Below are positions 1 through 64,000 of a stretch of DNA of 64,000 nt, piece after piece (the stretch's first letter is position 1; each line of letters opens with the position of its first letter). The position numbers and the translations under genes are program-made. The notes under the pieces were generated by a model, which made no database searches, was not told the DNA's origin, and saw only the letters and a list, made by a program, of their open reading frames with translations. Location of the stretch: the NCBI GenBank assembly GCA_036488585.1, contig DASXHH010000024.1, positions 85-64,084 of the forward strand, given 5' to 3'. This stretch comes from Candidatus Saccharimonadia bacterium (GTDB taxonomy: Bacteria; Patescibacteriota; Saccharimonadia; UBA4664).

Positions 1-499
1 AAAGGGGGTGCATTTGGCGATTGGCGCGGTGCGTGAGTACAACCGGCAACACCAGGACGAGCTTGTGAAACTGAAAATTGCCGGCAAACATTACGCCGGA
101 CATAGCAAGGATTTATATTGGCAGGAGCAAATTTTGCCGGAGCTAGGGGGCGAGATTGAGTACGCGGGATTTATTCGTGGTGACGAGGAGAAACGGCGGT
201 TTTTGGCCAATGCCCGCGCGTTAATAATGCCGAGCACCTTTGCTGAGCCGTTTGGACTGGTAATGGCCGAAGCGCTGGCTTGTGGCACGCCGATAGTGGG
301 GCTGAACTCGGGAGCGGTGGCCGAAGTGGTGCGTGACGGCGAGACGGGATTGGTGGTGAAAGACGCGAGCGAGCTGGTGGGCGCACTGGGTCGAATAAGT
401 GAAATCGACCGCGGCCAATGCCGGGCCGATTTTGAGGGGCGTTTCACGCTCGAGCGGATGGTGCGTGAGCACGCCGAATTGTACAAAAGCTTAGTATAG
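1..499 (+). CDS. Glycosyltransferase family 1 (GT4-like), C-terminal fragment; 5' end lies outside the window
   Basis: ORF 8..499 is open to the window edge. Motif EPFGLVMAEALACGTPIV is typical of the GT1/GT4 C-terminal Rossmann domain. Confidence 0.6.
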   Translation, partial: KGVHLAIGAVREYNRQHQDELVKLKIAGKHYAGHSKDLYWQEQILPELGGEIEYAGFIRGDEEKRRFLANARALIMPSTFAEPFGLVMAEALACGTPIVGLNSGAVAEVVRDGETGLVVKDASELVGALGRISEIDRGQCRADFEGRFTLERMVREHAELYKSLV

Positions 500-504
500 G
501 TGGG

Positions 505-545
505 TCGTCGGCCCGGGCACGAAGGGTGCGCCCGGGCCGACAAGC
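505..545. terminator. GC-rich perfect 12-bp inverted repeat (GTCGGCCCGGGC ... GCCCGGGCCGAC) between convergent genes; putative bidirectional terminator without a U-tract
   Basis: Seen directly in the sequence between the stop at 499 (+) and the stop at 555 (-). Confidence 0.35.
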
Positions 546-554
546 GGTGGAGGG

Positions 555-986
555 TTAGGACGCGAGCAGGCGGAAGCGGAACTTGTGAAGTTCCTTCCAG
601 ACCCGGTGCAGGATGATGATGGCCTGGATGGCGCCGGCCGCGCCGAACATCTCGATAGTGGCCTCGTCGGCGGGGCCGGCGGGTCCGAGTGCGGGTACGG
701 TCACCTTGATGCTGCCATGATGCAGGGACAGGCGAGGCGCCAGATCGAAGTGGAGCGGGAACTCGGGGCTGTAGAAGCCCTCGGGAGTCGCCGGTTGGTG
801 GGGATCCACCAGGCTGAGATGGCTGGCCGCGGCCACGATCTCAACCATCTCCCTCGGCGTCATTGAGCATCCGAACCTGTCGGTGAACGCTCGCTGGATG
901 GCGGCGAGGGCATCCACCACGCTCTGGGCGGCGGTGCTGGATGTGCTGTCGTTGAAAGCCAAGGTGGGGGTCGCCGGTACGTCCAA
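555..986 (-). CDS. Hypothetical protein (143 aa), downstream of thyA on the same strand
   Basis: ORF only. No recognisable motif. I checked it against DHFR signatures and it is not DHFR-like. Confidence 0.3.
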   Translation of the reverse strand: MDVPATPTLAFNDSTSSTAAQSVVDALAAIQRAFTDRFGCSMTPREMVEIVAAASHLSLVDPHQPATPEGFYSPEFPLHFDLAPRLSLHHGSIKVTVPALGPAGPADEATIEMFGAAGAIQAIIILHRVWKELHKFRFRLLAS

Positions 987-1063
987 TGTTCCTCCTAAGA
1001 GGCCGGTGTTTTTGCCGACTATGCTTGATAAAGCGCTTATTACTTTATCATAATTCCTATTTT

Positions 1064-1915
1064 TTACAAGATGACCAAATCGGTCTTGATGCGCGGATGA
1101 GACACGTAGTCTTCGAGCACAAAATTTTCCTCTCGGAAGTCATCGATATTCTTCACGTCGCCCACGATCTTGAGCTTGGGAAGCGGGAAGGGCTTGCGGC
1201 GCAGCTGTTCTTTGGCGGCGTCGATGTGGTTCTTGTAGAGGTGGGCGTTACCGGCGGCAATTATCAGTTCGCGGGGCTCGGCGTCCACCAGATGCGCCAC
1301 CATGTGCAGGAGCATGGCGTACTGGGCGATGTTAAACGGCGCGCCCAAAAATACGTCCCACGAGCGTTGGTACAGCTGGAGCCGTAATTTGCCTTTGGTA
1401 AGGTCGAACTGGAACATGGTGTGGCACGGTGGCAGGCGCATATCGCCGTAATCATTGGGGTTCCAGCGCTTGTCGCCAATCTCACCCGCATTCCAGGCAC
1501 TCACGATTATGCCCTTAGAATCGGGGTTGGTCTTGAGTTCATTGATAGCCCAAGCCAGTTGATCGAATTCGGGTTGTCCGTCAGGTCGCTTCCAATGCCG
1601 CCATTGGACGCCGTAGACCCGGCCAAGGTCGTTCGAGTCCTCGTGTAAAAATCCGTCCCAGTAGTGAATATTGTGTTCGTGCAGATATGTGACGTCCGAG
1701 CTGCCCGAAATAAACCACAATAGCTCGTGAAGCAGGATCTTAAACGGCATCTTCTTGGTGGTGAGCAACGGGAAGCCGTGCCGCATGTCGAACCGCACTT
1801 GGGTGCCAAACACCGACTTGAGGCTATGAATGCCTCGGCTGGGCTTACTCTTGCCGTTTTTAATGATATCGGCCATGAGGCCTAAATATTCGTATTCTGG
1901 ATGCCGTGTCGGCAT
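1064..1915 (-). CDS. thyA: Thymidylate synthase ThyA (start at the internal ATG preceded by GGAGAGGAGG)
   Basis: LPPCHTMFQF active-site Cys motif. RSWDVFLGAPFNIAQYAMLL carries the dUMP-discriminating Asn (PFNIA). SD GGAGG lies upstream of the ATG at 1913-1915. Confidence 0.9.
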   Translation of the reverse strand: MPTRHPEYEYLGLMADIIKNGKSKPSRGIHSLKSVFGTQVRFDMRHGFPLLTTKKMPFKILLHELLWFISGSSDVTYLHEHNIHYWDGFLHEDSNDLGRVYGVQWRHWKRPDGQPEFDQLAWAINELKTNPDSKGIIVSAWNAGEIGDKRWNPNDYGDMRLPPCHTMFQFDLTKGKLRLQLYQRSWDVFLGAPFNIAQYAMLLHMVAHLVDAEPRELIIAAGNAHLYKNHIDAAKEQLRRKPFPLPKLKIVGDVKNIDDFREENFVLEDYVSHPRIKTDLVIL

Positions 1916-2082
1916 AGTCCCCTCCTCTCCCCCTATATACATAGGCAGTATAACAAACCTGCCAAGTTGTTAATTTGTGATCTGTACTGAGGAGAGTGTG
2001 GTTGTGTTTGCGTTGGTTGCGCGAGCTTGATTCCACTTGCGTACATCCGCGGTCTGTTCCAGACGGCGGACGGTCTTGGCGG

Positions 2083-2117
2083 AAAGAAAAACGGCTTCTC
2101 GCTGTTGCGAGAAGCCG
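2083..2117 (-). terminator. Rho-independent terminator for the 2179..3072 gene: 11-bp perfect stem CGGCTTCTCGC/GCGAGAAGCCG, loop TGTT, T-run on the minus strand
   Basis: Hairpin plus A-run (aaagaaaaa) on plus, which is a T-run on minus, immediately downstream of the stop at 2179. Confidence 0.55.
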
Positions 2118-2178
2118 TAGGTGCCAAGCCGGGGCCGTTGGCTGGTAGTGCCGCGGGCCCCAGCGGGGCGGGTGCGAG

Positions 2179-3072
2179 TTAGAGCTCGCTGGGGTCGTCC
2201 CAGTCGTCGGGGCTGATGTAGGCGAAGAACACCGGGACAGGCACGTCGGGCTTGCCGGCGGTCATGAGGAAGGGCCGGTTGAGCACGAGGGGCTCTGCGG
2301 TCGAGCCGAAGCACATCTCGTCCATGCCCATGGCCGAAGCTTCCTCGGCCCGGAAGCCCTTCTCGTTCATGGCCAGCTTGACCTGCATCTTGGCTTGTTG
2401 GATGATCCAGGCGCCCAGCGGTCCGGAGAGCCCGAGGTTGATGAGCCAGCTGACGTCGGGTTCGGTGTTCAGGTTCACCATCGGTACGTGGGCGCCGTTG
2501 TGCCCGGTGTAGCGGAAGCCCGGATTGTAGGTATGCAGGCCGCGGGCCAGGTGGGCTAGGTGGATCTGGTCCTTGGGCTCGTCGCACATGACGAACCGCA
2601 CGTCCAGCCCCTTCTTGGTGGATACCCGGACTACGGGGTTGGTGAACCACAAGGGCGGTTCGACCACGTCGCACCACTGGTCGCCCGAGAGCGCAAAGCC
2701 TTCGTAGGTCTGGTCTGCGCCGGTGATCGGTACGAGTTGGCCTGGGTTGACCCAGTGGTCGAGGATGTCGCTGACGCCGGCGACGCCGAAGTTGCGGCCG
2801 TTGTTGGGCCAGTCGTGGAGGTGGATGTCGAAGCCGTGCTCGGCCAGGAACCGGTTGATCTCCACGGCGGTTTCGGCGGCGATGCCCGAGACGTACTCGT
2901 CGTAGAAGGGCAGCGCCTGCAAGTAGTCGGGGAGCAAATTCACGAATCGGCTCTGCAGCCTGGAGCCGGGATGGGGTTGGGGTACCAACGTATAGTCCCC
3001 GGCGAACTTGTGGGCGGCGTAGAGCGCGGTCGCCAGTGTCATTGGGCTGAAGCCCATACTCTTACTACTCAT
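2179..3072 (-). CDS. Hypothetical protein (297 aa) with an HLHDW (HxHD) motif; function unknown
   Basis: Long ORF with a good SD (GGAGGAG) and its own terminator. No P-loop. I could not assign it to a family from the sequence. Confidence 0.55.
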   Translation of the reverse strand: MSSKSMGFSPMTLATALYAAHKFAGDYTLVPQPHPGSRLQSRFVNLLPDYLQALPFYDEYVSGIAAETAVEINRFLAEHGFDIHLHDWPNNGRNFGVAGVSDILDHWVNPGQLVPITGADQTYEGFALSGDQWCDVVEPPLWFTNPVVRVSTKKGLDVRFVMCDEPKDQIHLAHLARGLHTYNPGFRYTGHNGAHVPMVNLNTEPDVSWLINLGLSGPLGAWIIQQAKMQVKLAMNEKGFRAEEASAMGMDEMCFGSTAEPLVLNRPFLMTAGKPDVPVPVFFAYISPDDWDDPSEL

Positions 3073-3276
3073 CGATGCTCCTCCAAAGAGCGTCGTGGGT
3101 GATCAGATGGTAATAGTTTATACCATAAATGCGATGTCTAATCAAATTATAGATAGTGGGGATAGGTAAATTGGAGCAGGCGGCGTAGCCGGCGGAGTGG
3201 TCCTAGGCTAATTCCTGCATTTCAGTGCGGACGCTGAATGGGTCTGCTATTGTTAGGCTAATAAGCGGGACGGGGT

Positions 3277-4008
3277 ATGGAACATAAGGATTTCAGCGAT
3301 CTAAAGGCATTAATAATTAACTGTTCGATTACACACGACAAGACGAAATCGCACACGCAGAGGCTGCTCAATCGGGTGTCGGGTGTAATGGAGAAAGAGG
3401 GCGTGGAGGTGAGCCAGCTTTACATGTTGGAGCACAAGGTAGCTTTCGGGATGATCAAGGACGGGCGCGAAGAAGGCGTGGAGGACGAGTGGCCGGAAAT
3501 CCAGCGGCAGATTATGGCGGCGGACATTCTGGTGATCGGAACGCCCATTTGGCTGGGTGCTAAATCGAGCGTGGCGACGTTGGTGATCGAGCGGATGTAC
3601 GCGTATAGCGGCGACCGGAACGATAAGAGGCAATGGTTATATTACGGCAAGACCGGCGGGTGCGTGGTGACTGGTAACGAGGATGGGATTAAGGCTTGCG
3701 CGCGCGATATATTGTATTGCTTGCAGCACATCGGGTACATGATACCGCCGCAGGCGGATTGTGGCTGGATTGGCGAGGCTGGTCCCGGTCCGAGCTATGG
3801 TGACACTGAGTTTGAGGGCAAAAAGTTCGACCCGCCGGTGGGGTATGCGAATGATTTTACGAACCGGAATGCCACGTATATGGCGTGGAACCTGATGCAC
3901 ACGGCTCGGATGCTCAAGGACAACGGCGGGATTCCGGCAGTCGGCAACACGACCGAGGGCTGGGAGCACGTGACGAACGCCAAGCGGCAGAATCCGGAGT
4001 ACCGCTAG
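3277..4008 (+). CDS. Flavodoxin-like fold NAD(P)H-dependent FMN reductase / NAD(P)H:quinone oxidoreductase family protein
   Basis: N-terminal LKALIINCS ... ADILVIGTPIWLG pattern is typical of flavodoxin-like FMN reductases. Confidence 0.6.
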   Translation: MEHKDFSDLKALIINCSITHDKTKSHTQRLLNRVSGVMEKEGVEVSQLYMLEHKVAFGMIKDGREEGVEDEWPEIQRQIMAADILVIGTPIWLGAKSSVATLVIERMYAYSGDRNDKRQWLYYGKTGGCVVTGNEDGIKACARDILYCLQHIGYMIPPQADCGWIGEAGPGPSYGDTEFEGKKFDPPVGYANDFTNRNATYMAWNLMHTARMLKDNGGIPAVGNTTEGWEHVTNAKRQNPEYR

Positions 4009-4979
4009 ACCAGCCGACGGACGGTCTTGCCGGCTTGTTCGAGCATTTTGATGGCGTAGCCCGCACTGTGGTCTTCGCGGTAGACGACTTCGGCGATGGG
4101 CATGGCGGTGAACATGCGGGCGCAGGTGGGACATGGGAGCAGGTTGATGAAGACAGTGGTGCCGCGTAGGTCGAGGCCGGTAGAGACAGCTTTGGCTACG
4201 AGTTCGACCTCAGCGTGGTTAGTGTCGTAGTGGTTGAGGTCGTTCATGGGCGAGAAATTCAGTTCGCGGGTGGCGCCGTGGTGCCAGGCGTAGGTCTGAT
4301 ACGGAAGTACGCGGTTAAAGGCGATCTCTTTTAGGCGGTACTCACTCCCCTGCTTGAGCCCGAGTGCAACGCCGGTTTGGAATCCGTTGTCGAATGAATG
4401 AGTGGCAGCGAGGTTGGCTAGTTCAAGCATTTCGGCTTCGGAATACAGTCTTTCGTCAGATAGTTGTGGCAGTGCGGGTAACTCCGCTAAGTGCTCGAAG
4501 GCTTGGGCCTCGGCCTCGTCGGTGAAGGGCGAAACGTGATCGTAGGGAATGCGGCGGGTGGCTAAGGCGTAGTACGGCGGCTGAGTGTGAAAGAGATGCT
4601 TCCAGGAGCCGTTGACGAGTACGACCCGCTGGAGGTTGAGCTTCTCGAGAATAAATTTGAGGTCGCGCTGGAAATAGTTGAGGGTGGTGATGGTGTGCTT
4701 GGGTTTGGTGGCGTTGACCTTGGAGATGATAGGTCCGATGGCTTCGAGCTGGAGGGTCTTGAACTGGGGCTGGTCTTCGAGACCGAGGACGTAGGGCTCT
4801 TTGGCCAGGCCGAGGATGATGTTGGCCCTAGGTAGGTAAGTTTTGACGAGCTGCTTGAAGCGGGCTTGGCTAAGCTCGCGGGGGGCGGCGATGAAGATGG
4901 CGCTAAGATCGGTTAAGGGTTTCTTGGAGCCAAAAGCCAGATCGGTCCAATCATACTGCATCGGATTGCTCGCTGGCAT
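4005..4979 (-). CDS. Fusion protein: unknown N-terminal domain (~175 aa) plus a C-terminal cytidine/deoxycytidylate deaminase (CDA-fold, dCMP-deaminase-like) domain
   Basis: Zinc motifs HAEVELV and PCPTCARMF in the C-terminal half. Start may be M1 (4979) or M7 (4961). The 5' end overlaps the upstream HIT gene. Confidence 0.7.
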   Translation of the reverse strand: MPASNPMQYDWTDLAFGSKKPLTDLSAIFIAAPRELSQARFKQLVKTYLPRANIILGLAKEPYVLGLEDQPQFKTLQLEAIGPIISKVNATKPKHTITTLNYFQRDLKFILEKLNLQRVVLVNGSWKHLFHTQPPYYALATRRIPYDHVSPFTDEAEAQAFEHLAELPALPQLSDERLYSEAEMLELANLAATHSFDNGFQTGVALGLKQGSEYRLKEIAFNRVLPYQTYAWHHGATRELNFSPMNDLNHYDTNHAEVELVAKAVSTGLDLRGTTVFINLLPCPTCARMFTAMPIAEVVYREDHSAGYAIKMLEQAGKTVRRLV

Positions 4980-5493
4980 ATTTGGTTTCGTAGCGGGAGG
5001 AGAGATCGCGAATTTTCTTGGATTGGGTACGGAAAAGTTGGGCGTTTTCGAGCGGGGTGTACCTGAGCTTACGGTAGTTCCAGACGGACAGGTCGGGGCC
5101 GTCTGAGGGAATGCAGTGCATATGCAAGTGATCTTGGACGGTAGAGTTGACGGCCGCGCCGCCGTCTCGCACTACGTACTGAATGTCCTTGAGACCGTGG
5201 ACCTTACGGATGATTTTTTTAGCGATGTAGGTGAATTTTTGGACCGTGGCCCATTCGTCTGGTGTCAGCTCTTTGATGGATTTAACGTGGCGGCGCGGGA
5301 TGATCATGAGGTTGCCGTCGATGTAGGCAAAGAGCGGCACGGTGAGGACGACGCCGTTTTCCTCGTGCACGATGTATTTGTCGCGCAGGTCGCAGAAGAC
5401 GCATTTGCCCACCGTGGTCCAGATTTCGCCGTAGTAGCCGCCGGTGCGGGCGTCTCTATAATATTCCTGCTTTTGGCGTTCTTCGGGGCTCAA
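4951..5493 (-). CDS. HIT-family (histidine triad) nucleotide hydrolase/transferase with a ~30-aa N-terminal extension; probable TTG start 1 nt after the upstream stop
   Basis: HLHMHCIP histidine triad. AAGGAG lies 7 nt upstream of the TTG at 5491-5493. The ORF track's ATG at 5553 would overlap the upstream gene by 59 nt. Confidence 0.75.
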   Translation of the reverse strand: MSPEERQKQEYYRDARTGGYYGEIWTTVGKCVFCDLRDKYIVHEENGVVLTVPLFAYIDGNLMIIPRRHVKSIKELTPDEWATVQKFTYIAKKIIRKVHGLKDIQYVVRDGGAAVNSTVQDHLHMHCIPSDGPDLSVWNYRKLRYTPLENAQLFRTQSKKIRDLSSRYETKYASEQSDAV

Positions 5494-5494
5494 A

Positions 5495-6067
5495 TTAGCG
5501 CTCCTTGAGCGGATCTTTGCGCAGCTCCATGAAGTCCTTGAAGATGTCGCCAAGGTGGCCGCCGATGGCGCGCTGGACGATCTTGGTGGTGGAGATAGCG
5601 ATGGACTGGCGCTCGACCATTTTGACCTCCCCGCCGTAGTGGATGACGGTTTTGTACTCCTTGGAGTTTTTGTAGTCGCCAGTCCAGTCTTCTTGGACGG
5701 TCACGAACACGTCGGGCTTGAGCAGGCCGAGCGAGGGCGCACAGCTGGGCTCGGGCAGGATGGTGACAAAATCAACGCTTCTGAGGTAGGTGAGCATTTC
5801 GGCGCGGATTTTCTCGTCGAGGATAGGCTTATTGGGGCCTTTGACGCGGCGGATGGCCTCGTTGGAGCTGACGCCCGCTACTAGCACGTCGCCTTCGGCG
5901 CGAGCCTTCTCGAGGTAGCGGCACTGGCCGGCGTGAATGAGGTCCCAGGAACCAGCGGTGAACACCACTTTTTTGCTGCGAGCTTTGAGTTGCTCGTGTA
6001 GTTGCATGAGGTCACTTTGCGCGACTAAGCGCTTCTTCCAACTCTGCGCGACGGATGCGTCTGCCAT
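5495..6067 (-). CDS. Cytidylyltransferase-fold nucleotidyltransferase (TagD / ECT / RfaE-domain-II-like) with a variant HxGQ motif
   Basis: FTAGSWDLIHAGQ (HxGH-like, second His replaced by Gln) and a downstream ISTT motif characteristic of CTP-dependent cytidylyltransferases. Confidence 0.7.
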   Translation of the reverse strand: MADASVAQSWKKRLVAQSDLMQLHEQLKARSKKVVFTAGSWDLIHAGQCRYLEKARAEGDVLVAGVSSNEAIRRVKGPNKPILDEKIRAEMLTYLRSVDFVTILPEPSCAPSLGLLKPDVFVTVQEDWTGDYKNSKEYKTVIHYGGEVKMVERQSIAISTTKIVQRAIGGHLGDIFKDFMELRKDPLKER

Positions 6068-6094
6068 ACTCCACCTTCATATGCGTAACTTTAT

Positions 6095-7120
6095 CTATAA
6101 TACTGGTTTTGCTCCGGTGGGTGCAACGGGTGCTCCAGATTGGAGCAAGCCGCGGGCTTGGAGCAGGTCGCGGGTGCGGACGAAATGTTCGTTTTGGGGC
6201 AGGAATTCGTACGGGTTATGGCGCAGGAATTTATAGAAATCGTGGAATAGAAACAGGTTAATGAGCTCGTCGAGTAGGTTGAGGCGGCCGCGGATGATGG
6301 GGGCGCTGAAGGGCTTGGGGCCGCGTTTGTTATATCCCGCGACCAGGAAGTATTTTCGAACTTGGGCCTCGGTTTTGTACTTTGAGTCAACCAAGAGGAA
6401 GGCCAGGGTGCGGGCGATGTCGAAGACGGGGTGGCCGACGGCGGTCTTCTCGAAGTCCAGGATGCCGGAAATTTCGGGGCCGGCGGGGGTTTGGCGGAAC
6501 AGGATGTTCGAGCGGACAAAATCGAGATGCAGGATTTGCTGACGTGGAATCCGGCGGCAGAGATTGAGTAGCCCGGTGAAATGGGCGAATAGTTTGGGTT
6601 GGATGGTGAGCCCGAGCTTGGCCCCGACGGCGGCTTGGACTGCGGGATCATCGAAGTAGCGGACCATGTGAGCGGTGATTTCGAGGTAATCGATGGCGGC
6701 TTCGGGGAAATCTGATGGGGGCGTGAGGTCGGCGAGCTCGGCGTGGAGGTGGCTGAGGGCAGCGCCGAGGAGTTTGAGGTGACGCCGAGTGTAAGCTTCC
6801 CAGGGGATGGTGGCGCCGGGCAAGTAGGTGTAGAGCGCGGTGTAGCGCAGGTAATGATCGTTTTTGAGCTGGGTGATAGGTCCGAGTGTGCGGCGGGTGG
6901 GCAAGCCGTGAACAGCCAGCGTATCGGACACGAAGTTAGCGCGGCGGATGCGCTCGAGGATGCCCGGTTCGCGCTTGTACACGATGAGGTTCACCGGCTC
7001 GCCGCTGGTGGGTGTAATGCGGTACGAATGGTTGCGGTAACCGCTTTGGCGCTCGGCGACGGCGAGCGGTTCCAGTCCGTACTCGCGGGCGATCCTGGTG
7101 ATGAGCTCGGGGGTGGTCAT
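6095..7120 (-). CDS. Aminoglycoside phosphotransferase (APH) / choline-ethanolamine kinase-like fold small-molecule kinase
   Basis: HLDFVRSNILF (HxDxxxxN catalytic loop) and ILDFEKTAVGHPVFDIA (DFE/DFG-like motif). Confidence 0.7.
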   Translation of the reverse strand: MTTPELITRIAREYGLEPLAVAERQSGYRNHSYRITPTSGEPVNLIVYKREPGILERIRRANFVSDTLAVHGLPTRRTLGPITQLKNDHYLRYTALYTYLPGATIPWEAYTRRHLKLLGAALSHLHAELADLTPPSDFPEAAIDYLEITAHMVRYFDDPAVQAAVGAKLGLTIQPKLFAHFTGLLNLCRRIPRQQILHLDFVRSNILFRQTPAGPEISGILDFEKTAVGHPVFDIARTLAFLLVDSKYKTEAQVRKYFLVAGYNKRGPKPFSAPIIRGRLNLLDELINLFLFHDFYKFLRHNPYEFLPQNEHFVRTRDLLQARGLLQSGAPVAPTGAKPVL

Positions 7121-7140
7121 GCAGGGATTATATCTGATAG

Positions 7141-7407
7141 CTAACCGAATCGCTTGATGGCGCGAGCCTTGGCCTTGGCAGCTTCAACCCCACGGTCGCG
7201 GGGTGGGGCGGTGGTGACGAGCGCATCGATGAGGTGCCTGGCAGAATGCGAGAATTCGGCCACGGCCTGGTCGAAGGCCGGCTGGTTGACTGCTGATGGC
7301 TTGGTGAAGCCTGATAGCTTGCGAGCAAATTGCAGCGCGGCTTCGTGAATCTCAGCGTCGGTGGCGGGTGGGTCAAAATTGAATAATGGTTTAATATTTC
7401 GGCACAT
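7141..7407 (-). CDS. DUF2277-like small protein (starts MCRNIKPLFNF)
   Basis: Internal ATG at 7405-7407 preceded by AAGGAG. The MCRNI N-terminus is typical of DUF2277. The longer ORF-track start would overlap the rplA terminator. Confidence 0.55.
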   Translation of the reverse strand: MCRNIKPLFNFDPPATDAEIHEAALQFARKLSGFTKPSAVNQPAFDQAVAEFSHSARHLIDALVTTAPPRDRGVEAAKAKARAIKRFG

Positions 7408-7444
7408 AACAAAACTCCTTGATCTGTATTGTACAGACAAGGAG
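7408..7444 (-). terminator. Putative terminator after rplA: stem CTCCTTG/CAAGGAG with T-run. Its 3' arm doubles as the SD (AAGGAG) of the DUF2277 gene.
   Basis: Inverted repeat with 16-nt loop followed on minus by TTTTGTT, then the ATG. Confidence 0.45.
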
Positions 7445-7465
7445 CTTTGCTTGGTTTGTATTTGG

Positions 7466-8581
7466 TTATTTGCGGCCGGTGGAGATAGCCTGGATGGTAG
7501 CAGCGGCGTCAACTTTGATGCCGGGGCCCATCGAGGTGGTGGCGGAGAGCGCCCTCACGTAGGTGCCCTTGGCAGAGGCGGGCTTGGCCTTGAGCACTGC
7601 GCTCAGGAATGCGGTGGCGTTGGCACGCAGGTCTTCGGGCTTAAAGCTCGCTTTGCCGACCGCCTGGTGGACGATCGCGGACTTGTCGATGCGGAACTCA
7701 ACCTTACCGCCCTTGGCCTCTTTGACGGCCTTGGCGACATCGGGAGTGACGGTACCGCTCTTGGGGTTCGGCATGAGGCCGCGCGGTCCTAGGACCTTGG
7801 CGACGCGGCCGAGGGTGGCCATCTTGTCAGGAGTAGCTACGAGCATATCGAACTCGAGCTTGCCCTTCTCGATGTCGGCCAGCAGCTTGTCGGTGCCAAC
7901 TAGGTCGGCGCCGGCAGCTTTGGCATCCTCGGCAGCTTTGCCGTCTGCGAATACGGCTACACGGACGGTTTTGCCGGTGCCGTGCGGCAGGACTACGCTG
8001 GAGCGGACCATCTGGTCGGCCTGGCGCGGATCGACACCGAGGTTAATGTGAAGCTCCACGGTGGAGTCAAACTTGGTGGTAGCGGTCTTTTGGGCTAGGT
8101 CCAGAGCTTCATCGAGGGTGTAAGCCTTGCCTACTTCGATGAGCTCGGAAGCCTTACGGTATTTCTTACCGTGTTGGTGCAACGGGTTGGGTTGCTGGCG
8201 CTTGGCCTTGGGCGGAGCGTCAGCCTCAGCGGCGTCAGTTTCGGCGCGGTGCTCCTTGGCCTCCTGGCGGGACTCTTCGGCCTCTACCTCACGGACGGCT
8301 TTGGCGCTGCGCTTGCCGGCTTTAGCCGTGCCTTTGGGCTCCTCGCCCTTAGCGTCGGTGCCGGTGGCGGCGTCGGTGGGAGCGTCCGATTCACTTACGT
8401 GGTCTTCATTCTCGTCGGGGGTCGATTCCTTGGCGCCGGACCTTTCGAGGTTCTGGTCCTCGGCCACGGCTACCACGTCGTCGGTGAGGTCCACCTCGGG
8501 CGCAGTCTCCTGGATCTCGGTGATCTCATCATGAGTCTCTTCGGCGGCCATAATTTCTTCGCGGTTCTTTGATTCTGCCAT
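7466..8581 (-). CDS. rplA: 50S ribosomal protein L1 with a ~139-aa acidic low-complexity N-terminal extension
   Basis: C-terminal 232 aa align to L1 (VLPHGTGKTVRVAVF, GPRGLMPNPKSGTVT). ATG at 8579-8581 has GGAGG 12 nt upstream and overlaps the rplK stop (TAATG). Confidence 0.9.
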   Translation of the reverse strand: MAESKNREEIMAAEETHDEITEIQETAPEVDLTDDVVAVAEDQNLERSGAKESTPDENEDHVSESDAPTDAATGTDAKGEEPKGTAKAGKRSAKAVREVEAEESRQEAKEHRAETDAAEADAPPKAKRQQPNPLHQHGKKYRKASELIEVGKAYTLDEALDLAQKTATTKFDSTVELHINLGVDPRQADQMVRSSVVLPHGTGKTVRVAVFADGKAAEDAKAAGADLVGTDKLLADIEKGKLEFDMLVATPDKMATLGRVAKVLGPRGLMPNPKSGTVTPDVAKAVKEAKGGKVEFRIDKSAIVHQAVGKASFKPEDLRANATAFLSAVLKAKPASAKGTYVRALSATTSMGPGIKVDAAATIQAISTGRK

Positions 8582-9018
8582 TATTCAACAACCTCCACGC
8601 CCATGCTGCGGGCCTGGCCGGCCACGATTTTCTCGGCGGCTTCGACGCTGTGAGCGTTCATGTCCTTAAGTTTCTTCTCGGCCAACTCGGTGACCTGAGC
8701 CTTGGAGAGAGTTCCCACCTTGGTCTTGTTGGGCACGCCACTCCCCTTCTCGATACCCGCGGATTTGCGGATGAGGGTAGCAACAGTATCGCCCTTGAAG
8801 GTGAATTCGAAGGTGCGGTCCTCGAAGATCTTGACCTTCACGGTCAGCTTCTCGTCGGGCAGCTCACGGGTCTGCTCGTTGAAGGCGTTGACGAATTCCA
8901 TCATGTTTACGCCCTGCGCGCCGAGCATGGAGCCCACGGGCGGTGCCGGAGTGGCCTTGCCGGGAGCGAGGCGGAACTTAATATTGGCTTTGACTGGCTT
9001 AGCTTTGGGTACAGCCAT
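8581..9018 (-). CDS. rplK: 50S ribosomal protein L11
   Basis: MAVPKAKPVKANIKFRLAPGKATPAPPVG ... is canonical L11. Confidence 0.95.
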   Translation of the reverse strand: MAVPKAKPVKANIKFRLAPGKATPAPPVGSMLGAQGVNMMEFVNAFNEQTRELPDEKLTVKVKIFEDRTFEFTFKGDTVATLIRKSAGIEKGSGVPNKTKVGTLSKAQVTELAEKKLKDMNAHSVEAAEKIVAGQARSMGVEVVE

Positions 9019-9122
9019 AAAGTCTCCTGGTGGTGCAAACGGTTACCTACGGCAACCTCCCACGTTAAGTTAACCTAGATACTTTAACAGATTTAGGCTG
9101 GTTTGAAAAGGGGTAATTGGGA

Positions 9123-9671
9123 CTAGATTTTCTTGACTTGCAGACTATCGAGCTCGACTGGGGTTTCACGGCCGAACATATTTACGAGAACTTTGATCTT
9201 GCCCTTGTTCTCGTCGATCTCAGAGACCATGCCATCGAAGCCCTTGAAGGGGCCGTCGGTGATGTTGACGGCTTCACCGACCTGGAAGTCGATCTTGAAC
9301 TTTGGCTCCTCTACGCCCATGCGCTTCTGGATATGCTTAACCTCGTCTTCGGAGATTGGGGTGGGCGTGGTGCCGGAACCGACGAAGCCGGTGACGTTGG
9401 GGGTGTTGCGTACGACGTACCAGGAATCCTCGGTGACGTCCATTTGCACGAGCACGTAGCCCGGGAAGATACGACGCTCGACAATGCGGCGGCGACCGTT
9501 TTTGATCTCGATCTGGTTCTCTTTGGGCACAATTACGTCGAAGATTTTCTCGGCCATGTGCATAGTTTCGATGCGCTGACGCAGGTTTTCAGCCACACGG
9601 TCCTCGTAACCCGAGTAGGTGTGAATGACGTACCAATGATGGTGCTTAGTCTTGGTCTTGTCTTCGGCCAT
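9123..9671 (-). CDS. nusG: Transcription termination/antitermination factor NusG
   Basis: NGN domain (WYVIHTYSGYE) and KOW domain (FQVGEAVNITDGPFKGFDG). Confidence 0.95.
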   Translation of the reverse strand: MAEDKTKTKHHHWYVIHTYSGYEDRVAENLRQRIETMHMAEKIFDVIVPKENQIEIKNGRRRIVERRIFPGYVLVQMDVTEDSWYVVRNTPNVTGFVGSGTTPTPISEDEVKHIQKRMGVEEPKFKIDFQVGEAVNITDGPFKGFDGMVSEIDENKGKIKVLVNMFGRETPVELDSLQVKKI

Positions 9672-9673
9672 GT

Positions 9674-9862
9674 TTACCCTTTAACGATTATGCTCTGAAC
9701 CAGGTTGGAGAAGATGAAGTCCATGAATCCTAGGACCAGAGCCATTACCAACGAAAACCCAATGACCAACAGGGTCAACCGGATGGTTTGGCGGCGGTTG
9801 GGCCAGGAAACTTTGGCTAACTCGGCGCGCGAGGCGGCGAAGTAATCCATGAGCGGCTTCAT
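9674..9862 (-). CDS. secE: Preprotein translocase subunit SecE
   Basis: 62-aa single-TM protein immediately upstream of nusG, with the typical ELKKVSWP-like motif (ELAKVSWPNRRQ). Confidence 0.85.
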   Translation of the reverse strand: MKPLMDYFAASRAELAKVSWPNRRQTIRLTLLVIGFSLVMALVLGFMDFIFSNLVQSIIVKG

Positions 9863-9894
9863 GCGATGCTCTCTCCTTGTCCGCTTACGCGGGC

Positions 9895-9917
9895 AAAATT
9901 AAAAAGCCTGCGGCTTT
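9895..9917 (-). terminator. Weak hairpin (AAGCC-GCA-GGCTT) plus T-run on minus; possible terminator of the 9963..11720 gene
   Basis: Short 5-bp stem followed by TTTTTAATTTT on the minus strand. Confidence 0.3.
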
Positions 9918-9962
9918 GTGTCAATATTGCCTGAATTTAGGGCAAAAGTCAACGGTGGTGGG

Positions 9963-11720
9963 CTAAAGCTTAATCCAGGGTAGAGCCAGCACGGCAACTA
10001 CGAGGATGGTGGTGAGTGATACGAGTAGGGCGAGTGGGGCACGCTTGGCTTCGGCGGGTTGGCGGCCGGAGAGTAGGTTGACGGCGCCGTCTGTGTGATC
10101 GGCCAGTACGAGCTGGCGGTAGAGGGCGACCCACCAGGCGGCGGTGCCAGCGCCGAATAAGGCTCCGGCTAGCCAGGCGACGACCGCTACGCCGAGTGTG
10201 ACGGCGAGATGGAGGCCGGCGGGGGCGGCGGCGACAAATGCGACAGCGAGGACTGCCAGAGGTAGGGCCATGAGTAGCTCGATGGCAGCAGCCAGGAACC
10301 GCAAGCCAAGCAGTTCAAAGCGGTGGCTAAACAATCGCCATCCGAGTTTGATGGCAGATTTGGGACCATTAGCAGTGAGCGTAATTGCTACGCCGGCCAG
10401 GCCGTGGGTAATGGCCATGGCTGTGAGCAGATAGAGTAGCAGCAGGAAAGCTACGAACAGGGCGCCGATTTGCAGCTGGATATTGACGGGCCAGGTTTGG
10501 CCGCCAGTGGCGATGAGCAGGCCAACGACGGCTAGTAGAGCGAGCTGGATGCAGGCGTAAAGGCTGTCGAGAGCTAGTCGACGGCCAAAGGTGTTGATGC
10601 CGACGCCTAGCTGTTTTGAGAGCGAGACGGGGCGATGATCGGCTTCGCGGGCTACGCCATAGGTGATGGCAGCTTGTCCAACACTGCGCCCCAGGTAATA
10701 CAGGAGAGCCAGCCCGGTGAGTTGCGCTACAAGAAATGGCTCGGGGTGCTGCAAGCGGTTGGCTAGCCCGTTCGGGCCGAGGGTGAGGAACAGCCAAGTA
10801 CCGTAGCTCACCACCGCCGCGAAAGCTACGGATGCCAGACCGGCTAGGCCAAGATGACGCGGACGGGCCCGAGCTTGCAGGCTGAATTTCATTGCGGGGC
10901 CAAAATGTAGTGCAGGCACGCCGACTTTGTGGACATGGTGACGCTTGGGAGCGGATTTTGGCCAGGTGAAGAGAGGCTTGCGTTTGTGCTTGGGCTTATG
11001 GACGGGCTTGGATTTGGCTAGCTCTGGCTCTTCGGTATCGGGTTTGATGGTGACTGGACGCGGCTTGCGGGGCGCGATGTCGCTCATGCGGCGAGGTCCG
11101 GGCAGTGGTATGTCGGCGGGTGGTGCTGGTGTTGTCGGCGTAGGAACAGGGGCAGGCACTGGGCTAGGAGCTTTGGGGCTGCCGAGTTGAGGAGCGTCTG
11201 GAAGGGCAGGGGCGGTCATATTGATGCTGCGGCGAGGAGCGTCGAGCGGGCCGGACTTGGGGCGGCCCGGTTTGCGGTGCTTGGTTCTGGTGGTGTCGGT
11301 AATAATTTCCGGCTTAGAATTGTCCGACTTGGCAATGTCGGTTTCGCCTTCGGCTTCAACCACAGGCTTGATGCGCCCGCGGGATTTGAAGATGAGCGGA
11401 TGCGTCCCGCTATCAGCATCGGGTTCGGCGGTTTTGGTGGGCTTTGGGTCCATGGTTGGCTCGGGTGCTTTAACCGGTTTGTCCCTGCTCGCAGGCTTGG
11501 TGGCCTGCTTGGTGTCGACCGCGGCGGTAACGATGGCGGTGGCGGTGGTGGCTGCTGGTATGCCGGAAGCGGATAGGATTTTTACGCCTTCGGGTAAACC
11601 GCTGGCTTGCACGCCGGCCACGCCGCTGGCGGGAGCGGGCACTGCTTGGCCACAATTAATACAGAAGTGCTGCCCTTGCACCTCAATGATGTCGTCGGAA
11701 TGGCAGTTAGGACAAACCAT
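9963..11720 (-). CDS. Membrane protein: N-terminal zinc-ribbon (CPNC ... CINC), long Pro/Ala/Thr/Lys-rich disordered linker, C-terminal polytopic TM domain
   Basis: MVCPNCHSDDIIEVQGQHFCINCG has two CxxC pairs. The PAPVPTPTTPAPP linker and at least 8 hydrophobic segments in the C-terminal 330 aa. Confidence 0.6.
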   Translation of the reverse strand: MVCPNCHSDDIIEVQGQHFCINCGQAVPAPASGVAGVQASGLPEGVKILSASGIPAATTATAIVTAAVDTKQATKPASRDKPVKAPEPTMDPKPTKTAEPDADSGTHPLIFKSRGRIKPVVEAEGETDIAKSDNSKPEIITDTTRTKHRKPGRPKSGPLDAPRRSINMTAPALPDAPQLGSPKAPSPVPAPVPTPTTPAPPADIPLPGPRRMSDIAPRKPRPVTIKPDTEEPELAKSKPVHKPKHKRKPLFTWPKSAPKRHHVHKVGVPALHFGPAMKFSLQARARPRHLGLAGLASVAFAAVVSYGTWLFLTLGPNGLANRLQHPEPFLVAQLTGLALLYYLGRSVGQAAITYGVAREADHRPVSLSKQLGVGINTFGRRLALDSLYACIQLALLAVVGLLIATGGQTWPVNIQLQIGALFVAFLLLLYLLTAMAITHGLAGVAITLTANGPKSAIKLGWRLFSHRFELLGLRFLAAAIELLMALPLAVLAVAFVAAAPAGLHLAVTLGVAVVAWLAGALFGAGTAAWWVALYRQLVLADHTDGAVNLLSGRQPAEAKRAPLALLVSLTTILVVAVLALPWIKL

Positions 11721-11861
11721 TAGCTTTATTTAACCATTCTGAGCGTTATATCTCAATGCGCTTGTGCCTTGCAGTTATGCACCGCTATCCCCAGAAATTT
11801 CGTGCGTTTATACAAGCTTTGGGGGACTTGGGTTGTCATTTTGGACGATCGCTGTGGGCGC

Positions 11862-13550
11862 CTATTTTGACTGAGTGACGACTGGTTCACGCTGGGCGGT
11901 GGTGGCCACCTGTCGCGACTGTTCGCCCGGGACGTTAACGGGTACCAACACGCGGAAGGTAGAACCGTGGTTGAGCTTGGAGGTGAAGGTGATCTGTACG
12001 CCCAACTTTTCGGCTAGTTTGCGAGTGATGTACAAGCCGAGGCCAGTACCACCGGTCGCGCGGGTGCGGTAGTCCTCGGAGCGGTAGAATTTGTTGAAGA
12101 TTTTGGATTTATCGGTGGTGCTCATGCCGATGCCGGTGTCGTGAACGGCAAATTCGGTACCGTCGGGGCGGCGCTCCACTTCAAGTATCACACTACCCTT
12201 CTCGGTGTATTTAATAGCGTTGGTGATGAAGTTCTGGAGGATTTCGCGCAGATCGTGCTCGCTTGTAACCATGCTGCCGAGCTCGTGGCCCATTTGTAGC
12301 TTGAGTTCCAGCTTTTTGGCTTGGGCTTGCGGGCGGTAATCGCGGGCCAGCTGCTCCGCGAAGAGCGTGGTATTAACGATTTCACGCTCGGGCATGAGAT
12401 CGGCCCGTTCGGCCCGAGACAGGTTGGTGAGACTCTGGATGAGCTCACCGAGGAAGACGGTGTTTTCGTGGGCCTGGTCGAGTAGTTTACGGGCCTTGGG
12501 TGGAATTTTGGCGTAACCCGGCAAGAGAGCGGTAGATAGGTTGGCCTCAGCGATGGCTAGTGGCGTACGCAATTCATGCGAGGTAACGGAAATGAACTCG
12601 TCGCGTTCGTCGTCGAGAGATTTTTGCTTGGTGATGTCACGAAATACGGCCATATAGCCGCCCCAGTTTTCGTTGCGCGAGTAGCCAAACACGTGGACCG
12701 GTGAAACGGTGAGGTCGAGCACTATTTTGGAGCCGTCCGAGGCGTGGTAGAACAAGTCCTGGCGGTTTAATGGACGATCGTGCTCGGTGGCTAGGCGGAG
12801 TAAATGTACACGATCCCCGTGCGCGTTGTAGAGCGGTAGTAGCTCGTTGATGGAGCCGCCGTTGATGTCGCGGTTGGTGTTGAGGAGCTCGAGGGCGGCG
12901 GCATTGTAGAGGTAGATCTTGCCGTGCTCGTCCACAGCTAGAACTGCGCTGGAGAGGCTATTGATGAGGCTGAGCAGGCGCTGGCGCTCGTTTTCGATGC
13001 GGCGAGTGAAGCGGCTTTCGAGTAGATACTCCTCGTCACGGCTGCGCACCGATTGCTCTGCCACTAGGCTAAATACGATTAAGAAGACGAGTTTAATGAT
13101 GAATTGGAATTCCGGGGCACTCGGCTGGGGCGTGAGATCGGTTTTGAGTAAAACCAGGGTTATAAATACCTGCGCGCTGAGCGAAAACGCGAATCCGGCG
13201 ATGCCGTACGAAGCGATGGTGGCGATGATTAGAAGGAAGAAAAACGGATAGTAGGGGCTACCGAGGCCGCCGCTTACCAGCACAATCGACAGCACGAAGA
13301 TGTGGTCGACGGTAAGCGAGTTCATGCGCGAGCGGAAGAACGGCCGTTGAAGCAGTTTGGGGCTGTAGCGCAGGGCGTTATAGATGGCGGTAGGGACGAT
13401 AATCGTTATAACGATGAGACCGTAGGCAGTCTGGAAGGGGTACGTAATAAGTACTAGCCCCAAGCAAATCCAACGAGCCATTCGAGACGATGATTCGTAA
13501 TATTCCTCACGATCGAAGATGGGCCTGGAGAGTGTGGCCTTCATATGCAA
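11862..13550 (-). CDS. Sensor histidine kinase (TM N-terminus, PAS-like domain, HisKA, HATPase_c)
   Basis: HELRTPL H-box. HDTGIGM and GGTGLGLYI G-boxes. N-terminal hydrophobic segments. Confidence 0.85.
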   Translation of the reverse strand: MHMKATLSRPIFDREEYYESSSRMARWICLGLVLITYPFQTAYGLIVITIIVPTAIYNALRYSPKLLQRPFFRSRMNSLTVDHIFVLSIVLVSGGLGSPYYPFFFLLIIATIASYGIAGFAFSLSAQVFITLVLLKTDLTPQPSAPEFQFIIKLVFLIVFSLVAEQSVRSRDEEYLLESRFTRRIENERQRLLSLINSLSSAVLAVDEHGKIYLYNAAALELLNTNRDINGGSINELLPLYNAHGDRVHLLRLATEHDRPLNRQDLFYHASDGSKIVLDLTVSPVHVFGYSRNENWGGYMAVFRDITKQKSLDDERDEFISVTSHELRTPLAIAEANLSTALLPGYAKIPPKARKLLDQAHENTVFLGELIQSLTNLSRAERADLMPEREIVNTTLFAEQLARDYRPQAQAKKLELKLQMGHELGSMVTSEHDLREILQNFITNAIKYTEKGSVILEVERRPDGTEFAVHDTGIGMSTTDKSKIFNKFYRSEDYRTRATGGTGLGLYITRKLAEKLGVQITFTSKLNHGSTFRVLVPVNVPGEQSRQVATTAQREPVVTQSK

Positions 13551-13587
13551 TTAGCATAACCGCTTTGTGCGGGCAGGGCTAGAGTAT

Positions 13588-14082
13588 CTACTTGCTGCGA
13601 TGAGGGCGTAGACGGATCGTTCGCAGTGGTGCGAGCAGGCGCGGGTAGCGACGGCCGAGCAAACTGAGTGCAGTAACGATCATGCCAAACAGTAGTGACA
13701 GGCCAATCCAACCCCAGAGCGATGGCCCGGCGGCATCAGCGACTTGCACGGGCGCGCCGTCGGCTTCGCCCATTATGACTTGAAGCGTTTGATCGGATGA
13801 GGCTGGGGCCTGCAGGGCTGATCCGTTGGGTGCGGTAAGGCCGGTAGCGTCGGAGCCGGTGGACTGGAGTGGCGACCCGCCGACCGGCTGCAGTGAGCCG
13901 GAATCGTTGGTAGAGCTACCGGCGCCCGAAGTGAGCGAGCTTGGTCCCAACAGGTAGCTGGCTGATGAGGGCGCCGGCGTATCGGTGGCGGCTGGTGTGT
14001 CAGCGGGTGCAGGGGTGGCGTCGGCCAGTGCGACGACGGGCACGAAGACTAGGCTGCCGATAACCAGGAGTCGGATGAACAT
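13588..14082 (-). CDS. Secreted/anchored Ser/Thr/Pro/Ala-rich protein with signal peptide and C-terminal TM anchor (hypothetical)
   Basis: MFIRLLVIGSLVFVPVVALA signal-like N-terminus, low-complexity ST-rich middle, C-terminal LLFGMIVTALSLLGRRYPR. Confidence 0.45.
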   Translation of the reverse strand: MFIRLLVIGSLVFVPVVALADATPAPADTPAATDTPAPSSASYLLGPSSLTSGAGSSTNDSGSLQPVGGSPLQSTGSDATGLTAPNGSALQAPASSDQTLQVIMGEADGAPVQVADAAGPSLWGWIGLSLLFGMIVTALSLLGRRYPRLLAPLRTIRLRPHRSK

Positions 14083-14167
14083 GTGGTCATTGTATCGGAC
14101 TAGGGGTGGGCGGACAAACATTTATGCGAATCAGTGAAAACGGTAATGGTTAGCATATAATGAGGCT

Positions 14168-15184
14168 ATGCAGATAGCACACCACCGGCGATCACGATGG
14201 CGCATTTTGCTCTACCCAGTGCTAGGAATTGTGGTGGCAGATTTGGCGTACCAAGCGATTGTGGCCTGGCGGGCGTGGCATATTTTGGAGCGGGCGCAGC
14301 CGGAATTTTTGATTCTGGCGGTGTTAAATCAGCTAGTGGTGTACTGGATTTTGGTGCCGGCGATGCAGCGGTTTTACGGCGCAGCGGGAATTGCACTGCA
14401 TCACCGTAGGACGTTTGGCATGCTGGCTACAGGCTTGGCGGTAGCCAGGATAATTCCCGTAGGCGAATATGTGGTGTGGCGGGCGGCTACCCGTAAGTTG
14501 CGCGGAGGCGCGAGCGCTACGACGCAGTGGTTGATTTTGTATTACGCCTGGATGTTCGCGGGATTGGTGCTGCTATTCATGGTATTCCAAGTAATAACGT
14601 TCGTGGCATATCCGAACGCGCACGTAAAGAGTCTGGTTGGTTTGCTAAGATACCTGCCAGTCTTAATGGGGGTGTTGCTGGTAATAATCGGGGTATTATT
14701 GGCCACCCAGGTATCTTGGGTGCAACGGTTGATCTGGAAGGTGGCGTTCGATCGCTTTGGCAGCCGGTCGGTGTGGCCGTGGCACATCGTGCGCGACCGC
14801 AAGCTGGGACGGTACGAGTTGGGGGCACTGAGTGCGGCGGCGGTGGGCATGTGGCTGGTGGAAGGCTTCACCATGTTTTTATGCTTATACTCACTAAATA
14901 TCCGTGTGCCGCTGGTGATTGCGATGTTTGGCTTTACGTTTGCGCGATTGTTCGCTTTGCTGCCGTTGACCCCGGGTGGAATCGGGATAATTGAGACGGG
15001 TGCAGTGCTGTTCTTTGCGGCCTATGGCTACCCGGTGGGGCCCGTGTTTACAGCGGTTGTGATTTACCGTCTCATAACCTACTGGCCGGCACTGTTGGTG
15101 GGTGCAGGGGTGTATTTGGCTGATCGCGGGGTGCCAATATCGGTGGCACTGTCTGAAGGTTACGCTCGGCTGCGGGAATCATAA
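14168..15184 (+). CDS. UPF0104 / lysylphosphatidylglycerol-synthase-TM-region-like polytopic membrane protein
   Basis: Multiple TM segments and the LPLTPGGIGIIETG motif characteristic of the MprF-TM/UPF0104 family. Confidence 0.6.
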   Translation: MQIAHHRRSRWRILLYPVLGIVVADLAYQAIVAWRAWHILERAQPEFLILAVLNQLVVYWILVPAMQRFYGAAGIALHHRRTFGMLATGLAVARIIPVGEYVVWRAATRKLRGGASATTQWLILYYAWMFAGLVLLFMVFQVITFVAYPNAHVKSLVGLLRYLPVLMGVLLVIIGVLLATQVSWVQRLIWKVAFDRFGSRSVWPWHIVRDRKLGRYELGALSAAAVGMWLVEGFTMFLCLYSLNIRVPLVIAMFGFTFARLFALLPLTPGGIGIIETGAVLFFAAYGYPVGPVFTAVVIYRLITYWPALLVGAGVYLADRGVPISVALSEGYARLRES

Positions 15185-15217
15185 ACATAATAGCGTGGGG
15201 CCGGAGCCCGCAGAGGT

Positions 15218-15889
15218 TTACTCCGCGGGCCCGGCAGTGGCATCGTCATCTGGAATGCGAATTTCGATGGTTTTGCCGTTGATAGTTACCGAGATCTTGG
15301 TGCCGGGTGGGCCGACCACGGTGAAACTCGCCCACTCATGGCGGAACGTCAGTGTCCGAGGCTTCACGGGGGATTCCAGGTTGTCGAGTGTGACCTGGCC
15401 TAGCCAGGCCGCCGCCGCGACCATCATGGCATAGGAACCTGACCTCGGTTGGCGAATGCCAGCTTGGGCCAGGATCTCCCGGTTGTAGGGGTCTATATCA
15501 GTCGTACCCCAGCGGCTATCAATGGCGCGGGGATATAGATCGTATGACCCGGCAATTAGAGAGACTTGGTAGGGGCTTAGGGGGCTTCGGCTGAGAGCTC
15601 GGACGGTTTGCGTGTATGGCTGGCCGGCGGCGGTGTCCTTGATGAAGGTGGCACTGAGAAGGGCAGGGTCGAAGCGCTTTTCATTTAGCACTCGGACCAG
15701 CACACCTAGAATGCCGAGTCCGAAGTGGCGTTGGACGGCTTCGCGCCAGCGCGACAGCGAAACTTCGCCCCAGCCGAGTTTTTCGGATGCCTCCTTGATA
15801 GTAAGGCCATAGGCCAGAGCGGCCAGGACCTGCTGAGCTGGCAGTAGCAGGACGCCATCGCGATCTACGACCGCGGCGATTTTTGTCAT
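15218..15889 (-). CDS. Putative HTH (LuxR/GerE-like) DNA-binding protein with an uncharacterised C-terminal domain
   Basis: LTIKEASEKLGWGEVSLSRWREAVQRHFG resembles a LuxR-type HTH. No receiver domain. Confidence 0.4.
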   Translation of the reverse strand: MTKIAAVVDRDGVLLLPAQQVLAALAYGLTIKEASEKLGWGEVSLSRWREAVQRHFGLGILGVLVRVLNEKRFDPALLSATFIKDTAAGQPYTQTVRALSRSPLSPYQVSLIAGSYDLYPRAIDSRWGTTDIDPYNREILAQAGIRQPRSGSYAMMVAAAAWLGQVTLDNLESPVKPRTLTFRHEWASFTVVGPPGTKISVTINGKTIEIRIPDDDATAGPAE

Positions 15890-15986
15890 GGGCTCTCCCG
15901 GGCGTGATGTCGGAGTGCTGGGTTTTGGCTTTCCCTGTGCGGTACTATACCACTATTGCCGAATGGCCTGGCACGTGGTAATAATG

Positions 15987-16184
15987 GGTCTACAGGCGAT
16001 GAAGCAGCTGACACTGCCGAGCCAGGGGAAGAACATCCGTGAGTCTCACGAACTATTAGACCCCCTCGGGACCGCCCGTTATAGCGGAAAATTAAGGCCT
16101 CATCAGGCGAAGCAAGGTGGCACCACGGCAATTATGTCGTCCTTGCGGGAACACGAAACTATTTCGTGAACCGCGAGGTTTTTT
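15987..16184 (+). promoter_or_regulatory. Candidate T-box riboswitch leader of aspS: Stem-I-like helix (GGGTCTA ... TAGACCC), T-box sequence AAGCAAGGTGGCACCACGG (16109-16128), intrinsic terminator (16141-16184)
   Basis: 15 of 19 positions match the T-box consensus AATTAGGGTGGNACCGCGG. The UGGC bulge base is complementary to a G73 discriminator, as in tRNA-Asp/Asn. Terminator hairpin CCTTGCGG ... CCGCGAGG plus TTTTTT sits just before the aspS RBS. Confidence 0.5.
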
Positions 16185-16203
16185 AGTTGTAAGGAGACAA
16201 TAT

Positions 16204-17517
16204 ATGACACGGGTAATTACGAGTGAACTGGGCCATCATGTTGGCGGCGAAGTAACTGTGAAGGGTTGGTTGCATAAGCGGCGCGACCTGGGCGGCATTG
16301 TGTTTTTGGTGGTGCGCGATCGTGGTGGCGTGGTGCAGATTGTGGTGCGTAGCGAAGACGAGCAGAAGAAACTCGACGGTCTGTACGCCGGTACAGTACT
16401 TCAGGTGCGCGGCAAAGTGGTGGCCGAGCCACGGGCGGCCGGTGGAGTGGAGATTCATGAGCCGGAGCTTGAGATAATGATGCCGGTGACGGAGGTGCCG
16501 CCGATTGAGATCGATAAACCGATCGACCATAACCCAGAGAATTTCGACACGCTGTTTGAAAACCGGGTATACAACACGCGCAACCTTACGGAGCAGAAGA
16601 TTTTCCGAGTACGAGCGGGGATTTTGCGCTATATCCGCGAGTACCTGACCGAGCATGAATTTGTAGAAATCCAGACGCCGAAGCTACTGGCCGGGGCAAC
16701 AGAGGGTGGCGCCGAGGTGTTTAAGACTGATTACTTTGGCCAGGAGGCGACGCTAGCACAGTCGCCGCAGCTATACAAACAGATGATGGTGGGGGCGTTT
16801 GAGCGGGTGTTTGAGCTGGCGCCGGCGTTTCGGGCCGAGCCGAGTGTGACCACGCGGCACATGAGCGAGGTGATGATGCTCGACATCGAGATGGGCTTCA
16901 TTGATAAGCATGATGACGTACTGAAGATGACCGAGGACCTAGTGAACTACGTGATGACGAGTGTATACCGGGATTACGCGCCGGAACTGGCGGAGCTGGG
17001 AGCGCCAGAGTTAGTGCTCAAGCCGGACTTTCCGCGCTTTACGGTGGCGCAAATCCACCAGATGTTCTCAGAGGCAACTGGTGAGGACACGACGGACGAG
17101 AAAGACCTCACTCCCGCGGAGGAGCGATGGATCTGCGAGCACGCGAAGGAGAAGCTCGGTTGCGAGGCGGTGTTTGCAACCGATTTTCCGGTGGAGGCCA
17201 AGAAGTTCTACCACATGGTGAATCCGGATGACCCCAAGACGGTACTGTGGGCCGACCTATTGTTTCGCGGTATCGAGATTGCAACGGCGCCCCAGCGTGA
17301 ACACCGCTACGAGGTGTTGGTAAAACAGATGAAGGAGGCGGGTATAGATCCCGAGCACCCCGGTTACCGGTATTACCTGCAGGCGTTTCGGGCTGGTTTG
17401 CCGGCGCATGGTGGATTTGGGTTTGGGGTTGATCGGCTAGTGGAGAAGACGCTGGGACTGAGCAACGTGAAGGAGGCGGTGCTGTTTCCGCGCGATACCA
17501 GGCGCCTCACGCCCTAG
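16204..17517 (+). CDS. aspS: Aspartate--tRNA ligase, type 2 (archaeal/eukaryal-type, ~437 aa; possibly non-discriminating)
   Basis: N-terminal OB fold (VTVKGWLHKRRDLGGIVFLVVRD). Class II motifs (FRAE, GLPAHGGFGFGVDRL). AAGGAGA RBS before the ATG at 16204. Short length with no GAD insertion. Confidence 0.9.
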   Translation: MTRVITSELGHHVGGEVTVKGWLHKRRDLGGIVFLVVRDRGGVVQIVVRSEDEQKKLDGLYAGTVLQVRGKVVAEPRAAGGVEIHEPELEIMMPVTEVPPIEIDKPIDHNPENFDTLFENRVYNTRNLTEQKIFRVRAGILRYIREYLTEHEFVEIQTPKLLAGATEGGAEVFKTDYFGQEATLAQSPQLYKQMMVGAFERVFELAPAFRAEPSVTTRHMSEVMMLDIEMGFIDKHDDVLKMTEDLVNYVMTSVYRDYAPELAELGAPELVLKPDFPRFTVAQIHQMFSEATGEDTTDEKDLTPAEERWICEHAKEKLGCEAVFATDFPVEAKKFYHMVNPDDPKTVLWADLLFRGIEIATAPQREHRYEVLVKQMKEAGIDPEHPGYRYYLQAFRAGLPAHGGFGFGVDRLVEKTLGLSNVKEAVLFPRDTRRLTP

Positions 17518-18527
17518 GCGTCGGCGCGGCTAGCGGCTGGGGTCTTGGCGTGGCGGCGGGCCATGGTTTTGGCGGTGTGAGCGGCATGGTGGAGCTGGTC
17601 AAGGTAGGCGCGGATGGCCAGAGTAGCGCTTACCCCCTCCCCTACCGCGCTGGCGATCTGCCAGGTGGAGCCGGAGCGCACATCGCCGGCTGCATAAACG
17701 CCAGGCAGGCTGGTGGCGAAGTCATCTTGAGTGATTACGAAGCCGCCGGGATCAAGCTCGATGGTGGTGGCAAATGGCTGAGTGTTGGCCAAGAGCCCAA
17801 TAAACACAAAGACGGCGTCGGTACGAATATCATGCTCGTTGCCGGTAGCGGTGTCGCGGGCGTGCAGACCGGTGATGCGGGTGGTGTCGCCGCGCAGGCT
17901 ATCCACTACCGTGTTGTAGTGGAACGAGACATTGGGCAGGGCTTGCAGCTGTTCGCGTAGAATTTCAGTCCCACTCAACTGGGGCCCACGCACGAGCAGG
18001 GTAACATGTTTGGCGAACTTAGCGATAAAGAGGCTTTCTTGAATGGCGGAATTGCCGCCACCCACCACGGCGACGTCGCGGCCGCGGTAGAGTGGCGCGT
18101 CGCAGGTGGCACAAAAATGTACACCGCGTCCGATGTATTCCTGCTCGCCGGGTACACTGAGGTGTTTGTAGGTTGAGCCAGTGGCGATAAGTACGGCTTC
18201 GGCTTGGACCGCGCCGGCGGAGGTTTGAACATGAATGATGGATTCGGATCTGGTGAGGCCTTGAACCTCGACGCCGGTGTGAATTTCGGCTCCGAACCGC
18301 CGTGCGTGGTTTTCGAGATGCTCCGATAGATCAAGGCCGGAAACGCCCTGGTCGAAGCCGGGGTAATTGTCGATGCGATCGGTGATGGCAGCCAAGCCTC
18401 CCACTACGCTCTTGTCGAGCACGAGGGTACTCATACCTTCGCGGGTAGCATAAACTGCCGCCCCGAGCCCAGTTGGACCAGCGCCGATAATCACAAGTTC
18501 GTATTTGGTTTGAGCAAAAGTTGGCAT
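17514..18527 (-). CDS. trxB: Thioredoxin-disulfide reductase
   Basis: FAD site GAGPTG, redox-active CATC, NADPH site GGGNSA. Start at the internal ATG (MPTFAQTKYELVIIGAGP). Confidence 0.9.
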   Translation of the reverse strand: MPTFAQTKYELVIIGAGPTGLGAAVYATREGMSTLVLDKSVVGGLAAITDRIDNYPGFDQGVSGLDLSEHLENHARRFGAEIHTGVEVQGLTRSESIIHVQTSAGAVQAEAVLIATGSTYKHLSVPGEQEYIGRGVHFCATCDAPLYRGRDVAVVGGGNSAIQESLFIAKFAKHVTLLVRGPQLSGTEILREQLQALPNVSFHYNTVVDSLRGDTTRITGLHARDTATGNEHDIRTDAVFVFIGLLANTQPFATTIELDPGGFVITQDDFATSLPGVYAAGDVRSGSTWQIASAVGEGVSATLAIRAYLDQLHHAAHTAKTMARRHAKTPAASRADA

Positions 18528-18556
18528 GTTTTTATTGTACGCCCGCATGCAAGTCG

Positions 18557-19270
18557 CTAGGTAACGGATGTATGGAAGAGGTGGCCAATGAAGAAAGTGG
18601 CCGATGCGGCTATGATTAGTACCAAGAGTTGGCGTAGAGCCGGCCATCCTAAGTGTCCGCTCGTAATGTAGCCGAGGTAGGAGCCAATGCCTAGGGCCGC
18701 AAGTACGGATAGACCAAGCGAAACGAACACACCGGTCATGCCACTAAGGGCGAACCAGGGCGCGAGCGGAACGAAGGCGCCGATTGAGAATGTAATAAAC
18801 GATGAGGCGGCTGAACCCCAAGCGGCTCCCAGCTCGCCGGGATTAATGCCGAGCTCTCCGCGAGCATATACGGCCATGGCTTTCTCGGGATCATGGCTGA
18901 TCTCCAGGGCCGCAGCGTGGGCGGTATCTTTGGAAACACCATCGGCCATTAGAACTTTTTCGAGGGATTCATGGGCTGATTTGGGGTTGTCGTGCAACTG
19001 TTCGCGCTCGATTACGAGGACGCTTTGCAGTAGTTCTACCTGTCCACGCATTGAGATGTACTCGCCGACTGCCATTGAGCAAGCACCAGCGATGAGGCTG
19101 GCGATACCGGCTACGCGGACTAGATCTTGATGGGCTCCGGCAGCGGCCACTCCCAAGATAAGCGACACATTGGTGACGAGGCCGTCACTGATGCCGAGTA
19201 GTGCTGCCCGGGCCGTACCGCTTTGAGCGGTTTCGATTTTTCGGCGGTGAGTGTTGGAATTTTTATCCAT
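18557..19270 (-). CDS. VIT1/CCC1-family (DUF125) iron/manganese transporter-like membrane protein
   Basis: LLGISDGLVTNVSLILGVA signature of the VIT family and a C-terminal TM bundle. Start at internal MDKNSN. Confidence 0.65.
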   Translation of the reverse strand: MDKNSNTHRRKIETAQSGTARAALLGISDGLVTNVSLILGVAAAGAHQDLVRVAGIASLIAGACSMAVGEYISMRGQVELLQSVLVIEREQLHDNPKSAHESLEKVLMADGVSKDTAHAAALEISHDPEKAMAVYARGELGINPGELGAAWGSAASSFITFSIGAFVPLAPWFALSGMTGVFVSLGLSVLAALGIGSYLGYITSGHLGWPALRQLLVLIIAASATFFIGHLFHTSVT

Positions 19271-19326
19271 GCAGGTCTCCGGAATTATTATAACGCGGCC
19301 GGCAACCATGATTTGCGATTGCGGCG

Positions 19327-19518
19327 TTACATTTTGAGGAAGCTGTATAGGTGGTAGACGAGAAAGGCCGGCCACACCAAGGCCTTAAGGAGTCCAAGTA
19401 CTCCAGTCCAGAATGTGGGTGCATGTTGCAGGTAGTAGATGGCTGAGCCGATCATCCCGAGAAAATACGCTCCCCCACCGGCTCCTGAGCCGCTCCTCCA
19501 CTTTCTATCGTGCGCCAT
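19327..19518 (-). CDS. Small hypothetical membrane protein (63 aa)
   Basis: ORF with two hydrophobic helices. No known motif. Confidence 0.3.
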   Translation of the reverse strand: MAHDRKWRSGSGAGGGAYFLGMIGSAIYYLQHAPTFWTGVLGLLKALVWPAFLVYHLYSFLKM

Positions 19519-19565
19519 GGTGTGTAACCTCCTGCTCGTATTATGAGCTTTGTTTCATGGACGGA

Positions 19566-22091
19566 TCAATGGAAGTCTGACATGTGGTCTAGGGTGGTAT
19601 CGAGGTCGATGCCAGGGCCGAGCACAGGCTGCCAGAGATCGCCGACTTGATGGAGGCGATCCGGCATAGTGCGGATGGTGAAGGCTTTGGGATTGAGCTG
19701 GAGATTTACCTCGTCCCATGCTAGCGGGGTGGATACGGTGGCGCCCGGCACCGGTCGAACACAATACGGCGCGGCCATGGTTTGGCCGGCCCGGTTTTGC
19801 AGGAAGTCGAGGTAGACTTTGTGCTCGCGCTTGTCGGGATTGCGCTCCACGCTAGTGATGTCGGGTAGGCGGTCGTGGATTAGGTTCATGAGGATTTGGG
19901 CAAACTGCTTGCTTTGCTCGTAGGTATACTTGGCGCCGAGCGGGATGCAGATATGGAGGCCAGTCTTGCCGCTGGTTTTAACACAGGCGGTAACGTTGAG
20001 CTCGCCTAGAAGGCGATGGGCTTCCTGGGCCACGGTGATTATGGCGTCGAAGCCGATGGTTTTGGCGTCGAGATCGAGCAGGCAGTAATCCGGGCGGTCG
20101 GGGTCCGTAAAGCGGGAATGCCACGGGTTGAGCTCAATGCAGCCGAGGTTGGCCATATAAAGCAGGGTATCGCGGTCGTCCGCGACCAACCAGTGAATGT
20201 CTTTATGGTTTGATTCGGAGTAGAGAGGGACTGTTTTGACCCAATCGGGATGTTTTTCGACATCTTTTTGGAAAAAGCTACCACCCTCAATGCCATTGGG
20301 ATGACGATTGAGAGACTCGGGGCGATCTTTGAGGTATGGCAAAATAGTGTCTGCAATATGATCGTAGTAAGCGATGAGGTCGCCTTTGGTGAGGTGGTCG
20401 GCCGGCCAAAATAGTTTGTCTAGATGTGTGAGCTTAACTCGAGATGCCGTTGCGGTGAGCTCACTCCCCATCGCTGGCTGCGAAGAACCCTTCTCTTCGG
20501 TGTTGCCCTCAACATTGAGAGAGCCGGCTGTGTCGGGTGAACCACCTTGCGCCACGCTAGAGCTGGGTACTTCGCGTACTGCGCTTTTGGCGGGCTTGTC
20601 GTCGCGCAGGCCCTGGAATATGGGTTGGCGGAGGTGGCCGTCGGCGGTCCACTCGGCAAAGCTGATTTCGGCCAGGAGCTGGGGTTCAACCCATTGCACG
20701 GGCGTGTTGGTGGGAAATGATTCCACAAAGGGTGAGCTGGATCGTTCGAGGGGTTTTAGCCGTTCAAGCACTTCACTGAGCGTTTGATCGGTGAAGCCGC
20801 CGCCGCAATGCCCGATGTAATGGAGTTGGCCGTGCGTATCGTAGAGGCCGAGTACGAGCGCGCCGAGGTTTTTGCGGCCACCACGGGGTTCGGTATAACC
20901 GCCGATAACGGCCTCTTGGCGGAGATGGGTTTTTATTTTAAGCCAATCATGGGAACGTTTGCCGGCGCGGTAGGGACTGGAAGCGGCTTTGGCCATGATG
21001 CCTTCGAGCTGTTGGTCTTGAGCTAGCTGGAAAAACCGTTTACCCTCCCCTACCACATGATCGCTGAGGCGGGTGTGTTTGAGGGGTGCTACTAGCTGGG
21101 CAAGCAACTCTTTGCGCCGAGTTAGCGGCAGGTCGCGGAGGTCGTGGCCGCCGGCAAACGGCAGGTCGAAGACATAGTAAACAAGATTGCCGACACCGGT
21201 TTGTTGGTAGTTTTGGAGCGCACTGAAGGTGGAGCGACCATGCTCGTCGATGACCACCATTTCGCCATCGAGAATACAATCTAGACGCAAATCGGCAAGT
21301 TCGTCGGCCACCGGTTGGTAGCGGCTAGTGTAATCTTGGTGGTTGCGGGTGAGCAGCTGTACACGGCCGTCTCGCAGATGGGCCATGATGCGGTAGCCGT
21401 CCCACTTGATTTCGTAGAGCCAGTCGGGATCGTTGGTGGGCTCGTCTGCAAGAGTGGCGAGCATAGGATCAAGCACGGCAGGCTGATCGGCTTTCGGTGC
21501 GTCCGAGAGATCAAGTTGCGGCACATCAAGCCACTGACCGGGCCCTTCGGCGATTTCGCCCATGGTACGGCCGGATAATACCGAACGGTCTTGGTGAGTG
21601 ACGTCAGTTTCGGAAGCGTGTTCATCTTTGTGCTTAATGAGTAGCCAGGAGTTTTCTTCATGGCCATGGGTTTTTACGAGCACCCAGCTACCTGCCAGTT
21701 TGTGGCCATGTAGGATGAACTTGAGCTCACCTTTGTCCAGCCCCGGTGACTGCGGCTCCTCTTCCCATGTACCCTCATCCCAGACCATAACGGTACCGGC
21801 GCCATAGTTGCCCTCTGGAATGGTACCTTCGAAGTCCCGGTACTCTAACGGATGGTCTTCGACCATCATGGCTAGGCGTTTGTCTGCTGGGTTGGGCGAT
21901 GGCCCCTTAGGTACGGCCCAGCTTTTGAGTACGCCACCGAGTTCGAGCCGGAAGTCATAATGCAGGCGGCTGGCTTCGTGTTTTTGGATTACGAAGCGCA
22001 ACGGGCTTCCGACAGCGGATGCATTGGAAGCACCGGAAGGCTCGGGTGTGCTATCGAATCGGCGTTTGCGCTGGTATTCGGAGAGGCCCAT
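19566..22091 (-). CDS. ligD: Multidomain ATP-dependent DNA ligase LigD (3'-phosphoesterase, ligase, polymerase/primase domains; Pseudomonas-type order)
   Basis: PE domain (RFVIQKHEASRLHYDFRLE), ligase KxDG motif (EIKWDGYR), C-terminal LigD Pol domain (LLDLD ... KTSGKTGLHICIPL). 841 aa. Confidence 0.9.
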   Translation of the reverse strand: MGLSEYQRKRRFDSTPEPSGASNASAVGSPLRFVIQKHEASRLHYDFRLELGGVLKSWAVPKGPSPNPADKRLAMMVEDHPLEYRDFEGTIPEGNYGAGTVMVWDEGTWEEEPQSPGLDKGELKFILHGHKLAGSWVLVKTHGHEENSWLLIKHKDEHASETDVTHQDRSVLSGRTMGEIAEGPGQWLDVPQLDLSDAPKADQPAVLDPMLATLADEPTNDPDWLYEIKWDGYRIMAHLRDGRVQLLTRNHQDYTSRYQPVADELADLRLDCILDGEMVVIDEHGRSTFSALQNYQQTGVGNLVYYVFDLPFAGGHDLRDLPLTRRKELLAQLVAPLKHTRLSDHVVGEGKRFFQLAQDQQLEGIMAKAASSPYRAGKRSHDWLKIKTHLRQEAVIGGYTEPRGGRKNLGALVLGLYDTHGQLHYIGHCGGGFTDQTLSEVLERLKPLERSSSPFVESFPTNTPVQWVEPQLLAEISFAEWTADGHLRQPIFQGLRDDKPAKSAVREVPSSSVAQGGSPDTAGSLNVEGNTEEKGSSQPAMGSELTATASRVKLTHLDKLFWPADHLTKGDLIAYYDHIADTILPYLKDRPESLNRHPNGIEGGSFFQKDVEKHPDWVKTVPLYSESNHKDIHWLVADDRDTLLYMANLGCIELNPWHSRFTDPDRPDYCLLDLDAKTIGFDAIITVAQEAHRLLGELNVTACVKTSGKTGLHICIPLGAKYTYEQSKQFAQILMNLIHDRLPDITSVERNPDKREHKVYLDFLQNRAGQTMAAPYCVRPVPGATVSTPLAWDEVNLQLNPKAFTIRTMPDRLHQVGDLWQPVLGPGIDLDTTLDHMSDFH

Positions 22092-22092
22092 G

Positions 22093-22881
22093 CTACTTGC
22101 CGGTGGTCTTGGCCTTTTCCTTCTCGAGTGATTCCTTGAGCATAGCCATCAAGTCCTTGGCGGGCGTGGCAGAGGGGGCTTTGCCCTCGGCCTTGGGTGC
22201 CTTGCCCTTCAATTTGGCCTCGATCATGGCTTCTAGCTCTTCGGTATAGCTGTCTTTGTAGTCCTCGGGAACAAAGGGACCGGTGAGCTGGTCGATGAGT
22301 TTGAGGGCCATGTCGATCTCTTTGCCGGTGGCAATTTTAGCGTCGGGTAGATCGAGCTGGCGGGGTTCACGCAAATCCGAGGGAAAGCGTAGCTGGTTGA
22401 GTACCAAGGCGCGGCCCACTGGTTTAATGGCGGCCAGATGCTCGCGTTGGCGTAGCACAAACTTAGCCACCGCGATCTTGTGACTGCGCTTCAGCGCCTC
22501 ACGCAGCAGGGCGTAGGGCTTCTCGGAATTCTTGTCGGGCTCGAGATAATAGGGCTTCTCGTAATAACGCACGTCGAGCTCTTGCTCGTCCGTGAACTCC
22601 TCGATGTCGATGGTCTTAGTTTTGCGGGAATTAACCTTGTCGAAGTCTGCGTCCGTAAGCACCACGTAATCGCCATCCTGATACTCGTAACCTTTTACGA
22701 TGTCATCGTAGGGCACTTCTTGGCCGTCTTTGCGGCAGATTTTGGCATAACGAATCGGCGACAAGTCGTCTTTGTGCAGCATGTTTAACTCAATGCCACC
22801 CCGACTCTCGCTGCCACTGTAGAGCCGTACGGGAATGTTGATAAGGCCAAAACTAAGTGATCCAGTCCAAATTGCTCTCAT
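22093..22881 (-). CDS. ku: Ku protein (NHEJ DNA end-binding)
   Basis: MRAIWTGSLSFGLINIPVRLYSG is the canonical bacterial Ku N-terminus. It sits 1 nt downstream of ligD. Confidence 0.9.
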   Translation of the reverse strand: MRAIWTGSLSFGLINIPVRLYSGSESRGGIELNMLHKDDLSPIRYAKICRKDGQEVPYDDIVKGYEYQDGDYVVLTDADFDKVNSRKTKTIDIEEFTDEQELDVRYYEKPYYLEPDKNSEKPYALLREALKRSHKIAVAKFVLRQREHLAAIKPVGRALVLNQLRFPSDLREPRQLDLPDAKIATGKEIDMALKLIDQLTGPFVPEDYKDSYTEELEAMIEAKLKGKAPKAEGKAPSATPAKDLMAMLKESLEKEKAKTTGK

Positions 22882-23019
22882 GTAATAAATGTAGCATAGC
22901 CGCGGGTCGGCGTTTGGGGCATTTTGCCAATTCGCTCGGCAGTTTTGTGGGCGCGCATATGGACTTGGCTGATGGCAACGGATATAGATAGCCAGGTAGC
23001 AGAGGGTCAGGAGGACGAG

Positions 23020-24084
23020 ATGAAGATTGGTTATACGTTATCGAGTGAAGAATTTTCGGCACCGGAGTTGCTTCGTTATGCGGCTGGGGCTGAAGAGGCG
23101 GGATTTGATTTTGTGGGGATCTCGGACCATTTCGCACCCTGGACTGAGACGCAGGGTAACAGTCCGTTTTCATGGACTGTGATTGGCGCACTGTCACAGG
23201 TGACCGAGCGGATGGAAGTATTTGTGGAAGTGGTGTGCCCGATAATGCGATACCATCCGGCGATTGTGGCGCAGGCGGCGGCCACTAGCGCGTCGTTGCT
23301 GGAGGGTCGGTTTGTGCTCGGATTGGGTACCGGCGAGCTGCTGAACGAACACATCGTGGGACGGGGCTGGCCGCGCGTGGGTGTGCGCCGGGAAATGCTG
23401 TCGGAGGCGATCGATATTATTCGCAAGCTATGGCGGGGAGGAATGGTCAGCCACAACGGTCAGTATTTTCAGCTAGATGACGCGAAGATTTACAGTTTGC
23501 CACGTGAGCTGCCGAAGATCGTAGTGTCGGCGTTTGGGCCGAAGGCACTGGCACTAGCTGCGAGTAAGGGTGATGGATTGGTGTCGCTGATGCCGGATCG
23601 TAAGGTGATCGAACAATTCGACGAGCAGGGTGGTGCCGGCAAGCCAAAATATGGCCAAATGCACGTGTGCTACGCGCACGATGAGGACGAGGCGCGGCAG
23701 ACAGCATACAAATATTGGCCGGTGGCAGGTGTGGCACGGCCGCTGATGTCGGAACTGAGGCTGCCGTCGTACTTTCAGGAGGCGGCCGAGACGATCGACG
23801 AGCAGACGGCCACCAAGAGCGTAGTGCTGGGTCCGGACCCACGGACGTACGTGGAGCAGATCCGTAAATTTAGGGAGGCGGGATACGACCACGTGTATAT
23901 GCACCAGATCGGCCCGAACCAACGGGAATTCTTGGAGTTTTGCAGGCGAGAATTGAGGCCGGAGTTGGAGTCGGTGTTGGCGAATGGCGAGCAGGCCGAA
24001 AGTTGGGCTTGGCGAGCTGAAGAGCGGCAGTTGCTGTTTAGGGAGTCACTGGACGAGGCCGATCGTGACGGCGAAGCTAACTAA
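23020..24084 (+). CDS. Luciferase-like monooxygenase (LLM) family flavin/F420-dependent oxidoreductase
   Basis: TIM-barrel LLM signature (GFDFVGISDHF, LGLGTGE). AGGAGG RBS before the ATG at 23020. The ORF-track TTG start at 22924 is less likely. Confidence 0.75.
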   Translation: MKIGYTLSSEEFSAPELLRYAAGAEEAGFDFVGISDHFAPWTETQGNSPFSWTVIGALSQVTERMEVFVEVVCPIMRYHPAIVAQAAATSASLLEGRFVLGLGTGELLNEHIVGRGWPRVGVRREMLSEAIDIIRKLWRGGMVSHNGQYFQLDDAKIYSLPRELPKIVVSAFGPKALALAASKGDGLVSLMPDRKVIEQFDEQGGAGKPKYGQMHVCYAHDEDEARQTAYKYWPVAGVARPLMSELRLPSYFQEAAETIDEQTATKSVVLGPDPRTYVEQIRKFREAGYDHVYMHQIGPNQREFLEFCRRELRPELESVLANGEQAESWAWRAEERQLLFRESLDEADRDGEAN

Positions 24085-24223
24085 GCAGACTGGTCCGGGA
24101 AACGCTTGAGCACTAGGGCAGGGCCGGTCTACCAGGACGCGGTGGCCGTCAGAGAGGGTTCGGGTAGGAGGTAACCGCGTTTGATTTTGACCAGCGCACC
24201 CATTTTAGAACATAATTAGGCAT

Positions 24224-25195
24224 ATGAGTTTTCAAACAGGTATACCTCCGGCAGATTGGGATGAGACACTAGCGAAACATGGCGGGCATGTGTTGCAGAG
24301 CCGGGGTTGGGCAGAATTTCAACAGGCTTTGGGCAAGGAGATAGTGTACGCGAGCGGCGATGGCTGGTGCTGGATGGGCTACCTGGAACGGCGGCGTGGT
24401 GGGCAGTTCCTGTATACGCCTTATGGCCCTGTTGCGAAGAGTGAGTCGGCGTTGCGGCAGGCAATCCAAAATTTGAAGTCGGGTGCCGGTGATTTGCGGG
24501 TCGATTTTGTTCGGCTAGAGCCGGTGGGCGCAGCGACGCCGGCTGGTTTGCGCGCATGGGGTGGGCGCCTAGTGGACGAAAATCAACCCAGGCGCACCAT
24601 CGTGATGAATCTAGCGGACAGCGTCGATGAGCTGAAGCATGGATTGGCGCAGAGTAATCGTAACCTGATCAACACGGCTGAGGCGCGCGGAGTTCGACTG
24701 GAGCGGGCTGAGTCAGCAGAAGCAACCGGGCCGTTTATGGACCTGGTCGCCCAAACTGTACGACATCAGAAAATCCATCTCTACGATGAGCGGTACTTTA
24801 AGACATTATTTGAAACGCTTATGCCCTTGGGCATGGTTCAGCTGCACTATGCGACCTATCAGGGTAGGCATGCTGCTTCGGCAGTGACGCTTGATTTCGC
24901 GGATACTCGGTACTACCTATTTGCGGCTTCGGATTTCGAACTCAACCGAGAAGCAAAGGCGGCGGTCCCCCTGCTTTGGAGTTTGATTATGGATGCCAAA
25001 GAGGCTGGCTTGGGGCAGTTCGATTTCTACGGGATCGCGCCAACCGATGACCCGAATGACAAGAAAGCTGGTATCACCCGGTTCAAGAGGTCGTTTTGCG
25101 ATAATGTAGTAACACGCGTGGGGACCTGGGAGATCCCGGTGCGAACCATGAAGTACCACTTATACGCAGTTGCAAAGCGAGCGATGTCTAAATAA
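24224..25195 (+). CDS. FemAB-family peptidoglycan interpeptide-bridge (aminoacyl-tRNA-dependent) transferase-like protein
   Basis: Length and sequence pattern resemble FemX/FemAB (GNAT-like tandem fold). Moderate confidence from memory of family features only. Confidence 0.5.
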   Translation: MSFQTGIPPADWDETLAKHGGHVLQSRGWAEFQQALGKEIVYASGDGWCWMGYLERRRGGQFLYTPYGPVAKSESALRQAIQNLKSGAGDLRVDFVRLEPVGAATPAGLRAWGGRLVDENQPRRTIVMNLADSVDELKHGLAQSNRNLINTAEARGVRLERAESAEATGPFMDLVAQTVRHQKIHLYDERYFKTLFETLMPLGMVQLHYATYQGRHAASAVTLDFADTRYYLFAASDFELNREAKAAVPLLWSLIMDAKEAGLGQFDFYGIAPTDDPNDKKAGITRFKRSFCDNVVTRVGTWEIPVRTMKYHLYAVAKRAMSK

Positions 25196-25217
25196 GCTGC
25201 TACTAATGGGCCGTTGC

Positions 25218-26237
25218 TTAAGGGGTGAATACTCTCAGGTATTGCACTTCTTCGTAACCGGCTCCAGCCGGCCAGCTGGCGTGGTTCGGGTCATCCGCGT
25301 TCGGTCCGCTGATGCCCCAGTTGATGTACTGGCTGTTGTGGGCTAGAACGCTTGCGGGAACCGAGGCGTAGAGCTTACCGTTGATGTATACGTTGGCTCC
25401 TGCATAGTTGGCCTTGAACTCCATATCTACGACGTTCCAGCCAGGTACGGCATCGTTGGCCGGAGTGCTGGATAGTTTAGGGTTGTCCCAGCTAGCGGTA
25501 CCAATGGACTGGGGTGAACTGCTTGATCCATAGTGATACGTGACGTAGCTTTGTCCGTACTGCGTCTCGATGGCGTCAAGTTCGCCGGTAGCTGGCCAGT
25601 TAGTGCCGTCCGTCCAGTAACTAGCCCAGTCGATGAGCGTACTGCCACTTCCAGGTAACCAGACCTTCGATTCAACCACCGTACCGTTAGTGGATATCAA
25701 GCTAGCCGAGCGGATATGCCCACAGTCGGTGTTACTACCAGCCGAGGCGGCGGTACCCCGCGTTGATAATTTGACCGCATCGTTGGCTGCATCGTACGTG
25801 GTGTTGCTAGTGGGGCACGAACCCCCGCCTTCTTGGGTGTTGTTGGCATTTTGAGCCCAGTTGCCGGAAGTCATCTGGCTGGCGGTGTATGACTGCGAGA
25901 GCACGCTATAACTACTCAAAGCCGAGGCGTATGGTAGCGAGGACGAGCCGCCGCCCGTAGGGGTAGGTGTGGGTGTAGAGATTGAGGTTGGGGTAGGCGT
26001 GGAGCTAGATCCCGTTCCAAACTTGACCGCCTTACCGCCTATGGCCGTGCTGTTTGTCACAAGGGAAGCATTTCCGGCGATGGTACCAGATTGGGCGAGC
26101 ATACTAATTGCGGCGCCTGTGGCAGCGAAGGTGGCCAATACCAATACTGCCCCCGCTACCACAAAGACGATGATAAAAGGGGTCGATCTCACTCGCTTTG
26201 GTTTTAGAAGTTCGCGTACGCGTATTTTATATGCCAC
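25218..26237 (-). CDS. Membrane-anchored glycoside hydrolase family 16-like (beta-glucanase/laminarinase-type) protein
   Basis: N-terminal TM anchor, ST/P-rich linker, catalytic ExDxxE motif (GELDAIE). Confidence 0.55.
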   Translation of the reverse strand: MAYKIRVRELLKPKRVRSTPFIIVFVVAGAVLVLATFAATGAAISMLAQSGTIAGNASLVTNSTAIGGKAVKFGTGSSSTPTPTSISTPTPTPTGGGSSSLPYASALSSYSVLSQSYTASQMTSGNWAQNANNTQEGGGSCPTSNTTYDAANDAVKLSTRGTAASAGSNTDCGHIRSASLISTNGTVVESKVWLPGSGSTLIDWASYWTDGTNWPATGELDAIETQYGQSYVTYHYGSSSSPQSIGTASWDNPKLSSTPANDAVPGWNVVDMEFKANYAGANVYINGKLYASVPASVLAHNSQYINWGISGPNADDPNHASWPAGAGYEEVQYLRVFTP

Positions 26238-26326
26238 CTTTTAAGGATGTTCTGTGAACAAATTATAATGCCTGTGGTTATTCAAGCACAGGGTAACACA
26301 TTGGTGTATGAATCTTATAGTAAAGG

Positions 26327-26836
26327 GTGCGAAGCAATAATCGATCGAGTTTCAAAGTGAGTGTTGCTCAAATAACCCGCTATACTGGGGGCATGTATGA
26401 AGCCTCGGTGTCAGTGGATTTCGAGTGTAGCCGGGAGGTCGTGTACGGGATTTTGTCTAATCTCGGTCGATATCCGGAATGGAACCACGGCATGATTTAT
26501 ATCTCGCATACAGGGCCGATGTACGCGGGATTGAAATTTGAAACGCGGACACGAGTGCTGGGGCAAATCAACGCCGCTGACGTGGAGGTAGTGCATTTGG
26601 TCCCCCCTGCCTTGATTCGGCTTCAGAGTAAAACCGGACTGGTCAGCTACAACGCTGTGTACCGGCTGAAGGATAGGGCCAATGGTGGATCGATGGTGAC
26701 ATGTGACCTTAAATTCGAGTTTAGTAAGGCTGTGCTTAGTTTGGCACACGAAGCGATTGAGGGCATGGCTCGCGACCGTCTGGAGAACGACTTACTCAAG
26801 TTGGCGAAAATTTTGGATAACAAGGCTTATCACTAG
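26327..26836 (+). CDS. SRPBCC (START/Bet v1/polyketide-cyclase-like) domain protein; likely start at the internal ATG 26393
   Basis: ~145-aa domain with a pattern typical of the SRPBCC ligand-binding fold. Weak assignment. Confidence 0.4.
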   Translation: MRSNNRSSFKVSVAQITRYTGGMYEASVSVDFECSREVVYGILSNLGRYPEWNHGMIYISHTGPMYAGLKFETRTRVLGQINAADVEVVHLVPPALIRLQSKTGLVSYNAVYRLKDRANGGSMVTCDLKFEFSKAVLSLAHEAIEGMARDRLENDLLKLAKILDNKAYH

Positions 26837-26956
26837 GGAGGGGATGCAAAACAATAGTTAAGCCGACAAGTGCCAGCCGCCTGGAGATTTAATACGTGAT
26901 TCAATCTTCGGGTAGTTGTCTGCGCAAACGTGCACGGTGGGATTGGAATTGGGCGG

Positions 26957-26992
26957 AAAACAGCCGACTGCATAGCGCTAAATCGGCCGTTT
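26957..26992 (-). terminator. Putative terminator after the 27070..29016 gene: 10-bp stem AAACAGCCGA/TCGGCCGTTT (1 mismatch), large loop, short T-run on minus
   Basis: Inverted repeat seen directly. The U-tract is weak. Confidence 0.35.
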
Positions 26993-27069
26993 GAGGAGAA
27001 ATAACGCTTATGGACGCCTGGCTAGGGTTATTGGGACATTATCCGAGTACCGGTGACAGCAAAAACGCT

Positions 27070-29016
27070 CTAGAATAGCGGCGGTAGTTCTCCCAGGCCT
27101 TGGTACAAAGATTGGTCAGCACTGGAGTCGAATAATTTGGGCGGATTGAGATAGAGTTGGGGGTTCATGGCTACAACTTCGGCCTCTACGGAGCCTGAAA
27201 TAGCAGGCGGACCGAGGCGGCTGAGCAAGAGGTCGTGTGCCATTAGAAAACCCTTAACATTGAGAGTTGGTGTCACAATACCGCATGGTGCATCCGGAGT
27301 GGCAGCTTTGCCACAGGTATTAATTGTGCCGTCAGTGAACAGGTAGGCATCCACCTCGTTGACACTGCTGAGGATATCAAGATTTTGGTCAGCGATGATG
27401 CCGAGGGACGGGATATCGCTTCGGCCTGTGCCGGACCCAGGATTGAGCACGATATTACCGTTTATTACCACCCGGGAGGCATTTAATGCCACTAAAGTGA
27501 TCCTATTGGAAACAGTGCCGGAAATATCTAGCTCACCACTACCGTAGAAGTAGTAGAGGCCGGATTGGCCGTTAACACTCCAACCTGTGACTGCTCCAGC
27601 GGTTGGGATTGTCTTAATATCAGACCCAGAGTAGGCTCGGGCGAGAGAAAGTAGGTCTGGTCGACAGATTTGACCGTATCCCCCATTTGCACCAAGCGTT
27701 AACAGGTTGGTGCCGCCACTAGAGTTAAACCCGCCGATGAGACCGGTGGCCGACACAACATACTGGCCACTTGAAAGGGTGGTGCCCCTGATATTGCCGA
27801 TAACATTGCCGCCTCCAGACGCAAGACTGCACGCCAGCCCACTGCCGGCATGGATGTCGCTATTCTGCCCCGTCACTATCGGGACTACCACACCCATCAC
27901 ATTATTGGTGGTGCTGCCTGGTAGGACAAGCACGGGGCCTAAAGTGTTAGTAGCAACTCCGGTAGCGGTATTTACACCAATACCCAAACCTGTTGCCTTC
28001 ACGATGATTCTTAATGGCTGCGGCGGCCCGGTCGTCCAAGAGTCGAGTATTGCCGCGTTAGCCGGCAGGCTGAAGCTCCAAGTCAGGGTCTTAGTAGCCG
28101 GTGAGTACGTCGGCGTTGGCGCGCCCGGGGCTGGGCCTACGTAACTCATTTGCGCAGGCAAAGTATCAGTAATTGTAACACTGGTAAGCTGAATCGGTAT
28201 TGACTCCAGCCCCGTTATTGAGTAAACGATATCGTTTCCGACCGCCGTCACCCCAACCTGATCTGAACTCTTTGAAAGCTGCAGCTTAGGCGTCGGTGGC
28301 ATGGGCGGGGCAGTTACGTCCCCAGTCAAGTTGCCGCATTTATCCTTAAGAAGAAACTTGCCGCCAGGATAGTAGAATATCACCGACTTATCAACTTCCG
28401 GGTCTTCACTGTCCTTGGCAAACGCAACGTCAGGCTGGCATTGTTCCGGTGGCGCGCAGCTTAGTAAAATAACATTATTTGTAATAACGCCCCAGCCGTT
28501 CACATCTTGACCTGTAAAGTCCTGGAAAACGTTAAAATTCACAGAGTAACCCGGATATGCTCCACTATTATAGGCTGCTACCAGGGCCACCCAGTCGGCC
28601 CAATGGTCTTGGGCGTATTGAATGCCAGTTACATGTGAACCACCAAAGTCCGGGCCGTTTTTCCCGAGCATAATGTCGACAATAGACGCCACCCGGCCTT
28701 CATTCACTACCGACGTTGCATCAAACAACCTGGCATGGATATTAGAAACAAATGATGAATACGTGATATCTACAGTCGGCCAGTCCGGGGTCAAGCCCGC
28801 AAACTGGGTGGCGCCAACCGGCTCTAGCACATATGTCAGATCATTACCAATCGCCGGAGAGTTACGATTGTCAAAATAGCCGCAATTCAAGTCGCGCCCA
28901 TATGGACCAGATCCGGGGATGTTGCATGCTGCTGCTCGAGCTACCGGGCTAAACGTCACCATTGCTGCGACGCCCAATACGCATATCCCGATCGATGCTA
29001 AAAGCCATCGTTTCAT
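27070..29016 (-). CDS. Secreted 648-aa protein with signal peptide and a DUF11-like conserved-repeat beta domain (hypothetical surface protein)
   Basis: MKRWLLASIGICVLGVAAMVTFSPVARAAA signal peptide. A DUF11-like segment (VYSITGLESIPIQLTSVTITDTLPAQMSYVG). Confidence 0.5.
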   Translation of the reverse strand: MKRWLLASIGICVLGVAAMVTFSPVARAAACNIPGSGPYGRDLNCGYFDNRNSPAIGNDLTYVLEPVGATQFAGLTPDWPTVDITYSSFVSNIHARLFDATSVVNEGRVASIVDIMLGKNGPDFGGSHVTGIQYAQDHWADWVALVAAYNSGAYPGYSVNFNVFQDFTGQDVNGWGVITNNVILLSCAPPEQCQPDVAFAKDSEDPEVDKSVIFYYPGGKFLLKDKCGNLTGDVTAPPMPPTPKLQLSKSSDQVGVTAVGNDIVYSITGLESIPIQLTSVTITDTLPAQMSYVGPAPGAPTPTYSPATKTLTWSFSLPANAAILDSWTTGPPQPLRIIVKATGLGIGVNTATGVATNTLGPVLVLPGSTTNNVMGVVVPIVTGQNSDIHAGSGLACSLASGGGNVIGNIRGTTLSSGQYVVSATGLIGGFNSSGGTNLLTLGANGGYGQICRPDLLSLARAYSGSDIKTIPTAGAVTGWSVNGQSGLYYFYGSGELDISGTVSNRITLVALNASRVVINGNIVLNPGSGTGRSDIPSLGIIADQNLDILSSVNEVDAYLFTDGTINTCGKAATPDAPCGIVTPTLNVKGFLMAHDLLLSRLGPPAISGSVEAEVVAMNPQLYLNPPKLFDSSADQSLYQGLGELPPLF

Positions 29017-29534
29017 GGCTGCTTCTGCAATTCGCTAATGGCCTGCTCAAATATAGCTTTCTGGAAGGGCGCGCCCGGGAGGTTCTTGGGCATTAGGCGA
29101 ATAGCTTGCTGATAATACCCGATCGCCTGGCTCTTTTGCCCAAGCTGACTACTGGCCATGGCCGCCCCTGCCGCCTCACCAAACGTAATTCCAGTAATAG
29201 CTATGCTATTACGATACGAGTTCAAAGCTGCGCTGAAATTGCCAGCCGTCATATAATCCGCCGCTGCATTCTGCAGGGCTCGCACACGATATTGATTGCT
29301 ATGACTGCGTTGGGCCAGTGCAGTCCATTGATCGGCCGCCTTTGCAAATTTATTTGTTGATTCCAGCTGTTCAGTGATAGCCTGGGTCTCCGAAAAGTCC
29401 TGGCTGGCCAGGTGATCCTCGTAAATAATGTATCCTCTCCAGCCCCCAATAAGAAGAATCACCGCAAATAAAAAGCCACCGATAACTAAATATCGCTTGC
29501 GTCGTACGCGGCTAGCTTGTCCGACCTGTGGCAT
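29013..29534 (-). CDS. Single-pass membrane protein with TPR-like helical repeats (hypothetical); start overlaps the downstream secreted-protein gene by 4 nt
   Basis: N-terminal TM (YLVIGGFLFAVILLIGGW), then helical Ala/Gln-rich repeats. Confidence 0.4.
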   Translation of the reverse strand: MPQVGQASRVRRKRYLVIGGFLFAVILLIGGWRGYIIYEDHLASQDFSETQAITEQLESTNKFAKAADQWTALAQRSHSNQYRVRALQNAAADYMTAGNFSAALNSYRNSIAITGITFGEAAGAAMASSQLGQKSQAIGYYQQAIRLMPKNLPGAPFQKAIFEQAISELQKQP

Positions 29535-29611
29535 TGGAAACCCTATAGAATATATCGAAAATTATACTATTTATGTTCGTAAAATGCTTGTGATTCGACG
29601 GGCGAAAATGA

Positions 29612-29661
29612 ATAACCAAACAACCAAAAGACCCAGCCGATAGATGTGACGAGGGTCTTTT
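29612..29661 (-). terminator. Terminator after HAD gene 1: 9-bp perfect stem AAAAGACCC/GGGTCTTTT followed by a T-rich run on minus
   Basis: Seen directly. Downstream of the stop at 29756. Confidence 0.4.
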
Positions 29662-29755
29662 GGAGCTTAAAATGCGACCGTTAATCGAATCCTAGATCGG
29701 GAATTAGAGAAGGTTGGCGTACAGGCCATATGAAAGTTATTTACTGAGGAGCTGG

Positions 29756-30388
29756 TTACTTTTCGGGGAGTAAGCTTAATAACTGAGAGAAATCCTCAAA
29801 GGAATAGTCGGCTTTCTCGGAATGACCCCAAACCATGACAGCTATGAGCCCGAGCTGCTTAGCAGGGATTATATCCACATCCTCACGGTCGCCGACAAAG
29901 ACAAGGTTGGATGGATGAGCGTTACTACGAGTGACTACAAGTTCAAATCCTTGAGGATGGGGTTTTGGCTCTGAAATGTCATCGCTGGTCAAAATATGTG
30001 TAAACCAGGAAGGATTAATGTTCACGGTATGAAGCGTGCGCTCAACACGCTCCGGCTTGGAGTTACTGAGAAGACCAATCGGTAAAACCTCGCGAATAGT
30101 GTCAACCGTTTTGTATATGCGCTCATCAGGCCTGTAATATTGGGTCTCATCTAGCTGACCAAAATATGTTGGCCAGAAGTCCTTTGGCATTCCGAGTGCC
30201 TTAAAGACCGCCGACTTGCTCCCGTACTTTTTGTAGGCAGCGCGATAGTCATCCTTGACTTCATCACTTACATCTTGATGTGTGGCCTCAGCATAGGCTT
30301 CAAGACATAGAGCATCTTGGGCCGCAAGAAATTCGGGGGTTTGCAGAGTGAGGGTTCCGTTGAGATCAAACCACATTTCTTTAATCAT
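29756..30388 (-). CDS. HAD-superfamily hydrolase (phosphatase-like), paralog 1
   Basis: Motif I FDLNGTL (DxxGT) at the N-terminus. HAD core motifs downstream (VFVGDREDVDI). Confidence 0.7.
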   Translation of the reverse strand: MIKEMWFDLNGTLTLQTPEFLAAQDALCLEAYAEATHQDVSDEVKDDYRAAYKKYGSKSAVFKALGMPKDFWPTYFGQLDETQYYRPDERIYKTVDTIREVLPIGLLSNSKPERVERTLHTVNINPSWFTHILTSDDISEPKPHPQGFELVVTRSNAHPSNLVFVGDREDVDIIPAKQLGLIAVMVWGHSEKADYSFEDFSQLLSLLPEK

Positions 30389-30402
30389 GAGGTAATTATA
30401 TG

Positions 30403-30452
30403 CTTAAATACGCAAAATCACGCCATGTGGCGCGACTTGACAACGTTATAAA
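30403..30452 (-). promoter_or_regulatory. Conserved ~50-nt element (copy 1) immediately upstream of HAD gene 1. Contains the inverted repeat CGCCA-TG-TGGCG and TTGTCA/TTGACA hexamers. Putative promoter/operator.
   Basis: Near-identical to copy 2 at 31133..31180: AAATAC(GC)AAAATCACGCC[A/T]TGTGGCGCGACTTGACAACGT. Confidence 0.35.
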
Positions 30453-30533
30453 ACCATAGCAGGACGTTAATCGAATGATTGAGGACGATTCTGAAGCAAC
30501 TATTGATGAGGTTCGGAAATTATTGGCCGAGAG

Positions 30534-31097
30534 CTAGATGGTAACCCCTAATTGTGTAAGGTCCGTCTTCAGTTGTTCCGCCGATTTGAATTGAGTGGAA
30601 TTAATACCTATATTTGCAGCTGCTTCAACGTGACGGATATTGTCATCGATAAAAACGGATTCTGCAGGAGCTACGTGTAGTTTTTTGAGGGCTAGATGAA
30701 AAATCTCTGGGCTAGGCTTGACCATCCCCACTTCACTCGAAACCACAATAACGTCAAAATATTGTTCTAAATTATTTTCAGCAAGAATGCCTCGGATTAG
30801 TTTTGACGGTGCGTTAGAAATTAGCGCCATCTTATACTCTTTGCTGAGCTTAGAAACAATATTGACTACGGCGTTATCTACGGTAGCAGCGCCATCTACT
30901 TCTTCAAAGGTAACTTCCCGTCCCGTTAGTTCGCTTAATGTGGTTAAAAATTGTTCAGTCGTAATAGCGCCGATATCCTGCTGATGGGAAGCATCAAAAT
31001 ACGGTCCTTCGTGAGGAATTTTATTCGATGCCAGCCAGGCTTTGTAGGCATCGGTACGAATAACATCAAAGAAATCGAAAATGAGAGCTTTGATCAT
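30534..31097 (-). CDS. HAD-superfamily hydrolase, paralog 2
   Basis: MIKALIFDFFDVI N-terminal motif I, and a C-terminal VFIDDNIRHVEAA motif. Confidence 0.7.
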   Translation of the reverse strand: MIKALIFDFFDVIRTDAYKAWLASNKIPHEGPYFDASHQQDIGAITTEQFLTTLSELTGREVTFEEVDGAATVDNAVVNIVSKLSKEYKMALISNAPSKLIRGILAENNLEQYFDVIVVSSEVGMVKPSPEIFHLALKKLHVAPAESVFIDDNIRHVEAAANIGINSTQFKSAEQLKTDLTQLGVTI

Positions 31098-31132
31098 TGA
31101 GTAAGTATATCAAGAATGGGAGAAGACCATGC

Positions 31133-31180
31133 GAAATACAAAATCACGCCTTGTGGCGCGACTTGACAACGTATAATAAC
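31133..31180 (-). promoter_or_regulatory. Conserved ~50-nt element (copy 2) upstream of HAD gene 2 and directly downstream of tRNA-Trp
   Basis: Sequence conservation with copy 1 (see 30403..30452). Confidence 0.35.
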
Positions 31181-31181
31181 A

Positions 31182-31257
31182 TGGCAGGGGTGGCAGGACT
31201 CGAACCCACGACACGCGGTTTTGGAGACCGCTGCTCTACCAACTGAGCTACACCCCT
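31182..31257 (-). tRNA. tRNA-Trp (anticodon CCA), CCA end encoded
   Basis: Manual fold: acceptor AGGGGTG/CACCCCT, D-arm GCTC/GAGC, anticodon stem GCGGT/ACCGC with loop CTCCAAA, T-loop TTCGAGT. Similar to E. coli tRNA-Trp. Confidence 0.9.
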
Positions 31258-31292
31258 ACGATGAAGGCGCCGGGAAGCGCCTTCTTATTTTG

Positions 31293-31454
31293 CTATTTAC
31301 TTTCTTTGAACTCAACTACTTTGCGTAGGAGCCGAGAGTACTTGCGGGCGACGATGCGCTCGGTAGTATTCTTGGGGTTCTTGGAGGTGGTATACACCGT
31401 GGTGGGGTCCTCCTCCGAACGCAGAGTGATGACTGGGCGGTTTTTCTTAGCCAT
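31293..31454 (-). CDS. rpmG: 50S ribosomal protein L33 (53 aa, non-Cys type); missed by the ORF track because it is under 60 aa
   Basis: Manual translation: MAKKNRPVITLRSEEDPTTVYTTSKNPKNTTERIVARKYSRLLRKVVEFKESK. Confidence 0.8.
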   Translation of the reverse strand: MAKKNRPVITLRSEEDPTTVYTTSKNPKNTTERIVARKYSRLLRKVVEFKESK

Positions 31455-31455
31455 T

Positions 31456-31653
31456 TTAGGTTACTTCTCCTTCTTTGGGGGTGATGGCGCTAGCGATCAA
31501 ATAAATGAAGACTCCGGGAAGGACGGTGGTCATGACGGTGACGGTGAGCACAATCAGACGGACCACGGTGACGTCCACTTCGATGTAGTCGGCGATGCCG
31601 GCACAGAGCCCCGAGATTTTTTTACCTTTTTCCTTGAGGACGAGGCGCTTCAT
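31456..31653 (-). CDS. PspC-domain small membrane protein (65 aa)
   Basis: MKRLVLKEKGKKISGLCAGIADYIEVDVTVVRLIV matches the PspC N-terminal motif plus one TM. The ORF-track extension upstream runs into tRNA-Thr and is not coding. Confidence 0.55.
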   Translation of the reverse strand: MKRLVLKEKGKKISGLCAGIADYIEVDVTVVRLIVLTVTVMTTVLPGVFIYLIASAITPKEGEVT

Positions 31654-31680
31654 TGGGGATAAATCCTTTAATTCTTTAAA

Positions 31681-31755
31681 TGGAGCCCAAGGTGGGGATT
31701 GAACCCACGACCCCTTCCTTACCATGGAAGTGCTCTGCCACTGAGCTACTTGGGC
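31681..31755 (-). tRNA. tRNA-Thr (anticodon GGT), CCA encoded
   Basis: Manual fold: GCCCAAG acceptor, GCTC/GAGC D-arm, anticodon loop ATGGTAA, T-arm GTGGG/CCCAC with loop TTCAATC. Confidence 0.9.
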
Positions 31756-32020
31756 ATGTGCAACTGTCAAACCATAGCACAAATCGCTTGATACGGCAAC
31801 CCATTGAGGACGGGTGACTCGGGTCTCTCGCTAGTTCAAAGCCAGCCCAATTTTTGAGCATAACCGGGTTGAGCCTCAGGTATAAATTTGGTAAAATTTA
31901 AACGTAAGTAGTTTGTGAGGAACAGGTCTGAACACCCGGCGTTTTATACGTATAGGGATCTCGTCAAGAAAACTGCTTACTGCCCTGGCCCTCGCGGCGA
32001 CTGGGCTAGTTTGGGTTGGA

Positions 32021-35000
32021 GTGCTAGTTGGGACTGCCCAGCCTGCTCAGGCCGCGGCCGGCATCAACCAACAGATCAACTTCCAGGGTCGGCTGCTGAC
32101 CGCTAGCGGAGCGGTGGTGGCGGATGGCACTTACAACATGGAGTTCCAAATCTGGCAGGACGGCAATGGCTGCGTTACCGGCTGTACCAGTGCAAATGCC
32201 AACACCAGTAACGGTGGTACCCTGAAGTGGACTGAGGATTGGATCTATGGCACCGGCTCACCTGACAACCGGGTGACCGTTAAGAACGGTTACTATTCAG
32301 TGTCTCTGGGCTCAATCACCTCATTGTCGAGCGTTGACTTCAACCAGAACACCCTGTGGCTATCCATGAACGTTGGTGACACCTCAAACCAGGCCTCCTT
32401 CGCTACTTCCGGTGGTTATCTCATTCCGTTTAAGCGCCTAGCGAGTGCGGTGTACGCTTTGCAGGCGGCTAATTCCAGTGCCCTTGGTAACGTTGCGGCC
32501 GCTAACTATGTGCAATTTGGCACCGGTACCCTCCAGGCTGACAATTCCACCAACTCCAGCATCTATTTCAATAAGACCAACACTGGGAATCTGCTGCAAC
32601 TACAGACCGGCGGCACAAATGCCTTTGTGCTAGATAACTTGGGCAACCTACAATTTGGCAACAACTCAGACAAGACGATCTCGGTGGCCACCGCCAGCTC
32701 GGCCAACGGTAATAGCCTAACGGTGGTGGCTGGTTCGGGCAACGGGACTAGTAAGAACGGCGGGAACCTGGTGTTGGAGGCTGGAGCGGCGACCAGTGGT
32801 GGCACCGGGGGTAGCATTATCGTCAAACCCCTTACCGACTCCACTGCGGCCTTCCAGATCAAAAATGCTGCCGGTAACACTTTCGTCAGCGCCGATTCGA
32901 CGATCAGCAAGCTCACCGTCACGAGCGCCGGCGCGCCGGCCGTCACGGGCTCAGAACTCATAACCACCACTGCCTTCAATAACGCTGCCTGGACATCCGC
33001 CGGCTGGACCACGACCTCTACCACCGCCGCCCATAACACCGGCAACACTTCGCCCCTGTCCACCGGCCAGTTCAGTGCCGTTTCGGGGACTACCTACCAA
33101 GTCACCTTTACCGTCACTGGTAGCCCTACTGCCGGCCAAACCATTACCCCCTGTATCGGCACCACCTGTGGCCAGGCCGTAGCGGGTAACACCACCGGCC
33201 AGGTCGAGCTCATCACGGCCGGGAGCACGCTCACCCCGGCCCTCCAATTCGAGCCCACCACCTCAACCTGGAATGGCACCATCTCCGCCGTCTCGGTCAA
33301 GGCCATCACCGCCGCCTCCGCCGGCCTTTCCGTCACTGATGCTACCTCATCCTTCCCGATTGAGCTACGCAGTAGCGGCGCCTTCGGCAATACCTTTATC
33401 GGCACCTCCTCTGGCTCCTTCGACACCACCGGCTCCCGCAACACCGCCGAGGGCTGGGGCGCCCTGGGCTCCGTCACCACCGGCACCGAAAACACCGCTT
33501 CCGGTTATAACACCCTCCAGGACAACACCACCGGTGGCCAAAACGCGGCCTTTGGTCGCTGGGGTCTACAACTCAACACCACCGGCTCGGGCAATACGGC
33601 GCTTGGCTACGCGGCCGGGCTCAACAACGTCACCGGATCCAACAACACCTTCCTTGGCGCTGGGGCCAGCGAGGACTCATCGGCGGTAGGAGCCCTCCAA
33701 AACGCCACCGCCATTGGAGTGAACTCATTGGTCGCTCAATCCGATAGCCTAGTCCTTGGCTGCATCAACGGTCAAAACAGCTGTACCGCCACCACCAAGG
33801 TCGGTATCGGCACCTCGGCCCCAACCGCCACTCTGGATGTACGCGGCGATACCCAGATCACCAGCGCTTCAACCACTTCCTTCCAGGTGCAGGGTAGCTC
33901 CAGCAGCGCTGTGTTTACAGTGGATACCAGCTCCAACTCCGGCCAGGGCCAGATAATCCTCGGCAAGCCTTCCACTAACAAGGGCGTGATCGTCTTTGAT
34001 GATTCGGTCTCGGCTAATACCGCTTCGCTGAGCGTCGCTGGCAACTCTAATGGTGGCGGTGCTTTTACCTTGCCCAACCTGTCCGGCGCCCAGACCATCT
34101 GCACAAGCAACGCTACCAGTTGTAGCGGTACCTATCTGACGGCTGGTAACTATCTGCAGCAGGCGCCGTCTAGTAGTGCGACCAACACCATCTCGCCGAC
34201 CGGCGCTTCCACCACCGGCCTCATAGTGCAGCAAACCTCCACTTCCGGCGGAGCACCCGACATCTTTGATGTTTACGGCACCTCGAGTGCTACCAAGTTT
34301 ATCCAGGTAACTGGAACTGCATCCAACGCCGGTGCAATTAATATTACGTCCCAAGGGGCCGGCAACGCCGTAACCATTCAAGGTGCGGGCAACGTTAACC
34401 TCGTCACTAATAGTGCCAGCACTGGTACGATCGTTAAGAACTCCACCAACTCCACTTCCGGCTTCCAGGTTCAGCGATCTACCGGTGACACTCTGCTGGG
34501 AGTTGATACCGTTAACAGCAACGTGAACATTCAGGGTGCCAACCTGGTGACGCCTTATGGTGGTCTCGGGATCTACCAGAACTTGCTCAAGTATACCGAG
34601 CAGTTTGATCAGGCGGGTACTTGGGCTGTTTCCGGAACTTTGACAGTGGCGGCAAATTCGACTTCAGCGCCGAATAACCAGACGACTGCGGATACACTTC
34701 CGGCCACTAGTTCCGGTGCTAGCGTCGCTCAGACCTCAACAACCGCCGTGGCCAACACAAACTTTACCTTTAGCGTCTGGATGAGAACCTCCAGTGGTAC
34801 GCAAAACGCGAACCTGCGGATTGATGGCTCCGGTGGTGGCACCGGCACATCGAGCGCGGCGACAGTGACCGCCAACTGGCAGCGCTTTAGTGTGACGCAA
34901 AACCTTAACCCGGGTTCGGGCTTCAGTGGCAATGCCAAGGTGCTGATTTTCCCCGGTACCACCGCTGGCACTGGAACAGTTATAGCCTGGGGGGCTCAGC

Positions 35001-38000
35001 TTGAGCAGGCCAGCACACCTTCAAACTATGCGGCCATGGGCAATGGTGTTTCTACCGCCAGCCAGGTGTTTGGCCAAGTGGTCGACGGCTCGGCATTGTT
35101 CCGCACCTCAAGTGATAACTCGGCTGCCTTCCAGATCCAAAATTCCGCGGGTACAAATCTGTTTTCGGCCAATACGAGCACCGGTCAGCTGGTGGTTGGT
35201 AGTTCCAATAGCCTTAACGGTACGCTGGTGTTTGCCGATAGCGGCGATTCGCAGACCATTACAGTGGGCACCGATAGCAGTGGATCGCTCAATGTGGCGG
35301 TGCCAGGCGGCGGCGGTACCAACCTGCCTCAACTCGATTATGCCGCGCACTTTGCGCAGACAGCTGCAAACACGCCAGCTCTTCCATGGAGCAACACCTA
35401 CAACGTCAATGGTGCCAATAATCCTAACGGTAATACCGATACATATTTGCTCGTGGGGATTATTGACCATAATAGTTGCACAAATACAATCTCTTCCGTG
35501 CAATTCAACTCTACCTCCATGACGCTGATAGGATCCAATACCAAGGGTACCGGGAGCGCTACCTGTTACTACTTGTACGGTTTGGCTGGTGCTACTGGGT
35601 CCCATTCATTGACTATTTCTGGTGCTGGGACCGCTGAAATATATTCAGTCAATGTCACGAGTTGGTATAACGTCAACCAAACGACCCCGTACGGTAGCTT
35701 CCAAACTGCTGCCGGTGGTTTTTCACAGGCGCCAGCGATTAACTATAATTGGCCCGCTGGGCGCGTAGTGGTGGATAACATGAGTGCGTATTTGTATATA
35801 ACTAACGTTTCGACGTCGAGTCTTTGCCAGATGGGACCGGTGGCGCCGCAAAAAGTTGCAGCTGTCGGTGGCGCTACCTCCGAGGTATGTGTTAACGGTA
35901 CTGGTGGAGATATTTTTAGCACTGACGGGGCAAGCTACGCTGATAGCAACGGTAGGAATATGCAAATGGCCTGGACATCGGCCGGTGCTATTGCGACGGG
36001 GTTTTCAGACCCCAGTAATAGTAATGACACTGTGGGTCAGTGGGTTACAGGTGCGGTTGACCTGATAGGTGATACTGGCGGTACGGCAACATTTGGCAAT
36101 AGCAATACCGGTGGTACGTCAGATGGTGGCAACGATGTGAAACAATGGGAGTGTAGCAGCTATGTCTCAACCGCTACTGGTACCGTTTCGTCAATAACCT
36201 CGCAATTTGCCAGCATAGATACGGCTGCCACGGGGGCTGATGGCGTTAACCCGGCGAAAGATGCCGAAGCAGCCGTCTATAGCAACTTTGCTGGGAATAA
36301 CAATATCGGCGGTGAGCCAGGACGTCCGTTGGCGCAAAGCTCTATTGTGCAGTTGGTGGCAGGGGCGAATACATTCAATATGACCAGCAGTACGCAGGTA
36401 TACGCCGGTACACAGTACTGGTTGTGCATAACTAGTAACACAAACTCGGCTACAAGCAACACACTCTTGGAGGATGCGAACCAAAATGTGCCCTATGAAT
36501 ACTTTAAAGCTAGCCCAAGTTCATGGAGTTTTGGTAGCTGGCCGAGCAATATGTCGTCAACTACAAATATAGGTACTTTTGTAGGAGAAGGTTTAGAAAT
36601 TTATGCAACCGTAACTAGGAATACTCCTTCCGGAACGGTAATGAATCTATCTAACTCCGGCCAACTTACGCTCCAAAATGCTAGCGATAGCACAAGCGCC
36701 TTCCAGGTTCAAAACGCCAGCGGTAACGCCCTGATTAACGTCGATACCCAGGACAACCAGGTAAACATTAACGGTGCGCTGTCTGGCTCGGTCGTGCGTT
36801 ATGCTGATTACGGCACTGGAAGTGGTACATTTAATATTCCGATAGTTTCAGCCGGGGTGGGATACAATCTTTCGAGCAATTTCTACACCTCTTCGGGAGG
36901 TGGAACCTACATGAGCCAGTTCAATATTACGGGGTTGCCACAGGTCGAGGGGACGATTGTCTACATAATGACCACTGCTAATAAGCAGACGACCGCTACA
37001 AGCGGCAATGATGAGGTTCAGGTTGAGATAAACGGTACGCTAATAAGCAGTTTGACAGCGTTGGCTGCGTCCGGCACCGGTACTGGTACGACCCATGAGG
37101 ACTACACTCTGATGTATAGCGGGGGGGTTTGGCACATCGTGGGTTATGGACCGGATGCGACCAACGGTACCACCGGTGGCACAAATACAAACGGAACTTT
37201 TGACGGTGCTGACTATGCTGAATACATTGACTACAGCGGTGACATTGCGCCGCAGCCAGGCGACGTACTGACTGTGGGCGGCAACTTTACAACGGTGAAG
37301 GACTCAACGGGAGCATACGACTCACATCTCATGGGCGTAGTGTCTACTGCCCCGTACACGGTGGGTGGTAAGGACGATGGACATGCGGTGGTCTTGGCGC
37401 TAACTGGACGTGTGCCTGTTAAGGTATCGGCAGAAAACGGAGCGATTTCGCCCGGGGACCCACTCACCTCTTCGTCTCTTCCGGGGGTGGCTATGAAGGC
37501 GACCAAGCCGGGTAATATTATTGGAACGGCGCTTGAGGCCTACGACGGCACGGAAACGAGTAACGAAATTAATGTTCAGCTGCATGTGGGCTACGATGAC
37601 CCAACAGCCGGTCAATTGGGTGACCAGATCCAAGGCGATATGCAGCTATCAGGTAACCTTAATATAGGCGGCAGCGCTACGATCGGGGGCGATTTAACAG
37701 TAGCTGGGACTACGACCACTAAAACGCTTGTGGTGACGGGCGACGCGAATGTGAAAGGGGGTTTGACGGTCGGCGGTACAACTAACCTCGCCGATATCAG
37801 TGTAAACGGTCATATTGTTACCGGCGGCAGCACGCCGACGATTAGTGCGCTCACGGCGGCTGGTTTGCAGGGCGCTTCAGCGCAGGTGGATGGCAATGAT
37901 ACGTCAGGTACAGTCACCATTACTACTGGGAGCGCCGGGGCGAGCGGTATGACGCCGGGCGATTTGGCGCAACTTACGTTTAATAAGGCATTTGGCGCCG

Positions 38001-38152
38001 CGCCGCGGGCGGTAGTATCGGCCAACAATGCGGCTAGTGCGCAGCTGGGTGTGTTCACTACCAGTATTACCCCACAATCGTTCAACTTGTCGGTGGCCGG
38101 TAAGCCCGAGCCGAATACTACTTACGTCTTTACTTATATCGTGCTGCAGTAG
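32021..38152 (+). CDS. Giant (2043 aa) secreted Gly/Thr/Ser/Asn/Ala-rich repeat protein, predicted beta-helix/fibre-like adhesin or surface protein; true start probably upstream at a non-canonical codon
   Basis: Single 6.1-kb ORF. Recurrent ~30-aa motif [ST]xAFQ[IV][QK]N[AS]xG(N/T)x(L/F)... at least six times. In-frame upstream codons encode SSRKLLTALALAATGLVWVGVLVGTAQPAQA|AAG (signal peptide) but contain no ATG/GTG/TTG. Confidence 0.8.
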   Translation: MLVGTAQPAQAAAGINQQINFQGRLLTASGAVVADGTYNMEFQIWQDGNGCVTGCTSANANTSNGGTLKWTEDWIYGTGSPDNRVTVKNGYYSVSLGSITSLSSVDFNQNTLWLSMNVGDTSNQASFATSGGYLIPFKRLASAVYALQAANSSALGNVAAANYVQFGTGTLQADNSTNSSIYFNKTNTGNLLQLQTGGTNAFVLDNLGNLQFGNNSDKTISVATASSANGNSLTVVAGSGNGTSKNGGNLVLEAGAATSGGTGGSIIVKPLTDSTAAFQIKNAAGNTFVSADSTISKLTVTSAGAPAVTGSELITTTAFNNAAWTSAGWTTTSTTAAHNTGNTSPLSTGQFSAVSGTTYQVTFTVTGSPTAGQTITPCIGTTCGQAVAGNTTGQVELITAGSTLTPALQFEPTTSTWNGTISAVSVKAITAASAGLSVTDATSSFPIELRSSGAFGNTFIGTSSGSFDTTGSRNTAEGWGALGSVTTGTENTASGYNTLQDNTTGGQNAAFGRWGLQLNTTGSGNTALGYAAGLNNVTGSNNTFLGAGASEDSSAVGALQNATAIGVNSLVAQSDSLVLGCINGQNSCTATTKVGIGTSAPTATLDVRGDTQITSASTTSFQVQGSSSSAVFTVDTSSNSGQGQIILGKPSTNKGVIVFDDSVSANTASLSVAGNSNGGGAFTLPNLSGAQTICTSNATSCSGTYLTAGNYLQQAPSSSATNTISPTGASTTGLIVQQTSTSGGAPDIFDVYGTSSATKFIQVTGTASNAGAINITSQGAGNAVTIQGAGNVNLVTNSASTGTIVKNSTNSTSGFQVQRSTGDTLLGVDTVNSNVNIQGANLVTPYGGLGIYQNLLKYTEQFDQAGTWAVSGTLTVAANSTSAPNNQTTADTLPATSSGASVAQTSTTAVANTNFTFSVWMRTSSGTQNANLRIDGSGGGTGTSSAATVTANWQRFSVTQNLNPGSGFSGNAKVLIFPGTTAGTGTVIAWGAQLEQASTPSNYAAMGNGVSTASQVFGQVVDGSALFRTSSDNSAAFQIQNSAGTNLFSANTSTGQLVVGSSNSLNGTLVFADSGDSQTITVGTDSSGSLNVAVPGGGGTNLPQLDYAAHFAQTAANTPALPWSNTYNVNGANNPNGNTDTYLLVGIIDHNSCTNTISSVQFNSTSMTLIGSNTKGTGSATCYYLYGLAGATGSHSLTISGAGTAEIYSVNVTSWYNVNQTTPYGSFQTAAGGFSQAPAINYNWPAGRVVVDNMSAYLYITNVSTSSLCQMGPVAPQKVAAVGGATSEVCVNGTGGDIFSTDGASYADSNGRNMQMAWTSAGAIATGFSDPSNSNDTVGQWVTGAVDLIGDTGGTATFGNSNTGGTSDGGNDVKQWECSSYVSTATGTVSSITSQFASIDTAATGADGVNPAKDAEAAVYSNFAGNNNIGGEPGRPLAQSSIVQLVAGANTFNMTSSTQVYAGTQYWLCITSNTNSATSNTLLEDANQNVPYEYFKASPSSWSFGSWPSNMSSTTNIGTFVGEGLEIYATVTRNTPSGTVMNLSNSGQLTLQNASDSTSAFQVQNASGNALINVDTQDNQVNINGALSGSVVRYADYGTGSGTFNIPIVSAGVGYNLSSNFYTSSGGGTYMSQFNITGLPQVEGTIVYIMTTANKQTTATSGNDEVQVEINGTLISSLTALAASGTGTGTTHEDYTLMYSGGVWHIVGYGPDATNGTTGGTNTNGTFDGADYAEYIDYSGDIAPQPGDVLTVGGNFTTVKDSTGAYDSHLMGVVSTAPYTVGGKDDGHAVVLALTGRVPVKVSAENGAISPGDPLTSSSLPGVAMKATKPGNIIGTALEAYDGTETSNEINVQLHVGYDDPTAGQLGDQIQGDMQLSGNLNIGGSATIGGDLTVAGTTTTKTLVVTGDANVKGGLTVGGTTNLADISVNGHIVTGGSTPTISALTAAGLQGASAQVDGNDTSGTVTITTGSAGASGMTPGDLAQLTFNKAFGAAPRAVVSANNAASAQLGVFTTSITPQSFNLSVAGKPEPNTTYVFTYIVLQ

Positions 38153-38186
38153 ATGCTCTGTACGTCATAAATGTATGTCGCAAAAT

Positions 38187-38213
38187 AAAAAGAGCCGTTA
38201 CCGACTCTTTTTG
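38187..38213 (+). terminator. Rho-independent terminator of the giant gene (stem AAGAGCCG/CGACTCTT with one mismatch, loop TTAC, then TTTTT)
   Basis: 35 nt downstream of the stop at 38152. Confidence 0.55.
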
Positions 38214-38224
38214 AATAAGGACTA

Positions 38225-38310
38225 TGGTGCCGGGTGAGAGATTCGAACTCCCGAAGACTAATGTCAGCTGATTTACAGTCAGCCCTCGTTGGCCACTTGA
38301 GTAACCCGGC
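38225..38310 (-). tRNA. tRNA-Tyr (anticodon GTA), type II with long variable arm, CCA encoded
   Basis: Manual fold: acceptor GCCGGGT/ACCCGGC, anticodon loop CTGTAAA, long variable arm, T-loop TTCGAAT. Confidence 0.9.
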
Positions 38311-38320
38311 GCGATTTCTC

Positions 38321-38396
38321 TGGAGCCGACGACAGGAATCGAACCCGCAACCTACAGTTTACAAAACTGTTGCTCTGCCAGTTGAGCTACGTCGGC
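38321..38396 (-). tRNA. tRNA-Thr (anticodon TGT), CCA encoded
   Basis: Manual fold: acceptor GCCGACG/CGTCGGC, anticodon stem ACAGT/ACTGT with loop TTTGTAA, T-loop TTCGATT. Confidence 0.9.
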
Positions 38397-38447
38397 CTAT
38401 CGTCTGGTTCTAGCGTTTTCAACCACGTAATAGTAACAGATTTCGGG

Positions 38448-39089
38448 CTATGAGGCAACGGTATGAGGCGCAGCGGATGGCGCACTTTGGCGCCGGCGAG
38501 TGGCGATGGCTTTGTCTTTAAGGCCGGCTTCTTCGTAGGCCTCGGCCAGGGTTTCGAGGATGCGGGCGGTGGGATCGAGGGCGGCGGCTTTTTCGAGGGC
38601 ATCGACGCTTGCGGGGAGGTTGGACAGCTTGCGGTGAGCACGGCTTAGACCCACGTAGCGCTGGGCAGTAGGCTCAAACATGATGGCCTTTTCGAACGCG
38701 GCGATGGATTTGATGTAATTGTGGTTGTCGAAGAAGGCCAGGCCGAGGTTTTGGAGGGTGGTGCCAGACGGGTGCAGCCGGGCGGCAATCTCGAAGCACT
38801 CGATGGCGTCGGGCATGTTCTTTTGGGTGGAGTAGATGATGCCGAGATGGCTGTAGGCGGTGACGTTTTTGTGGTCGACTTTTAGGACGGCTAGATAGGC
38901 CTTCTCGGCCGCCAGCCACTTCTTCTCGGCGAACAAGCGGTCGGCGTAGGTGGTCATTTGGGCGAGCCGAGCCGAGTTGCGGTGCGGAGCCAGGGTAACG
39001 GCAGCCATGGCGGCGCCCGAGGCTTCAAGTGAGCGAAGCTGCCGGTACAAGACGAACATAGCCAGAGCTATTACCAGAATCCCAAGCAT
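38448..39089 (-). CDS. Membrane-anchored TPR-repeat protein
   Basis: N-terminal TM plus several TPR-like repeats (AYSHLGIIYSTQKNMPDAIECFEIAARL ...). Confidence 0.55.
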   Translation of the reverse strand: MLGILVIALAMFVLYRQLRSLEASGAAMAAVTLAPHRNSARLAQMTTYADRLFAEKKWLAAEKAYLAVLKVDHKNVTAYSHLGIIYSTQKNMPDAIECFEIAARLHPSGTTLQNLGLAFFDNHNYIKSIAAFEKAIMFEPTAQRYVGLSRAHRKLSNLPASVDALEKAAALDPTARILETLAEAYEEAGLKDKAIATRRRQSAPSAAPHTVAS

Positions 39090-39090
39090 T

Positions 39091-39978
39091 TTATAGTTCC
39101 AACATTAGTTTTTCTAAGGCCACGCGGGGCGCCACCTTGGCCTGGAGCTGCAGCCGGAACTGCTCCAAAGCTTGGAGCTGGTCGGCAATGGCTGGCAACG
39201 ACTGGCCCTGGTGGAGCTGGGCCACCAACGAGGCGTGGACGAGACGGCCGAAGCGAGATATGTCGGCTTTGTCATCGATGAGGCGTTTGGCTAGGATGAG
39301 GCGCTTAAAGAGACTAAGGCTGGGTGTATCCGTGGCCCAAGCGGCGAGCTGAAGCTCAGAGCTAGCAACATCGGGCTGCGTGGCCAGGTTGATGGCCGCG
39401 CCGGGAGCGCCACCCGAAGCTGCGGCCAAGTCTTTGGCCTGGGGACCGGGTACACCATGGTGCTGAACGAGCCAGGACTCGATGTCGGCGGCAGGCACCG
39501 GGGCAAAGTAGACAGCGGCGCAACGAGACCGGATCGTAACCAGCAGCGACTCAGGGTTTTCGGTGACGAGGATAAACATGGTACGGGCGGGCGGCTCCTC
39601 GATGAGCTTGAGCAGGGCATTTTGTGCTTCTCGCGTGAGGGCAGTGGCATCATCGGCAATAATTACGCGCATGCCGGATTCTACATAGGTACTCATTGAG
39701 AGCGAATGAATTACGCCGCGAACTTGTTCGATAGTGATACTCGGTTTATCCTCAGGGGCGAGCATTATGAGATCCGGGTAGGCACCGGCCTGAAACCGAC
39801 GACAGGCAGCACAGAGCCCAGTGTCGTCGCCTTGACAGTTGAGCCGGCGGGCAAGCTCCAGGGCCGCGGTGGCTTTGCCGATGTTGCGTGGGCCGTGAAA
39901 GATGAAGCTGCGCGAGGCCGGCTCGATGGCGTCGAGTCGGGCGCGGGTCTGAGGATGCAAAAGGGGTGGCATAGGCAT
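39091..39978 (-). CDS. holB: DNA polymerase III subunit delta' (clamp-loader AAA+ fold)
   Basis: FHGPRNIGKATAALELARRLNC plus a CxxC zinc module and the SRC motif (TIRSRCAAVYF). Confidence 0.8.
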   Translation of the reverse strand: MPMPPLLHPQTRARLDAIEPASRSFIFHGPRNIGKATAALELARRLNCQGDDTGLCAACRRFQAGAYPDLIMLAPEDKPSITIEQVRGVIHSLSMSTYVESGMRVIIADDATALTREAQNALLKLIEEPPARTMFILVTENPESLLVTIRSRCAAVYFAPVPAADIESWLVQHHGVPGPQAKDLAAASGGAPGAAINLATQPDVASSELQLAAWATDTPSLSLFKRLILAKRLIDDKADISRFGRLVHASLVAQLHQGQSLPAIADQLQALEQFRLQLQAKVAPRVALEKLMLEL

Positions 39979-39979
39979 A

Positions 39980-40873
39980 TTATACCTGTTTCTCGAGTTC
40001 GCGTCTGATATTCACCAGATCGGGAGGCAATGGGCTTTCGAGCTGGAGGTGCTGGCCGGAGGGGGCGGTAAACTCTAGGGCTGAGGCATGCAAAAACTGT
40101 CGGTTTAACCCGAGGGGCCGCCGGGGCGGGCCATAGAGTGTATCGCCAGCTACCGGATGTCCAATGCTAGCCAGATGCACACGGATCTGATGGGTGCGGC
40201 CGGTTTCGGGGTTAGCCTCAAGCAGTGCGTAGCCCGGATAGGTCTGAAGGGTGCGATAACGCGTGACGGCTTCGCGGCCGCCGGGGATTACCGATCGGCG
40301 CAAGGGCCGGGCGGGGTCGCGATCGAGAGGCAGGCGGATGACGGCCTCGGCTGGGGACGGGCGGCCTACCACCAACGTGGTATAGGTTTTATGAACGGCC
40401 CGGCTGGCAAACTGTTGCTGAAGGTAGGCCTTGGATTCCGAGGTTTTAGCCAAGATGACAAGGCCGGAGGTATCAAGGTCGAGGCGGTGCACGATGCCGG
40501 GCCGCTCAGGATCGGGATCGGTGGTGTGGTGACGCGCGAAATCCGCCACTGTTGGCTCCCCTTCTAGACCTGATCCTGGATGCATGGCAAGTCCGGCAGG
40601 TTTGTTAACGACGAGCAGATCGTCGTCTTCATAAATTATATTGAGTTGCGGGGCTGGGGCTGGAGTGACGGTGGGTGTTTCCTCATTCACTTCCAGCCGG
40701 TCGCCGGGCTGTACTTGGTAGCTGGGGCGCTCTGGCTCGCCATTTACGGTTACCGCCGCGGCCTGCAGGAGTTTTTGAACCCGATTGCGCGGTAGACTGA
40801 GCGCGGCCGCCAAGTACACATCGAGCCGCTCACTGGCGGCTCCCTCCGGCACAGTTAGGTGGCGCCTTGTCAC
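39980..40873 (-). CDS. RluA-family 23S rRNA pseudouridine synthase (RluD-like, S4 domain plus catalytic domain)
   Basis: Catalytic HRLDLDTSGLVILAKT motif. N-terminal S4-like region. Confidence 0.85.
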   Translation of the reverse strand: MTRRHLTVPEGAASERLDVYLAAALSLPRNRVQKLLQAAAVTVNGEPERPSYQVQPGDRLEVNEETPTVTPAPAPQLNIIYEDDDLLVVNKPAGLAMHPGSGLEGEPTVADFARHHTTDPDPERPGIVHRLDLDTSGLVILAKTSESKAYLQQQFASRAVHKTYTTLVVGRPSPAEAVIRLPLDRDPARPLRRSVIPGGREAVTRYRTLQTYPGYALLEANPETGRTHQIRVHLASIGHPVAGDTLYGPPRRPLGLNRQFLHASALEFTAPSGQHLQLESPLPPDLVNIRRELEKQV

Positions 40874-41862
40874 CTAATGAGCTCCGAGGCCCCGGTAAGG
40901 TCACGTTTGGAGCCCAATATAATGAGTCGGTCGCCGGGATAAATAATTTCTTTGCCGGTGGGACGGACGCGGCTAGTGCCATCGGCGCCGTTAATGGCAA
41001 TCACGGTGGCACCGATTTCACCCTCGGCCAGCGCTTTGCCGAGACGCCGGCCGGCCAGGCGCGAGTGCTCCCCCACCACCATCTCCTCTACCTCCAGCTC
41101 CGTAACGCCGTTTTTTGACATAATGTCCATGTAGTCGACCACGTTGGGACGCAAAGCCATAGAGGCCATATGGTAGCCGCCAATCTGGTACGGCATGGCG
41201 ACACGGTTGGCACCGGCGCGTTTGAGCTTGAGCTCGTTTTCGGGGCGATTGGCTCGGGCCACAATATACAGATTGGGGTTGAGTGAGCGGGCGGCCAGAA
41301 CCACAAACAGGTTGAGCGAATCTTCGCCGAGGCACGCCACCAGTCCGGCAGCGCGATCGATGCCTACTTCGGTGAGCGATTCCTCGACCGTGGAGTCGTA
41401 AGGCAATGCCAGATAGCCCTTCGCCAGGGCATCATCAACTTTGGCCGTGTCCTTGTCGAGGCCAACGAAAGGCACGCCCTCGTGGAACATTTCACCGGCC
41501 ACCTGGGCGCCGACACGGCCGAGGCCACACACAATGTAGTGGTCTTTGAGTTTTTCAACTTTTGTCTTCACGCGTAATTTTCGTACATTATTGGTTAAGC
41601 CCATCATATATTCGGCTAACCACTTAAGCAAATAAGCGATTAGTCCCAGGCTGGAGATGGTCAGTAAGATAACCAGAGTGCGAGCAACGGGATCGGTAAA
41701 TGTTACGTTGCTATAACGGTCGAGCAGAATGATGAGAGTTTCATAGAGGGCATCACCGAGAGCCATGTGTCCGTACACAGTAAAGCCGGCCGTACCAACC
41801 AGCACTACAGCGATGGCGGCCAAGGCAAAGCGCCTGACTGTTCTAGCGTTATGCTCCTCCAC
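40870..41862 (-). CDS. RCK/TrkA-domain membrane protein (K+ channel/transporter-like; no canonical TVGYG filter seen)
   Basis: N-terminal TM helices, then the Rossmann motif YIVCGLGRVGAQVA (TrkA-N) and a TrkA-C domain. Confidence 0.65.
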   Translation of the reverse strand: MEEHNARTVRRFALAAIAVVLVGTAGFTVYGHMALGDALYETLIILLDRYSNVTFTDPVARTLVILLTISSLGLIAYLLKWLAEYMMGLTNNVRKLRVKTKVEKLKDHYIVCGLGRVGAQVAGEMFHEGVPFVGLDKDTAKVDDALAKGYLALPYDSTVEESLTEVGIDRAAGLVACLGEDSLNLFVVLAARSLNPNLYIVARANRPENELKLKRAGANRVAMPYQIGGYHMASMALRPNVVDYMDIMSKNGVTELEVEEMVVGEHSRLAGRRLGKALAEGEIGATVIAINGADGTSRVRPTGKEIIYPGDRLIILGSKRDLTGASELIR

Positions 41863-41954
41863 TAGAAAGTATTATAACGCTAAAGCTCCAGCGTTGTCTG
41901 CTGGAGCGGGTACTATGACAACTGAGCACGACGTACGTCAAAATTTTATATCTG

Positions 41955-41988
41955 TGAAACAAAGAAACACCCTGATGTGGGGTGTTTC
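41955..41988 (-). terminator. Terminator after rpsI: 9-bp perfect stem GAAACACCC/GGGTGTTTC with T-run on minus
   Basis: Seen directly, just downstream of the rpsI stop at 42009. Confidence 0.5.
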
Positions 41989-42008
41989 TGAGTGATCGAG
42001 AAAGATCG

Positions 42009-42407
42009 TTAGCGCTTGGAGAACTGCGGAGCCTTGCGGGCGCGCTTGAGGCCAGGCTTCTTGCGCTCTTTCTCACGCGGGTCGCGGGTAAGCAGACCAG
42101 CTTTCTTGAGAGTGGGGCGCAGATCGTCGGCCATCACAATGAGTGCGCGAGCGATCGCGAGGCGGGCAGCGTCGGCCTGACCGCGCTTGCCGCCACCCTT
42201 GAGGTGTAGGCTGATGCGAAATTTCTGCTCCTGACCGGCCAGTTTGAGCGGCCGCTCCACAGTAGTGATGAGCGCGGAGTTGTTGAAGTAATCGGCTGCA
42301 GTCTGGTCGCCGACCACGATCTCACCCTTGCCAGGGTACAAACGGGCGGTGGCGATGGCCTCCTTGCGGCGGCCGCGAGCGTAGTGGTAGTGGTTAGTTT
42401 CGGCCAT
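42009..42407 (-). CDS. rpsI: 30S ribosomal protein S9
   Basis: Canonical S9 with the C-terminal PQFSKR. Confidence 0.95.
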   Translation of the reverse strand: MAETNHYHYARGRRKEAIATARLYPGKGEIVVGDQTAADYFNNSALITTVERPLKLAGQEQKFRISLHLKGGGKRGQADAARLAIARALIVMADDLRPTLKKAGLLTRDPREKERKKPGLKRARKAPQFSKR

Positions 42408-42847
42408 TATTTAGTCTCTCCTAGTGCTTTGGGATTCTGGCCCGCGTGCGGGTGCTCGGTGCCGGCGTAAACTTTGAGGCGGCGCATACGGTCCTCTTGA
42501 AGGCGATTTTTCGGCAGCATGCCAGCTACGGCGTGCTCGATGGCCTGGGCGGGGTTGCGCTGTAGCAGGGCTGCGAGGCTAGTTTCCTTGATGCCGCCGG
42601 GGTAGCCGGAGTGGCGGTAGTACTTCTTGTCCTCGAGCTTGTTGCCGGTAACCTGAACATTGGCAGCGTTGATGATCACAACGTTGTCGCCGCAGTCGAG
42701 GTGGGCGCTGTACCGCACCTTGTGCTTGCCTAAAACGTAGGTCGCGGTCAGGGTGGCGAGGCGGCCAAGGGTGTAGTGGCTGGCGTCGATGACGTACCAA
42801 TCATGGGTTAGTTCTTGGGGTTTGGGGGAATAGGTTTTGGTGATCAT
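42407..42847 (-). CDS. rplM: 50S ribosomal protein L13
   Basis: Canonical L13 N-terminus (KTYSPKPQELTHDWYVIDA). Confidence 0.95.
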   Translation of the reverse strand: MITKTYSPKPQELTHDWYVIDASHYTLGRLATLTATYVLGKHKVRYSAHLDCGDNVVIINAANVQVTGNKLEDKKYYRHSGYPGGIKETSLAALLQRNPAQAIEHAVAGMLPKNRLQEDRMRRLKVYAGTEHPHAGQNPKALGETK

Positions 42848-43332
42848 TTTGCTGCCTCTACAGTTTCACGCTCAGGAGCCTGAGCTTTGGGAGCCTCAGT
42901 TTTGGTGGCAACCTCGGCTTTGGGAGCCTTAGCCTTGGTAGCTTTGGCGGGTTTGGCCTCTAGCTTGGTGACCTCGTTGAGCACGAGCTCGACACGGGCC
43001 ATGGAGGCGTTGTCGCCGCGGCGATTCTCGAGCTTGATGATGCGCGTGTAACCGCCCTGGCGGCCTTCAAAAGCAGGCTTTAGTTCCTGCAGCATCTTCT
43101 GGACCGCATTCTCAGTGAGGAGCTCACGGCGTAGAGAACGGCCGCCGGCCAGGGTGCCCTTCTTAGCGTAAGTTACTAGACGTTCGAACTTGGGTGCCAC
43201 TTCTTTGGCTTTAGCCTCGGTTGTGGAGATGGCTTCGTGCAGCACGAGCGAGGTCAGCTGGCCGCGGATCAAAGCGCGGCGCGGACCGGCGGCGAGCTGG
43301 AGCTTGCGTCCTTGATATCCGTGGCGATGCAT
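42844..43332 (-). CDS. rplQ: 50S ribosomal protein L17 with a K/A/E-rich C-terminal extension
   Basis: MHRHGYQGRKL ... canonical L17, plus a ~45-aa AKPAKATKAKAPKAE tail. Confidence 0.9.
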   Translation of the reverse strand: MHRHGYQGRKLQLAAGPRRALIRGQLTSLVLHEAISTTEAKAKEVAPKFERLVTYAKKGTLAGGRSLRRELLTENAVQKMLQELKPAFEGRQGGYTRIIKLENRRGDNASMARVELVLNEVTKLEAKPAKATKAKAPKAEVATKTEAPKAQAPERETVEAAK

Positions 43333-43333
43333 A

Positions 43334-44266
43334 TTAGCCTACCTTCTCCGCCGTAAAGCCGAGCTCGGTGATCTTTTCCTTGACCTCATCGTAGGCCTTG
43401 GAACCGAAGCCCTTGAGCTCACGCAGTTCGGAATCTGAGAGCTTGAGCAGGTCTTTTACGGTCTTAATGTCATTATTAATAAGCGCGTTGGTAGTGCGCG
43501 GGCTGAGGTTGATCTCCTCGATATTAATCTTGGCCGCACCGGAGTCGGCGCGGTCGTCGCGGGCGGACGACTCGCTGGCGGTGCTGTGGCCGGCTACAAC
43601 CTGGAAGTGCTCCACGAGAACCTCAGACGCCTGGCGGATAGCCTCGGCCGGCGAGATAGTGCCGTCGGTCTCGATCTCGATCACCAGCTTGTCGAGATCG
43701 GTCATCTGGCCAACGCGGGTGTTCTCGACGTTGTAGCGTACACGCTGCACTGGCGAGTACAGGGCGTCGACGGCGATCATGCCGACTTCCAGCTTCTCGG
43801 CCTCGCGGCTCTCTACGGGCACGTAGCCACGGCCCTTCTCGACCTTGATCTCCATACCGAGCTTGACCTTGGCGTCGTCGAGGGTGGCGATAACCTGGTC
43901 TGGGTTAACAATCTCGACATCTGAGGTGGTCTTGATGCTCGAAGCCTTAACTGGGCCTTTGCCGCTGGCGGTGAGCACCAGGAATTGCGGCTCATCGGAG
44001 AATACACGGAAGCGCAGCCTCTTGAGGTTCAAAATGACCTCAACTACATCTTCCTTAACGCCCTCGATGGTCGAGAACTCGTGGGCTACTGAGTCGATCT
44101 TAACGGCCGTGACGGCAGCGCCGCCAAGGCTCGAAAGGATGACCCGGCGGAGCGAGTTGCCGAGCGTCATGCCGTAGCCGGAGTGTAGCGGCTCGATGAC
44201 GAACGTGGCTTTGTTGCCCTCTTCTTGTACCGTTTTTAGCTCGGGGAGCTGAATCGGATGTAACAC
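43334..44266 (-). CDS. rpoA: DNA-directed RNA polymerase subunit alpha
   Basis: Canonical NTD and CTD (…LKLSDSELRELKGFGSKA…). Confidence 0.95.
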   Translation of the reverse strand: MLHPIQLPELKTVQEEGNKATFVIEPLHSGYGMTLGNSLRRVILSSLGGAAVTAVKIDSVAHEFSTIEGVKEDVVEVILNLKRLRFRVFSDEPQFLVLTASGKGPVKASSIKTTSDVEIVNPDQVIATLDDAKVKLGMEIKVEKGRGYVPVESREAEKLEVGMIAVDALYSPVQRVRYNVENTRVGQMTDLDKLVIEIETDGTISPAEAIRQASEVLVEHFQVVAGHSTASESSARDDRADSGAAKINIEEINLSPRTTNALINNDIKTVKDLLKLSDSELRELKGFGSKAYDEVKEKITELGFTAEKVG

Positions 44267-44282
44267 TTTAGTCGTCCTTTCC

Positions 44283-44900
44283 TTACCTTGAGTAAAACTC
44301 GATGATTAAGTTTTCGTGGATCTCTTCTTGCACGTCTTCGCGGGCCGGTAGGCCAGTAACCTTGGCGGTCATTTTCTTCGCGTCAAAGGACAACCAGCGC
44401 GTCTCGGTGGCATTACCGGCCAGATCAGTAGCAATTTGCTTGAAGTAGACGTTGCCGGCGCTCTTGGGACGGATAGAAAACTCGTCACCGGGCTTGAGTG
44501 TGATAGAGGGGATGTCCACGCGGCGACCATTTAGCATGAAGTGGCCATGTGTAACCAGCTGACGAGCCGACTGACGGCTAGGAGCCAGTCCCAGGCGGTA
44601 AACGGCGTTGTCGAAGCGCTGCTCGAGCAGGGTGATCATGACATCGCCGGTGTTACCGGTGCGACGGTCGGCCTCGCGGACCAACTTGGAAAACTGCTTC
44701 TCGAGCAGACCGTACATGCGCTTCACCTTCTGCTTCTCGCGCAACTGTACAGAATATTGACTGGGCTTGTGACGGCCACCAGTGGGGCCATGCTGGCCGG
44801 GCTTGTAGGGATGCTTGGTGATGCCCTTGATGGCCTTGGGGTGTAGAGCGGTGCCTTCGCGACGGCTCTGCTTAACAATGGGGGTAAGATTGCGTGCCAT
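44283..44900 (-). CDS. rpsD: 30S ribosomal protein S4
   Basis: Canonical S4. Confidence 0.95.
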   Translation of the reverse strand: MARNLTPIVKQSRREGTALHPKAIKGITKHPYKPGQHGPTGGRHKPSQYSVQLREKQKVKRMYGLLEKQFSKLVREADRRTGNTGDVMITLLEQRFDNAVYRLGLAPSRQSARQLVTHGHFMLNGRRVDIPSITLKPGDEFSIRPKSAGNVYFKQIATDLAGNATETRWLSFDAKKMTAKVTGLPAREDVQEEIHENLIIEFYSR

Positions 44901-44909
44901 AATTTGCTC

Positions 44910-45320
44910 CTAGACCCTCCGTGCCTTACGCGGGCGGCAGCCGCCATGCGGGATACCTGTAACGTCTTTAATACTGGCGACCGCAATGCCCAGGGCGCCC
45001 AAGGCGCGGATTGCGGACTCGCGGCCGGAACCGACGCCGTTCACGAGGACGTCTACACGGCTCAGGCCGTAATCCTTGGCGGCAGTGGCGGCGCGCTCGG
45101 TGGCAGTCTGGGCGGCGTATGGGGTACTCTTGCGGGAGCCCTTGAAGCCGGCCGAACCAGCGCTAGCCCAACTCAGGGCGTTGCCGCGCTCGTCGGTGAA
45201 GGTCACGATGGTGTTGTTGAACGTGGCCTGGACGTGCATCTGGCCGGTTGCCACGGTGCGCTTAACCTTGCGGCGGCGGGCAGCCGAGGTGGTAGTTTTG
45301 GATTTGGTGGGGGTTGCCAT
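44910..45320 (-). CDS. rpsK: 30S ribosomal protein S11
   Basis: Canonical S11. Confidence 0.95.
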
Positions 45321-45336
45321 CTATGCTGCTCCTATC

Positions 45337-45723
45337 CTAAGTCTTTGCTGTGGATTTCTTACGGCCGGAACCCATGGTGACCTTCTTGCCGCGCTTGGTG
45401 CGGGCGTTGGTCTTGGTGCGCTGGCCGTGTACCGGCAGGTTGGCCTTGTGGCGCAAGCCGCGATACGAGTTGATCTCTTTGAGGCGCTTGATGTTTAGGC
45501 TGACCTCGCGCTGAAGATCGCCCTCCACACGGAGGTTCTTGTCGATGTGTTCACGCAGTTTGCTCACCTCGGGTTCGGTCAGGTCCTTCACCCGGGTGTC
45601 GGGGTTAATATTGGTAGCCGCCAGAATGTTGCGGCTTGCGGTGATACCAATGCCGTAGATGTAGGTGAGGGCCACCTCTACGCGCTTGGCATCGGGAACG
45701 TTAACTCCAGCAATACGTGCCAT
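45337..45723 (-). CDS. rpsM: 30S ribosomal protein S13
   Basis: [26 protein letters not shown] is canonical S13. Confidence 0.95.
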
Positions 45724-45839
45724 TAACCCTGCCTCTGCTTATGACGAGGCTTCACAGAGCAAATCACACGCACTACACCTTCGCGGCGCACGACTTTGCA
45801 CTGGTCGCAAATTTTCTTAACGCTGGCGCGTACCTTCAC
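45723..45839 (-). CDS. rpmJ: 50S ribosomal protein L36 (38 aa, GTG start); absent from the ORF track
   Basis: Manual translation: (M)[37 protein letters not shown]. The stop overlaps the rpsM ATG (TAATG). Confidence 0.85.
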
Positions 45840-45864
45840 TGGATGTTCCTCGCGGTTAAATTAA

Positions 45865-46125
45865 TTATCTGTGTCTGTAAGTGATACGGCCCTTGGTGAG
45901 GTCGTATGGGGTCATTTCCAAGGCTACACGGTCGCCGGGGATGATGCGGATGTAGTGCATGCGCATTTTACCCGAGATGTGAGCTAACACAACGTGCCCG
46001 TTCTCAAGCTCCACCTTAAACAATGCGTTTGGTAGAGTCTCGAGGACGGTGCCTTCGAGTTCAATTACTTCCTTTGTAGGCTTTTTGCCGGAAGTGCCCG
46101 ACTGATTGCGATTGCGTGCTGACAT
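45865..46125 (-). CDS. infA: Translation initiation factor IF-1 (with a short N-terminal extension)
   Basis: S1-like OB core ([36 protein letters not shown]). Confidence 0.9.
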
Positions 46126-46296
46126 ATCAATGACTACAGTTGATGATTATAGGCAATTGTTTCGTGATTGTAAACCCCTTTCTATCTGTTTTTTGCACCG
46201 GAATGCGGGCTATGGACCGCAATTTATTATAGTAAACGATGTAAACAGCTAGTTTTGTGGCCAGTAGGCCGTTAGTATGTCTTGCTAGAGCAGAAA

Positions 46297-47610
46297 TCAG
46301 TACTGCTCGTAGCTAGTGGTGATGGCCTGGGCTTCGATCTGCTTGAGGGTCTCGATGGCCACTGAGACGACGATGAGGAGCCCAGTGCCGCCGAAGGTGA
46401 GCACCTGGCTCTTGGTGAAGCCCTGGGCGATGAACGGCAGAATGGCGATGATGCCGAGGCCGACGGCGCCGGCAAGTGTGATGCGGTTGATGACGCGCTT
46501 GAGGTAGCTGGCGGTCTGGCTGCCGGGCCGGATGCCGGGAATGAAGCCGCCCTGCTTCTGGAGGTTTTCGGCGATATCTTTGGGGTTGAAGACGACTGAG
46601 GTGTAGAAGTAGGTGAAGCCAACTACCAGAACGAAGTAGGCTACCGCGTAGAACCAGCCGTTGGGCGAGAACAGAGTGACGGTGTTTTTGGCGATACTGG
46701 CCACCCAGGGCGTCTTGGCATTGGACAGGACCTGGCCAAGCAAGCCCGGTACGCTCAGGAAGGCCAGCGCGAAGATGATCGGGATAACGCCGGCAGTAAT
46801 GACGCGTAGAGGCAAGTGGGTGTCGACGCCCGCGTATACGCGGTTGCCGCGGGTACGTTTGGCATATGACACCGGAATGTTGCGGGTGCCTTCGTTGAGC
46901 AAAACCACGAACCCGATGATGAGCAGGGTGGCCGCGAGAAACAAGATGAGAGTGATGATCTTGCCGGCGTCGCCTGAAGCCAGGGTCGCGAACTGGCCAG
47001 CCGAGGTGGGCAGTCGGCTTATGATGCCGCAGAAGATGATGAGCGAGATACCATTACCAATCCCCTTTTCGGTGATGATTTCACCCATCCACATCAGCAG
47101 CATGGTGCCAGCGGTAATGGTCATAACCATGAGTAGCCACTGGAACAGGTTAGGATGGCCGATAATATCGGTATTGTTGACGCGCAATGAGGTTTGCTGA
47201 ATGAGTAACACCATGCCGAACGATTGAATGAGCGCTAGCGGCAGGGTGAGCATGCGAGTGTATTGGTTGAGCTTGCGGCGGCCCATTTCACCCTCTTTGG
47301 AGAGCGATTCGAAGTGCGGAATAACCTGCTGGAGTAACTGAATAATAATTGAGGCGTTAATGTACGGCCCGACACCCATCATGATGATGGAGAAGTTGGC
47401 TAGTGCGCCGCCGGAAAAAACGTCAGCAAAGCCCAGTACCTTGTTGGACTCGAAGATGCTCTTGAGAAAGTTGGCGAGAGCAGCGTTATCTGGGACCGGT
47501 ACGGGGACGTGTGCAAGGAAGCGGAAAATAACCAGGAGCCCGAGTACAGTGAGTACGCGACGCCGCAGATCAGGAGAACGATAGATCTGCTTGAGGCTCG
47601 TTAGGTTCAT
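46297..47610 (-). CDS. secY: Preprotein translocase subunit SecY
   Basis: 437-aa 10-TM protein with canonical SecY motifs. Directly downstream of rplO. Confidence 0.95.
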   Translation of the reverse strand: MNLTSLKQIYRSPDLRRRVLTVLGLLVIFRFLAHVPVPVPDNAALANFLKSIFESNKVLGFADVFSGGALANFSIIMMGVGPYINASIIIQLLQQVIPHFESLSKEGEMGRRKLNQYTRMLTLPLALIQSFGMVLLIQQTSLRVNNTDIIGHPNLFQWLLMVMTITAGTMLLMWMGEIITEKGIGNGISLIIFCGIISRLPTSAGQFATLASGDAGKIITLILFLAATLLIIGFVVLLNEGTRNIPVSYAKRTRGNRVYAGVDTHLPLRVITAGVIPIIFALAFLSVPGLLGQVLSNAKTPWVASIAKNTVTLFSPNGWFYAVAYFVLVVGFTYFYTSVVFNPKDIAENLQKQGGFIPGIRPGSQTASYLKRVINRITLAGAVGLGIIAILPFIAQGFTKSQVLTFGGTGLLIVVSVAIETLKQIEAQAITTSYEQY

Positions 47611-48113
47611 TAGCTAGCCGCCTGCTCCGAAGTCTTCTCGGGGCGGGTGGCTTTCTTGGCAGGGGTCTTCGGGGCTTCCACCAGCTCCAGAGTGCCGCCA
47701 GCTTTTTCGACCGCCGCTTTGGCGGCTGCGCTAGCAGCGTGAACCTTCACAGTTAACTTCTTGCTGAGTTCACCGCGGGCCAGCAGCTTTACGCGCCGAT
47801 CGGCGTGTTTGATGAGGCCGGCACCGGCGAGCACGGAGACGTCAACGGCGGCTCCATCGTTGAGGCGGTCGAGCTCGCCCAGGTTTACTACCTGGTACTC
47901 AACGCGCGACAGGGGCGCGAAACCGCGCTTCTTCGGCAGACGCTTGGCAAGCGGGTTCTGGCCGCCCTCGAAGCCGGGACGGACACCGCCGCCAGTGCGA
48001 GCGTTCTGGCCCTTGGTACCGCGGCCGGCGGTCTTGCCGTAGCCGGATCCGATACCACGGCCGACCCGCTTGCGGTCTGGGGTAGATGAAATGTTTAGTT
48101 CGTGAATCTTCAT
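47610..48113 (-). CDS. rplO: 50S ribosomal protein L15 (C-terminal K/A-rich tail)
   Basis: Canonical L15 Gly/Arg-rich N-terminus. Confidence 0.9.
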   Translation of the reverse strand: MKIHELNISSTPDRKRVGRGIGSGYGKTAGRGTKGQNARTGGGVRPGFEGGQNPLAKRLPKKRGFAPLSRVEYQVVNLGELDRLNDGAAVDVSVLAGAGLIKHADRRVKLLARGELSKKLTVKVHAASAAAKAAVEKAGGTLELVEAPKTPAKKATRPEKTSEQAAS

Positions 48114-48122
48114 GATTAATTC

Positions 48123-48626
48123 CTAGGCAGCCACTTTAGCGGTTTTCTCTACCTTATCCTTCTTTTGCTTAACGGGACTGGATTTGAGCTGGGACAGCGC
48201 CATGGCCGTGGCGTAGGCGTTGTTAACCTTGTTGCTAGAACCCATGGACTTTGTAAGGACGTCGTGAATACCGGCGACCTCTACGACGTTGCGGACCGCA
48301 CCGCCGGCGATCACACCGGTACCAGCCGAAGCGGGCTTGAGTAGCACCTGAGCGCCGGCAAAGCGCACCTGGACCTCGTGCGGGATAGTGCGACCGTCTT
48401 TGAGCGGCACGGTGATCATTTGGCTCTTGGCGCGGGAAACGGCCTTGGCGATGGAGGTCATAACCTCGCCACCCTTGCCGACGCCGACACCAACGCGGCC
48501 TTTGCCATCACCAACTACTACTGTAGCGCGGAAGCGGAAGCGGCGTCCACCCTTAACCACGCGAGCCACACGGTCGATGGCGATCACTTTTTCTTCGAAT
48601 TCTTTGGGTTGCTGTTCGATTGCCAT
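48123..48626 (-). CDS. rpsE: 30S ribosomal protein S5 (no rpmD/L30 between it and rplO)
   Basis: Canonical S5 (RFRFRATVVVGDGKGRVGVGVGK). Confidence 0.95.
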   Translation of the reverse strand: MAIEQQPKEFEEKVIAIDRVARVVKGGRRFRFRATVVVGDGKGRVGVGVGKGGEVMTSIAKAVSRAKSQMITVPLKDGRTIPHEVQVRFAGAQVLLKPASAGTGVIAGGAVRNVVEVAGIHDVLTKSMGSSNKVNNAYATAMALSQLKSSPVKQKKDKVEKTAKVAA

Positions 48627-48627
48627 G

Positions 48628-48978
48628 CTAAAACTCCAATCCTGCTTGGCGGGCGGCCTCGGCTAGGGCGTGCAGACGGCCGTGGTAGATGCGACCGTTG
48701 CGGTCGAATACTACTTTGCTGATCTTCTTGGCCTTGGCAGCGGTGGCGATGTGCTCACCTGCCCAAGCGGCCTTGTCGGTGAGACTGCCCTTGGCGTCCT
48801 TGTGGCCAACCGTTGAGATATAAGCTAGCGTGGTGCCCTTGGTGTCATCAATGACTTGGGCGATGATGTGCACGTTAGAGACCTTCACCGACAAGCGCGG
48901 ACGTTCGGTGGTACCGGTAACGGTGGCACGCACGCGGGCGCGGCGGCGATTTAACTTGTTGAGTGTTGCGTTTGCCAT
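48628..48978 (-). CDS. rplR: 50S ribosomal protein L18
   Basis: Canonical L18. Confidence 0.95.
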   Translation of the reverse strand: MANATLNKLNRRRARVRATVTGTTERPRLSVKVSNVHIIAQVIDDTKGTTLAYISTVGHKDAKGSLTDKAAWAGEHIATAAKAKKISKVVFDRNGRIYHGRLHALAEAARQAGLEF

Positions 48979-48982
48979 AATT

Positions 48983-49522
48983 TTAACCCTTTGTAGCGGT
49001 CTTACCGGCCTTGCGGCGGATCCGCTCCTCTACATACTTGATACCCTTGCCCTTGTACGGCTCCGGCTTCTTGAGCGCCCGAAGGTTGGCGGCAGTCTGG
49101 CCGACCACCTGCTTGTCGTAGCCACTGAGGGTGATAACGTTCTTTTCAACCTTAGCTTCGACGCCTTGCGGCAGCTGGAATACCACTGGGTGCGAGAAGC
49201 CGAGCGACAGGTTGATGGTCTGGCCCTGCACCGCGGCACGGAAGCCGACCCCATTAATCTCGAGCGCGCGGGTGTAGCCCTGGCTCACACCTACCACCAT
49301 GTTGTTGATGAGGGTGCGCATAAGACCATAGGAGGCCTGAGTGTCGGCGTTCTCAACTTCTTTGGAAAGGCTGAGACTACCTCCATCCTGCTCGAGCTTG
49401 AGACCTGGCAGAAGATCTAGCTCCAAGGTGCCTTTGGCGCCCTTGACCGTCACGTGACGGTCATCGAGCTCAACGGTGACGCCGGCGGGTACTGTAATTG
49501 GTTTGCGTCCAATTCGACTCAT
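48983..49522 (-). CDS. rplF: 50S ribosomal protein L6
   Basis: MSRIGRKPITVPAGV is canonical L6. Confidence 0.95.
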   Translation of the reverse strand: MSRIGRKPITVPAGVTVELDDRHVTVKGAKGTLELDLLPGLKLEQDGGSLSLSKEVENADTQASYGLMRTLINNMVVGVSQGYTRALEINGVGFRAAVQGQTINLSLGFSHPVVFQLPQGVEAKVEKNVITLSGYDKQVVGQTAANLRALKKPEPYKGKGIKYVEERIRRKAGKTATKG

Positions 49523-49523
49523 C

Positions 49524-49910
49524 TTACCATACCTTGCACATTAATTCGCCGCCCAAGCCCTTTTGACGAGCTTCCCGACCGGTCATAACGCCACCGGAGG
49601 TGGAGAGTATAACCAGACCGCGGCCACCCAGCACCAGCGGGATGTCCTTGGCTGAGGTATAAACGCGGCGGCCGGGCTTGCTCACACGGACCAATGAGGT
49701 AATGGCCTCGGGGTCGGAACTGAGCTCGATCTCTAGTGTCTTAAAGCCGCCGGCGGCGGCAACCTTGACGTCCTGCACGAAGCCACTGTCTTTGAGAATG
49801 CCAGCCACCTGCTCCTTGAGCTTGGAGTACGGCATCACGACGGACTGCTTGCGGGCCGTGGAGGCGTTCCGGATACGGGTCAACAGGTCTGCGATAGAAT
49901 CGTTAAACAT
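49524..49910 (-). CDS. rpsH: 30S ribosomal protein S8 (start at the internal ATG with AAGGAGGAGG SD; the ORF-track ATG 49931 lies inside the SD)
   Basis: MFNDSIADLLTRIRNA is the canonical S8 N-terminus. Confidence 0.9.
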   Translation of the reverse strand: MFNDSIADLLTRIRNASTARKQSVVMPYSKLKEQVAGILKDSGFVQDVKVAAAGGFKTLEIELSSDPEAITSLVRVSKPGRRVYTSAKDIPLVLGGRGLVILSTSGGVMTGREARQKGLGGELMCKVW

Positions 49911-49924
49911 ATTCGTCCTCCTCC

Positions 49925-50110
49925 TTACCAACTGGCCTTAGTTACGCCCGGGATCTGCCCCTTGGAGGCAAACTCACGGAAGCAAACGCGGCAAAGACCG
50001 AATTTACGAATATAACCGCGCGGACGACCACAAACCTGGCACCGACGCACAATGCGCGTCGAGAACTTCGGTTTCCGCTTGGCTTTTACTACTAATGCAA
50101 CACGTGCCAT
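49925..50110 (-). CDS. rpsN: 30S ribosomal protein S14 type Z (61 aa, zinc-binding)
   Basis: [20 protein letters not shown] is the Z-type S14 signature. Confidence 0.95.
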
Positions 50111-50658
50111 TACACGTTCCTCCTAAAGGGAAAGCCCATTAACTCTAGTAACCGCTTGCCCTCGGCAGCAGATTTGGCGGTGGTAACAATATTGACCTGT
50201 AAGCCGTGGGTGGCACCAACCTCCTCGAACGGAATTTGCGGAAAGATGGATTGATCGGTGAGACCCAGGCTGTAATTGCCAAAGGGATCGAAGGCGGTGC
50301 CAGAGATGCCCCGGAAGTCCCGGATGCGAGGTAATACCACGCTCACGAGCAGATCCAGGAACTCATCGGCGCGAGTCCCGCGCAGGGTGACTGTGGTGCC
50401 GACCTTGTTACCTTCGCGCAGTTTGAAGCTGGCGATGGACTTGCGGGCCACCGTGGTAACAGGATGCTGGCCAGTGACACGAGTGATGGTGTCGGCGGCG
50501 GCCTCGAGGTGCTTGGCATCCTGGACGGCGCGACCAACACCGGCGCTTACCACCACCTTCACGATGCTAGGCACCTGGTGTGGGTTGGTGTAGCCGAACT
50601 CTTTGGTGAGCACGGGCACGGCATCCTTAATGTATTTTTCCTTAAACCTGTTCATCAC
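50110..50658 (-). CDS. rplE: 50S ribosomal protein L5
   Basis: Canonical L5. Confidence 0.95.
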
Positions 50659-51056
50659 TTCTTCTCCGCCTTCTTGTCCGTGGCTTTCGCGGCGGGTTTT
50701 TTAGCTTGTTTATCGGTCTTTTTATCAGCCTTGGGGGCCTTCTCGGCCTTGTCGTGGTTGGCGCTAACCTTGAATACACGCTCCTTGGAGCCGTCGGGCT
50801 TGATCTCGTAGCCAACCCGGGCCGGCTTGCCAGAATGCGGGTCGAGCACCATCACTTTGGAGATGTCGATTGGCTTGGTGATCTCCAGAATGCCGCCACG
50901 GGGCTGCTTCTGGGAAGGCTTGGTGTGACGTTTGACCACGTTAATGTTTTCAACTACAACCTTGTTTTCCTGCGGTAGGACGGCCAGGATGGTGCCGGTT
51001 TTACCTTTGTCGCGGCCGGTAATTACGACCACTTTGTCATCACGCCGGAGTTTCAT
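50655..51056 (-). CDS. rplX: 50S ribosomal protein L24 (KOW) with a Lys-rich C-terminal extension
   Basis: [21 protein letters not shown] is canonical L24. ~35-aa [16 protein letters not shown] tail. Confidence 0.9.
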   Translation of the reverse strand: MKLRRDDKVVVITGRDKGKTGTILAVLPQENKVVVENINVVKRHTKPSQKQPRGGILEITKPIDISKVMVLDPHSGKPARVGYEIKPDGSKERVFKVSANHDKAEKAPKADKKTDKQAKKPAAKATDKKAEKK

Positions 51057-51424
51057 TACAGCACCTCCGGAGCGAGCGAAATAATCTTCATGTAGCCGCC
51101 GTCGCGCAGCTCGCGCGCAATGGGACCAAAGATGCGGGTGCCGCGAGGCTGACCGTCTTTGCTGATCAGTACAGCCGCGTTCTCGTCGAAGCGGATAGAA
51201 CTACCGTCAGCACGCTTGGTGGGCTGGGTGGTACGGACGACCACGCAGCGAACCACGTCCTTTTTCTTGACGCCAGCGCCGGGCAGGGCGGACTTGACGC
51301 TGCAGGTGATGATGTCACCCACGCGAGCATACCGTCGGCGCGAACCACCGAGCACCTTGATGCACAGCAGGTCCTTGGCGCCGGAGTTGTCGGCGACTCT
51401 GAGTCGGGTTTCAGCCTGAATCAT
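51056..51424 (-). CDS. rplN: 50S ribosomal protein L14
   Basis: [17 protein letters not shown] is canonical L14. Confidence 0.95.
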
Positions 51425-51425
51425 G

Positions 51426-51677
51426 TTATGCCTCCAGCTCCTTAGCGGTTACTTTGCGGGCCACCTGCCAGCGCTTGTCGCGACTGAGCGGGCGGGTCTC
51501 GGTGATCTCCACCAAATCGCCGACATGGCAGGTGTTCTCGGCGTCGTGAGCCTTGAACTTGGTGGTCACCTTGTACTTCTTGCGGTAAATCGGGTGCTCC
51601 TTGAGGGCGTTAACCGCGACCACCACGGTCTTGTCCATCTTGTCGGAGACGACGGTCCCTCGTAGTGTGCGGATCAT
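51426..51677 (-). CDS. rpsQ: 30S ribosomal protein S17
   Basis: Canonical S17. Confidence 0.95.
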
Positions 51678-51907
51678 TCTGCGGCCTCCTTAGCGGCTGA
51701 CACGGCAGCCTCAACTTTTGCAATTTCGCGCTCGCGGGTAACAGTGAGAGCGCGGGCGATCGCCTTCTTGTGCGCGGTCAGGATCTTCACGTTCTTCACC
51801 TCTTTGGTGCGGCTGTCGATGACGGCTTGCTCCAGAGCTTTGCGCTCAGTGGCGATGAACTCAGTGAGTTCCTGGTCGGTTTTTTTAGTAATATCTTGCA
51901 GTTTCAT
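51674..51907 (-). CDS. rpmC: 50S ribosomal protein L29
   Basis: Canonical L29. Confidence 0.9.
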
Positions 51908-52332
51908 TATTCAACCTCTCCCGGCACTTCGCGGATGATAAAGCGGGTGCGAACCGGCAGTTTGTGGGCGGCCAAGCGCATGGCCTCCTTGGCGATATCT
52001 TCGGCCACGCCGTCCATCTCGAACATAACCCTGCCCGGCTGGACTTTGGCGGCGTAGTGATCAACGGAACCTTTGCCCGAACCCATGCGGACTTCCGCCG
52101 GCTTCTTGGTAATGGGCGTATCAGGAAAAATGCGGATCCAGATTTTGCCACCACGCTTGACGTAGCGCGTCATGGCGCGACGGGCAGCCTCGATTTGGCG
52201 GCTCGTGATGCGCTCGGCGGTCTCAGCCTTGAGGCCGTACTGGCCGAAGGCGATCTCGGTGCCGCGGCTGGCGTTGCCATTGTTGCGGCCCTTCATTTGT
52301 TTGCGGTATTTGGTCTTCTTAGGCAGCAGCAT
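51907..52332 (-). CDS. rplP: 50S ribosomal protein L16
   Basis: [16 protein letters not shown] is canonical L16. Confidence 0.95.
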
Positions 52333-52970
52333 TACTTCTTCTCCTCGAACTTGGTGCCTTTGTAGACCCAGACCTTCACGCCGATCACACCGTAGGTGGT
52401 GCGGGCGAGCGCATGGGCAAAGTCGATGTCGGCGCGGAGGGTGTGTAGGGGGATGCTGCCCTGGGAGACCGACTCGCGACGGGCCATTTCAGCGCCATTG
52501 AGGCGACCAGCGATGGCCACCTTGGCACCTTGGGCGCCGTTCTTCATGGCGTTCTCCACGCTCATTTTCATGGCGCGGCGGAAGCTGATGCGGCGCTCGA
52601 GCTGACCAGCGACGTTCTCGGCGACCAGGGTAGCATTGGTTTCGGGCTTCTTTACCTCTTCGATCGAGACCTTGATGGGGCCGCCGGTAATCTTGGAAAG
52701 CATGCTCTTGAGCTCTTCGGCGCCAGAACCACCGCGGCCGATCACTACACCGGGCTTGGAAGTGTGGATGGTGACCACTACTTGGCCGGGCGAGCGCTCG
52801 ATATCCACCCGGGCCACACCGGCGCGCTTCGAGAGTTTGCCGGCAATAGCCTTGCGGATGCTGAGGTCTTGGATTAATTGCGTTGCGTAATCACGGTCGG
52901 CGTACCAGCGAGATTGCCAGTCGTGATCGACCTGGAGGCGCATGCTGCGGGGATTAACTTTCTGACCCAT
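52332..52970 (-). CDS. rpsC: 30S ribosomal protein S3
   Basis: [14 protein letters not shown] is canonical S3 (KH domain). Confidence 0.95.
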
Positions 52971-53389
52971 TACTTGGCCTCCTCCTTCTTAGTATCTTTG
53001 GCTTCAGTGGTTTTAGGCTTAGTTGCAGGCTTAGAGCTCACCAACTTGGCTGCGGCCTTGCCATCGTTAACGATTACAGTAATGTGGCTGGAGCGCTTGC
53101 GGATAGCACTCGCCGAGCCCTTAGCGCGCGGCATTGAGCGTTTGAGCGTAGGGCCGGGGCCGATCAATACAGATTCCACCACCAGGTCGGCGAGCTTGGC
53201 GCCGTGGTTGTTCTCGGCGTTGGCCACGGCCGAAGCCAGGACCTTGCCGACTGGGCCGGTTGCACGTTTGTTGGCGTTCGCGAGAATGTGCTGGGCCTCA
53301 ATGGCGCGGCGGCCGCGGATGAGCTGCGCTACCAGGCCCGTCTTGCGAGCCGAGGTGCCGACAAATTTTGCGGTTGCTTGTGTTCTCAT
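52970..53389 (-). CDS. rplV: 50S ribosomal protein L22 with a Lys/Ala-rich C-terminal tail
   Basis: Canonical L22 core, plus AAKLVSSKPATKPKTTEAKDTKKEEAK. Confidence 0.9.
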   Translation of the reverse strand: MRTQATAKFVGTSARKTGLVAQLIRGRRAIEAQHILANANKRATGPVGKVLASAVANAENNHGAKLADLVVESVLIGPGPTLKRSMPRAKGSASAIRKRSSHITVIVNDGKAAAKLVSSKPATKPKTTEAKDTKKEEAK

Positions 53390-53661
53390 TACTTACCCTT
53401 CGCCAATTTACCGCCGTGGCTGCGGAACTTGCGCGTTGGCGAGAATTCACCGAGCTTGTGGCCCACCATGTTCTCCGAAACAAATACCGGCACGTGCATG
53501 CGTCCGTTGTGTACCGCAATGGTGTGACCGACCATCTCGGGAGAAATGGTTGAGCTACGAGCCCAGGTCTTTAATACAGACTTGTCACCCGCGGGCAGCG
53601 CCACAATGCGCTTCAGCAGGCGCTCGTCAACGTATGGTCCTTTTTTGAGTGAGCGACTCAT
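53389..53661 (-). CDS. rpsS: 30S ribosomal protein S19
   Basis: [19 protein letters not shown] is canonical S19. Confidence 0.95.
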
Positions 53662-54513
53662 CTAGCGTCTCCTACCTTTACCACGGCCGCGGATGATCAT
53701 AGCGTTGGTGGCCTTGCGGCGGCGGGTCTTGAGACCCAGCGCCGGCTTACCCCAAGGCGTCTTCTGGCCGTATTTATAAATAGCTGTGGGCTGTTGGCCC
53801 TCACCACCACCGTGCGGGTGGTCCACTGGGTTCATGGCTTTACCACGAACCTGCGGACGCCAACCGAGGTGACGGCGGCGGCCGGCCGAGCCATACTTGA
53901 TGTTTTGGTGCTGCTCGTTGCCGACGGTGCCAATGGTGGCCTGGCATTTCTCGTTAACGAGGCGTACCTCGCCAGAGGGCAGGCGCACCTGCACGAAGCC
54001 GGCCTTGGGCGACTCCTTAGACACCAGGCTGGCCTTGGCGCCAGCGGAGCGAGCGATTTGACCGCCCTTGCCAAGCACCAGCTCAATATTGTAGATCTGG
54101 GTGCCGGCCGGGATGTCCTTGAGGGCCAAGCGGTGACCGGCGCGGATGGCGGCGTCGGCACCAGAGGCGAGCTGATCGCCAACCTTCATGCCGGAGCCAG
54201 CCAGTACGTAGGCCGGCTTGCCTCCATCCAGGCGGACGAGAGCGATGTGAGCGGTGCGGTTGGGGTCGTACTCGATAGCTTCAACCACGGCGGATTTCAC
54301 ACCGGCGAAATCAAAATCAACCAGGCGGTAGAAGCGCTTCACGCCGCCGCCGCGGTGGCGAATGGTGATCTTGCCCTGGTTGTTGCGGCCAGAGCCGGTC
54401 TTCTTGGCTACGACCAGCGAGCGGGTTGGCTTTTTCTTGGTTATGACTTCGGTGTCAGCGGTGGTCATACCGCGGCGGCCGTTGGTCGTGGGCTTGTAGA
54501 GCTTGATAGCCAT
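53662..54513 (-). CDS. rplB: 50S ribosomal protein L2
   Basis: Canonical L2. Confidence 0.95.
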   Translation of the reverse strand: MAIKLYKPTTNGRRGMTTADTEVITKKKPTRSLVVAKKTGSGRNNQGKITIRHRGGGVKRFYRLVDFDFAGVKSAVVEAIEYDPNRTAHIALVRLDGGKPAYVLAGSGMKVGDQLASGADAAIRAGHRLALKDIPAGTQIYNIELVLGKGGQIARSAGAKASLVSKESPKAGFVQVRLPSGEVRLVNEKCQATIGTVGNEQHQNIKYGSAGRRRHLGWRPQVRGKAMNPVDHPHGGGEGQQPTAIYKYGQKTPWGKPALGLKTRRRKATNAMIIRGRGKGRRR

Positions 54514-54812
54514 TATTTTGCTCCCTCAAACAGCGCGATCGACTGACCGGCCTTTAGTTTAACCATAGCTTTCTTGGTGTCTTTCTGGCGACCCAGGACC
54601 TGGCGGAAACGCTTGAGTTTGCCCTTGTGGACGATCATATTCACGTCCACAACGTTGACCTTGAAAGTGGCCTCGATGGCCTTGGCGACCTCGATCTTGT
54701 TGGCGCTGGTGGGTACCTCAAAAACGTAGATGCCACGCTCGGCCAGGTAGATGGCCTTCTCGGAAATTTTCGGGGTAAGCAGTAACTGGCTCATTATTTC
54801 TCTCCCAACCAA
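54513..54812 (-). CDS. rplW: 50S ribosomal protein L23
   Basis: Canonical L23. Confidence 0.9.
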   Translation of the reverse strand: MVGREIMSQLLLTPKISEKAIYLAERGIYVFEVPTSANKIEVAKAIEATFKVNVVDVNMIVHKGKLKRFRQVLGRQKDTKKAMVKLKAGQSIALFEGAK

Positions 54813-55429
54813 CTCTTAACTTGCTCCAACGCGTCGGCGGTGAAGATGATATGGTCGGCATTCATTACGGTGTAGACGTTCAGGTACTTGGCGCTCACGA
54901 GTTCCAGGCTCTCAACGTTACGGGTGGCACGCTCCAGCAGGTCGGACTTTTCGGTAACTACCAGCATGACGTTGCCCTCGAGGCGCATTTTGCCAAGCAG
55001 CTCGAGGGTGGGCTTAACCTTGCCGTCGGTAGAGGCAAAGGCCTCAATAATGGCAATATGGCCGGTGGCCGCCTGTAGGCTGAGCGCGTGACGGATAGCC
55101 AGACGCTTCATGCGCATAGGGAGGGTGAGGGTGTGGTTCTCTGACCCGGTGGGGCCAAATACCACGCCGCCGCCTTTCCATTGCGGGACGCGAATGGAGC
55201 CCACACGGGCACGGCCGGTGCCTTTTTGGCGCCACGGCTTCTTGCCGCCGCCTCTGACCTCGCCGCGCTTGAGCGTCTTGGCGCTGGACAAGCGACCGTT
55301 AGCGAGGTAGGTACGATAGGCTTGGCCAACCAGCCCGTGGTTGGCCTCGAGGCCAAAGATTTGTTGGTCGAGCTTAACGTCGGCTTCGCGCTTAGCGCCG
55401 GTCTTGGAATATGAAACCGCATTTGCCAT
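54794..55429 (-). CDS. rplD: 50S ribosomal protein L4
   Basis: Canonical L4 (…KKPWRQKGTGRARVGSIR…). Confidence 0.95.
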   Translation of the reverse strand: MANAVSYSKTGAKREADVKLDQQIFGLEANHGLVGQAYRTYLANGRLSSAKTLKRGEVRGGGKKPWRQKGTGRARVGSIRVPQWKGGGVVFGPTGSENHTLTLPMRMKRLAIRHALSLQAATGHIAIIEAFASTDGKVKPTLELLGKMRLEGNVMLVVTEKSDLLERATRNVESLELVSAKYLNVYTVMNADHIIFTADALEQVKSWLGEK

Positions 55430-56046
55430 TATTTGGCTCCTTCCGTTGCCTTAACCATCACCAGACCGCGCTTGGGGCCGGGAACGGCGCCCGAAATGGC
55501 CAGCACGCCGAGCTTCTCGTCGACGGCAACAACCTTGAGGCCCTTCACTGTGACCTGGTCGTGGCCCATGTGGCCAGCCATGCGCATGCCTTTAAACACG
55601 TGCTCAGGGTAGCCGGAACCGATAGAACCGGGGGCGCGGTAGTTGTGCGAACCGTGAGTTTTCGGACCGCGGGAAAAGTTGTGGCGCTTAATGGTACCAG
55701 CAAAGCCCTTACCCTTAGAGGTGCCTGTTACCTGCACCTTATCGCCGGCCTCGAACTCAGTGAGCTCGAGCTTCGCGCCAACCTGCAGCTCCGGAAGGGC
55801 TTCAACGCGAACCTCCCGCATGGTGCGGGAGTTGGCGCCAGAGGCCTTGAGGTGGCCGGTTTGCGGCTTGAGTGGGTGCTTGGCCTCGCCAAAGCCAAGT
55901 TGGACGGCGTTGTAGCCGTCTTTTTCGGTCGTCTTTAGCTGTGTAACCACGCACGGCCCCGCCTGGATCAGCGTGACGCGTGCCACGTTGCCATCAGCGT
56001 CGAAGAGCTGTGTCATTCCGAGTTTTGTGCCGAGAAGCGCCTTCAT
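55429..56046 (-). CDS. rplC: 50S ribosomal protein L3 (first gene of this operon block; rpsJ is not adjacent)
   Basis: MKALLGTKLGMTQLFDADGN is canonical L3. Confidence 0.95.
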   Translation of the reverse strand: MKALLGTKLGMTQLFDADGNVARVTLIQAGPCVVTQLKTTEKDGYNAVQLGFGEAKHPLKPQTGHLKASGANSRTMREVRVEALPELQVGAKLELTEFEAGDKVQVTGTSKGKGFAGTIKRHNFSRGPKTHGSHNYRAPGSIGSGYPEHVFKGMRMAGHMGHDQVTVKGLKVVAVDEKLGVLAISGAVPGPKRGLVMVKATEGAK

Positions 56047-56222
56047 GATGGTCTAACCTTACGTTTACATAAATAATCGCCAGGCCGTGGTGGTATCTCT
56101 ATATCTGGAGACCTACACACTTCCTAGTCATTGAACCGCTGCCTGAGGCCGGGCGGCAAAATACTATGTGACTATAGCCTATCTGGGGCCCTGATGTCAA
56201 CAGCTGGCGCTTGAAACTACTT

Positions 56223-56549
56223 CTAGCGCTTTTTTCGAGAAAGAACCCGGATTTCCTGTCCGAGCCCACGATTCATGAGAATTAATCCGGTAATAGAGAG
56301 AGTGGCGGCGATGAGGTAAGAGATGAGCCACCAACGATTTTGGACGAAGATGCGCCGCTCGACTACGGCTGGGGTAAACGCAAAGATAGTCGAAATATTG
56401 CCGAGCCACCAACCCTTTACGAGTTGCTCCGGTTTTTTGACACGACGATGACGCGCCAAGCGATGGACTTTTAGGTATTTGAGCGATACCTGGAGGTTCA
56501 GGAAAATGATTATTGGCAGCGGCAGGTTAGCAAGAATAAATACCAGCAT
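56223..56549 (-). CDS. Hypothetical small membrane protein
   Basis: ORF with hydrophobic helices only. The true start is uncertain. Confidence 0.3.
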   Translation of the reverse strand: MLVFILANLPLPIIIFLNLQVSLKYLKVHRLARHRRVKKPEQLVKGWWLGNISTIFAFTPAVVERRIFVQNRWWLISYLIAATLSITGLILMNRGLGQEIRVLSRKKR

Positions 56550-56642
56550 ACGTAAGTATTATAACTTGGAATTTCGCTCGTAATGCCTTGACATTTATTA
56601 GTTCTTATGGTAATATGTGTCAATTCCTAAGAGGAAGACGTT

Positions 56643-56837
56643 ATGTATGACTACAACGAGTACAACTTCACTAAGCGCCTGGCAGTACTGCTGGGCACCG
56701 ACATCGCTATCGCAATTCTGGACAGTTTTATACCGCAGGAGCTAAGCCCGGTCCGGTCGGTCGTTGGATTAGTTGAATTTGGCTTCATGGCCGCGACCAT
56801 GTGGCTCACTGTCCGCCGTGTGCTCAAGGATTACTAA
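56643..56837 (+). CDS. Hypothetical small protein (64 aa, one TM)
   Basis: ORF only. Confidence 0.25.
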   Translation: MYDYNEYNFTKRLAVLLGTDIAIAILDSFIPQELSPVRSVVGLVEFGFMAATMWLTVRRVLKDY

Positions 56838-57094
56838 GCCGCTAAGGCGATATAGAGACCCCATCCCGCAAGACCGAGTATGGCCGATACGAGTAGTATC
56901 GCGTACTCGATTTTGCGGTCTATAGCGAAGTGATCTTTTTGTGCTATGACTACGCCCAAGATGAGTCCAAACGGAAATACGATATAGCCGTTGAACTTCA
57001 CCCAGATAGTGCCGAGGATAAAATAGATTAAGATCTTGAGAAAATAGACGTTATCGGTCTCTTTGGGGGCCGATTTTTTGGTGCTCTTTGCCAT
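56834..57094 (-). CDS. Hypothetical small membrane protein (86 aa, 2-3 TM)
   Basis: ORF with hydrophobic helices. No motif. Confidence 0.3.
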   Translation of the reverse strand: MAKSTKKSAPKETDNVYFLKILIYFILGTIWVKFNGYIVFPFGLILGVVIAQKDHFAIDRKIEYAILLVSAILGLAGWGLYIALAA

Positions 57095-57126
57095 GTTTGT
57101 ATTTAAACATAACCGCTTTATAGGCG

Positions 57127-58341
57127 CTAGTGCTGAGAGCGATTGGGGCGGTAGAACTGCTCGCCATCGAGCTCATCCGGCAAAAAACCTTTGGTGTGCT
57201 CGAAGCCGGGTTCCCAGCGGTAATCCTTGCCGTAGTCCAGCTCCTTCATGAGCTTGGTGGGGGCATTGCGCAGATGTAGCGGCACTTCGGCGCTGGGGTG
57301 CTCGCGAGCGGCGGTGAGGGCCCGGCCAATGGCATCGTAGGCGTCGCGATTTTTGGAGGCCTCGGCCAGCGCGATGGTGGCATGAGACAAGATAATACGA
57401 CCTTCGGGCAAGCCAATGCGTTCAATGGCCTGGAATGTTGAGGTGGCTAGGGTGAGCATGGAGCTATCGGCCAGACCGACGTCTTCGGAGGCGAAGATGA
57501 CCAGCCGGCGGGAGATAAATTTGGGGTCCTCACCGCCTTCGAGCATGCGCGCAAGGTAAAAGAGCGCGGCATCGACGGCCCCGCCGCGCATCGACTTGAT
57601 GTAGGCCGAGATTAGATTGTAATGGTACTCGCCGCCCTTGTCGTACTTGAGACTAGTTTTTTGCATGGCCTGCTTGATGTGTTCGCGGGTGATGTTGGTG
57701 TCGGCGATGGCGGCGGCGGTTTCGAGACCGCCCAAGGCTACGCGAGCGTCACCGGCCGAGAGTTCTGCGAGCAAGCGACGCGCACTGGTCTCGAGGGTAC
57801 GGTCAGGTAGCTTGCTCAGCGCACGATCGATGATGCGCTCCAGTTGCTCGACTGAGAGCGATTCGAGCACCACCACCCGGCTGCGCGACAGTAGCGGGCC
57901 GATCACCTCGAACGACGGGTTTTCGGTGGTAGCGCCGATTAGCACGATGGTGCCGGCCTCCACGTGCGGCAGGAAGGCGTCTTGCTGGGCCTTGTTGAAG
58001 CGGTGGATTTCGTCCACAAACAACAGCGTGGACCCGCCGGTACGACGACGCTCAGCGGCTCGTTCAATCACCTTTTTGACCTCGGGCAGGCCGCTAGTGA
58101 CGGCCGAGATTTCCTCGAAGGCAAAATTGCCACTCGCGGAGATGATGCGCGCTAGGGTGGTTTTGCCGGTGCCGGGTGGCCCCCACAGGATCAGGGAGGT
58201 GGGGCGGCCGCTCGCGATCATGCTGCGCAAGAATTGCCCCTCCCCCACTACCTGCTGCTGACCCTCGAATTCCTCGAGGGTTTTGGGCCGAACGCGGTCA
58301 GCTAGGGGCCGGGGTTGTTCTTGGGGTGAAAACAAGTTCAT
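57127..58341 (-). CDS. rarA: Replication-associated recombination protein A (RarA/MgsA AAA+ ATPase)
   Basis: Walker A LWGPPGTGKTTLA, Walker B LLFVDEIHRFNK. N-terminus MNLFSPQEQPRPLADRVRP is typical of RarA. Confidence 0.9.
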   Translation of the reverse strand: MNLFSPQEQPRPLADRVRPKTLEEFEGQQQVVGEGQFLRSMIASGRPTSLILWGPPGTGKTTLARIISASGNFAFEEISAVTSGLPEVKKVIERAAERRRTGGSTLLFVDEIHRFNKAQQDAFLPHVEAGTIVLIGATTENPSFEVIGPLLSRSRVVVLESLSVEQLERIIDRALSKLPDRTLETSARRLLAELSAGDARVALGGLETAAAIADTNITREHIKQAMQKTSLKYDKGGEYHYNLISAYIKSMRGGAVDAALFYLARMLEGGEDPKFISRRLVIFASEDVGLADSSMLTLATSTFQAIERIGLPEGRIILSHATIALAEASKNRDAYDAIGRALTAAREHPSAEVPLHLRNAPTKLMKELDYGKDYRWEPGFEHTKGFLPDELDGEQFYRPNRSQH

Positions 58342-58423
58342 GGGTTAATTATAGTCTCCCAAAACGGAGGAGAGGCGCCCAGGGTGGTAATCCCGGACGC
58401 CTCAAGGTGAACCTTATAGATCG

Positions 58424-59122
58424 CTATGGTGTAATCTGGCTTGGTGGATGCATGCAACCCGCCGCGCCGATCGCGGCATAGGGTCGGGAGTCGCAGGCCT
58501 TGCAGCCGCGTCTGGTAATTACGTGATGTCCGCCACCGAGTCCAGAGCTGGGCGAGATGGTGCTGGGCTTTACATGTTTTGCGCCAAGGGCGCGCCACAG
58601 CAATCTGTCGAAGAAGCCGGGCTCGGTGTCGGCGCGGTAATGATGGCCCAGGGCATACCAGCGACCGCGGCCGGCCGACCGGTAGATTAGAGGCGGCGGC
58701 GATTGCTGGTCTTCGGACAGGCCGACACCGATCCTGAAGGTCCCGGTGTCGATGGTCCCTCGCGGTAGGTTGGCGAAAACGCCGATCCTGGTGGGCTGAC
58801 GCTGGTATCGACTCTGACCCAGTTGGGGCCAATAGGAGTCGTCAGCTGCGCCCAGGGCGTAGACTCCCGATGACTGGATTCCCCACCAGTGGGAATCGAT
58901 CTGCTGCGGGGTTTTACCGGAACGCTTGAACGCTCCCGCCCACATGAACGCGAGGGTAAGTTCCTCGAGGCTCGGGTCGTGAAGGCCCAGGACCCGGAGG
59001 ATGTCCTCGACGGTCAGGCTCGGAGTTGTGAGGGCCGGAAGATAGGTGGACACATGGTCGGGTTCTGTAGGCCACAGTCGGAGACGCTGGATGGCGCCAC
59101 TGAGCATCCTGCTGCTACGCAT
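58424..59122 (-). CDS. Hypothetical protein (232 aa) with a C-terminal Cys/His cluster (GGGHHVITRRGCKACDSRPYAAIGAAGCMHPP)
   Basis: ATG preceded by GGGAGAG. No family recognised. An Arg-rich ORF in another frame (58338..58832) is taken as an artefact. Confidence 0.4.
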   Translation of the reverse strand: MRSSRMLSGAIQRLRLWPTEPDHVSTYLPALTTPSLTVEDILRVLGLHDPSLEELTLAFMWAGAFKRSGKTPQQIDSHWWGIQSSGVYALGAADDSYWPQLGQSRYQRQPTRIGVFANLPRGTIDTGTFRIGVGLSEDQQSPPPLIYRSAGRGRWYALGHHYRADTEPGFFDRLLWRALGAKHVKPSTISPSSGLGGGHHVITRRGCKACDSRPYAAIGAAGCMHPPSQITP

Positions 59123-59249
59123 GCTGCTCTCCCTAGGAACAGGTGTGCCGAACGATTGTGCTCAAAAGAGCATAAGGATTGTAGCTCGTTTTGCTAGTTT
59201 TGACAATTATTTATGACAGAAGCAACAAAAATGCTGTAAAAGATGGGTG

Positions 59250-59537
59250 CTAGTCGTCGAAAAGCCGGGCCTGCGGAACGGGCGGCAACGAGTTGAGCAT
59301 GGGGCGCAAGTCGGCTTCGGGGGCGTCAATTTCGATCAGTTTATGAGTGGAGGTGTGGCCGCGCACCAGCTTGATGAGGCTACGTGACACGCGCAAACTG
59401 CCGGATAAAAACTTAACGAGGTACTCGTTGGCCTGGCCGTCTTGAGGCACGGCGCGAATTTGCACGAATAGGCCGTCGCCCTCGCGCCAGAGGCCGTCAC
59501 GGTGGGCGCCAGCTTTTACACGTACCCCCAACTTCAC
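59250..59537 (-). CDS. DUF167 (YggU-like) protein
   Basis: VPQDGQANEYLVKFLSGSLRVSRSLIKLVRGHTSTHKLIEI matches the YggU/DUF167 pattern. Confidence 0.7.
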   Translation of the reverse strand: MKLGVRVKAGAHRDGLWREGDGLFVQIRAVPQDGQANEYLVKFLSGSLRVSRSLIKLVRGHTSTHKLIEIDAPEADLRPMLNSLPPVPQARLFDD

Positions 59538-59540
59538 CGG

Positions 59541-59870
59541 CTAAACCTTTTCGATCCGCACGGCGGTGCCATAGGCGGCAACTTCGTTCATGACGCCCCC
59601 GATGTCGCCCGTGTCGAAGCGCATGGCAAGTACAGCATTGGCGCCGCGGGCCTTGGCGGCCTCACGCAGGCGAGCCACGGCTTGCTGCCGACTCTCGGAC
59701 AACAGTTTAGTGTAGCCGCCGACTTCACCGCCGAAAATTGTTCGAAAGCTGGCGCCCATGTTGGAAAACAGGTTGCGCGAACGCACTATCAAGCCAAAGA
59801 CTTCGCCATAGGTCTCTACGACTTTGTAGCCAGGTACATCGTTGGTGGTAACAATTAGGATCTCGTCCAC
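59541..59870 (-). CDS. YbjQ/UPF0145-family (putative heavy-metal-binding) protein; GTG start with GGGAGG SD
   Basis: ILIVTTNDVPGYKVVETYGEVFGLIVRSRN ... AVLAMRFD resembles E. coli YbjQ. The ORF-track ATG would overlap the upstream gene by 70 nt, whereas the GTG at 59868-70 has a good SD. Confidence 0.7.
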   Translation of the reverse strand: MDEILIVTTNDVPGYKVVETYGEVFGLIVRSRNLFSNMGASFRTIFGGEVGGYTKLLSESRQQAVARLREAAKARGANAVLAMRFDTGDIGGVMNEVAAYGTAVRIEKV

Positions 59871-60361
59871 GGTAGGCCTCCCTTGTCGTAATAATATTCG
59901 ATCGCGATTTGGGCGAGGGCCCACACCACACGTGCAACCACGTAGGTGAAACTAAACAGCACCAGGTATAGCGGCCACAGATAAATGGTACGGCCTATAT
60001 GCAGGAGATGGGCGTCGATCCACTCTACGAGCAACACGAGAAAGTAGACGCCGAAGATATTAATGGAAGCGTCGTAGAAAAATTGCGAGACCTTGGCACT
60101 GAGGGGGAAGCGGTCTACATAGCGCCGCCCCTGATATTTGAGCGCCGACGCCACGCTCAGTAGGTAGGCAAAGCCCAACCCAGCCGAAAGACCGAGCACT
60201 GTGGTAGCGGCGCCGGTTCCGGTGGGGCTCAGAAAGGCCCCAAGATTGTGGGTGGCCGACAGAGCCGCAAAGAAGGTGGCGATCACAATGCCACAAAAGG
60301 TAATGCGCAGTAGTTCCTGATCGAGGCGGGCGCTGAGCGGAAATTCGGGTTCGGATCTCAT
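59855..60361 (-). CDS. Hypothetical polytopic membrane protein (168 aa)
   Basis: Four or five hydrophobic helices. No motif. Confidence 0.4.
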   Translation of the reverse strand: MRSEPEFPLSARLDQELLRITFCGIVIATFFAALSATHNLGAFLSPTGTGAATTVLGLSAGLGFAYLLSVASALKYQGRRYVDRFPLSAKVSQFFYDASINIFGVYFLVLLVEWIDAHLLHIGRTIYLWPLYLVLFSFTYVVARVVWALAQIAIEYYYDKGGLPWTRS

Positions 60362-60365
60362 GTTG

Positions 60366-60950
60366 CTATATTACCTCTATCTGAGTGCTCTGGGGGGTCA
60401 CTACACCTAGAGCGACGTGGTTACCCAGCGCCGCGGGCCAGCGCAGCTTGGTGGTGGAGAGGCATTCCTTGACGAGGGCCTTGAGTTGCTCGACGCCGAC
60501 TTCGCTGTAATTGTGCCCGCTCAGCAGGCCGGGGATGGCCGCGGTGGCGCCGGCAGCCACAGCGTCGCCCTGCACGATCTGGAGGTGAAACTCCTGCGCG
60601 CTGTCGAGATAGTAGAGGTCAGGCTGCCGGGTGTGACGTACAGGGTCGATGCCGGCCACGATCAGCTCGATGCGGCCCTTCAGGTCGCCCAACTTCGGCG
60701 CCCATTCCAGCGTAAAGGCGGCGTGCAGCAGATTCGCGAGGCCGGCAGCGCTGAGACTAGGCGTAATCCTCGGCAGCACCGTATCCGTGATGGTTTGGCG
60801 AACGGCCTCAACGTTGCCGGCCAGCAGCAGCACACAATGGTTGGGAAGCGTCATGAGCTGACCATACGAGCCAGGTTGATGGGCGGTGCTATTGGTATCG
60901 GAGGCTACCACAATCGAGTTTAAATTCTTGATAGCAACTACTAGCGGCAT
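60366..60950 (-). CDS. Proteasome-beta/HslV-like Ntn-hydrolase-fold protein lacking the N-terminal catalytic Thr (Pro at the aligned position); function unknown
   Basis: MPLVVAIKNLNSIVVASDTNST ... CVLLLAGNVEAVRQ aligns with the TTIVGIK..DGVVLAADTRAT ... AG..AD.Q pattern of proteasome beta subunits. Pro2 takes the place of Thr1. Confidence 0.4.
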   Translation of the reverse strand: MPLVVAIKNLNSIVVASDTNSTAHQPGSYGQLMTLPNHCVLLLAGNVEAVRQTITDTVLPRITPSLSAAGLANLLHAAFTLEWAPKLGDLKGRIELIVAGIDPVRHTRQPDLYYLDSAQEFHLQIVQGDAVAAGATAAIPGLLSGHNYSEVGVEQLKALVKECLSTTKLRWPAALGNHVALGVVTPQSTQIEVI

Positions 60951-61000
60951 GTCAGGATTTTTTACCTTGGTTATGTCTTTATTTTAGCGCCGAATGGCTT

Positions 61001-61546
61001 CTAAAACGAGACAAGGCGCCCAGGCTCCCGTAACGGGAGGCCCGGACGCCAGGTAGTGGCCCCGGATAAGTCGCGCAGTATCGCGGCAGTTGTGGCCATG
61101 ACCATCTGAACTGCGTTACCCAGCCGCAGGGCGACATCGGCGGGGGTGAATATGCCCTGCATGGTGCCCTGTTGCGGCCAATGCAGCTGATAGGTCGGGC
61201 GGAGGCCTGAGATCGGATTGGCGATGATCAGCGGCTTGGGGCCGTTTGGGGTGACGCTGCGGTACACGATGCTCGACTGGTTGCGGTGAGCGATTGCCAG
61301 CTCGAGTTTCAGCCCATCGCGAACCGCGGTGCGGACAGCGAAGAAGGCGTCTTCATTGAACTGGACGACTTCGCTCGGGCGGTCGAGCATGCCCGACAAT
61401 TGGACGGCGGCGCAGTAGTCGTAGACGAGCGGGGCGAGCAGATCCAGTTCATCGTGGTTTGGCCACGAAATTGTGACAAAGAACGCTTCGACAAGAGAAC
61501 GCAGTTCGCTGATGTCCGTCGGCCCATTTGCCCGGGTATCCGCCAT
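61001..61546 (-). CDS. Hypothetical protein (181 aa)
   Basis: ORF only. Immediately upstream (same strand) of the proteasome-like gene. Confidence 0.35.
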   Translation of the reverse strand: MADTRANGPTDISELRSLVEAFFVTISWPNHDELDLLAPLVYDYCAAVQLSGMLDRPSEVVQFNEDAFFAVRTAVRDGLKLELAIAHRNQSSIVYRSVTPNGPKPLIIANPISGLRPTYQLHWPQQGTMQGIFTPADVALRLGNAVQMVMATTAAILRDLSGATTWRPGLPLREPGRLVSF

Positions 61547-61650
61547 CGTGATCCTTTCCTGTGCGATCGATGTTTGGTACGAGGCTAAGGATAAAAATAA
61601 AAGCCCAGCACCTATATGTCAACGCTGTTTGGCGCACATAACATTACATT

Positions 61651-61677
61651 AACCAAAAACCGCCCCGGAGGGCGGCC
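61651..61677 (-). terminator. Terminator after rpsJ (stem CCGCCC/GGGCGG, loop with CCGGAGG core, T-run on minus); near-duplicate of the tuf terminator
   Basis: Seen directly: ATTAACCAAAAACCGCCCCGGAGGGCGG on plus. Confidence 0.5.
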
Positions 61678-61689
61678 TTTGAGCAAGAG

Positions 61690-62022
61690 TTACATCTTGA
61701 TTTCGATATCGACGCCGGCAGGGAGGTTGAGGTTCATGAGAGCGTCAACGGTTTTGGGGGTGGGCTCGGTGATGTCGATGAGACGCTTGTGGGTGCGCAT
61801 CTCGAACTGCTCACGGGCATCCTTGTAGATGTGCGGGCTGCGGAGGACGGTCATCGAGTTTTTCTCGGTGGGAAGAGGGATCGGACCGGCCACGGAGGCG
61901 CCGGTGCGGGTAGCGGTGTCAATTATTTGCTTGGCGCTCTGGTCGATGACCTTTGAATCGTAGGCCTTGAGGCGAATACGAATGCGCTGCTTTTCCTGGG
62001 TCTTAGCTTCTGCTGTAGCCAT
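61690..62022 (-). CDS. rpsJ: 30S ribosomal protein S10 (start at the internal ATG; the ORF-track N-terminal extension is Arg/Pro-rich junk)
   Basis: [37 protein letters not shown] ... [13 protein letters not shown] is canonical S10. Confidence 0.9.
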
Positions 62023-62186
62023 ATGAGGTGCGTTAGGTTGGTAACCTAAAAAACTCCACTTAATTACCTTGTGCTGGAAGGAATTAAAGCATGAGATACG
62101 GATGCTTGTCAATGTAAGGCCTGAAATTGCCCTGAGAAACGCAACGAGCCCCAACGAGAGGGCGGCCAAGAGGCTCGCGCGGCCCG

Positions 62187-62477
62187 TTAGGGCTGAGTGG
62201 TGGAACCGTCGGCCCGGTAGACGCGGCCGGTGACGGTGGGGGTGTGCTCCGGGTCGGCCACCTGGGCGGTTTTCCGGGCCCGAGAGATGAGGATGTGCCT
62301 GAGCACGTGATGCGAGCCAAGCGCATAGCACAGGACACACACGGCGATTAGAAGCGCGTGGTGGACGATGAAAGCGATGGCCAGGAGGGCCAGTCCGATC
62401 GCGCCGACTAGCATCAGCAGCCTGGCGGCCGTAGCCGGGTTGAACTTGCGATTCAACTTACCTCTCCAATCTGGCAA
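62187..62477 (-). CDS. Hypothetical small membrane protein (96 aa, 2 TM)
   Basis: ORF with two hydrophobic helices. Overlaps the upstream gene by 20 nt. Confidence 0.3.
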
Positions 62478-62973
62478 TGTGAGCCCGGATGGGCCGCATG
62501 GAGGTGTTGCCGGTCGGATGGTTCAGCGGCGTAAGCAGGTAGCCCTGGCGCGTGCACCAATTTGAGAGGTGCCGGGTGAACCAGGGCATGGTGCTGTCGA
62601 CCACGACGCCGTCAGAGTCGACCGTGATGCTGACACTGACCGCGCGTTGGTCAACCTGCCAGTTGTACATTTCGACCCACATGTGGCCAGCTTCGTAGGC
62701 CAGGAGGGCTCGCTGAACTTCGGGGATGAGCAGCTGGTCGACGTAGCTGAACGCCTGGCCCTCGGTGGGCTCAGAGTCGTTGGAGACGTGGCCGGATTCG
62801 GACTGGGAAGTTGGGGTGGGCCGGCGGAGGTTTCCTAGATCGGCACGTTGTTTAGGATCTCCGAGCCGGTCGATTGGATCTGGCAGCAAGTTCCAGAGCC
62901 TGCGTTCGAGATCGGCGGCACGTTTTTCAAGATCTCGGAGCCGGTCTTCGGCCGGATCTGGTGAGTCGTTCAT
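62458..62973 (-). CDS. Hypothetical protein with an N-terminal coiled-coil-like segment (EDRLRDLEKRAADLERRL), inserted between tuf and rpsJ
   Basis: ORF only. Start taken at internal MNDSPD. The function is unknown. Confidence 0.35.
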   Translation of the reverse strand: MNDSPDPAEDRLRDLEKRAADLERRLWNLLPDPIDRLGDPKQRADLGNLRRPTPTSQSESGHVSNDSEPTEGQAFSYVDQLLIPEVQRALLAYEAGHMWVEMYNWQVDQRAVSVSITVDSDGVVVDSTMPWFTRHLSNWCTRQGYLLTPLNHPTGNTSMRPIRAHIARLER

Positions 62974-63100
62974 GTGACCCCTTCCAGGTGAGCACGAGTA
63001 TTTCCGATGGCTTGGTTTTACCATATCTCGGCTATGTTTGCAATGGTACTTGGGCGCTGAAGCTCCCCTGGCTACCGCCCAGGGTTTATCACCTGATTAA

Positions 63101-63124
63101 CCAAAAAACGGCCCGGAGGCCGTT
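63101..63124 (-). terminator. Rho-independent terminator after tuf (stem AACGGCC/GGCCGTT, loop CGGA, TTTTTT on minus)
   Basis: Seen directly, 25 nt downstream of the tuf stop. Confidence 0.6.
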
Positions 63125-63148
63125 AGCTGGAACAGAATTTGAGGTCTG

Positions 63149-64000
63149 TTACTTGAGGATCTTGGTCACGACACCAGCACCCACGGTGCGGCCACCTTCG
63201 CGAATAGCGAAGCGCTGTCCATCTTCCATGGCGATCGGAGCGATGAGCTCGACCTTCATCTTGATGTCGTCGCCAGGCATTACCATCTCGACGCCTTCAG
63301 GCAGGGTGACAGAGCCGGTGACGTCGGTTGTGCGGATGTAGAACTGAGGCTTGTAGCCCTTGAAGAACGGGGTGTGGCGGCCGCCCTCGTCTTTGTTTAG
63401 GACATAGACCTGAGCCTCAAACTCGGTGTGCGGGGTGATGCTACCGGGCTTGGCCAGAACCTGACCGCGCTCGATGTCAGCGCGCTCAATGCCGCGCAGC
63501 AGAGCGCCGATGTTGTCGCCGGCCTGAGCGTCGGGGAGCAGTTTCTTGAACATCTCAACACCGGTCACTACGGTCTTCTTGGTGGGACGGATACCGACGA
63601 TTTCAACTTCGTCGTTTACCTTTAGTACGCCCTGGTCAATACGGCCAGTGGCCACTGTGCCGCGGCCCTTGATGGAGAAGACATCTTCAATGGCCATCAG
63701 GAAGGGCTTGTCAACCTCGCGCTTGGGCTCGGGGAAGTAGTCGTCCATGGCGGCGACGAGGTCCAGGATGGACTTCTCGTTGTCAGCGTCGCCCTCGAGG
63801 GCCTTCAGAGCGGAACCCTTGATGATGGGGGCGTTCTCGTCGAAGTCGTACTTGGCCAAGAGTTCGCGAATTTCCATTTCAACCAGCTCAGCCAGCTCAG
63901 GGTCGGCCATGTCCATCTTGTTCATGTAAACGAGGATGGACGGCACGCCCACCTGCTTGGCCAACAGGATGTGCTCACGGGTCTGAGGCATGGGGCCGTC
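63149..64000 (-). CDS. tuf: Elongation factor Tu, C-terminal ~280 aa (5' part of the gene lies beyond the window end)
   Basis: Domains II/III of EF-Tu (…[25 protein letters not shown] … [14 protein letters not shown]). Confidence 0.95.

What the first reader, a model, noticed from the sequence alone, without database searches (positions are those of the whole stretch)
15987..16203. Candidate T-box riboswitch controlling a type-2 AspRS
About 300 nt of untranslated leader precede aspS. It contains a 7-bp helix base (GGGTCTA ... TAGACCC) spanning ~85 nt (Stem-I-like), a T-box-like sequence AAGCAAGGTGGCACCACGG (UGGC bulge; C complements the G73 discriminator of tRNA-Asp/Asn), and a strong intrinsic terminator (CCTTGCGG ... 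CCGCGAGG + U6) ending 20 nt before the RBS. A type-2 AspRS in bacteria is often non-discriminating (Asp-tRNA-Asn route), so the specifier could be GAC/GAU or AAC/AAU. Both GAC (16010) and AAC (16053) occur in the Stem-I region and I cannot resolve which.
Basis: partly seen in the sequence, partly recalled or inferred. Interest (0 to 1): 0.55.

Follow-up and report, generated by a model that had tools for sequence, protein, structure and literature searches.

The report
Short-stem Asp T-box with terminator
The leader of the aspartyl-tRNA synthetase gene in this Saccharibacteria (CPR) contig is a genuine tRNA-sensing T-box riboswitch, but an unusual one: it shows its GAC (Asp) codon on a very short first stem with no tRNA-elbow platform, yet ends in a transcription terminator, a combination the literature I could read assigns only to translational ileS elements of Actinobacteria.

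Summary
Rfam's T-box model matches full-length (48 bits, E=1.9e-7 window-wide) but below its gathering score (93), because about 74 model positions of distal Stem I are missing. Orthologous leaders from 20 other loci share the layout, with strong covariation. Stem I is really a K-turn plus a 4-bp helix (15995-16023) whose apical loop CUGACA carries the specifier GAC (16010-12) and the usual following purine. That settles GAC against AAC. Stem II with its S-turn, the IIA/B pseudoknot with F-box, Stem III, the T-box bulge UGGC and an antiterminator (-12.8 kcal/mol) competing with a terminator (-21.5; U6) are all present; the SD stays free. The decoding half therefore resembles the 'ultrashort' actinobacterial ileS T-boxes, described as translational and Ile-only. 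The output half is a classical transcription attenuator, the amino acid is Asp and the host is Patescibacteria. Relatives also control valS and a bacterial-type aspS, and some lack the Stem II domain as well. Verdict: a real T-box and a new variant of a known kind. No experiment was done, and the tRNA-Asp gene was not available.

The parts
15956..15984 (+). Predicted sigma-70-type promoter: -35 TTGCCG (15956-61), 17-nt spacer, extended -10 TGgTAATAA (15976-84); implied transcript start about 15990-15992
   Evidence: Consensus scan. The -35 and TGnTAnnnn -10 sit at the same distance (about 9-11 nt) upstream of the Stem I C-stem in most of 15 relatives. Inferred, not mapped.
15995..16023 (+). 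Ultrashort Stem I: C-stem GGC/GCC (15995-97 / 16021-23), 3-nt bulge GAU, tandem G.A/A.G (16001-02 / 16019-20) forming a K-turn, 4-bp helix GCAG/CUGC (16004-07 / 16014-17), apical loop CUGACA (16008-13). No AG bulge, distal loop or elbow platform.
   Evidence: Rfam alignment replaces 74 model positions with 4 nt. Same layout in 21 sequences. Covariation: 95.2% paired against 70.5% shuffled, 5 of 7 pairs with double changes, score 0.646 against 0.164, 0/500. RNAalifold finds it unguided.
16010..16013 (+). Specifier GAC (Asp codon, pairs with anticodon GUC) plus the conserved 3' purine A16013
   Evidence: GAC at the same loop position in all 18 short-Stem-I aspS leaders. AUC in two ileS leaders and GUC in a valS leader at the same position, each matching its downstream gene.
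16024..16066 (+). Stem II: base helix AGGGG/CCCCU (16024-28 / 16062-66), S-turn-type internal loop AAGAAC (16029-34) / UUAGAC (16056-61), distal hairpin 16038-16050
   Evidence: Base helix 100% paired with 4 of 5 pairs showing double changes. The AAGAAC...UAGAAC motif is shared with actinobacterial ileS leaders L087 and L110. The distal part is variable and deviates in the window.
16067..16087 (+). Stem IIA/B pseudoknot: IIA CGGG/CCCG (16067-70 / 16075-78), F-box CCGUUA (16076-81), IIB CCGC (16072-75) pairing with GCGG (16084-87)
   Evidence: IIA invariant. IIB complementarity of 3-5 bp at offset 4-5 nt after IIA, or 6 bp at offset 2 in L009, in 11 of 14 leaders, with different sequences (CCGC/GCGG, UGCGC/GCGCA, CUGC/GCAG, UGAGC/GCUCA, GUUC/GAAC, CAUGU/ACAUG, UGCAA/UUGCA, UCACCG/UGGUGA). 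Each case alone is only weakly significant.
16094..16109 (+). Conserved purines AAG (RAG motif) plus Stem III GCCU/AGGC (16097-16100 / 16105-08)
   Evidence: Rfam alignment. A hairpin at this position in all type-A relatives with RAG just 5' of it. MAFFT did not align it well enough for pair counts.
16112..16146 (+). Discriminator: T-box sequence AAGGUGGCACCACG; antiterminator helix A1 (16112-17 / 16141-46), 7-nt bulge UGGCACC (16118-24; UGGC would pair with the tRNA 3'-GCCA), helix A2 (16125-29 / 16136-40)
   Evidence: Rfam posterior probabilities near 1 here. A1 and A2 100% paired with compensatory A-U to G-C changes. Energy -12.8 kcal/mol.
16141..16184 (+). Intrinsic terminator: outer helix 16141-48 / 16171-78, inner helix 16152-58 / 16162-68, U6 16179-84. 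Its 5' arm is the 3' arm of antiterminator helix A1, so the two are mutually exclusive.
   Evidence: -21.5 kcal/mol alone, -26.3 with A2, against -12.8 for the antiterminator. Terminator-like site in the consensus scan. An equivalent hairpin plus U4-U7 in 18 of 20 CPR-type relatives and in none of 4 actinobacterial comparators.
16191..16206 (+). Shine-Dalgarno AAGGAG (16191-96) and ATG (16204-06), downstream of the terminator and unpaired in both conformers
   Evidence: Sequence; MFE fold; the public gene call uses the same start.
16204..17517 (+). aspS: 437-aa archaeal-type AspRS of the non-discriminating family
   Evidence: NF003483 aspartate--tRNA(Asn) ligase 473.5 bits (cutoff 353) and TIGR00458 377 bits (cutoff 368.4). 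Best solved relative 1N9W 'non-discriminating and archaeal-type' AspRS2, E=1.9e-97.

Best explanation
This is an Asp-specific T-box riboswitch that controls aspS by transcription attenuation. Transcription starts near 15990 (inferred). The nascent RNA folds a K-turn and a 4-bp helix that shows GAC-A in a 6-nt apical loop. Stem II's S-turn, positioned by the IIA/B pseudoknot, is expected to clamp the codon-anticodon duplex formed with tRNA-Asp (anticodon GUC), as in the solved actinobacterial ileS decoding modules. There is no Stem I platform, so the tRNA elbow is not contacted. If the bound tRNA is uncharged, its 3'-GCCA pairs with UGGC (16118-21) and stabilises the weak antiterminator (16112-46). 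RNA polymerase then reads through into aspS. If the tRNA is charged, that pairing is sterically prevented, the much more stable terminator (16141-78 plus U6) forms, and transcription stops 20 nt before the ATG. Shown here: sequence and structure conservation, covariation, mutual exclusivity, energetics, the specifier-gene match and a free SD. Inferred from homology with studied T-boxes: tRNA binding, charge sensing and the role of Stem II. The enzyme is of the non-discriminating family, so one sensor of the tRNA-Asp pool probably governs supply of both Asp-tRNA-Asp and Asp-tRNA-Asn.
For: Rfam RF00230 full-length match, 48 bits, E=1.2e-9 (leader) and 1.9e-7 (window). Orthologous leaders with the same domain order in Saccharibacteria and other Patescibacteria. 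Unguided RNAalifold reproduces Stem I, Stem II, IIA and the A1/A2 antiterminator with 12 compensatory pairs. Pair counts: 98.5% paired, 11 pairs with double changes, 0/500 shuffles. Stem I over 21 sequences: covariation 0.646 against 0.164, 0/500. Specifier, UGGN and downstream gene vary together: GAC/UGGC/aspS (18 of 18), AUC/UGGU/ileS, GUC/UGGU/valS. Terminator -21.5 (-26.3 with A2) against antiterminator -12.8 kcal/mol, sharing 16141-46. Terminator plus U-tract in 18 of 20 CPR-type relatives. Positionally conserved promoter just upstream of Stem I. aspS identity.
Against: The score is below Rfam's gathering threshold (48 against 93). The elbow-binding platform, reported as functionally essential for transcriptional T-boxes (PMC7583486), is absent, so efficient co-transcriptional tRNA capture is unproven. 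No tRNA-Asp gene is available from this genome to confirm anticodon GUC and G73. The window's Stem II distal part departs from the relatives: 2 of 3 upper-helix pairs are broken. The whole-leader MFE is not unusual against shuffles (z = -1.27), as expected for a bistable RNA but not supportive. No experiment has been done.
Confidence: 0.87

Rival explanations
1. It is a translational T-box, like the actinobacterial ultrashort class: tRNA binding frees the Shine-Dalgarno sequence, and the hairpin plus U-run is incidental.
For: The decoding module (apical specifier, Stem II S-turn, IIA/B) is the one so far described only for translational ileS T-boxes. L087 and L110 show that arrangement with the SD adjacent to the discriminator.
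Against: The SD AAGGAG (16191-96) lies 6 nt beyond the U-tract and is unpaired in both conformers. The alternative helix ends exactly at a U6 run. 18 of 20 CPR-type relatives keep a hairpin followed by U4-U7, while 4 actinobacterial comparators have none.
Confidence: 0.04
2. The element senses tRNA-Asn, either through the AAC at 16051-53 or through GAC with a G.U wobble to anticodon GUU, or it senses both tRNA-Asp and tRNA-Asn, because the enzyme charges both.
For: AspRS belongs to the non-discriminating family. tRNA-Asp and tRNA-Asn usually both carry G73 (general knowledge), matching UGGC. GAC could pair with GUU using one G.U.
Against: AAC lies in the variable distal part of Stem II and is not conserved (alignment columns 70-72 read CGG, UAA or GGU in relatives). 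GAC sits at the canonical specifier position in all 18 aspS leaders. Stem II's purine string is reported to monitor codon-anticodon geometry (PMC7778990; PMC7583486), which argues against wobble acceptance.
Confidence: 0.04
3. It is a decayed, non-functional T-box remnant that lost distal Stem I, with aspS expressed constitutively or from another promoter.
For: Sub-threshold Rfam score. Many related Saccharimonadia have no aspS leader at all, so the element is dispensable in the lineage.
Against: Compensatory changes maintain every helix across AspRS lineages only 38-70% identical. The terminator, U-tract and promoter are kept. The same short Stem I layout is kept with different codons for ileS and valS. 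A relic would not covary.
Confidence: 0.04
4. One reading: a long Stem I closed by GGGUCUA/UAGACCC (15986-16063), with the specifier somewhere inside.
For: The 7-bp complement exists.
Against: Chance-level (68% of shuffles have at least one such repeat). Not conserved (46.9% against 45.6%, 218/500). Absent from the MFE and from RNAalifold. The 3' arm belongs to covarying Stem II. The 5' arm overlaps the predicted transcription start region.
Confidence: 0.01

Closest known systems
Actinobacterial 'ultrashort (US) Stem I' ileS T-box riboswitches (M. smegmatis, M. tuberculosis, N. farcinica; PDB 6UFG, 6UFM; TBDB 'class II')
   Same: Stem I reduced to a K-turn plus a short helix with the specifier in the apical loop followed by a purine. 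No elbow-binding double T-loop platform. Stem II with AAGAAC/UAGAAC S-turn, IIA/B pseudoknot with F-box, Stem III, and a UGGN bulge. The layout is column-for-column the same as in ileS leaders L087 and L110.
   Different: Described as translational (SD sequestrator), as responding only to tRNA-Ile and controlling only ileS, and as actinobacterial. The window element has an intrinsic terminator with U6 and a free SD, specifier GAC with UGGC, controls aspS, and comes from Saccharibacteria (Patescibacteria).
Canonical transcriptional T-box leaders (Rfam RF00230; e.g. B. subtilis tyrS)
   Same: T-box sequence, 7-nt bulge, antiterminator/terminator competition, K-turn at the base of Stem I, Stem II/IIA/B/III order, specifier matching the regulated aaRS gene, default-off logic.
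   Different: Lacks the internal specifier loop, the AG bulge and the distal loop (interdigitated T-loop platform). About 74 model positions are missing, so the score is 48 bits against the gathering score of 93.
aspS T-boxes with long Stem I in Actinomycetota, Ktedonobacterales and Firmicutes (loci L054, L058, L070, L074, L031, L032, L051, L078)
   Same: Same regulated gene family (archaeal-type aspS) and a T-box discriminator core; a GAC specifier was read by eye in L058 only.
   Different: Long Stem I. The actinomycete ones have no terminator and appear, by eye, to sequester the SD. That is the inverse pairing of Stem I length and expression platform.
glyQS T-boxes (no Stem II domain)
   Same: Relevant only to the minimal relatives (L033, L037, L044, L050, L056), which also lack Stem II and IIA/B.
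   Different: glyQS keeps the long Stem I platform; the minimal CPR elements lack both. The window element itself keeps the Stem II domain.

Membership tests
T-box leader (RF00230) | Covariance-model score at or above the curated gathering score | tested here: not met
   48 bits against 93. The match is still full-length with E=1.2e-9 (leader) and 1.9e-7 (64-kb window). The deficit is the missing distal Stem I.
T-box leader (RF00230) | Conserved 14-nt T-box sequence AGGGUGGNACCGCG forming a 7-nt bulge between helices A1 and A2 | tested here: met
   AAGGUGGCACCACG at 16115-28, 12 of 14 matches; both differences are compensated in their pairing partners (A-U for G-C). A1 and A2 100% paired with covariation.
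T-box leader (RF00230) | Antiterminator mutually exclusive with a more stable terminator (or sequestrator) | tested here: met
   Shared strand 16141-46; -12.8 against -21.5 (-26.3 with A2) kcal/mol; U6 tail.
T-box leader (RF00230) | Stem I with basal K-turn (GA motif) and a specifier codon followed by a purine, matching the regulated gene | tested here: met
   GGC-GAU-GA...GA-GCC K-turn; GAC plus A in the loop; aspS downstream.
T-box leader (RF00230) | Stem I distal AG bulge and distal loop forming the tRNA-elbow platform | tested here: not met
   Stem I is 29 nt in total; Rfam alignment shows 4 nt in place of 74 model positions.
T-box leader (RF00230) | Stem II S-turn, Stem IIA/B pseudoknot with F-box, Stem III with flanking purines | tested here: met
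   AAGAAC/UUAGAC; CGGG/CCCG plus CCGUUA; IIB CCGC/GCGG with covarying partners in relatives; AAG-GCCU...AGGC.
T-box leader (RF00230) | Cognate tRNA with matching anticodon and discriminator base; tRNA-dependent antitermination | not testable with these tools
   No tRNA-Asp gene in the window or the fetched loci. G73 and GUC are general knowledge of bacterial tRNA-Asp. Function needs experiment.
Ultrashort-Stem-I (class II, translational ileS) T-box | Specifier in the apical loop of a short Stem I lacking the platform, with the Stem II domain present | tested here: met
Ultrashort-Stem-I (class II, translational ileS) T-box | Expression platform is an SD sequestrator/antisequestrator (translational control) | tested here: not met
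   Terminator hairpin plus U6; SD 6 nt downstream and unpaired.
Ultrashort-Stem-I (class II, translational ileS) T-box | Ile specifier, responds to tRNA-Ile, regulates ileS, found in Actinobacteria | tested here: not met
   GAC with UGGC; aspS; closest relatives are Ca. Saccharimonadia MAGs.
Non-discriminating archaeal-type AspRS (downstream gene) | Membership of the aspartate--tRNA(Asn) ligase equivalog family | tested here: met
   NF003483 473.5 bits (cutoff 353); TIGR00458 377 bits (cutoff 368.4); best PDB 1N9W.
Non-discriminating archaeal-type AspRS (downstream gene) | Anticodon-domain residues permitting tRNA-Asn (His rather than Trp at T. kodakarensis position 26; no Lys at 85; residue rule recalled from memory of Feng et al. 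2003); presence of GatCAB and absence of AsnRS | tested here: inconclusive
   The alignment shows His at the W26 position and Ala at the K85 position, where 1N9W has His and Pro. No gatA, gatB or asnS among the window's large ORFs; the rest of the genome is unavailable.

The most novel reading that the evidence does not exclude
The window element is one member of an undescribed, Patescibacteria-wide class of transcription-terminating T-boxes that work without any tRNA-elbow platform. These are ultrashort Stem I elements with apical specifiers for Asp and Val, not only Ile. In some lineages (L033, L037, L044, L050, L056) they have also lost Stem II and IIA/B, leaving T-boxes with only 26-69 nt between Stem I and the T-box core, which would hold tRNA essentially by 3+4 base pairs, perhaps helped by insertions in helix A2. 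If these function as they appear to, two rules fall: that co-transcriptional T-boxes need the Stem I platform for fast tRNA capture, and that the Stem II domain is indispensable when Stem I is truncated.
Probability: 0.4. Interest if true: 0.72.

Novelty: new variant of a known kind. Interest (0 to 1): 0.55.

Why it matters
(1) Mechanism. Reviews state that transcriptional T-boxes need the long Stem I platform to capture tRNA before the polymerase reaches the terminator, and that short Stem I's belong to translational, reversible switches. A natural family pairing the short decoding module with a terminator makes that kinetic argument directly testable.

(2) Scope. The ultrashort class is described as ileS/tRNA-Ile only. 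Asp and Val examples show that the module is a general decoding solution.

(3) Annotation. All relatives score 28-54 bits against Rfam's threshold of 93, and TBDB's short-stem model was run only on Actinobacteria, so these elements are invisible to standard pipelines. A dedicated covariance model would probably recover many more in CPR genomes, where little RNA-based regulation has been described.

(4) Biology. Many Saccharibacteria are episymbionts that take amino acids from hosts. A tRNA-Asp charge sensor on a probably non-discriminating AspRS would tie both Asp and Asn decoding capacity to aspartate supply.

Tried and rejected
- AAC as specifier: rejected, because it lies in the non-conserved distal part of Stem II.
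- SD sequestration: rejected for the window and for 18 of 20 CPR relatives.
- Rfam at gathering threshold: no T-box reported; only the E-value mode shows it.
- tRNA-Asp/Asn genes: none in the window (Trp, Thr x2, Tyr only) and none in 48 CPR loci.
- gatCAB and asnS: not among the window's large ORFs (L1, LigD, F420-dependent oxidoreductase, SecY, RarA).
- My first regex for the IIA hairpin was faulty and was redone with explicit hairpins.
- MAFFT placed the 6-nt/7-nt loop length difference in the 3' strand, so loops were trimmed to the common 6 nt for helix counting only. L110 remains shifted by one column in that alignment.
- Stem III could not be pair-counted because MAFFT misaligned it.
- Primary papers Sherwood 2015 and 2018, Vitreschak 2008, Battaglia 2019 and the IUBMB 2019 review are not held. 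The novelty claim therefore rests on reviews and later papers. From memory, the Sherwood 2015 abstract says 'many' (not all) of the atypical ileS leaders were predicted to be translational, so a few terminator-coupled short ileS leaders may already have been noted.
- Literature searches for T-box with Saccharibacteria, Patescibacteria or 'candidate phyla radiation': no papers found.
- No class-specific covariance model was built, because its seed would include the window.
Full report
**What is in the sequence.** The finding lies in the 314-nt gap (15890-16203) between a divergent 223-aa ORF (15218-15889, minus strand) and an ORF whose SD-preceded ATG is at 16204.
- the T-box-like AAGCAAGGTGGCACCACGG at 16110-28;
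- terminator arms at 16141-48 and 16171-78, followed by T6 at 16179-84;
- GAC at 16010-12 and AAC at 16051-53;
- the 7-bp complement GGGTCTA (15986-92) / TAGACCC (16057-63).

The downstream protein (437 aa) passes the curated cutoffs of two NCBIfam equivalogs for aspartate--tRNA(Asn) ligase (NF003483: 473.5 bits against 353). Its best solved relative is T. thermophilus AspRS2, deposited as 'non-discriminating and archaeal-type' (1N9W, E=1.9e-97). The public gene call on the source contig (JGI Ga0376663_0000128, 93.5 kb) uses the same start.

**Is it a T-box?** At Rfam's gathering thresholds the window yields only four tRNAs. In E-value mode RF00230 matches 15990-16147 over the whole model (1-219) at 48 bits, with E=1.2e-9 for the leader and 1.9e-7 for the 64-kb window. 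This is below the gathering score of 93. The alignment shows why: 74 model positions of distal Stem I are replaced by 4 nt, while the K-turn, Stem II, IIA/B, Stem III and the T-box/antiterminator align with high posterior probability. The match is significant but truncated, so comparative evidence was needed.

**Relatives.** A scan of one genome per GTDB species with the AspRS returned 80 loci. The closest (58-70% identity) are nearly all labelled Candidatus Saccharibacteria/Saccharimonadia MAGs, so the window is from a Saccharibacteria (Patescibacteria/CPR) genome.
- A T-box core lies about 90-150 nt upstream of aspS in most of 16 Patescibacteria loci: Saccharibacteria, Paceibacterota and a Kaiserbacteria locus. 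Exceptions are L053 (about 2 kb upstream, two ORFs before aspS) and L062/L064 (200-315 nt upstream). Thirteen of the 16 have the short Stem I analysed below.
- A core is also found in Ktedonobacterales, four Actinomycetota and a Firmicute.
- Many other Saccharimonadia have no leader at all; there aspS abuts an upstream gene.
- Six close relatives plus L047 align with the window over the entire leader.

**Structure.** RNAalifold, run unguided on that alignment, returns the canonical T-box order: a short Stem I, the Stem II base and upper helix, IIA, and an antiterminator with a 7-nt bulge. Twelve pairs show compensatory changes. Pair counting on the same structure gives 98.5% of cells paired (90.4% in shuffles), 11 pairs changed on both sides, and 0 of 500 shuffles reaching the covariation score. 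Slid controls reach at most 42.6% paired.

A perfect 7-bp inverted repeat occurs in 68% of dinucleotide shuffles of this intergenic region. Its 3' arm is part of the covarying Stem II.

A -35 (TTGCCG, 15956-61) and an extended -10 (TGgTAATAA, 15976-84) recur at the same distance upstream of Stem I in most relatives. This places the transcript start near 15990-92.

**Stem I and the specifier.** In 21 leaders Stem I has one fixed layout:
- a 3-bp C-stem;
- a 3-nt bulge;
- tandem G.A/A.G, giving a K-turn;
- a 4-bp helix;
- an apical loop reading N-N-codon-A(-N).

In the window this is GGC-GAU-GA-A-GCAG-CUGACA-CUGC-C-GA-GCC (15995-16023). The helices covary: GCAG/CUGC, GCGG/CCGC, CCCG/CGGG, CCGA/UCGG, CCUG/CAGG; and for the C-stem GGC/GCC, AGC/GCU, ACC/GGU, GAC/GUC. 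Of all cells, 95.2% are paired against 70.5% in shuffles, 5 of 7 pairs change on both sides, and the covariation score is 0.646 against 0.164 (0/500), with slid controls at most 0.19. Loops were trimmed to a common length for that count.

The codon position reads GAC in all 18 aspS leaders of this type, each with UGGC in the T-box bulge. It reads AUC with UGGU in two ileS leaders and GUC with UGGU in a valS leader. The AAC lies in the non-conserved distal part of Stem II.

**Rest of the decoding module.**
- Stem II has a covarying 5-bp base (16024-28/16062-66) and the purine-rich AAGAAC/UUAGAC internal loop, which matches the S-turn motif of the actinobacterial ileS leaders L087 and L110.
- IIA (CGGG/CCCG) carries the F-box CCGUUA (16076-81).
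- The IIA loop can pair with the segment beginning 5 nt downstream (CCGC/GCGG). In 11 of 14 leaders an equivalent 3-6 bp pairing is found, at the same 4-5-nt offset in 10 of them (offset 2 in L009), with different sequences. Each case alone is weak (P about 0.005-0.84); the recurring position with changing sequence is the argument.
- Stem III (16097-16108) is preceded by the conserved RAG purines.

**Expression platform.** The antiterminator (A1 16112-17/16141-46; bulge UGGCACC; A2 16125-29/16136-40) evaluates to -12.8 kcal/mol. The terminator reuses 16141-46 and evaluates to -21.5 kcal/mol alone, or -26.3 together with A2, and runs into U6. The SD (16191-96) lies beyond the U-tract and is unpaired in both states.

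Across relatives, 18 of 20 CPR-type short-Stem-I leaders have a -18 to -44 kcal/mol hairpin that starts in the A1 3' strand and ends at U4-U7. L033 and L050 have only interrupted U-tracts. The four actinobacterial comparators (two ileS with short Stem I, two aspS with long Stem I) have none, and place the SD next to the discriminator. The regulatory output is therefore transcription attenuation.

**Mechanism.** By homology with studied T-boxes:
- Uncharged tRNA-Asp would pair its anticodon GUC with GAC, clamped by the Stem II S-turn.
- Its 3'-GCCA would pair with UGGC, stabilising the antiterminator and allowing readthrough into aspS.
- Charged tRNA cannot make the second contact, so the terminator wins.

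The sequence-level steps are shown here. tRNA binding and charge sensing are inferred.

**Comparison with what is known.**
[quoted passage not shown] A 2026 review repeats this (PMC12990946).
- TBDB searched its short-stem model only in Actinobacteria and in sequences the Rfam model had already detected (PMC7778990). It lists Firmicutes, Actinobacteria, Chloroflexi and Deinococcus-Thermus as the main T-box phyla.
- Full-text searches pairing T-box with Saccharibacteria, Patescibacteria or CPR found nothing.
- Rfam scores the window's relatives at 28-54 bits, and a minimal one not at all.

The window element is therefore a T-box by every defining feature except the distal Stem I platform and the curated score. 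It shares its decoding module with the ultrashort ileS class, but differs from that class in expression platform, amino acid, regulated gene and phylum. I rate it a new variant of a known kind.

One caveat applies. Sherwood et al. 2015 and Vitreschak et al. 2008 could not be read. From memory, the 2015 abstract says 'many', not all, of the atypical ileS leaders are translational.

**Beyond the window.** The single metagenome scan added three further terminator-coupled short-Stem-I leaders:
- two upstream of a short (465-aa) bacterial-type aspS (L111, L132);
- one upstream of valS (L163).

Among all such leaders there are three layouts:
- the full decoding module, as in the window;
- IIA/B without an S-turn Stem II (L008, L009, L039);
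- minimal elements with neither (L033, L037, L044, L050, L056), with only 26-69 nt between Stem I and the T-box core, often with long insertions in helix A2.

The minimal layout conflicts with the reported need for Stem II when Stem I is truncated. It is the most interesting lead.

**Not settled.**
- No tRNA-Asp or tRNA-Asn gene was available.
- gatCAB and asnS are not in the window.
- The residue rule for non-discrimination is recalled from memory; His at the T. kodakarensis W26 position and no Lys at the K85 position are consistent with it.
- No experiment supports termination or tRNA dependence.

Interest is 0.55. As a T-box the element is ordinary, but as a transcriptional one without the elbow platform in a CPR genome it is unexpected, and it gives a direct handle on the kinetic role of the Stem I platform.

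Noticed in passing
L033:2819-2990, L037:2791-2960, L044:2769-2975, L050:2839-2975, L056:2783-2985: 'Minimal' terminator-coupled T-boxes upstream of aspS in Saccharibacteria and Paceibacterota MAGs: ultrashort Stem I (GAC-A loop), then only 26-69 nt to the T-box core, with no Stem II S-turn, no IIA/B pseudoknot and (in L037) no Stem III. This conflicts with the reported essentiality of the Stem II domain when Stem I is truncated.
   Followed up: partly
L039:2887-2935, L044:2880-2930, L056:2892-2925: Long insertion in antiterminator helix A2 carrying a conserved near-palindromic hairpin, GACGUCCGAC(G/A)UC. It occurs in leaders that lack the S-turn Stem II and might substitute for lost tRNA contacts.
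   Followed up: no
L008:2821-2985, L009:2815-2985: Close relatives of the window's aspS leader with a variant T-box core (GUUGGCACC instead of GGUGGCACC), a 12-nt apical loop still containing GAC-A, and an IIA/B pseudoknot but no S-turn Stem II. Rfam scores are only 28-29 bits.
   Followed up: partly
L163 (minus strand; T-box core at oriented position 241): Val-specific short-Stem-I T-box (apical loop CUGUCA, UGGU) with a terminator plus U5, upstream of valS. The ValRS is split into 536-aa and 122-aa ORFs and matches the valS models in two stretches that skip roughly 130 model positions in the middle of the protein.
   Followed up: partly
L111:2520-3920, L132:1545-2942 (minus): Bacterial-type AspRS of only 465-466 aa (NF001750 matched in two stretches, so an internal part of the 590-position model appears to be missing), also under GAC short-Stem-I T-boxes. 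The same leader type therefore serves two unrelated aspS lineages.
   Followed up: partly
L054, L058, L070, L074 (about 60-120 nt upstream of aspS): Actinomycetota archaeal-type aspS leaders have long Stem I's, no terminator, and by eye an SD-sequestering helix (e.g. GCCUCU...AGAGGAGGC in L058). This is the inverse pairing of Stem I length and expression platform to the CPR leaders.
   Followed up: partly
L003, L006, L007, L012, L013, L016, L018, L022, L023, L025-L027 (last about 40 nt before aspS): Many Saccharimonadia lack any aspS leader. aspS follows an upstream gene whose 3' end carries a recurring GTG(A/G)TAGAATA motif that looks like an extended -10 promoter. T-box control of aspS is therefore patchy within the class.
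   Followed up: no
window 45691-45783 (-): Sub-threshold Rfam match to the Alpha operon ribosome binding site leader (RF00140, 34.7 bits against gathering score 38, E=2.9e-4), inside the block of short minus-strand ORFs downstream of the SecY gene (46297-47610, -).
   Followed up: no
window 19566-22091 (-), 22924-24084 (+), 32021-38152 (+): The contig encodes a three-domain LigD (NHEJ ligase), an F420-dependent LLM-class oxidoreductase (TIGR03557, 420 bits) and a 2043-aa ORF with no NCBIfam match at E<=1e-10. Window GC is 56.7%. I would not have expected these in a Saccharibacteria genome (general knowledge), though the AspRS relatives are nearly all Saccharimonadia.
   Followed up: no
window 15218-15889 (-): The divergently transcribed 223-aa ORF next to the T-box promoter has no NCBIfam match and no Pfam hit on record in the public gene call.
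   Followed up: partly

What the first reader, a model, noticed from the sequence alone, without database searches (positions are those of the whole stretch)
31182..38400. Giant 2043-aa repeat surface protein inserted, in opposite orientation, into a conserved tRNA / rpmG cluster
On the minus strand the order is tRNA-Thr(TGT), tRNA-Tyr(GTA), then a 6.5-kb block carrying a single plus-strand gene, then tRNA-Thr(GGT), pspC-like, rpmG, tRNA-Trp(CCA). In many bacteria Thr-Tyr-(Gly)-Thr tRNAs plus tuf/rpmG/tRNA-Trp/secE/nusG form one contiguous conserved array. Here the array is split exactly by the giant gene, which has its own promoter-like AT-rich region and a clean terminator. The protein is G/T/S/N/A-rich with at least six copies of a ~30-aa motif ([ST]xAFQ[IV]QN[AS]xGxx[LF]...[VL][DN]T...) and a C-terminal ~300-aa region (GDVLTVGG ... 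LMGVVSTAPYTVGG ... VVLALTGRVPVKV ... ISPGDPLTSSSLPGVAMKA) that looks like a separate folded domain. This resembles phage tail-fibre or beta-helical adhesins and the giant attachment proteins reported in small-genome symbiotic bacteria. Integration at a tRNA site suggests acquisition or hypervariability.
Basis: partly seen in the sequence, partly recalled or inferred. Interest (0 to 1): 0.75.

Follow-up and report, generated by a model that had tools for sequence, protein, structure and literature searches.

The report
Giant prey-recognition-type fibre protein in Saccharibacteria
The 2,043-codon gene is real and encodes a secreted, mosaic fibre protein of a soil Saccharibacteria (CPR) bacterium; its conserved N-terminal domain is distantly related to that of the "mosaic adhesive trimer" fibres that the predator Bdellovibrio uses to recognise prey, which makes it a candidate host-recognition adhesin, and it sits in a long-standing variable slot between tRNA genes, not in a fresh insertion.

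Summary
A single + strand ORF (32021-38152) fills the gap between tRNA-Thr(GGT) and tRNA-Tyr, opposite to all its neighbours. Translation probably starts at CTG 31928, which would add a complete signal peptide.

The protein is not just a low-complexity repeat protein. After the signal peptide comes a ~150-aa beta-sandwich that matches NCBIfam Bdello_MAT_N (Bdellovibrio mosaic-adhesive-trimer fibres) below threshold; 18 of 23 family members match it. A stalk of swappable cassettes follows, separated by five AFQVQN connectors. One cassette is a bona fide GTA head-spike-fibre domain. The protein ends in a ~315-aa C-terminal module: a beta-tulip like the phi29 gp12 autochaperone, a beta-helix-like spacer and a lectin-like sandwich. 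That module has 12,815 cluster representatives and also occurs in phage fibre proteins.

Synteny: two close relatives carry the start of the same gene at the same place. In five more distant relatives the tRNA order is kept but the gap holds unrelated cargo, and the array is never contiguous. There is no integrase and no att repeats, and overall codon usage falls within the range of neighbouring genes.

Best reading: a surface-displayed trimeric adhesin for host recognition, a new CPR variant of the MAT fibre superfamily. The function is inferred, not shown.

The parts
31182..31257 (-). tRNA-Trp(CCA), low-coordinate end of the conserved tRNA/rpmG backbone
   Evidence: ARAGORN; Rfam tRNA 66 bits
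31293..31454 (-). rpmG (ribosomal protein L33)
   Evidence: Pfam Ribosomal_L33, E 2.5e-12; 98% and 92% aa identity in the orthologous loci L078 and L079
31456..31662 (-). PspC-domain small membrane protein
   Evidence: Pfam PspC, E 2e-16; found next to rpmG in relatives L019, L020, L024, L025, L078 and L079; no PspC gene was called in L022
31681..31755 (-). tRNA-Thr(GGT), left border of the variable slot
   Evidence: ARAGORN; same tRNA at the same relative position in L019, L020, L022, L024, L025, L078 and L079
31869..31897 (+). Promoter-like site TTGAGC-17-TAAAAT (with TG) of the giant gene
   Evidence: Consensus scan; similar hexamers can be read by eye in L078, L079 and L032
31917..31930 (+). 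Shine-Dalgarno-like GAGGAA followed 5 nt later by CTG 31928, the probable true start codon
   Evidence: An in-frame TGA at 31916-18 closes the frame upstream. GAGGA-N5-6-CTG-AAC/AAT is conserved in L078 and L079, and the codon is TTG in L032
31928..32053 (+). Signal peptide (M)NTRRFIRIGISSRKLLTALALAATGLVWVGVLVGTAQPAQA|AAG (42 aa if CTG is the start)
   Evidence: Translation. Homologues carry about 25-50 residues ahead of the conserved GINQQINFQGRL. The peptide is conserved in L032 and L078
32021..38152 (+). Giant ORF as called (2043 aa; 2074 aa from CTG 31928); NCBI VGH44_06500, Candidatus Saccharimonadia bacterium
32042..32515 (+). MAT-type N-terminal beta-rich domain (aa ~8-165), the family-defining module
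   Evidence: NCBIfam NF053851 Bdello_MAT_N, aa 10-165 against profile 8-159/162, E 6.8e-5, below the cut-off. 18 of 23 family members match, best E 5.6e-9. AF2 beta-sandwich at aa ~19-140, pLDDT 80-90. Present in 116 of the 120 best hits
32840..32920 (+). Connector motif 1 (STAAFQIKNAAGNTFVSADST); further copies at 33869-33955, 34451-34540, 35117-35200 and 36689-36775, and a degenerate one near 34253
   Evidence: Regex search. Three short strands with pLDDT 84-89 in the N-terminal model. The cassettes between connectors recur at other positions in other family proteins
33422..33679 (+). Five tandem 17-aa (51-nt) NTAxGxxAL..NTTG units, weakly YadA-head-like, inside cassette A (aa 300-610)
   Evidence: 51-nt periodic direct repeats; weak Pfam YadA_head, E 0.61. 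Cassette A is 64% identical to P0004, whose N-domain is only 28% identical
33800..33835 (+). MAT/S74-type 'capping loop' motif VGIGTSAPTATL (aa 594-605)
   Evidence: Regex against the consensus and the example AVGIGTTNPSGILH given in PMC10769870
34577..35029 (+). GTA head-spike-fibre domain (aa 853-1003, ends ...WGAQLEQ)
   Evidence: NCBIfam NF048003 GTA_spike_fiber, 68.2 bits against a cut-off of 36, E 1.3e-18
35318..36070 (+). Cassette D (aa ~1100-1350), with no homologue among the 119 best hits; lies in the GC-poorer part of the gene
   Evidence: Coverage map; GC3 0.52 here against 0.69-0.74 at the 5' end
37211..37222 (+). D1731-Y-A-E1734, aligned with the phi29 gp12 motif W-S-D-F-A-E-Y; candidate autocleavage site A1730|D1731
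   Evidence: hhalign; family HMM against phi29 ORFs gives gp12 at E 1.3e-5. D, A and E are conserved in about 80% of 265 family modules. The position of the gp12 scissile bond (Ser691|Asp692) is from my own recollection of Xiang et al. 2009
37211..37600 (+). Beta-tulip domain (aa ~1731-1860)
   Evidence: AF2 pLDDT about 90. Foldseek PDB top hit is 3suc, premature phi29 gp12 (prob 1.0), followed by phage capsid decoration proteins. BFVD 'Preneck appendage protein barrel', E 3.9e-8. PA5oct gp359 scores E 1.4e-26 with the family HMM
37601..37840 (+). Gly/Thr-rich beta-helix-like spacer (aa ~1861-1940)
   Evidence: High pLDDT over most of the segment (about 88-95) with no intramolecular strands. 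Weak profile match to the tail-fibre protein 9cuy_g. JGI names homologues 'bactofilin family'
37841..38149 (+). C-terminal beta-sandwich (aa ~1941-2043), lectin-like
   Evidence: pLDDT 95-97 over most of the domain. Foldseek matches to Helix pomatia agglutinin, discoidin II and R-pyocin fibre tips, prob 0.75-0.84. Pfam H_lectin is below threshold (E 0.056; 20 bits in homologue P0261)
38186..38213 (+). Hairpin with flanking A/T runs, a plausible bidirectional terminator
   Evidence: RNAfold. The relative's contig L108 aligns up to 38182 and ends there
38225..38396 (-). tRNA-Tyr(GTA) and tRNA-Thr(TGT), right border of the slot
   Evidence: ARAGORN; same order next to TPR and holB in all relatives

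Best explanation
The gene encodes a Sec-exported giant fibre protein of the mosaic-adhesive-trimer (MAT) kind. Such proteins have one conserved end for retention on the producer cell and a mosaic, exchangeable remainder for binding other cells.

Shown here:
- a signal peptide followed directly by a MAT-type N-terminal beta domain;
- a stalk made of cassettes that recur in different orders in paralogues, including a GTA head-spike-fibre domain;
- a widely distributed ~315-aa C-terminal module whose first domain is a beta-tulip homologous to the autochaperone region of the phi29 appendage protein gp12.

Inferred:
- Three chains trimerise, nucleated by the C-terminal beta-tulip module.
- The fibre stays attached to the Saccharimonadia cell through the N-domain.
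- The distal cassettes and/or the lectin-like tip bind surface glycans of the host bacterium on which this epibiont lives.
- The C-terminal module may cut itself off at A1730|D1731 after assembly (about even odds).

The gene occupies an old variable slot between tRNA-Tyr and tRNA-Thr(GGT). Close relatives carry the start of the same gene there. It diversifies by cassette exchange, not by tRNA-directed integration.
For: N-domain:
- NF053851 Bdello_MAT_N covers almost the whole profile.
- It is the only NCBIfam family hit, matched by 18 of 23 family N-termini, best E 5.6e-9.
- The domain is a beta-sandwich with no significant PDB match, as the MAT paper reports for its N-domain.
- It follows the signal peptide directly.

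Mosaicism:
- 116 of 120 hits share the N-domain, whereas middle segments are shared with 0-17 of them.
- Cassettes aa 264-608 and 777-1062 sit at other positions in other proteins.
- P0004 is 64% identical in cassette A but 28% identical in the N-domain.
- L032 is 87% identical in the first 149 aa and unrelated after aa ~384.
- GC3 drops from 0.69-0.74 to about 0.52 inside the gene.

Binding domains:
- GTA_spike_fiber scores above the cut-off.
- A capping-loop motif is present.
- The tip has a lectin-like fold.

C-terminal module. Three family members end in tandem tulips, as gp12 does (gp12 tandem tulips per bioRxiv 10.1101/216911).

Paralogues: a second copy in this genome (P0019) and three in tandem in L017.

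Synteny.

Biology of the kind: MAT fibres are surface displayed and one binds prey glycans (PMC10769870). Very large surface proteins of Patescibacteria are already suspected host-recognition factors (PMC13059738).
Against: - The Bdello_MAT_N score (22.7 bits) is far below the curated cut-off (60), so the query is outside that Bdellovibrio subfamily and the homology is remote.
- No trimer could be modelled; both AF2 models are monomers.
- Surface retention, glycan binding and autocleavage are all untested.
- The organism is an uncultured MAG, so its epibiotic lifestyle is itself inferred from its class.
- No S74 chaperone, the hallmark of 13 of 21 Bdellovibrio MATs, is present.
- The whole protein has no Pfam, PHROG or PDB sequence hit.
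- About 700 aa (aa 620-800, 1100-1350 and others) remain uncharacterised.
- The conserved C-terminal lectin-like domain might instead be a retained tip, which would argue against cleavage.
Confidence: 0.6

Rival explanations
1. Recently acquired island. The giant gene was inserted by a mobile element or horizontal transfer into a previously contiguous tRNA/rpmG array, using a tRNA as the integration site.
For: - The gene is flanked by tRNAs and lies opposite to its neighbours.
- The slot's content differs among more distant relatives.
- The 3' two-thirds of the gene has lower GC3 than the 5' third.
- Contigs of relatives break at the gene.
Against: - No integrase or other mobility gene lies nearby.
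- No att-like direct repeats or tRNA fragment duplications were found.
- The whole-gene RSCU distance (0.128) is within the range of native genes (0.105-0.215), and GC is 0.553 against 0.555-0.592.
- The start of the same gene is at the same place in L078 and L079.
- The array is not contiguous in any of the five other relatives.
- Only 2 of 82 family genes in metagenome loci lie within 1 kb of a tRNA, and those two are the orthologues.
Confidence: 0.1
2. Phage-derived gene: a prophage remnant, tail fibre or tailocin fibre, not a cellular adhesin.
For: - The C-terminal beta-tulip module has relatives in phage virion proteins: PA5oct gp359 beside tail-fibre genes, phi29 gp12 and BFVD entries.
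- A GTA head-spike-fibre domain is present.
Against: - There are no other phage genes in the slot or its flanks.
- The N-domain is absent from 50,697 GenBank phage records and from IMG/VR.
- The gene has a signal peptide, its own promoter-like site and a fixed chromosomal position between housekeeping genes, with its 5' end seen at that position in three related genomes.
- Family members occur as chromosomal paralogues.
Confidence: 0.05
3. An envelope or nutritional protein, not a host-recognition adhesin: an S-layer-like structural protein, or a stalked polysaccharide-binding or degrading protein used for feeding or biofilm attachment.
For: - It is secreted, very large and rich in T/S/G/N.
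- Some homologues carry Beta_helix/NosD, CBM_4_9, LVIVD or Kelch domains that could be enzymatic or sugar-binding.
- No host is known for this MAG.
Against: - The family is multi-copy, mosaic and divergent even between close relatives. That pattern is typical of recognition proteins, not of a uniform S-layer.
- No catalytic domain is detected in this protein.
- The characterised proteins with the nearest N-domain model are prey-handling fibres.
Confidence: 0.15
4. The C-terminal ~315 aa is a permanent receptor-binding tip (beta-tulip collar plus lectin head), not a self-cleaving assembly chaperone.
For: - The terminal beta-sandwich resembles H-type lectins and the lectin-fold receptor-binding tips of R-pyocin fibres.
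- It is modelled with very high confidence.
- NS74 MAT tips fold independently and are retained.
Against: - The module is 38-57% identical across phyla while the upstream parts are unrelated. That is unusual for a specificity determinant and typical of chaperone caps.
- A conserved D-x-A-E motif sits exactly at the module's N-boundary and aligns with the gp12 S-D-F-A-E-Y motif, which I recall as the cleavage site.
Confidence: 0.45

Closest known systems
Bdellovibrio bacteriovorus MAT (mosaic adhesive trimer) chimeric fibre proteins (Caulton et al. 2024, PMC10769870; NCBIfam NF053851 Bdello_MAT_N)
   Same: - A signal peptide is followed directly by a conserved beta-rich N-domain that has no PDB homologue.
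- The protein is long and fibre-like.
- It is mosaic: a constant N-end with a variable remainder.
- Several paralogues occur per genome.
- A capping-loop motif VGxGxxxPxxxL is present.
- Phage-fibre-type C-terminal assembly modules are used.
- The producer lives at the expense of other bacteria.
   Different: - The N-domain match is remote (22.7 bits against a cut-off of 60).
- The organism is a CPR/Saccharimonadia bacterium, a group absent from the paper's list of MAT-bearing lineages.
- The protein is twice the typical MAT size; family members reach 3,600-4,300 aa.
- There is no S74 chaperone. The C-terminus instead carries a gp12 (Peptidase G2)-like beta-tulip module.
- The stalk carries AFQVQN connectors and a GTA head-spike domain.
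Bacillus phage phi29 pre-neck appendage protein gp12, C-terminal autochaperone D4 (Pfam PF11962 Peptidase_G2; PDB 3suc)
   Same: - A beta-tulip fold lies at the C-terminus of a fibre.
- The motif A|D-Y-A-E-Y aligns with gp12 S-D-F-A-E-Y, followed by GVVS aligning with GVIS.
- Some family members have tandem tulips, as gp12 does.
   Different: - The query has one tulip, followed by a beta-helix-like spacer and a lectin-like sandwich.
- Pfam PF11962 does not reach threshold on the query.
- Cleavage is untested.
- The rest of the protein is unrelated to gp12; no pectate-lyase-like helix was detected.
Rhodobacter capsulatus GTA head spike fibre (NCBIfam NF048003 GTA_spike_fiber)
   Same: aa 853-1003 matches the domain model above its curated cut-off.
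   Different: Here it is one internal cassette of a cellular giant protein, not part of a GTA or phage head spike. Its ligand is unknown. The capsule-binding role of the GTA spikes is from my own knowledge of Westbye et al. 2016 and was not checked here.
Very large surface proteins of Patescibacteria/CPR epibionts (for example Absconditicoccaceae, PMC13059738; essential glycan-binding envelope proteins of Southlakia epibionticum, PMC10633639)
   Same: Giant, signal-peptide-bearing, adhesion-domain-rich proteins in reduced-genome epibionts, proposed to mediate host recognition.
   Different: Those reports list fibronectin III, VCBS, concanavalin A, integrin and dockerin domains. None of the passages retrieved mentions a MAT-type N-domain or a gp12-like C-terminal module.

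Membership tests
MAT (mosaic adhesive trimer) fibre superfamily | Signal peptide immediately followed by a conserved beta-rich N-terminal domain of ~130 aa | tested here: met
   Signal peptide from CTG 31928. Beta-sandwich at aa ~19-140. Bdello_MAT_N alignment covers profile positions 8-159 of 162. 18 of 23 family members hit it, best E 5.6e-9.
MAT, Bdellovibrio subfamily (NCBIfam NF053851) | Score at or above the curated cut-off (60 bits) | tested here: not met
   22.7 bits. The protein is therefore not a member of the Bdellovibrio subfamily and can only be placed in the wider superfamily.
MAT fibre superfamily | Mosaic build: conserved N-end, diversified distal part, several paralogues per genome | tested here: met
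   Paralogue P0019 is in the same assembly. Three tandem genes lie in L017.
MAT fibre superfamily | Intertwined homotrimer along the whole fibre | not testable with these tools
   Only monomer AF2 was available. Indirect hints: beta-tulip domains are described as trimerisation modules, and the beta-helix-like segment lacks intramolecular strands.
MAT fibre superfamily | C-terminal S74 chaperone-protease with SDxxxK (13 of 21 Bdellovibrio MATs), or else a non-S74 tip | tested here: not met
   No SDxxxK motif and no Peptidase_S74 hit. By the paper's scheme it is an 'NS74' type member.
MAT fibre superfamily | Display on the producer's surface and binding of prey or host epitopes | not testable with these tools
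   Needs localisation and binding experiments.
Peptidase G2 / phi29 gp12 intramolecular chaperone (PF11962) | Pfam model at gathering threshold | tested here: not met
   No hit on the query. Scores of 18-22 bits against a cut-off of 25 in 3 of 10 homologues. A PF11962 hit is on record for P0396 and P0430.
Peptidase G2 / phi29 gp12 intramolecular chaperone | Beta-tulip fold at the fibre's C-terminus, matching gp12 D4 | tested here: met
   Foldseek top PDB hit is 3suc, prob 1.00, E 3.8e-3. BFVD 'Preneck appendage protein barrel', E 3.9e-8, 32% identity. Family HMM hits gp12 at E 1.3e-5 among the phi29 and PA5oct-locus ORFs.
Peptidase G2 / phi29 gp12 intramolecular chaperone | Conserved motif at the scissile bond (gp12 S691|D692-F-A-E-Y) | tested here: met
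   The query's A1730|D1731-Y-A-E-Y aligns with it. D, A and E are each present in about 80% of 265 modules. The position of the gp12 bond is recalled from the literature, not verified here.
Peptidase G2 / phi29 gp12 intramolecular chaperone | Autoproteolysis and release after trimerisation | not testable with these tools
   Needs expression of the C-terminal fragment and mutants.
GTA head spike fibre domain (NF048003) | Score at or above the curated cut-off (36 bits) | tested here: met
   68.2 bits, E 1.3e-18, aa 853-1003.
H-type lectin (PF09458) | Pfam model at threshold, or a clear fold match | tested here: inconclusive
   14 bits, E 0.056 on the query. 20.1 bits against 24 in P0261. Foldseek to HPA and discoidin II gives prob 0.75-0.82 at E 0.26-0.33.
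tRNA-targeted integrative element / genomic island | Integrase, att direct repeats (a duplicated tRNA 3' end) and deviant composition | tested here: not met
   No integrase among the neighbours. No flanking direct repeats of 14 nt or more relating the two borders. Whole-gene codon usage is within the range of native genes.
Diversity-generating retroelement target | Template/variable repeat pair and a nearby reverse transcriptase | tested here: not met
   blastn of the gene against the whole 64-kb window finds no second copy of any segment.

The most novel reading that the evidence does not exclude
Saccharimonadia, which are epibiotic CPR bacteria, have independently expanded the same chimeric-fibre superfamily that Bdellovibrio uses for prey recognition. 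They have built it up to 2,000-4,000 aa, capped it with a phi29-gp12-type self-cleaving beta-tulip chaperone instead of S74, and diversify it by cassette exchange at conserved AFQVQN joints. On this reading the fibres act like phage receptor-binding proteins and set the host range of the epibiont. They would be the missing host-specificity determinants of Saccharibacteria, shared as a 'predation toolkit' across unrelated bacterial predators and parasites.
Probability: 0.35. Interest if true: 0.8.

Novelty: new variant of a known kind. Interest (0 to 1): 0.6.

Why it matters
How ultrasmall CPR epibionts identify and bind their host bacteria is stated to be largely unknown (abstract of PMC11623550). 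So far, type IV pili and a few glycan-binding envelope proteins have been implicated (PMC10633639).

This family gives a concrete set of candidates:
- 420 proteins at E <= 1e-3 and 383 related metagenome stretches;
- it is secreted, mosaic and multi-copy;
- its N-domain is remotely related to the only experimentally characterised prey-recognition fibres of a bacterial predator.

If the link holds, host range in Saccharibacteria becomes testable by swapping or deleting cassettes, and by glycan arrays with defined domains. MAT fibres would then be a toolkit shared between phylogenetically unrelated bacteria that live on other bacteria.

The C-terminal module (12,815 cluster representatives, no Pfam model reaching threshold on it here) also deserves a family definition of its own.

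Tried and rejected
- Whole-protein Pfam, PHROGs and PDB sequence searches found nothing. Segment-wise Pfam gave only weak hints. NCBIfam on segments was what worked.
- The one genome-contig scan, using the neighbouring holB as anchor, returned only Fictibacillus loci and was wasted.
- The exact-match look-up of rpmG returned only the same genome (L016, 99.995% identical).
- Synteny was recovered instead through holB homologues and through the metagenome scan with the N-domain alignment.
- Foldseek of the N-terminal model against the PDB gave only generic Ig-like or MG-like sandwiches, none with E < 0.07.
- The afdb50 fold library was not available.
- Profile search of the C-terminal alignment against PDB sequences gave only a low-complexity beta-helix match to a tail fibre.
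- Tandem Repeats Finder found no real tandem array.
- Diversity-generating retroelement idea: no template/variable repeat in the window.
- att-site idea: no flanking repeats.
- Cargo genes of the slot in relatives are not related to the giant protein. Two of them share a weak metallophosphoesterase-like protein.
- The small beta-tulip membrane protein found beside other family members has no copy in this window.
- Literature searches for giant Saccharibacteria surface proteins found no description of this family. No paper in the library holds both 'mosaic adhesive trimer' and Saccharibacteria or Patescibacteria.

Full report
**1. The observation**

The ORF 32021..38152 on the + strand (2043 codons) is real. 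It lies between tRNA-Thr(GGT) at 31681-31755 and tRNA-Tyr(GTA) at 38225-38310. tRNA-Trp, rpmG and a PspC-domain gene lie on one side, and tRNA-Thr(TGT), a TPR protein and holB on the other, all on the - strand. The exact protein is on record as a hypothetical protein of a Candidatus Saccharimonadia MAG, VGH44_06500, on a 64,108-bp contig. A JGI metagenome contig is 99.995% identical over 20 kb.

There are five clear copies of the motif and one degenerate copy, and they are dispersed, not tandem. Fourteen cysteines form seven closely spaced pairs, as expected for an extracellular protein.

**2. Start codon and expression signals**

The called GTG start cuts a signal peptide in half. The in-frame upstream sequence reads (L)NTRRFIRIGISSRKLLTALALAATGLVWVGVLVGTAQPAQA|AAGINQQ. 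It is closed by a TGA at 31916-18.

In the related loci L078 and L079 the same arrangement is conserved: TGA, GAGGA, a 5-6 nt spacer, then CTG-AAC/AAT. In L032 the codon is TTG, and there the frame stays open upstream to an ATG 13 codons earlier. CTG 31928 is therefore the likely start, giving 2074 aa and a 42-aa signal peptide.

A TTGAGC-17-TAAAAT promoter-like site lies at 31869-31897, and similar hexamers can be read at the corresponding place in the other three loci. A hairpin with a T-run follows the stop codon.

**3. What the protein is**

Whole-protein searches of Pfam, PHROGs and PDB sequences found nothing. The large protein database returned 420 relatives, mostly 1,100-3,200-aa proteins. 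Every one that carries a taxon name is from Saccharimonadia or Saccharibacteria.

The shared part is the N-terminal ~250 aa, present in 116 of the 120 best hits. The C-terminal ~320 aa is shared with 16-18 of them, and large middle stretches with none.

NCBIfam gave the key results:
- aa 10-165 match NF053851 Bdello_MAT_N over profile positions 8-159 of 162. E is 6.8e-5 and the score is 22.7 bits, below the 60-bit cut-off.
- aa 853-1003 match NF048003 GTA_spike_fiber at 68.2 bits, above its 36-bit cut-off.

Scanning 23 family N-termini one by one, 18 hit Bdello_MAT_N (best E 5.6e-9) and no other family appeared.

The AF2 model of aa 1-330 (mean pLDDT 70) shows a beta-sandwich at aa ~19-140 with pLDDT 80-90 and no significant PDB match. 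The MAT paper reports the same for its N-domain (PMC10769870). That paper defines MAT proteins as follows:
- trimeric, surface-displayed, mosaic fibres;
- a conserved ~130-aa beta-rich domain directly after the signal peptide;
- diverse adhesive tips;
- often an S74 chaperone-protease;
- a capping-loop motif (V-G-G/N-pi-x-x-P-x-x-x-L).

The query has VGIGTSAPTATL at aa 594-605. This follows the same pattern as the Bdellovibrio example AVGIGTTNPSGILH. It has no SDxxxK motif.

**4. Cassette structure**

The AFQVQN-type connectors (aa 274, 617, 811, 1033, 1557) bracket blocks that recur at other positions in other family members. aa 264-608 is found at 2290-2569 of P0005, 814-1244 of P0103 and 959-1323 of P0021. 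aa 777-1062 occurs twice in P0028.

P0004 is 64% identical in aa 300-609 but only 28% identical in the N-domain. L032 is 87% identical over the first 149 aa, with a similar upstream region (-35/-10-like hexamers and the SD box), but is unrelated beyond aa ~384 and sits in another genomic context.

Within the gene, GC3 falls from 0.69-0.74 in the 5' third to about 0.52 in 35.1-37.1 kb. The latter region includes a stretch (aa ~1100-1350) with no homologue. I read this as module exchange. That is an inference.

**5. The C-terminal module**

A search of 1.84 billion cluster representatives with aa 1720-2043 found 12,815 proteins at E <= 1e-3. Among the 150 best listed, the match mostly lies at or near the C-terminus of proteins of 240-4,333 aa. 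Named examples come from Saccharimonadales, other CPR groups, Chloroflexi, Acidobacteria and Acetothermia.

The AF2 model is good (pLDDT 87.7) and has three parts:
- a beta-rich domain (aa ~1731-1860);
- a segment without intramolecular strands, mostly at high confidence (aa ~1861-1940);
- a beta-sandwich (aa ~1941-2043).

Foldseek against the PDB puts premature phi29 gp12 (3suc) first, followed by phage capsid decoration proteins (Pam3, Sf11, TW1, T1). Further down come H-type lectins and R-pyocin fibre tips. According to bioRxiv 10.1101/216911, the gp12 D4 autochaperone and lambda gpD-type decoration proteins share the trimerising beta-tulip fold; the capsid proteins hit here are of that functional class.

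Against predicted viral structures there are 35 hits at E <= 1e-3. They include 'Preneck appendage protein barrel' and tail or tail-fibre proteins, at about 30-39% identity among the best ones. tblastn against GenBank phages finds the domain near the C-terminus of a PA5oct virion protein encoded beside tail-fibre genes.

Profile comparisons align the family's [GA]-A-D-[LYF]-A-E-[WY] motif with gp12 W-S-D-F-A-E-Y. These were hhalign and an HMM I built from 265 family modules, run against phi29 ORFs (gp12 E 1.3e-5). I recall this gp12 sequence as the Ser691|Asp692 autocleavage site (Xiang et al. 2009; not verified here). In the query the equivalent is A1730|D1731-Y-A-E.

D, A and E are each conserved in about 80% of the modules. 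The distance from the motif to the C-terminus has a median of 318 aa. Three family members end in tandem tulips, as gp12 does.

I therefore regard homology to the gp12-type beta-tulip region as supported, and autocleavage as plausible but untested.

**6. Synteny**

Five relatives with holB 46-58% identical (L019, L020, L022, L024, L025) keep this backbone: r-protein operon, TrkA, RluD, holB, TPR, tRNA-Thr(TGT), tRNA-Tyr, tRNA-Thr(GGT), (PspC) rpmG, tRNA-Trp. No PspC gene was called in L022. In each of them the Tyr to Thr(GGT) gap holds 2.2-3.7 kb of different genes, none related to the giant protein. In some, other gaps of the array also hold cargo.

Among 82 family genes in 80 metagenome loci, only two lie within 1 kb of a tRNA. 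Those two (L078, L079) are orthologous loci. They show tRNA-Trp, rpmG (98% and 92% aa identity), PspC, tRNA-Thr(GGT) and then the start of the giant gene in the same orientation. DNA identity is 82% and 76%, and both contigs end inside the gene.

The other flank of an 80%-holB relative (L108) aligns at 81.6% and ends 41 bp past tRNA-Tyr. L109, from the same sample as L078, breaks off earlier, within the tRNA-Tyr region.

So the 5' end of the gene is present in this slot in close relatives, and the array was not contiguous in any relative seen. No integrase, att repeats, deviant whole-gene codon usage or DGR repeats were found.

**7. Mechanism proposed**

Shown:
- export signal;
- MAT-type N-domain;
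- mosaic cassettes;
- GTA-spike-fibre domain;
- gp12-like beta-tulip C-terminal module;
- paralogy (P0019 in the same assembly; three tandem genes in L017).

Inferred by analogy with MAT fibres and phage fibres:
- trimerisation nucleated from the C-terminus;
- retention on the cell through the N-domain;
- binding of host-cell glycans by distal cassettes or the tip;
- possible release of the C-terminal cap.

Very large surface proteins are already suspected host-recognition factors in other Patescibacteria (PMC13059738). Glycan-binding envelope proteins are essential for epibiotic growth of Southlakia (PMC10633639).

**8. Novelty**

The MAT paper's list of MAT-bearing lineages (Oligoflexia, Micavibrio, Bradymonadaceae, Myxococcales, the FCB group, Uabimicrobium, Omnitrophica) has no CPR member. 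No paper in the searchable library holds both 'mosaic adhesive trimer' and Saccharibacteria or Patescibacteria. That is absence within this library only.

I class the gene as a new variant of a known kind. It has a MAT-type fibre architecture in a CPR epibiont, is unusually large, and carries a G2-like C-terminal module instead of an S74 one.

The main weaknesses are the remoteness of the N-domain match, the lack of any trimer model, and the absence of experimental data.

Noticed in passing
window 31916-31930; L078 ~7560-7600; L079 ~1030-1050; L032 ~970-990: The giant gene probably starts at a CTG codon (31928) preceded by GAGGAA. The SD-spacer-CTG arrangement, with an in-frame TGA just upstream, is conserved in two orthologous loci. 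In L032 the codon is TTG and the frame stays open upstream to an ATG. The public annotation uses GTG 32021, which truncates the signal peptide.
   Followed up: partly
L036, L039, L041, L045, L046, L061, L062, L064, L069, L071, L073, L084, L085, L087, L093, L097, L100, L101 (e.g. L064 8814-9650, - strand): In 18 of 80 metagenome loci, a ~280-aa protein is encoded divergently, immediately upstream of an N-domain family gene (~671 aa in most complete cases). It has a signal peptide, a beta-tulip-like domain and two C-terminal transmembrane helices. This links the tulip module and the MAT-type N-domain family as separate neighbouring genes, and the small protein could be a membrane dock or a trans-acting chaperone. 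No copy exists in this window.
   Followed up: partly
L017 10001-24926: Three giant genes (1641, 1825 and >=1975 aa), each with the MAT-type N-domain, lie in tandem on a 303-kb contig. The family forms arrays in some genomes.
   Followed up: partly
L078 end (8143), L079 end (1496), L108 end (2137), L109 end (2008): Contigs from close relatives break at or near the giant gene: L078 and L079 end inside it, L108 ends 41 bp past tRNA-Tyr, and L109 ends within the tRNA-Tyr region. This would be expected if the gene is heterogeneous within populations, although low coverage could also explain it.
   Followed up: no
window 26815-31162: The block holding a 648-aa DUF11-like protein, a TPR protein and two HAD hydrolases (GC3 0.38-0.53, the lowest measured in the window) is not shared with the close relative L078, although both flanks are. 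It is a second variable patch, next to tRNA-Trp.
   Followed up: partly
L019 12949-14253 (-), L024 12916-15321 (-): In two more distant relatives the tRNA slot holds an opposite-strand gene with a weak metallophosphoesterase match. The two proteins share an N-terminal motif (MS.I.WTE....RLL.C.TD). This is recurrent but poorly conserved cargo of unknown role.
   Followed up: partly
window 35081-37120: Inside the giant gene, GC3 drops to about 0.52, against 0.69-0.74 in the first 2 kb. The low-GC3 part includes a stretch (aa ~1100-1350) with no homologue among the best hits.
   Followed up: partly
L027 (phi29) 6895-7737: The HMM built from the family's beta-tulip region also hits the phi29 head-fibre protein gp8.5 (E 3e-4), aligned to the second half of the tulip. 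A phi29 prohead chain also appeared among the Foldseek hits (6qvk_1e).
   Followed up: no
window 19566-22091 and upstream (L016 18673-20162): Ku and a full-length LigD (841 aa: LigD_N, ligase and primase-polymerase domains) are encoded here, so this reduced-genome CPR bacterium carries a non-homologous end-joining pair.
   Followed up: no
window 56223-63991: The usual tuf-rpsJ-rplC order is interrupted. tuf is at 63149-63991 (cut by the window end). The S10 domain occupies only residues 121-215 of the 216-aa ORF 61690-62340. Several ORFs without Pfam hits, and an MgsA/RarA-like AAA+ gene (57127-58341), lie between rpsJ and the start of the r-protein operon on the lower-coordinate side.
   Followed up: no
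window 32440: The only difference between this window and the JGI contig of the same population over 20,162 bp is A/G at 32440, a third codon position inside the giant gene.
   Followed up: no

What the first reader, a model, noticed from the sequence alone, without database searches (positions are those of the whole stretch)
31916..32023. Signal peptide of the giant protein is encoded in frame upstream of the first canonical start codon
Reading the 32021 frame upstream from the GTG, there is no stop until 31916-31918. The codons encode ...GISSRKLLTALALAATGLVWVGVLVGTAQPAQA AAG, a textbook Sec signal peptide (RK n-region, hydrophobic core, AQA cleavage site). None of the 34 in-frame codons is ATG, GTG or TTG; candidates are ATC (31958), ATA or CTG. 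Either a rare initiation codon is used, or there is a sequencing error or frameshift at the 5' end, or initiation really is at the GTG and the protein uses a non-classical export route.
Basis: seen in the sequence. Interest (0 to 1): 0.55.

Follow-up and report, generated by a model that had tools for sequence, protein, structure and literature searches.

The report
Giant secreted protein starts at CTG
A 2,074-residue surface protein of a Saccharibacteria (TM7) bacterium most likely begins at a rare CTG start codon that gene finders do not consider, so the public annotation begins 31 codons too late and cuts off most of its export signal.

Summary
The frame of the giant ORF is open from the TGA at 31916-31918. 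It has no ATG, GTG or TTG before the GTG at 32021. It encodes a signal peptide at the same position as the signal peptides of every homologue examined.

The best explanation is initiation at CTG 31928-31930. This codon lies 7 nt after a GAGG(A) Shine-Dalgarno at 31917-31921. That in turn sits in a ~24-nt leader behind a conserved sigma-70-type promoter.

The same leader followed by an in-frame CTG is found in five other, independently assembled Saccharimonadia loci (44-83% amino-acid identity over the first ~105-260 mature residues). In three of these no canonical start can supply the signal peptide either. One relative (L082) has a canonical TTG at exactly that codon.

The rival ideas do not fit these relatives:
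- a frameshift or indel from the out-of-frame GTG at 31915;
- TGA read-through;
- a true start at GTG 32021 with non-classical export.

NCBI annotates the protein (VGH44_06500) from the GTG, which leaves 10 of the 42 signal-peptide residues.

CUG initiation is rare in bacteria but known (RepA, Deinococcus rpsL). This is therefore a new member of a known kind and an annotation correction. Initiation itself is inferred from sequence comparison, not shown.

The parts
31869..31897 (+). Sigma-70-type promoter: -35 TTGAGC (31869-31874), 17-nt spacer, TG-extended -10 TAAAAT (31892-31897).
   Evidence: One search found one site, against 0.3 expected. The -35 TTG and the -10 TAnAAT are conserved in relatives (alignment A2). 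The transcription start near 31903-31905 is inferred, not measured.
31903..31920 (+). Conserved 5' leader CGTAAGTAGTTTGTGAGG, probably the very 5' end of the mRNA.
   Evidence: It occurs once in the window. L012 and L082 match with 0-1 mismatch, and close variants occur in L083, L086, L090, L089 and L002. Mean pairwise DNA identity is 0.73 here, against about 0.40 further upstream. No Rfam family matches.
31916..31918 (+). In-frame TGA stop that bounds the reading frame upstream. It overlaps the Shine-Dalgarno region.
   Evidence: The same in-frame TGA occurs in L083, L086, L090 and L092. The window's only tRNA-Trp has anticodon CCA.
31917..31921 (+). Shine-Dalgarno GAGGA. The core GAGG ends 7 nt before the CTG.
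   Evidence: In window ORFs that have an SD, the GAGG-to-start spacing is 4-11 nt and 7-8 nt is commonest. GAGG is kept in the window, L083, L082, L012, L086 and L090, with spacing 7-8 nt. L089 has AAGGAG with 5 nt.
31928..31930 (+). Proposed initiation codon CTG (CUG), decoded as fMet.
   Evidence: It is in frame and has an SD at 7 nt. The homologous codon is CTG in L083, L012, L086, L090 and L089, and TTG in L082. Initiation here is inferred.
31928..32053 (+). Signal peptide of 42 codons: n-region 31928-31972, h-region 31973-32032, c-region 32033-32053 ending A-Q-A.
   Evidence: One search gives the composition. Searches show that it aligns with the family's signal peptides and cleavage motif.
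32021..32023 (+). GTG used as the start in the public annotation (P0050, VGH44_06500, 2043 aa). It is codon 32 (Val), inside the h-region.
   Evidence: A start here leaves only MLVGTAQPAQA before the cleavage site.
32054..38152 (+). Mature giant protein (2,032 residues) plus stop codon. It starts AAGINQQINFQGRLL. No Pfam domain was found.
31915..31917 (+). Out-of-frame GTG inside the leader (start of the mechanical 63-aa ORF 31915-32106). Rejected as the start.
   Evidence: Its frame relative to the gene differs in L012, it is GCG in L082 and GCA in L089, and its frame ends after 5-7 codons in L012 and L083.

Best explanation
The gene for the giant exported protein runs from 31928 to 38152 and starts at a CUG codon.

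Proposed sequence of events:
1. A conserved sigma-70-type promoter (TTGAGC, 17 nt, TAAAAT) starts the transcript near 31904.
2. This gives a leader of about 24 nt. Its GAGG(A) at 31917-31921 pairs with the 16S rRNA tail.
3. That pairing places CUG 31928 in the ribosomal P site, where initiator fMet-tRNA reads it with a first-position mismatch. UUG and GUG are read the same way.
4. The product, MNTRRFIRIGISSRKLLTALALAATGLVWVGVLVGTAQPAQA|AAGINQQ..., carries a 42-residue Sec-type signal peptide.
5. Signal peptidase I probably cleaves it after A-Q-A.

Because CUG is a weak start in bacteria where it has been measured, the codon probably keeps synthesis of this very large surface protein low.

Shown here: the sequence anatomy, the homology of the signal peptide, the conservation of leader, SD and CTG, and the TTG at the same codon in one relative.

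Inferred: the transcription start, initiation at CUG, the Sec route, the cleavage site, and the reason for a weak start.
For: 1. The start must lie between the stop at 31916 and the h-region at about 31973, because homologues carry a signal peptide at this position.

2. In that interval only CTG 31928 has an SD (GAGG, 7 nt). That spacing is the commonest in this window's SD-led ORFs. A window-wide scan for SD plus near-cognate codon upstream of ORFs of 100 aa or more listed five; this one precedes the 2,043-aa gene, and the other four precede 100-133-aa ORFs that I judged spurious without testing them.

3. Comparison with relatives:
- L083 is 83% identical and has the same tRNA-Trp/tRNA-Thr neighbours. 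It reads TGA GGA GCC GTT CTG AAC and has no canonical start before the c-region.
- L012 (829-kb contig) and L086 have the same leader plus CTG AAC and no canonical start that gives a signal peptide.
- L090 and L089 keep the CTG at the same distance from the SD.
- L082 has TTG AAT at exactly that codon.

4. CTG makes up only 28-48% of Leu codons in these genes. Six CTG and one TTG at one site is therefore more uniform than an ordinary Leu codon would be, though the loci are related and not independent.

5. DNA identity is 0.73 in the leader, as high as in the best-conserved coding parts. It is 0.43-0.50 in the n-region that follows.

6. CUG initiation has precedent. It runs at 1-2% of AUG in E. 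coli (bioRxiv 10.1101/063800). RepA and the conserved rpsL of Deinococcus-Thermus start at CTG (PMC2830850).
Against: - There is no experimental evidence for the N-terminus, the transcription start or the cleavage site.
- SignalP could not be run.
- CUG is a poor start in E. coli, and UUG-to-CUG switches are very rare (1 of 2,468; PMC5622118).
- L089 and L090 also have canonical in-frame starts nearby: an ATG abutting the SD in L090, and a TTG upstream plus an ATG downstream in L089. They do not prove that the CTG is used.
- L091 and L003 have an in-frame GTG inside the leader, so start positions vary within the family.
- The CTG-bearing loci are related and may exchange their 5' ends by recombination, so they are not independent observations.
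- Reads of this MAG could not be inspected.
Confidence: 0.78

Rival explanations
1. Initiation is at another near-cognate codon inside the n-region: ATA 31946, ATA 31952, ATC 31958 or CTG 31973. This would give a shorter signal peptide.
For: All four codons are in frame and lie upstream of, or at the edge of, the h-region. AUA, AUC and AUU initiate about as well as CUG in E. coli (bioRxiv 10.1101/063800). L092 seems to have ATC at the SD-defined start position, and L010 has ATA where L017 has ATG. In L089 an ATG sits just before the h-region, so a very short n-region may be workable.
Against: None of these codons has GGAG or GAGG at 4-11 nt upstream. None is conserved: L086 has no ATH codon at all between the stop and the h-region. 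A start at CTG 31973 would leave no positive charge in the n-region.
Confidence: 0.08
2. An assembly or sequencing error, or a recent inactivating mutation, has removed a canonical start. For example, CTG was TTG, or an indel put GTG 31915 out of frame.
For: The window comes from a metagenome-assembled genome. One base change, C31928T, would give the TTG seen in L082. The GTG at 31915 opens a 63-codon ORF in the -1 frame.
Against: Three other independent assemblies (L083, L012, L086) show the same CTG with no usable canonical start. The 2,074-codon frame is intact. The GTG of the leader lies in a different frame in L012, is GCG or GCA in L082 and L089, and runs into a stop after 5-7 codons in L012 and L083.
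Confidence: 0.05
3. Recoding: either a start at GTG 31915 followed by a programmed +1 frameshift, or a start at TTG 31913 with read-through of TGA 31916 as a sense codon.
For: TTG-TGA-GGA is shared by the window, L083, L086 and L090. Some Patescibacteria read UGA as Gly (general knowledge).
Against: - The tRNA-Trp in the window has anticodon CCA, and ORFs in the window end at TGA under table 11.
- In L012 the TTG is out of frame and a TAA lies upstream.
- Neither TTG 31913 nor GTG 31915 has an SD, and both lie only about 10 nt from the predicted transcript start.
- A frameshift would have to be +1 in the window and -1 in L012.
Confidence: 0.03
4. The annotated GTG 32021 is the real start. The protein lacks a signal peptide and is cytoplasmic or exported by a non-classical route.
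For: It is the first canonical start, and NCBI's annotation uses it.
Against: The upstream peptide is homologous to the family's signal peptides, and its h-region DNA is among the best-conserved stretches (0.78). GTG 32021 lies inside the h-region and has no SD. In L083 and L012 the first canonical codon falls at a different, non-homologous place.
Confidence: 0.03

Closest known systems
CUG-initiated bacterial genes: repA of an E. coli plasmid, rpsL and Deide_03051 of Deinococcus-Thermus (PMC2830850)
   Same: A near-cognate CTG serves as the start. In rpsL the CTG is conserved across related genomes. Standard gene finders miss it, and the case was recognised because conserved N-terminal sequence lay upstream of the first canonical start.
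   Different: Those cases have proteomic or genetic proof; this one rests on comparison only. Here the gene is a giant secreted protein of Saccharibacteria, and what the wrong start removes is a signal peptide.
infC (AUU or AUA start) and pcnB (AUU start) of E. coli and other bacteria
   Same: A weak non-canonical start is maintained by selection, presumably to limit or regulate translation.
   Different: In infC the weak codon is the sensor of an IF3 feedback loop. No such loop is known or tested here, and the codon is CUG rather than AUU.
Giant surface, S-layer-like proteins of Saccharibacteria with the N-terminal A-x-A|x-x-G-I-N-Q-Q-I-N-F-Q-G-R-L-L module
   Same: The window's protein has the same signal peptide architecture and the same conserved mature N-terminal domain (40-60% identity over about 260 residues). 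Some relatives are named 'S-layer family protein' or 'exported protein of unknown function' by their sources.
   Different: Most members start at ATG, GTG or TTG. 74 of the 76 species-representative loci have a canonical start far enough upstream. The window belongs to a subgroup with the GTAAGTAGTTTGTGAGG leader and a CTG start.

Membership tests
Gene with a non-canonical (CUG) initiation codon | Conserved N-terminal sequence lies upstream of the first ATG, GTG or TTG, and the frame is closed by a stop further upstream. | tested here: met
   TGA at 31916 is followed by 34 codons without a canonical start. These encode a signal peptide that aligns with those of homologues.
Gene with a non-canonical (CUG) initiation codon | A near-cognate codon sits at working distance from a ribosome-binding site. 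| tested here: met
   GAGG(A) at 31917-31921 lies 7 nt before CTG 31928. In this window the spacing is 4-11 nt, most often 7-8.
Gene with a non-canonical (CUG) initiation codon | The codon is conserved in orthologues, or replaced by a canonical start at the same position. | tested here: met
   CTG in L083, L012, L086, L090 and L089; TTG in L082.
Gene with a non-canonical (CUG) initiation codon | The protein N-terminus or the initiating ribosome is mapped to that codon. | not testable with these tools
   This needs start-site ribosome profiling, toeprinting or reporter mutagenesis. The signal peptide is cleaved, so ordinary N-terminal proteomics would not see it.
Sec-type signal peptide cleaved by signal peptidase I | Positively charged n-region, hydrophobic h-region, and small residues at -3 and -1. 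| tested here: met
   5 Arg/Lys and no Asp/Glu in 15 residues; 20-residue h-region with mean KD 2.17; A-Q-A before the cleavage site. SignalP itself was not available.
Sec-type signal peptide cleaved by signal peptidase I | No lipobox Cys (which would mean a lipoprotein) and no functional twin-arginine motif next to the h-region. | tested here: inconclusive
   There is no Cys in the peptide. T-R-R-F is present at residues 3-6, but it lies 10 residues before the h-region and is not conserved (L082 has T-Q-R-V, L086 has D-R-N-F). Whether the genome has a Tat system was not checked.
Programmed frameshift or indel artefact at the 5' end | A canonical start in another frame, joined to the gene by a shift that is the same in relatives. 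| tested here: not met
   GTG 31915 would need a +1 shift in the window and L083 but a -1 shift in L012. It is missing in L082 and L089.
UGA-recoding genetic code (tables 4 and 25) | In-frame TGA inside conserved genes, and a tRNA that reads UGA. | tested here: not met
   The tRNA-Trp has anticodon CCA. Long ORFs are intact under table 11. L012 has no in-frame TTG-TGA.
Leaderless mRNA | The start codon lies at the transcript's 5' end, 5-8 nt after the -10 box. | tested here: not met
   The -10 box ends at 31897 and the CTG is 30 nt further on, with an SD between them. Other ORFs in the window do fit the leaderless pattern.

The most novel reading that the evidence does not exclude
In this Saccharimonadia lineage start-codon selection may be relaxed or deliberately exploited. 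On this reading the conserved module (promoter, GUAAGUAGUUUGUGAGG leader, CUG, and in relatives AUC or AUA) is a dedicated translational throttle for giant surface proteins. It might respond to IF3 level, or to a leader-to-coding-region RNA pairing (31904-31914 with 31970-31980). Near-cognate starts would then be common enough in these small-genome bacteria that many exported proteins are systematically annotated without their signal peptides.
Probability: 0.15. Interest if true: 0.6.

Novelty: new member of a known kind. Interest (0 to 1): 0.4.

Why it matters
The public record for this protein (VGH44_06500), and the gene calls on record for L012 and L086, start inside the signal peptide. Any localisation or secretome analysis would therefore class these very large surface proteins as cytoplasmic.

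Surface proteins of this kind are prime candidates for host attachment in the epibiotic Saccharibacteria. The case shows that gene finders limited to ATG, GTG and TTG fail here. It also offers a simple test for such failures: a family-wide signal peptide lying upstream of the called start.

Biologically, a CUG start kept over roughly 45-83% protein identity suggests selection for weak or regulated translation of an expensive 2,000-residue protein. If that holds, it would add a conserved CUG start to the few known in bacteria.

Tried and rejected
- **Exact-sequence look-up of the window protein.** Nothing was found, because the translation begins with V while the database entry begins with M. 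The homology search then identified it as P0050.
- **DNA for three relatives.** The same-MAG paralogue P0069 is not on record. For P0063 and P0051 the sample files are too large.
- **A mis-specified leader pattern.** It found nothing. It was replaced by a fuzzy search.
- **RNA structure of the leader.**
  - The window's minimum-energy fold is not better than shuffled sequence (z = -0.64).
  - The alignment fold found only a small hairpin inside the h-region coding sequence, with one compensatory pair.
  - The leader/codon 15-18 helix is 75% paired in 9 relatives, against 25-48% for slid controls. It shows no real covariation and was derived from one of the sequences. It is left as inconclusive.
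- **Rfam.** No family matches the leader.
- **Pfam.** No domain was found in the giant protein.
- **Literature.** The search returned no paper on non-canonical starts in Saccharibacteria or Patescibacteria.
- **Rejected on the evidence.** Frameshift from GTG 31915, TGA read-through, a leaderless start, a start at GTG 32021, and a Tat signal. Reasons are given under the rivals and in the membership table.
Full report
**What is there**

The window is part of a 64,108-bp contig of a Candidatus Saccharimonadia (TM7) metagenome-assembled genome. The giant ORF is NCBI protein VGH44_06500. It is annotated as 2,043 residues starting at the GTG at 32021.

Reading that frame upstream gives a TGA at 31916-31918. 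After it come 34 sense codons with no ATG, GTG or TTG. The translation is GTGLNTRRFIRIGISSRKLLTALALAATGLVWVGVLVGTAQPAQA, followed by AAGINQQINFQGRLL.

**Is the upstream peptide real?**

An open stretch of 34 codons is not significant by itself. The homology is.
- A search with the N-terminal 327 residues found 49 relatives, the named ones nearly all labelled Saccharibacteria.
- A pattern scan of species-representative genomes gave 80 loci.
- A full-length search gave 161 proteins.

Every member in which the motif was found has an N-terminal signal peptide ending A-x-A. Two residues later comes the nearly invariant G-[IV]-N-x-x-[ILVM]-N-F-Q-G-R-L-L. The window's upstream peptide aligns with these signal peptides, and its h-region LLTALALAATGL matches relatives closely.

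From GTG 32021 only MLVGTAQPAQA would precede the cleavage site. The true start must therefore lie between 31919 and about 31973.

**Which codon?**

The near-cognate candidates in that interval are CTG 31928, ATA 31946, ATA 31952, ATC 31958 and CTG 31973. Only CTG 31928 is preceded by a Shine-Dalgarno: GAGG(A) at 31917-31921, with 7 nt between GAGG and the codon.

In this window, 32 of 68 ORFs of at least 100 aa have GGAG or GAGG upstream of a possible start within 80 codons of the first. The GAGG-to-start spacing runs from 4 to 11 nt, with 7-8 nt the commonest. A window-wide scan for SD plus near-cognate codon in upstream extensions of ORFs of at least 100 aa listed five ORFs. One is the giant gene. 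The other four are 100-133 codons long, and I took them to be spurious without testing this.

A sigma-70-type promoter lies just upstream: TTGAGC, 17 nt, TG-extended TAAAAT, ending at 31897. That predicts a transcript start near 31904 and a leader of about 24 nt.

**Comparative evidence**

This is the decisive part.
- **L083.** A metagenome scan found L083, which is 83% identical over the 105 mature residues it holds. It has the same tRNA-Trp(CCA) and tRNA-Thr(GGT) genes upstream, so it is an orthologue from an independent sample. It reads GTAAGTAGTGTTTTG TGA GGA GCC GTT CTG AAC. That is the same in-frame stop, the same SD and the same CTG, with no canonical start until 12 codons before the conserved Gly.
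- **L082.** It is 57% identical over 249 residues and 72% in the best segment. It has the same leader but reads TTG AAT where the window reads CTG AAC. A canonical start thus sits at exactly the homologous codon.
- **L012.** It lies on an 829-kb contig and is 49% identical. It has GTAAGTAGTTTGTGAGG, 8 nt, then CTG AAC. A TAA lies upstream, and the only canonical start falls within the last residues of the h-region.
- **L086.** It is 47% identical and reads TGA GGA AGG GTC CTG AAC. Its first canonical start is in the middle of the h-region. CTG is its only good near-cognate codon.
- **L090 and L089.** Both keep the CTG at the same distance from the SD. Both also have canonical in-frame codons: an ATG abutting the SD in L090, and a TTG upstream plus an ATG downstream in L089.

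So the codon is CTG in six loci and TTG in one. CTG accounts for only 28-48% of Leu codons in these genes.

DNA identity among seven of these loci is 0.73 in the leader. It drops to 0.43-0.50 in the n-region and rises to 0.78 in the h-region. The -35 TTG and the -10 TAnAAT are conserved too.

**Rivals**

- **Frameshift.** The GTG at 31915, inside the conserved leader, opens a 63-codon ORF in another frame. A shift from it into the gene would have to be +1 in the window and L083 but -1 in L012. Its frame ends after 5-7 codons in L012 and L083. It is GCG in L082 and GCA in L089. A frameshift or indel explanation is therefore not consistent across relatives.
- **Read-through.** A start at TTG 31913 with read-through of TGA fails in L012, where the TTG is out of frame. 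It also conflicts with the tRNA-Trp(CCA) and with normal TGA stops in the window.
- **Leaderless start.** The CTG lies 30 nt after the -10 box, so a leaderless start does not fit.
- **Other near-cognates.** The ATA and ATC codons lack an SD and are not conserved.
- **Assembly error.** An error at 31928 cannot be excluded without reads. It is unlikely, because three other assemblies share the CTG without a usable canonical start.

**How it probably works**

The mRNA starts near 31904. GAGG pairs with the anti-SD and sets CUG 31928 in the P site, where initiator tRNA reads it as fMet.

The 42-residue signal peptide has 5 positive charges, a 20-residue h-region and a TAQPAQA c-region. It directs Sec export and is probably cut after A42 (codon 32051-32053). 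The mature protein then starts at 32054.

CUG gives 1-2% of AUG output in E. coli (bioRxiv 10.1101/063800). UUG-to-CUG replacements are very rare in evolution (1 of 2,468; PMC5622118). Its persistence here suggests selection for low or regulated synthesis of a very large surface protein. All of these steps are inferred from sequence; none was measured.

**Comparison with what is known**

CTG is a recognised but rare start in the bacterial code. Known cases include RepA of an E. coli plasmid, and rpsL and Deide_03051 of Deinococcus. In rpsL the CTG is conserved across the phylum and was confirmed by proteomics (PMC2830850). infC and pcnB use AUU for regulation.

The present case meets every sequence-level criterion for a CUG-initiated gene, but it lacks the experimental criterion. 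The literature searches returned no paper on non-canonical starts in Saccharibacteria or Patescibacteria. I file it as a new member of a known kind.

**Wider pattern**

- Of the 76 species-representative loci with the motif, 74 have a canonical start far enough upstream. The exceptions are L012 (CTG) and L010 (ATA where L017 has ATG).
- L092 has GAGG, 7 nt, then ATC where its relatives L087 and L088 have GTG-ATT or GTG-ATC.
- At least 17 complete family proteins in the database (those that begin with M or V) are called with fewer than 22 residues before the motif. Some of these are plain gene-caller errors with a canonical start available upstream.

**Verdict**

The rare-start interpretation is supported and refined to CTG 31928 (confidence about 0.78). 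Interest is moderate: the finding corrects public annotations and adds a conserved CUG start in an understudied phylum, but the mechanism is of a known kind.

Noticed in passing
window ORFs 6095-7120(-), 14168-15184(+), 24224-25195(+), 29756-30388(-), 30534-31097(-), 40870-41862(-), 56223-56549(-): Many ORFs have a TATAAT-like box ending 5-8 nt before their ATG or GTG and no Shine-Dalgarno. This suggests widespread leaderless mRNAs in this genome. About half of the ORFs of at least 100 aa instead have GGAG or GAGG upstream of a start.
   Followed up: partly
window 31904-31914 and 31970-31980: The 5' end of the leader (GUAAGUAGUUU) is complementary to AAACUGCUUAC (codons 15-18), so the SD and the CUG would sit inside a roughly 55-nt loop. 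In 9 relatives 75% of cells pair, against 25-48% for slid controls, but there is no real covariation. The fold energy is not unusual (z = -0.64).
   Followed up: partly
window 31973-32018, and the same stretch in L082, L012, L086, L089, L090 and L002: The h-region coding sequence (ACT GCC CTG GCC CTC GCG GC...) is conserved at the DNA level, synonymous sites included (0.78 mean pairwise identity), in proteins only about 45-60% identical. This could reflect an RNA-level constraint or exchange of 5' ends between paralogues. Neither was tested.
   Followed up: no
L092 about 899-1034 (ENA contig k141_5349760); L010 about 27-174: Two further family members lack a canonical start for their signal peptide. 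L092 has GAGG, 7 nt, then ATC where L087 and L088 have GTG-ATT or GTG-ATC. L010 has ATA where L017 has ATG. Each is a single observation, so sequencing error is not excluded.
   Followed up: partly
proteins P0040, P0044, P0048, P0053, P0067, P0068, P0069, P0070, P0078, P0081, P0086, P0124, P0153, P0158, P0164 and others: At least 17 complete family proteins (beginning with M or V) among the 128 with the motif are called with fewer than 22 residues before it, so their signal peptides are truncated. For L087 and L088 a canonical GTG exists upstream, so those are plain gene-caller errors. P0069 is a paralogue from the same MAG (VGH44_00845) with only 11 residues before the motif. Its DNA could not be fetched.
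   Followed up: partly
window 31182-31755 and 38225-38396: The giant gene sits between tRNA-Thr(GGT) and a tRNA-Tyr/tRNA-Thr(UGU) pair, all on the opposite strand. rpmG (L33, 31293-31454) lies between tRNA-Trp and tRNA-Thr(GGT). The gene therefore appears to be inserted in a tRNA cluster. L083 shares the upstream side of this arrangement. G+C falls to 0.47-0.51 at 26-32 kb, against about 0.57 elsewhere.
   Followed up: no
L087, L088, L090, L091, L092 (upstream gene): In several relatives a PKD-domain protein of about 315 residues lies directly upstream of the giant gene on the same strand. The window lacks this neighbour.
   Followed up: no
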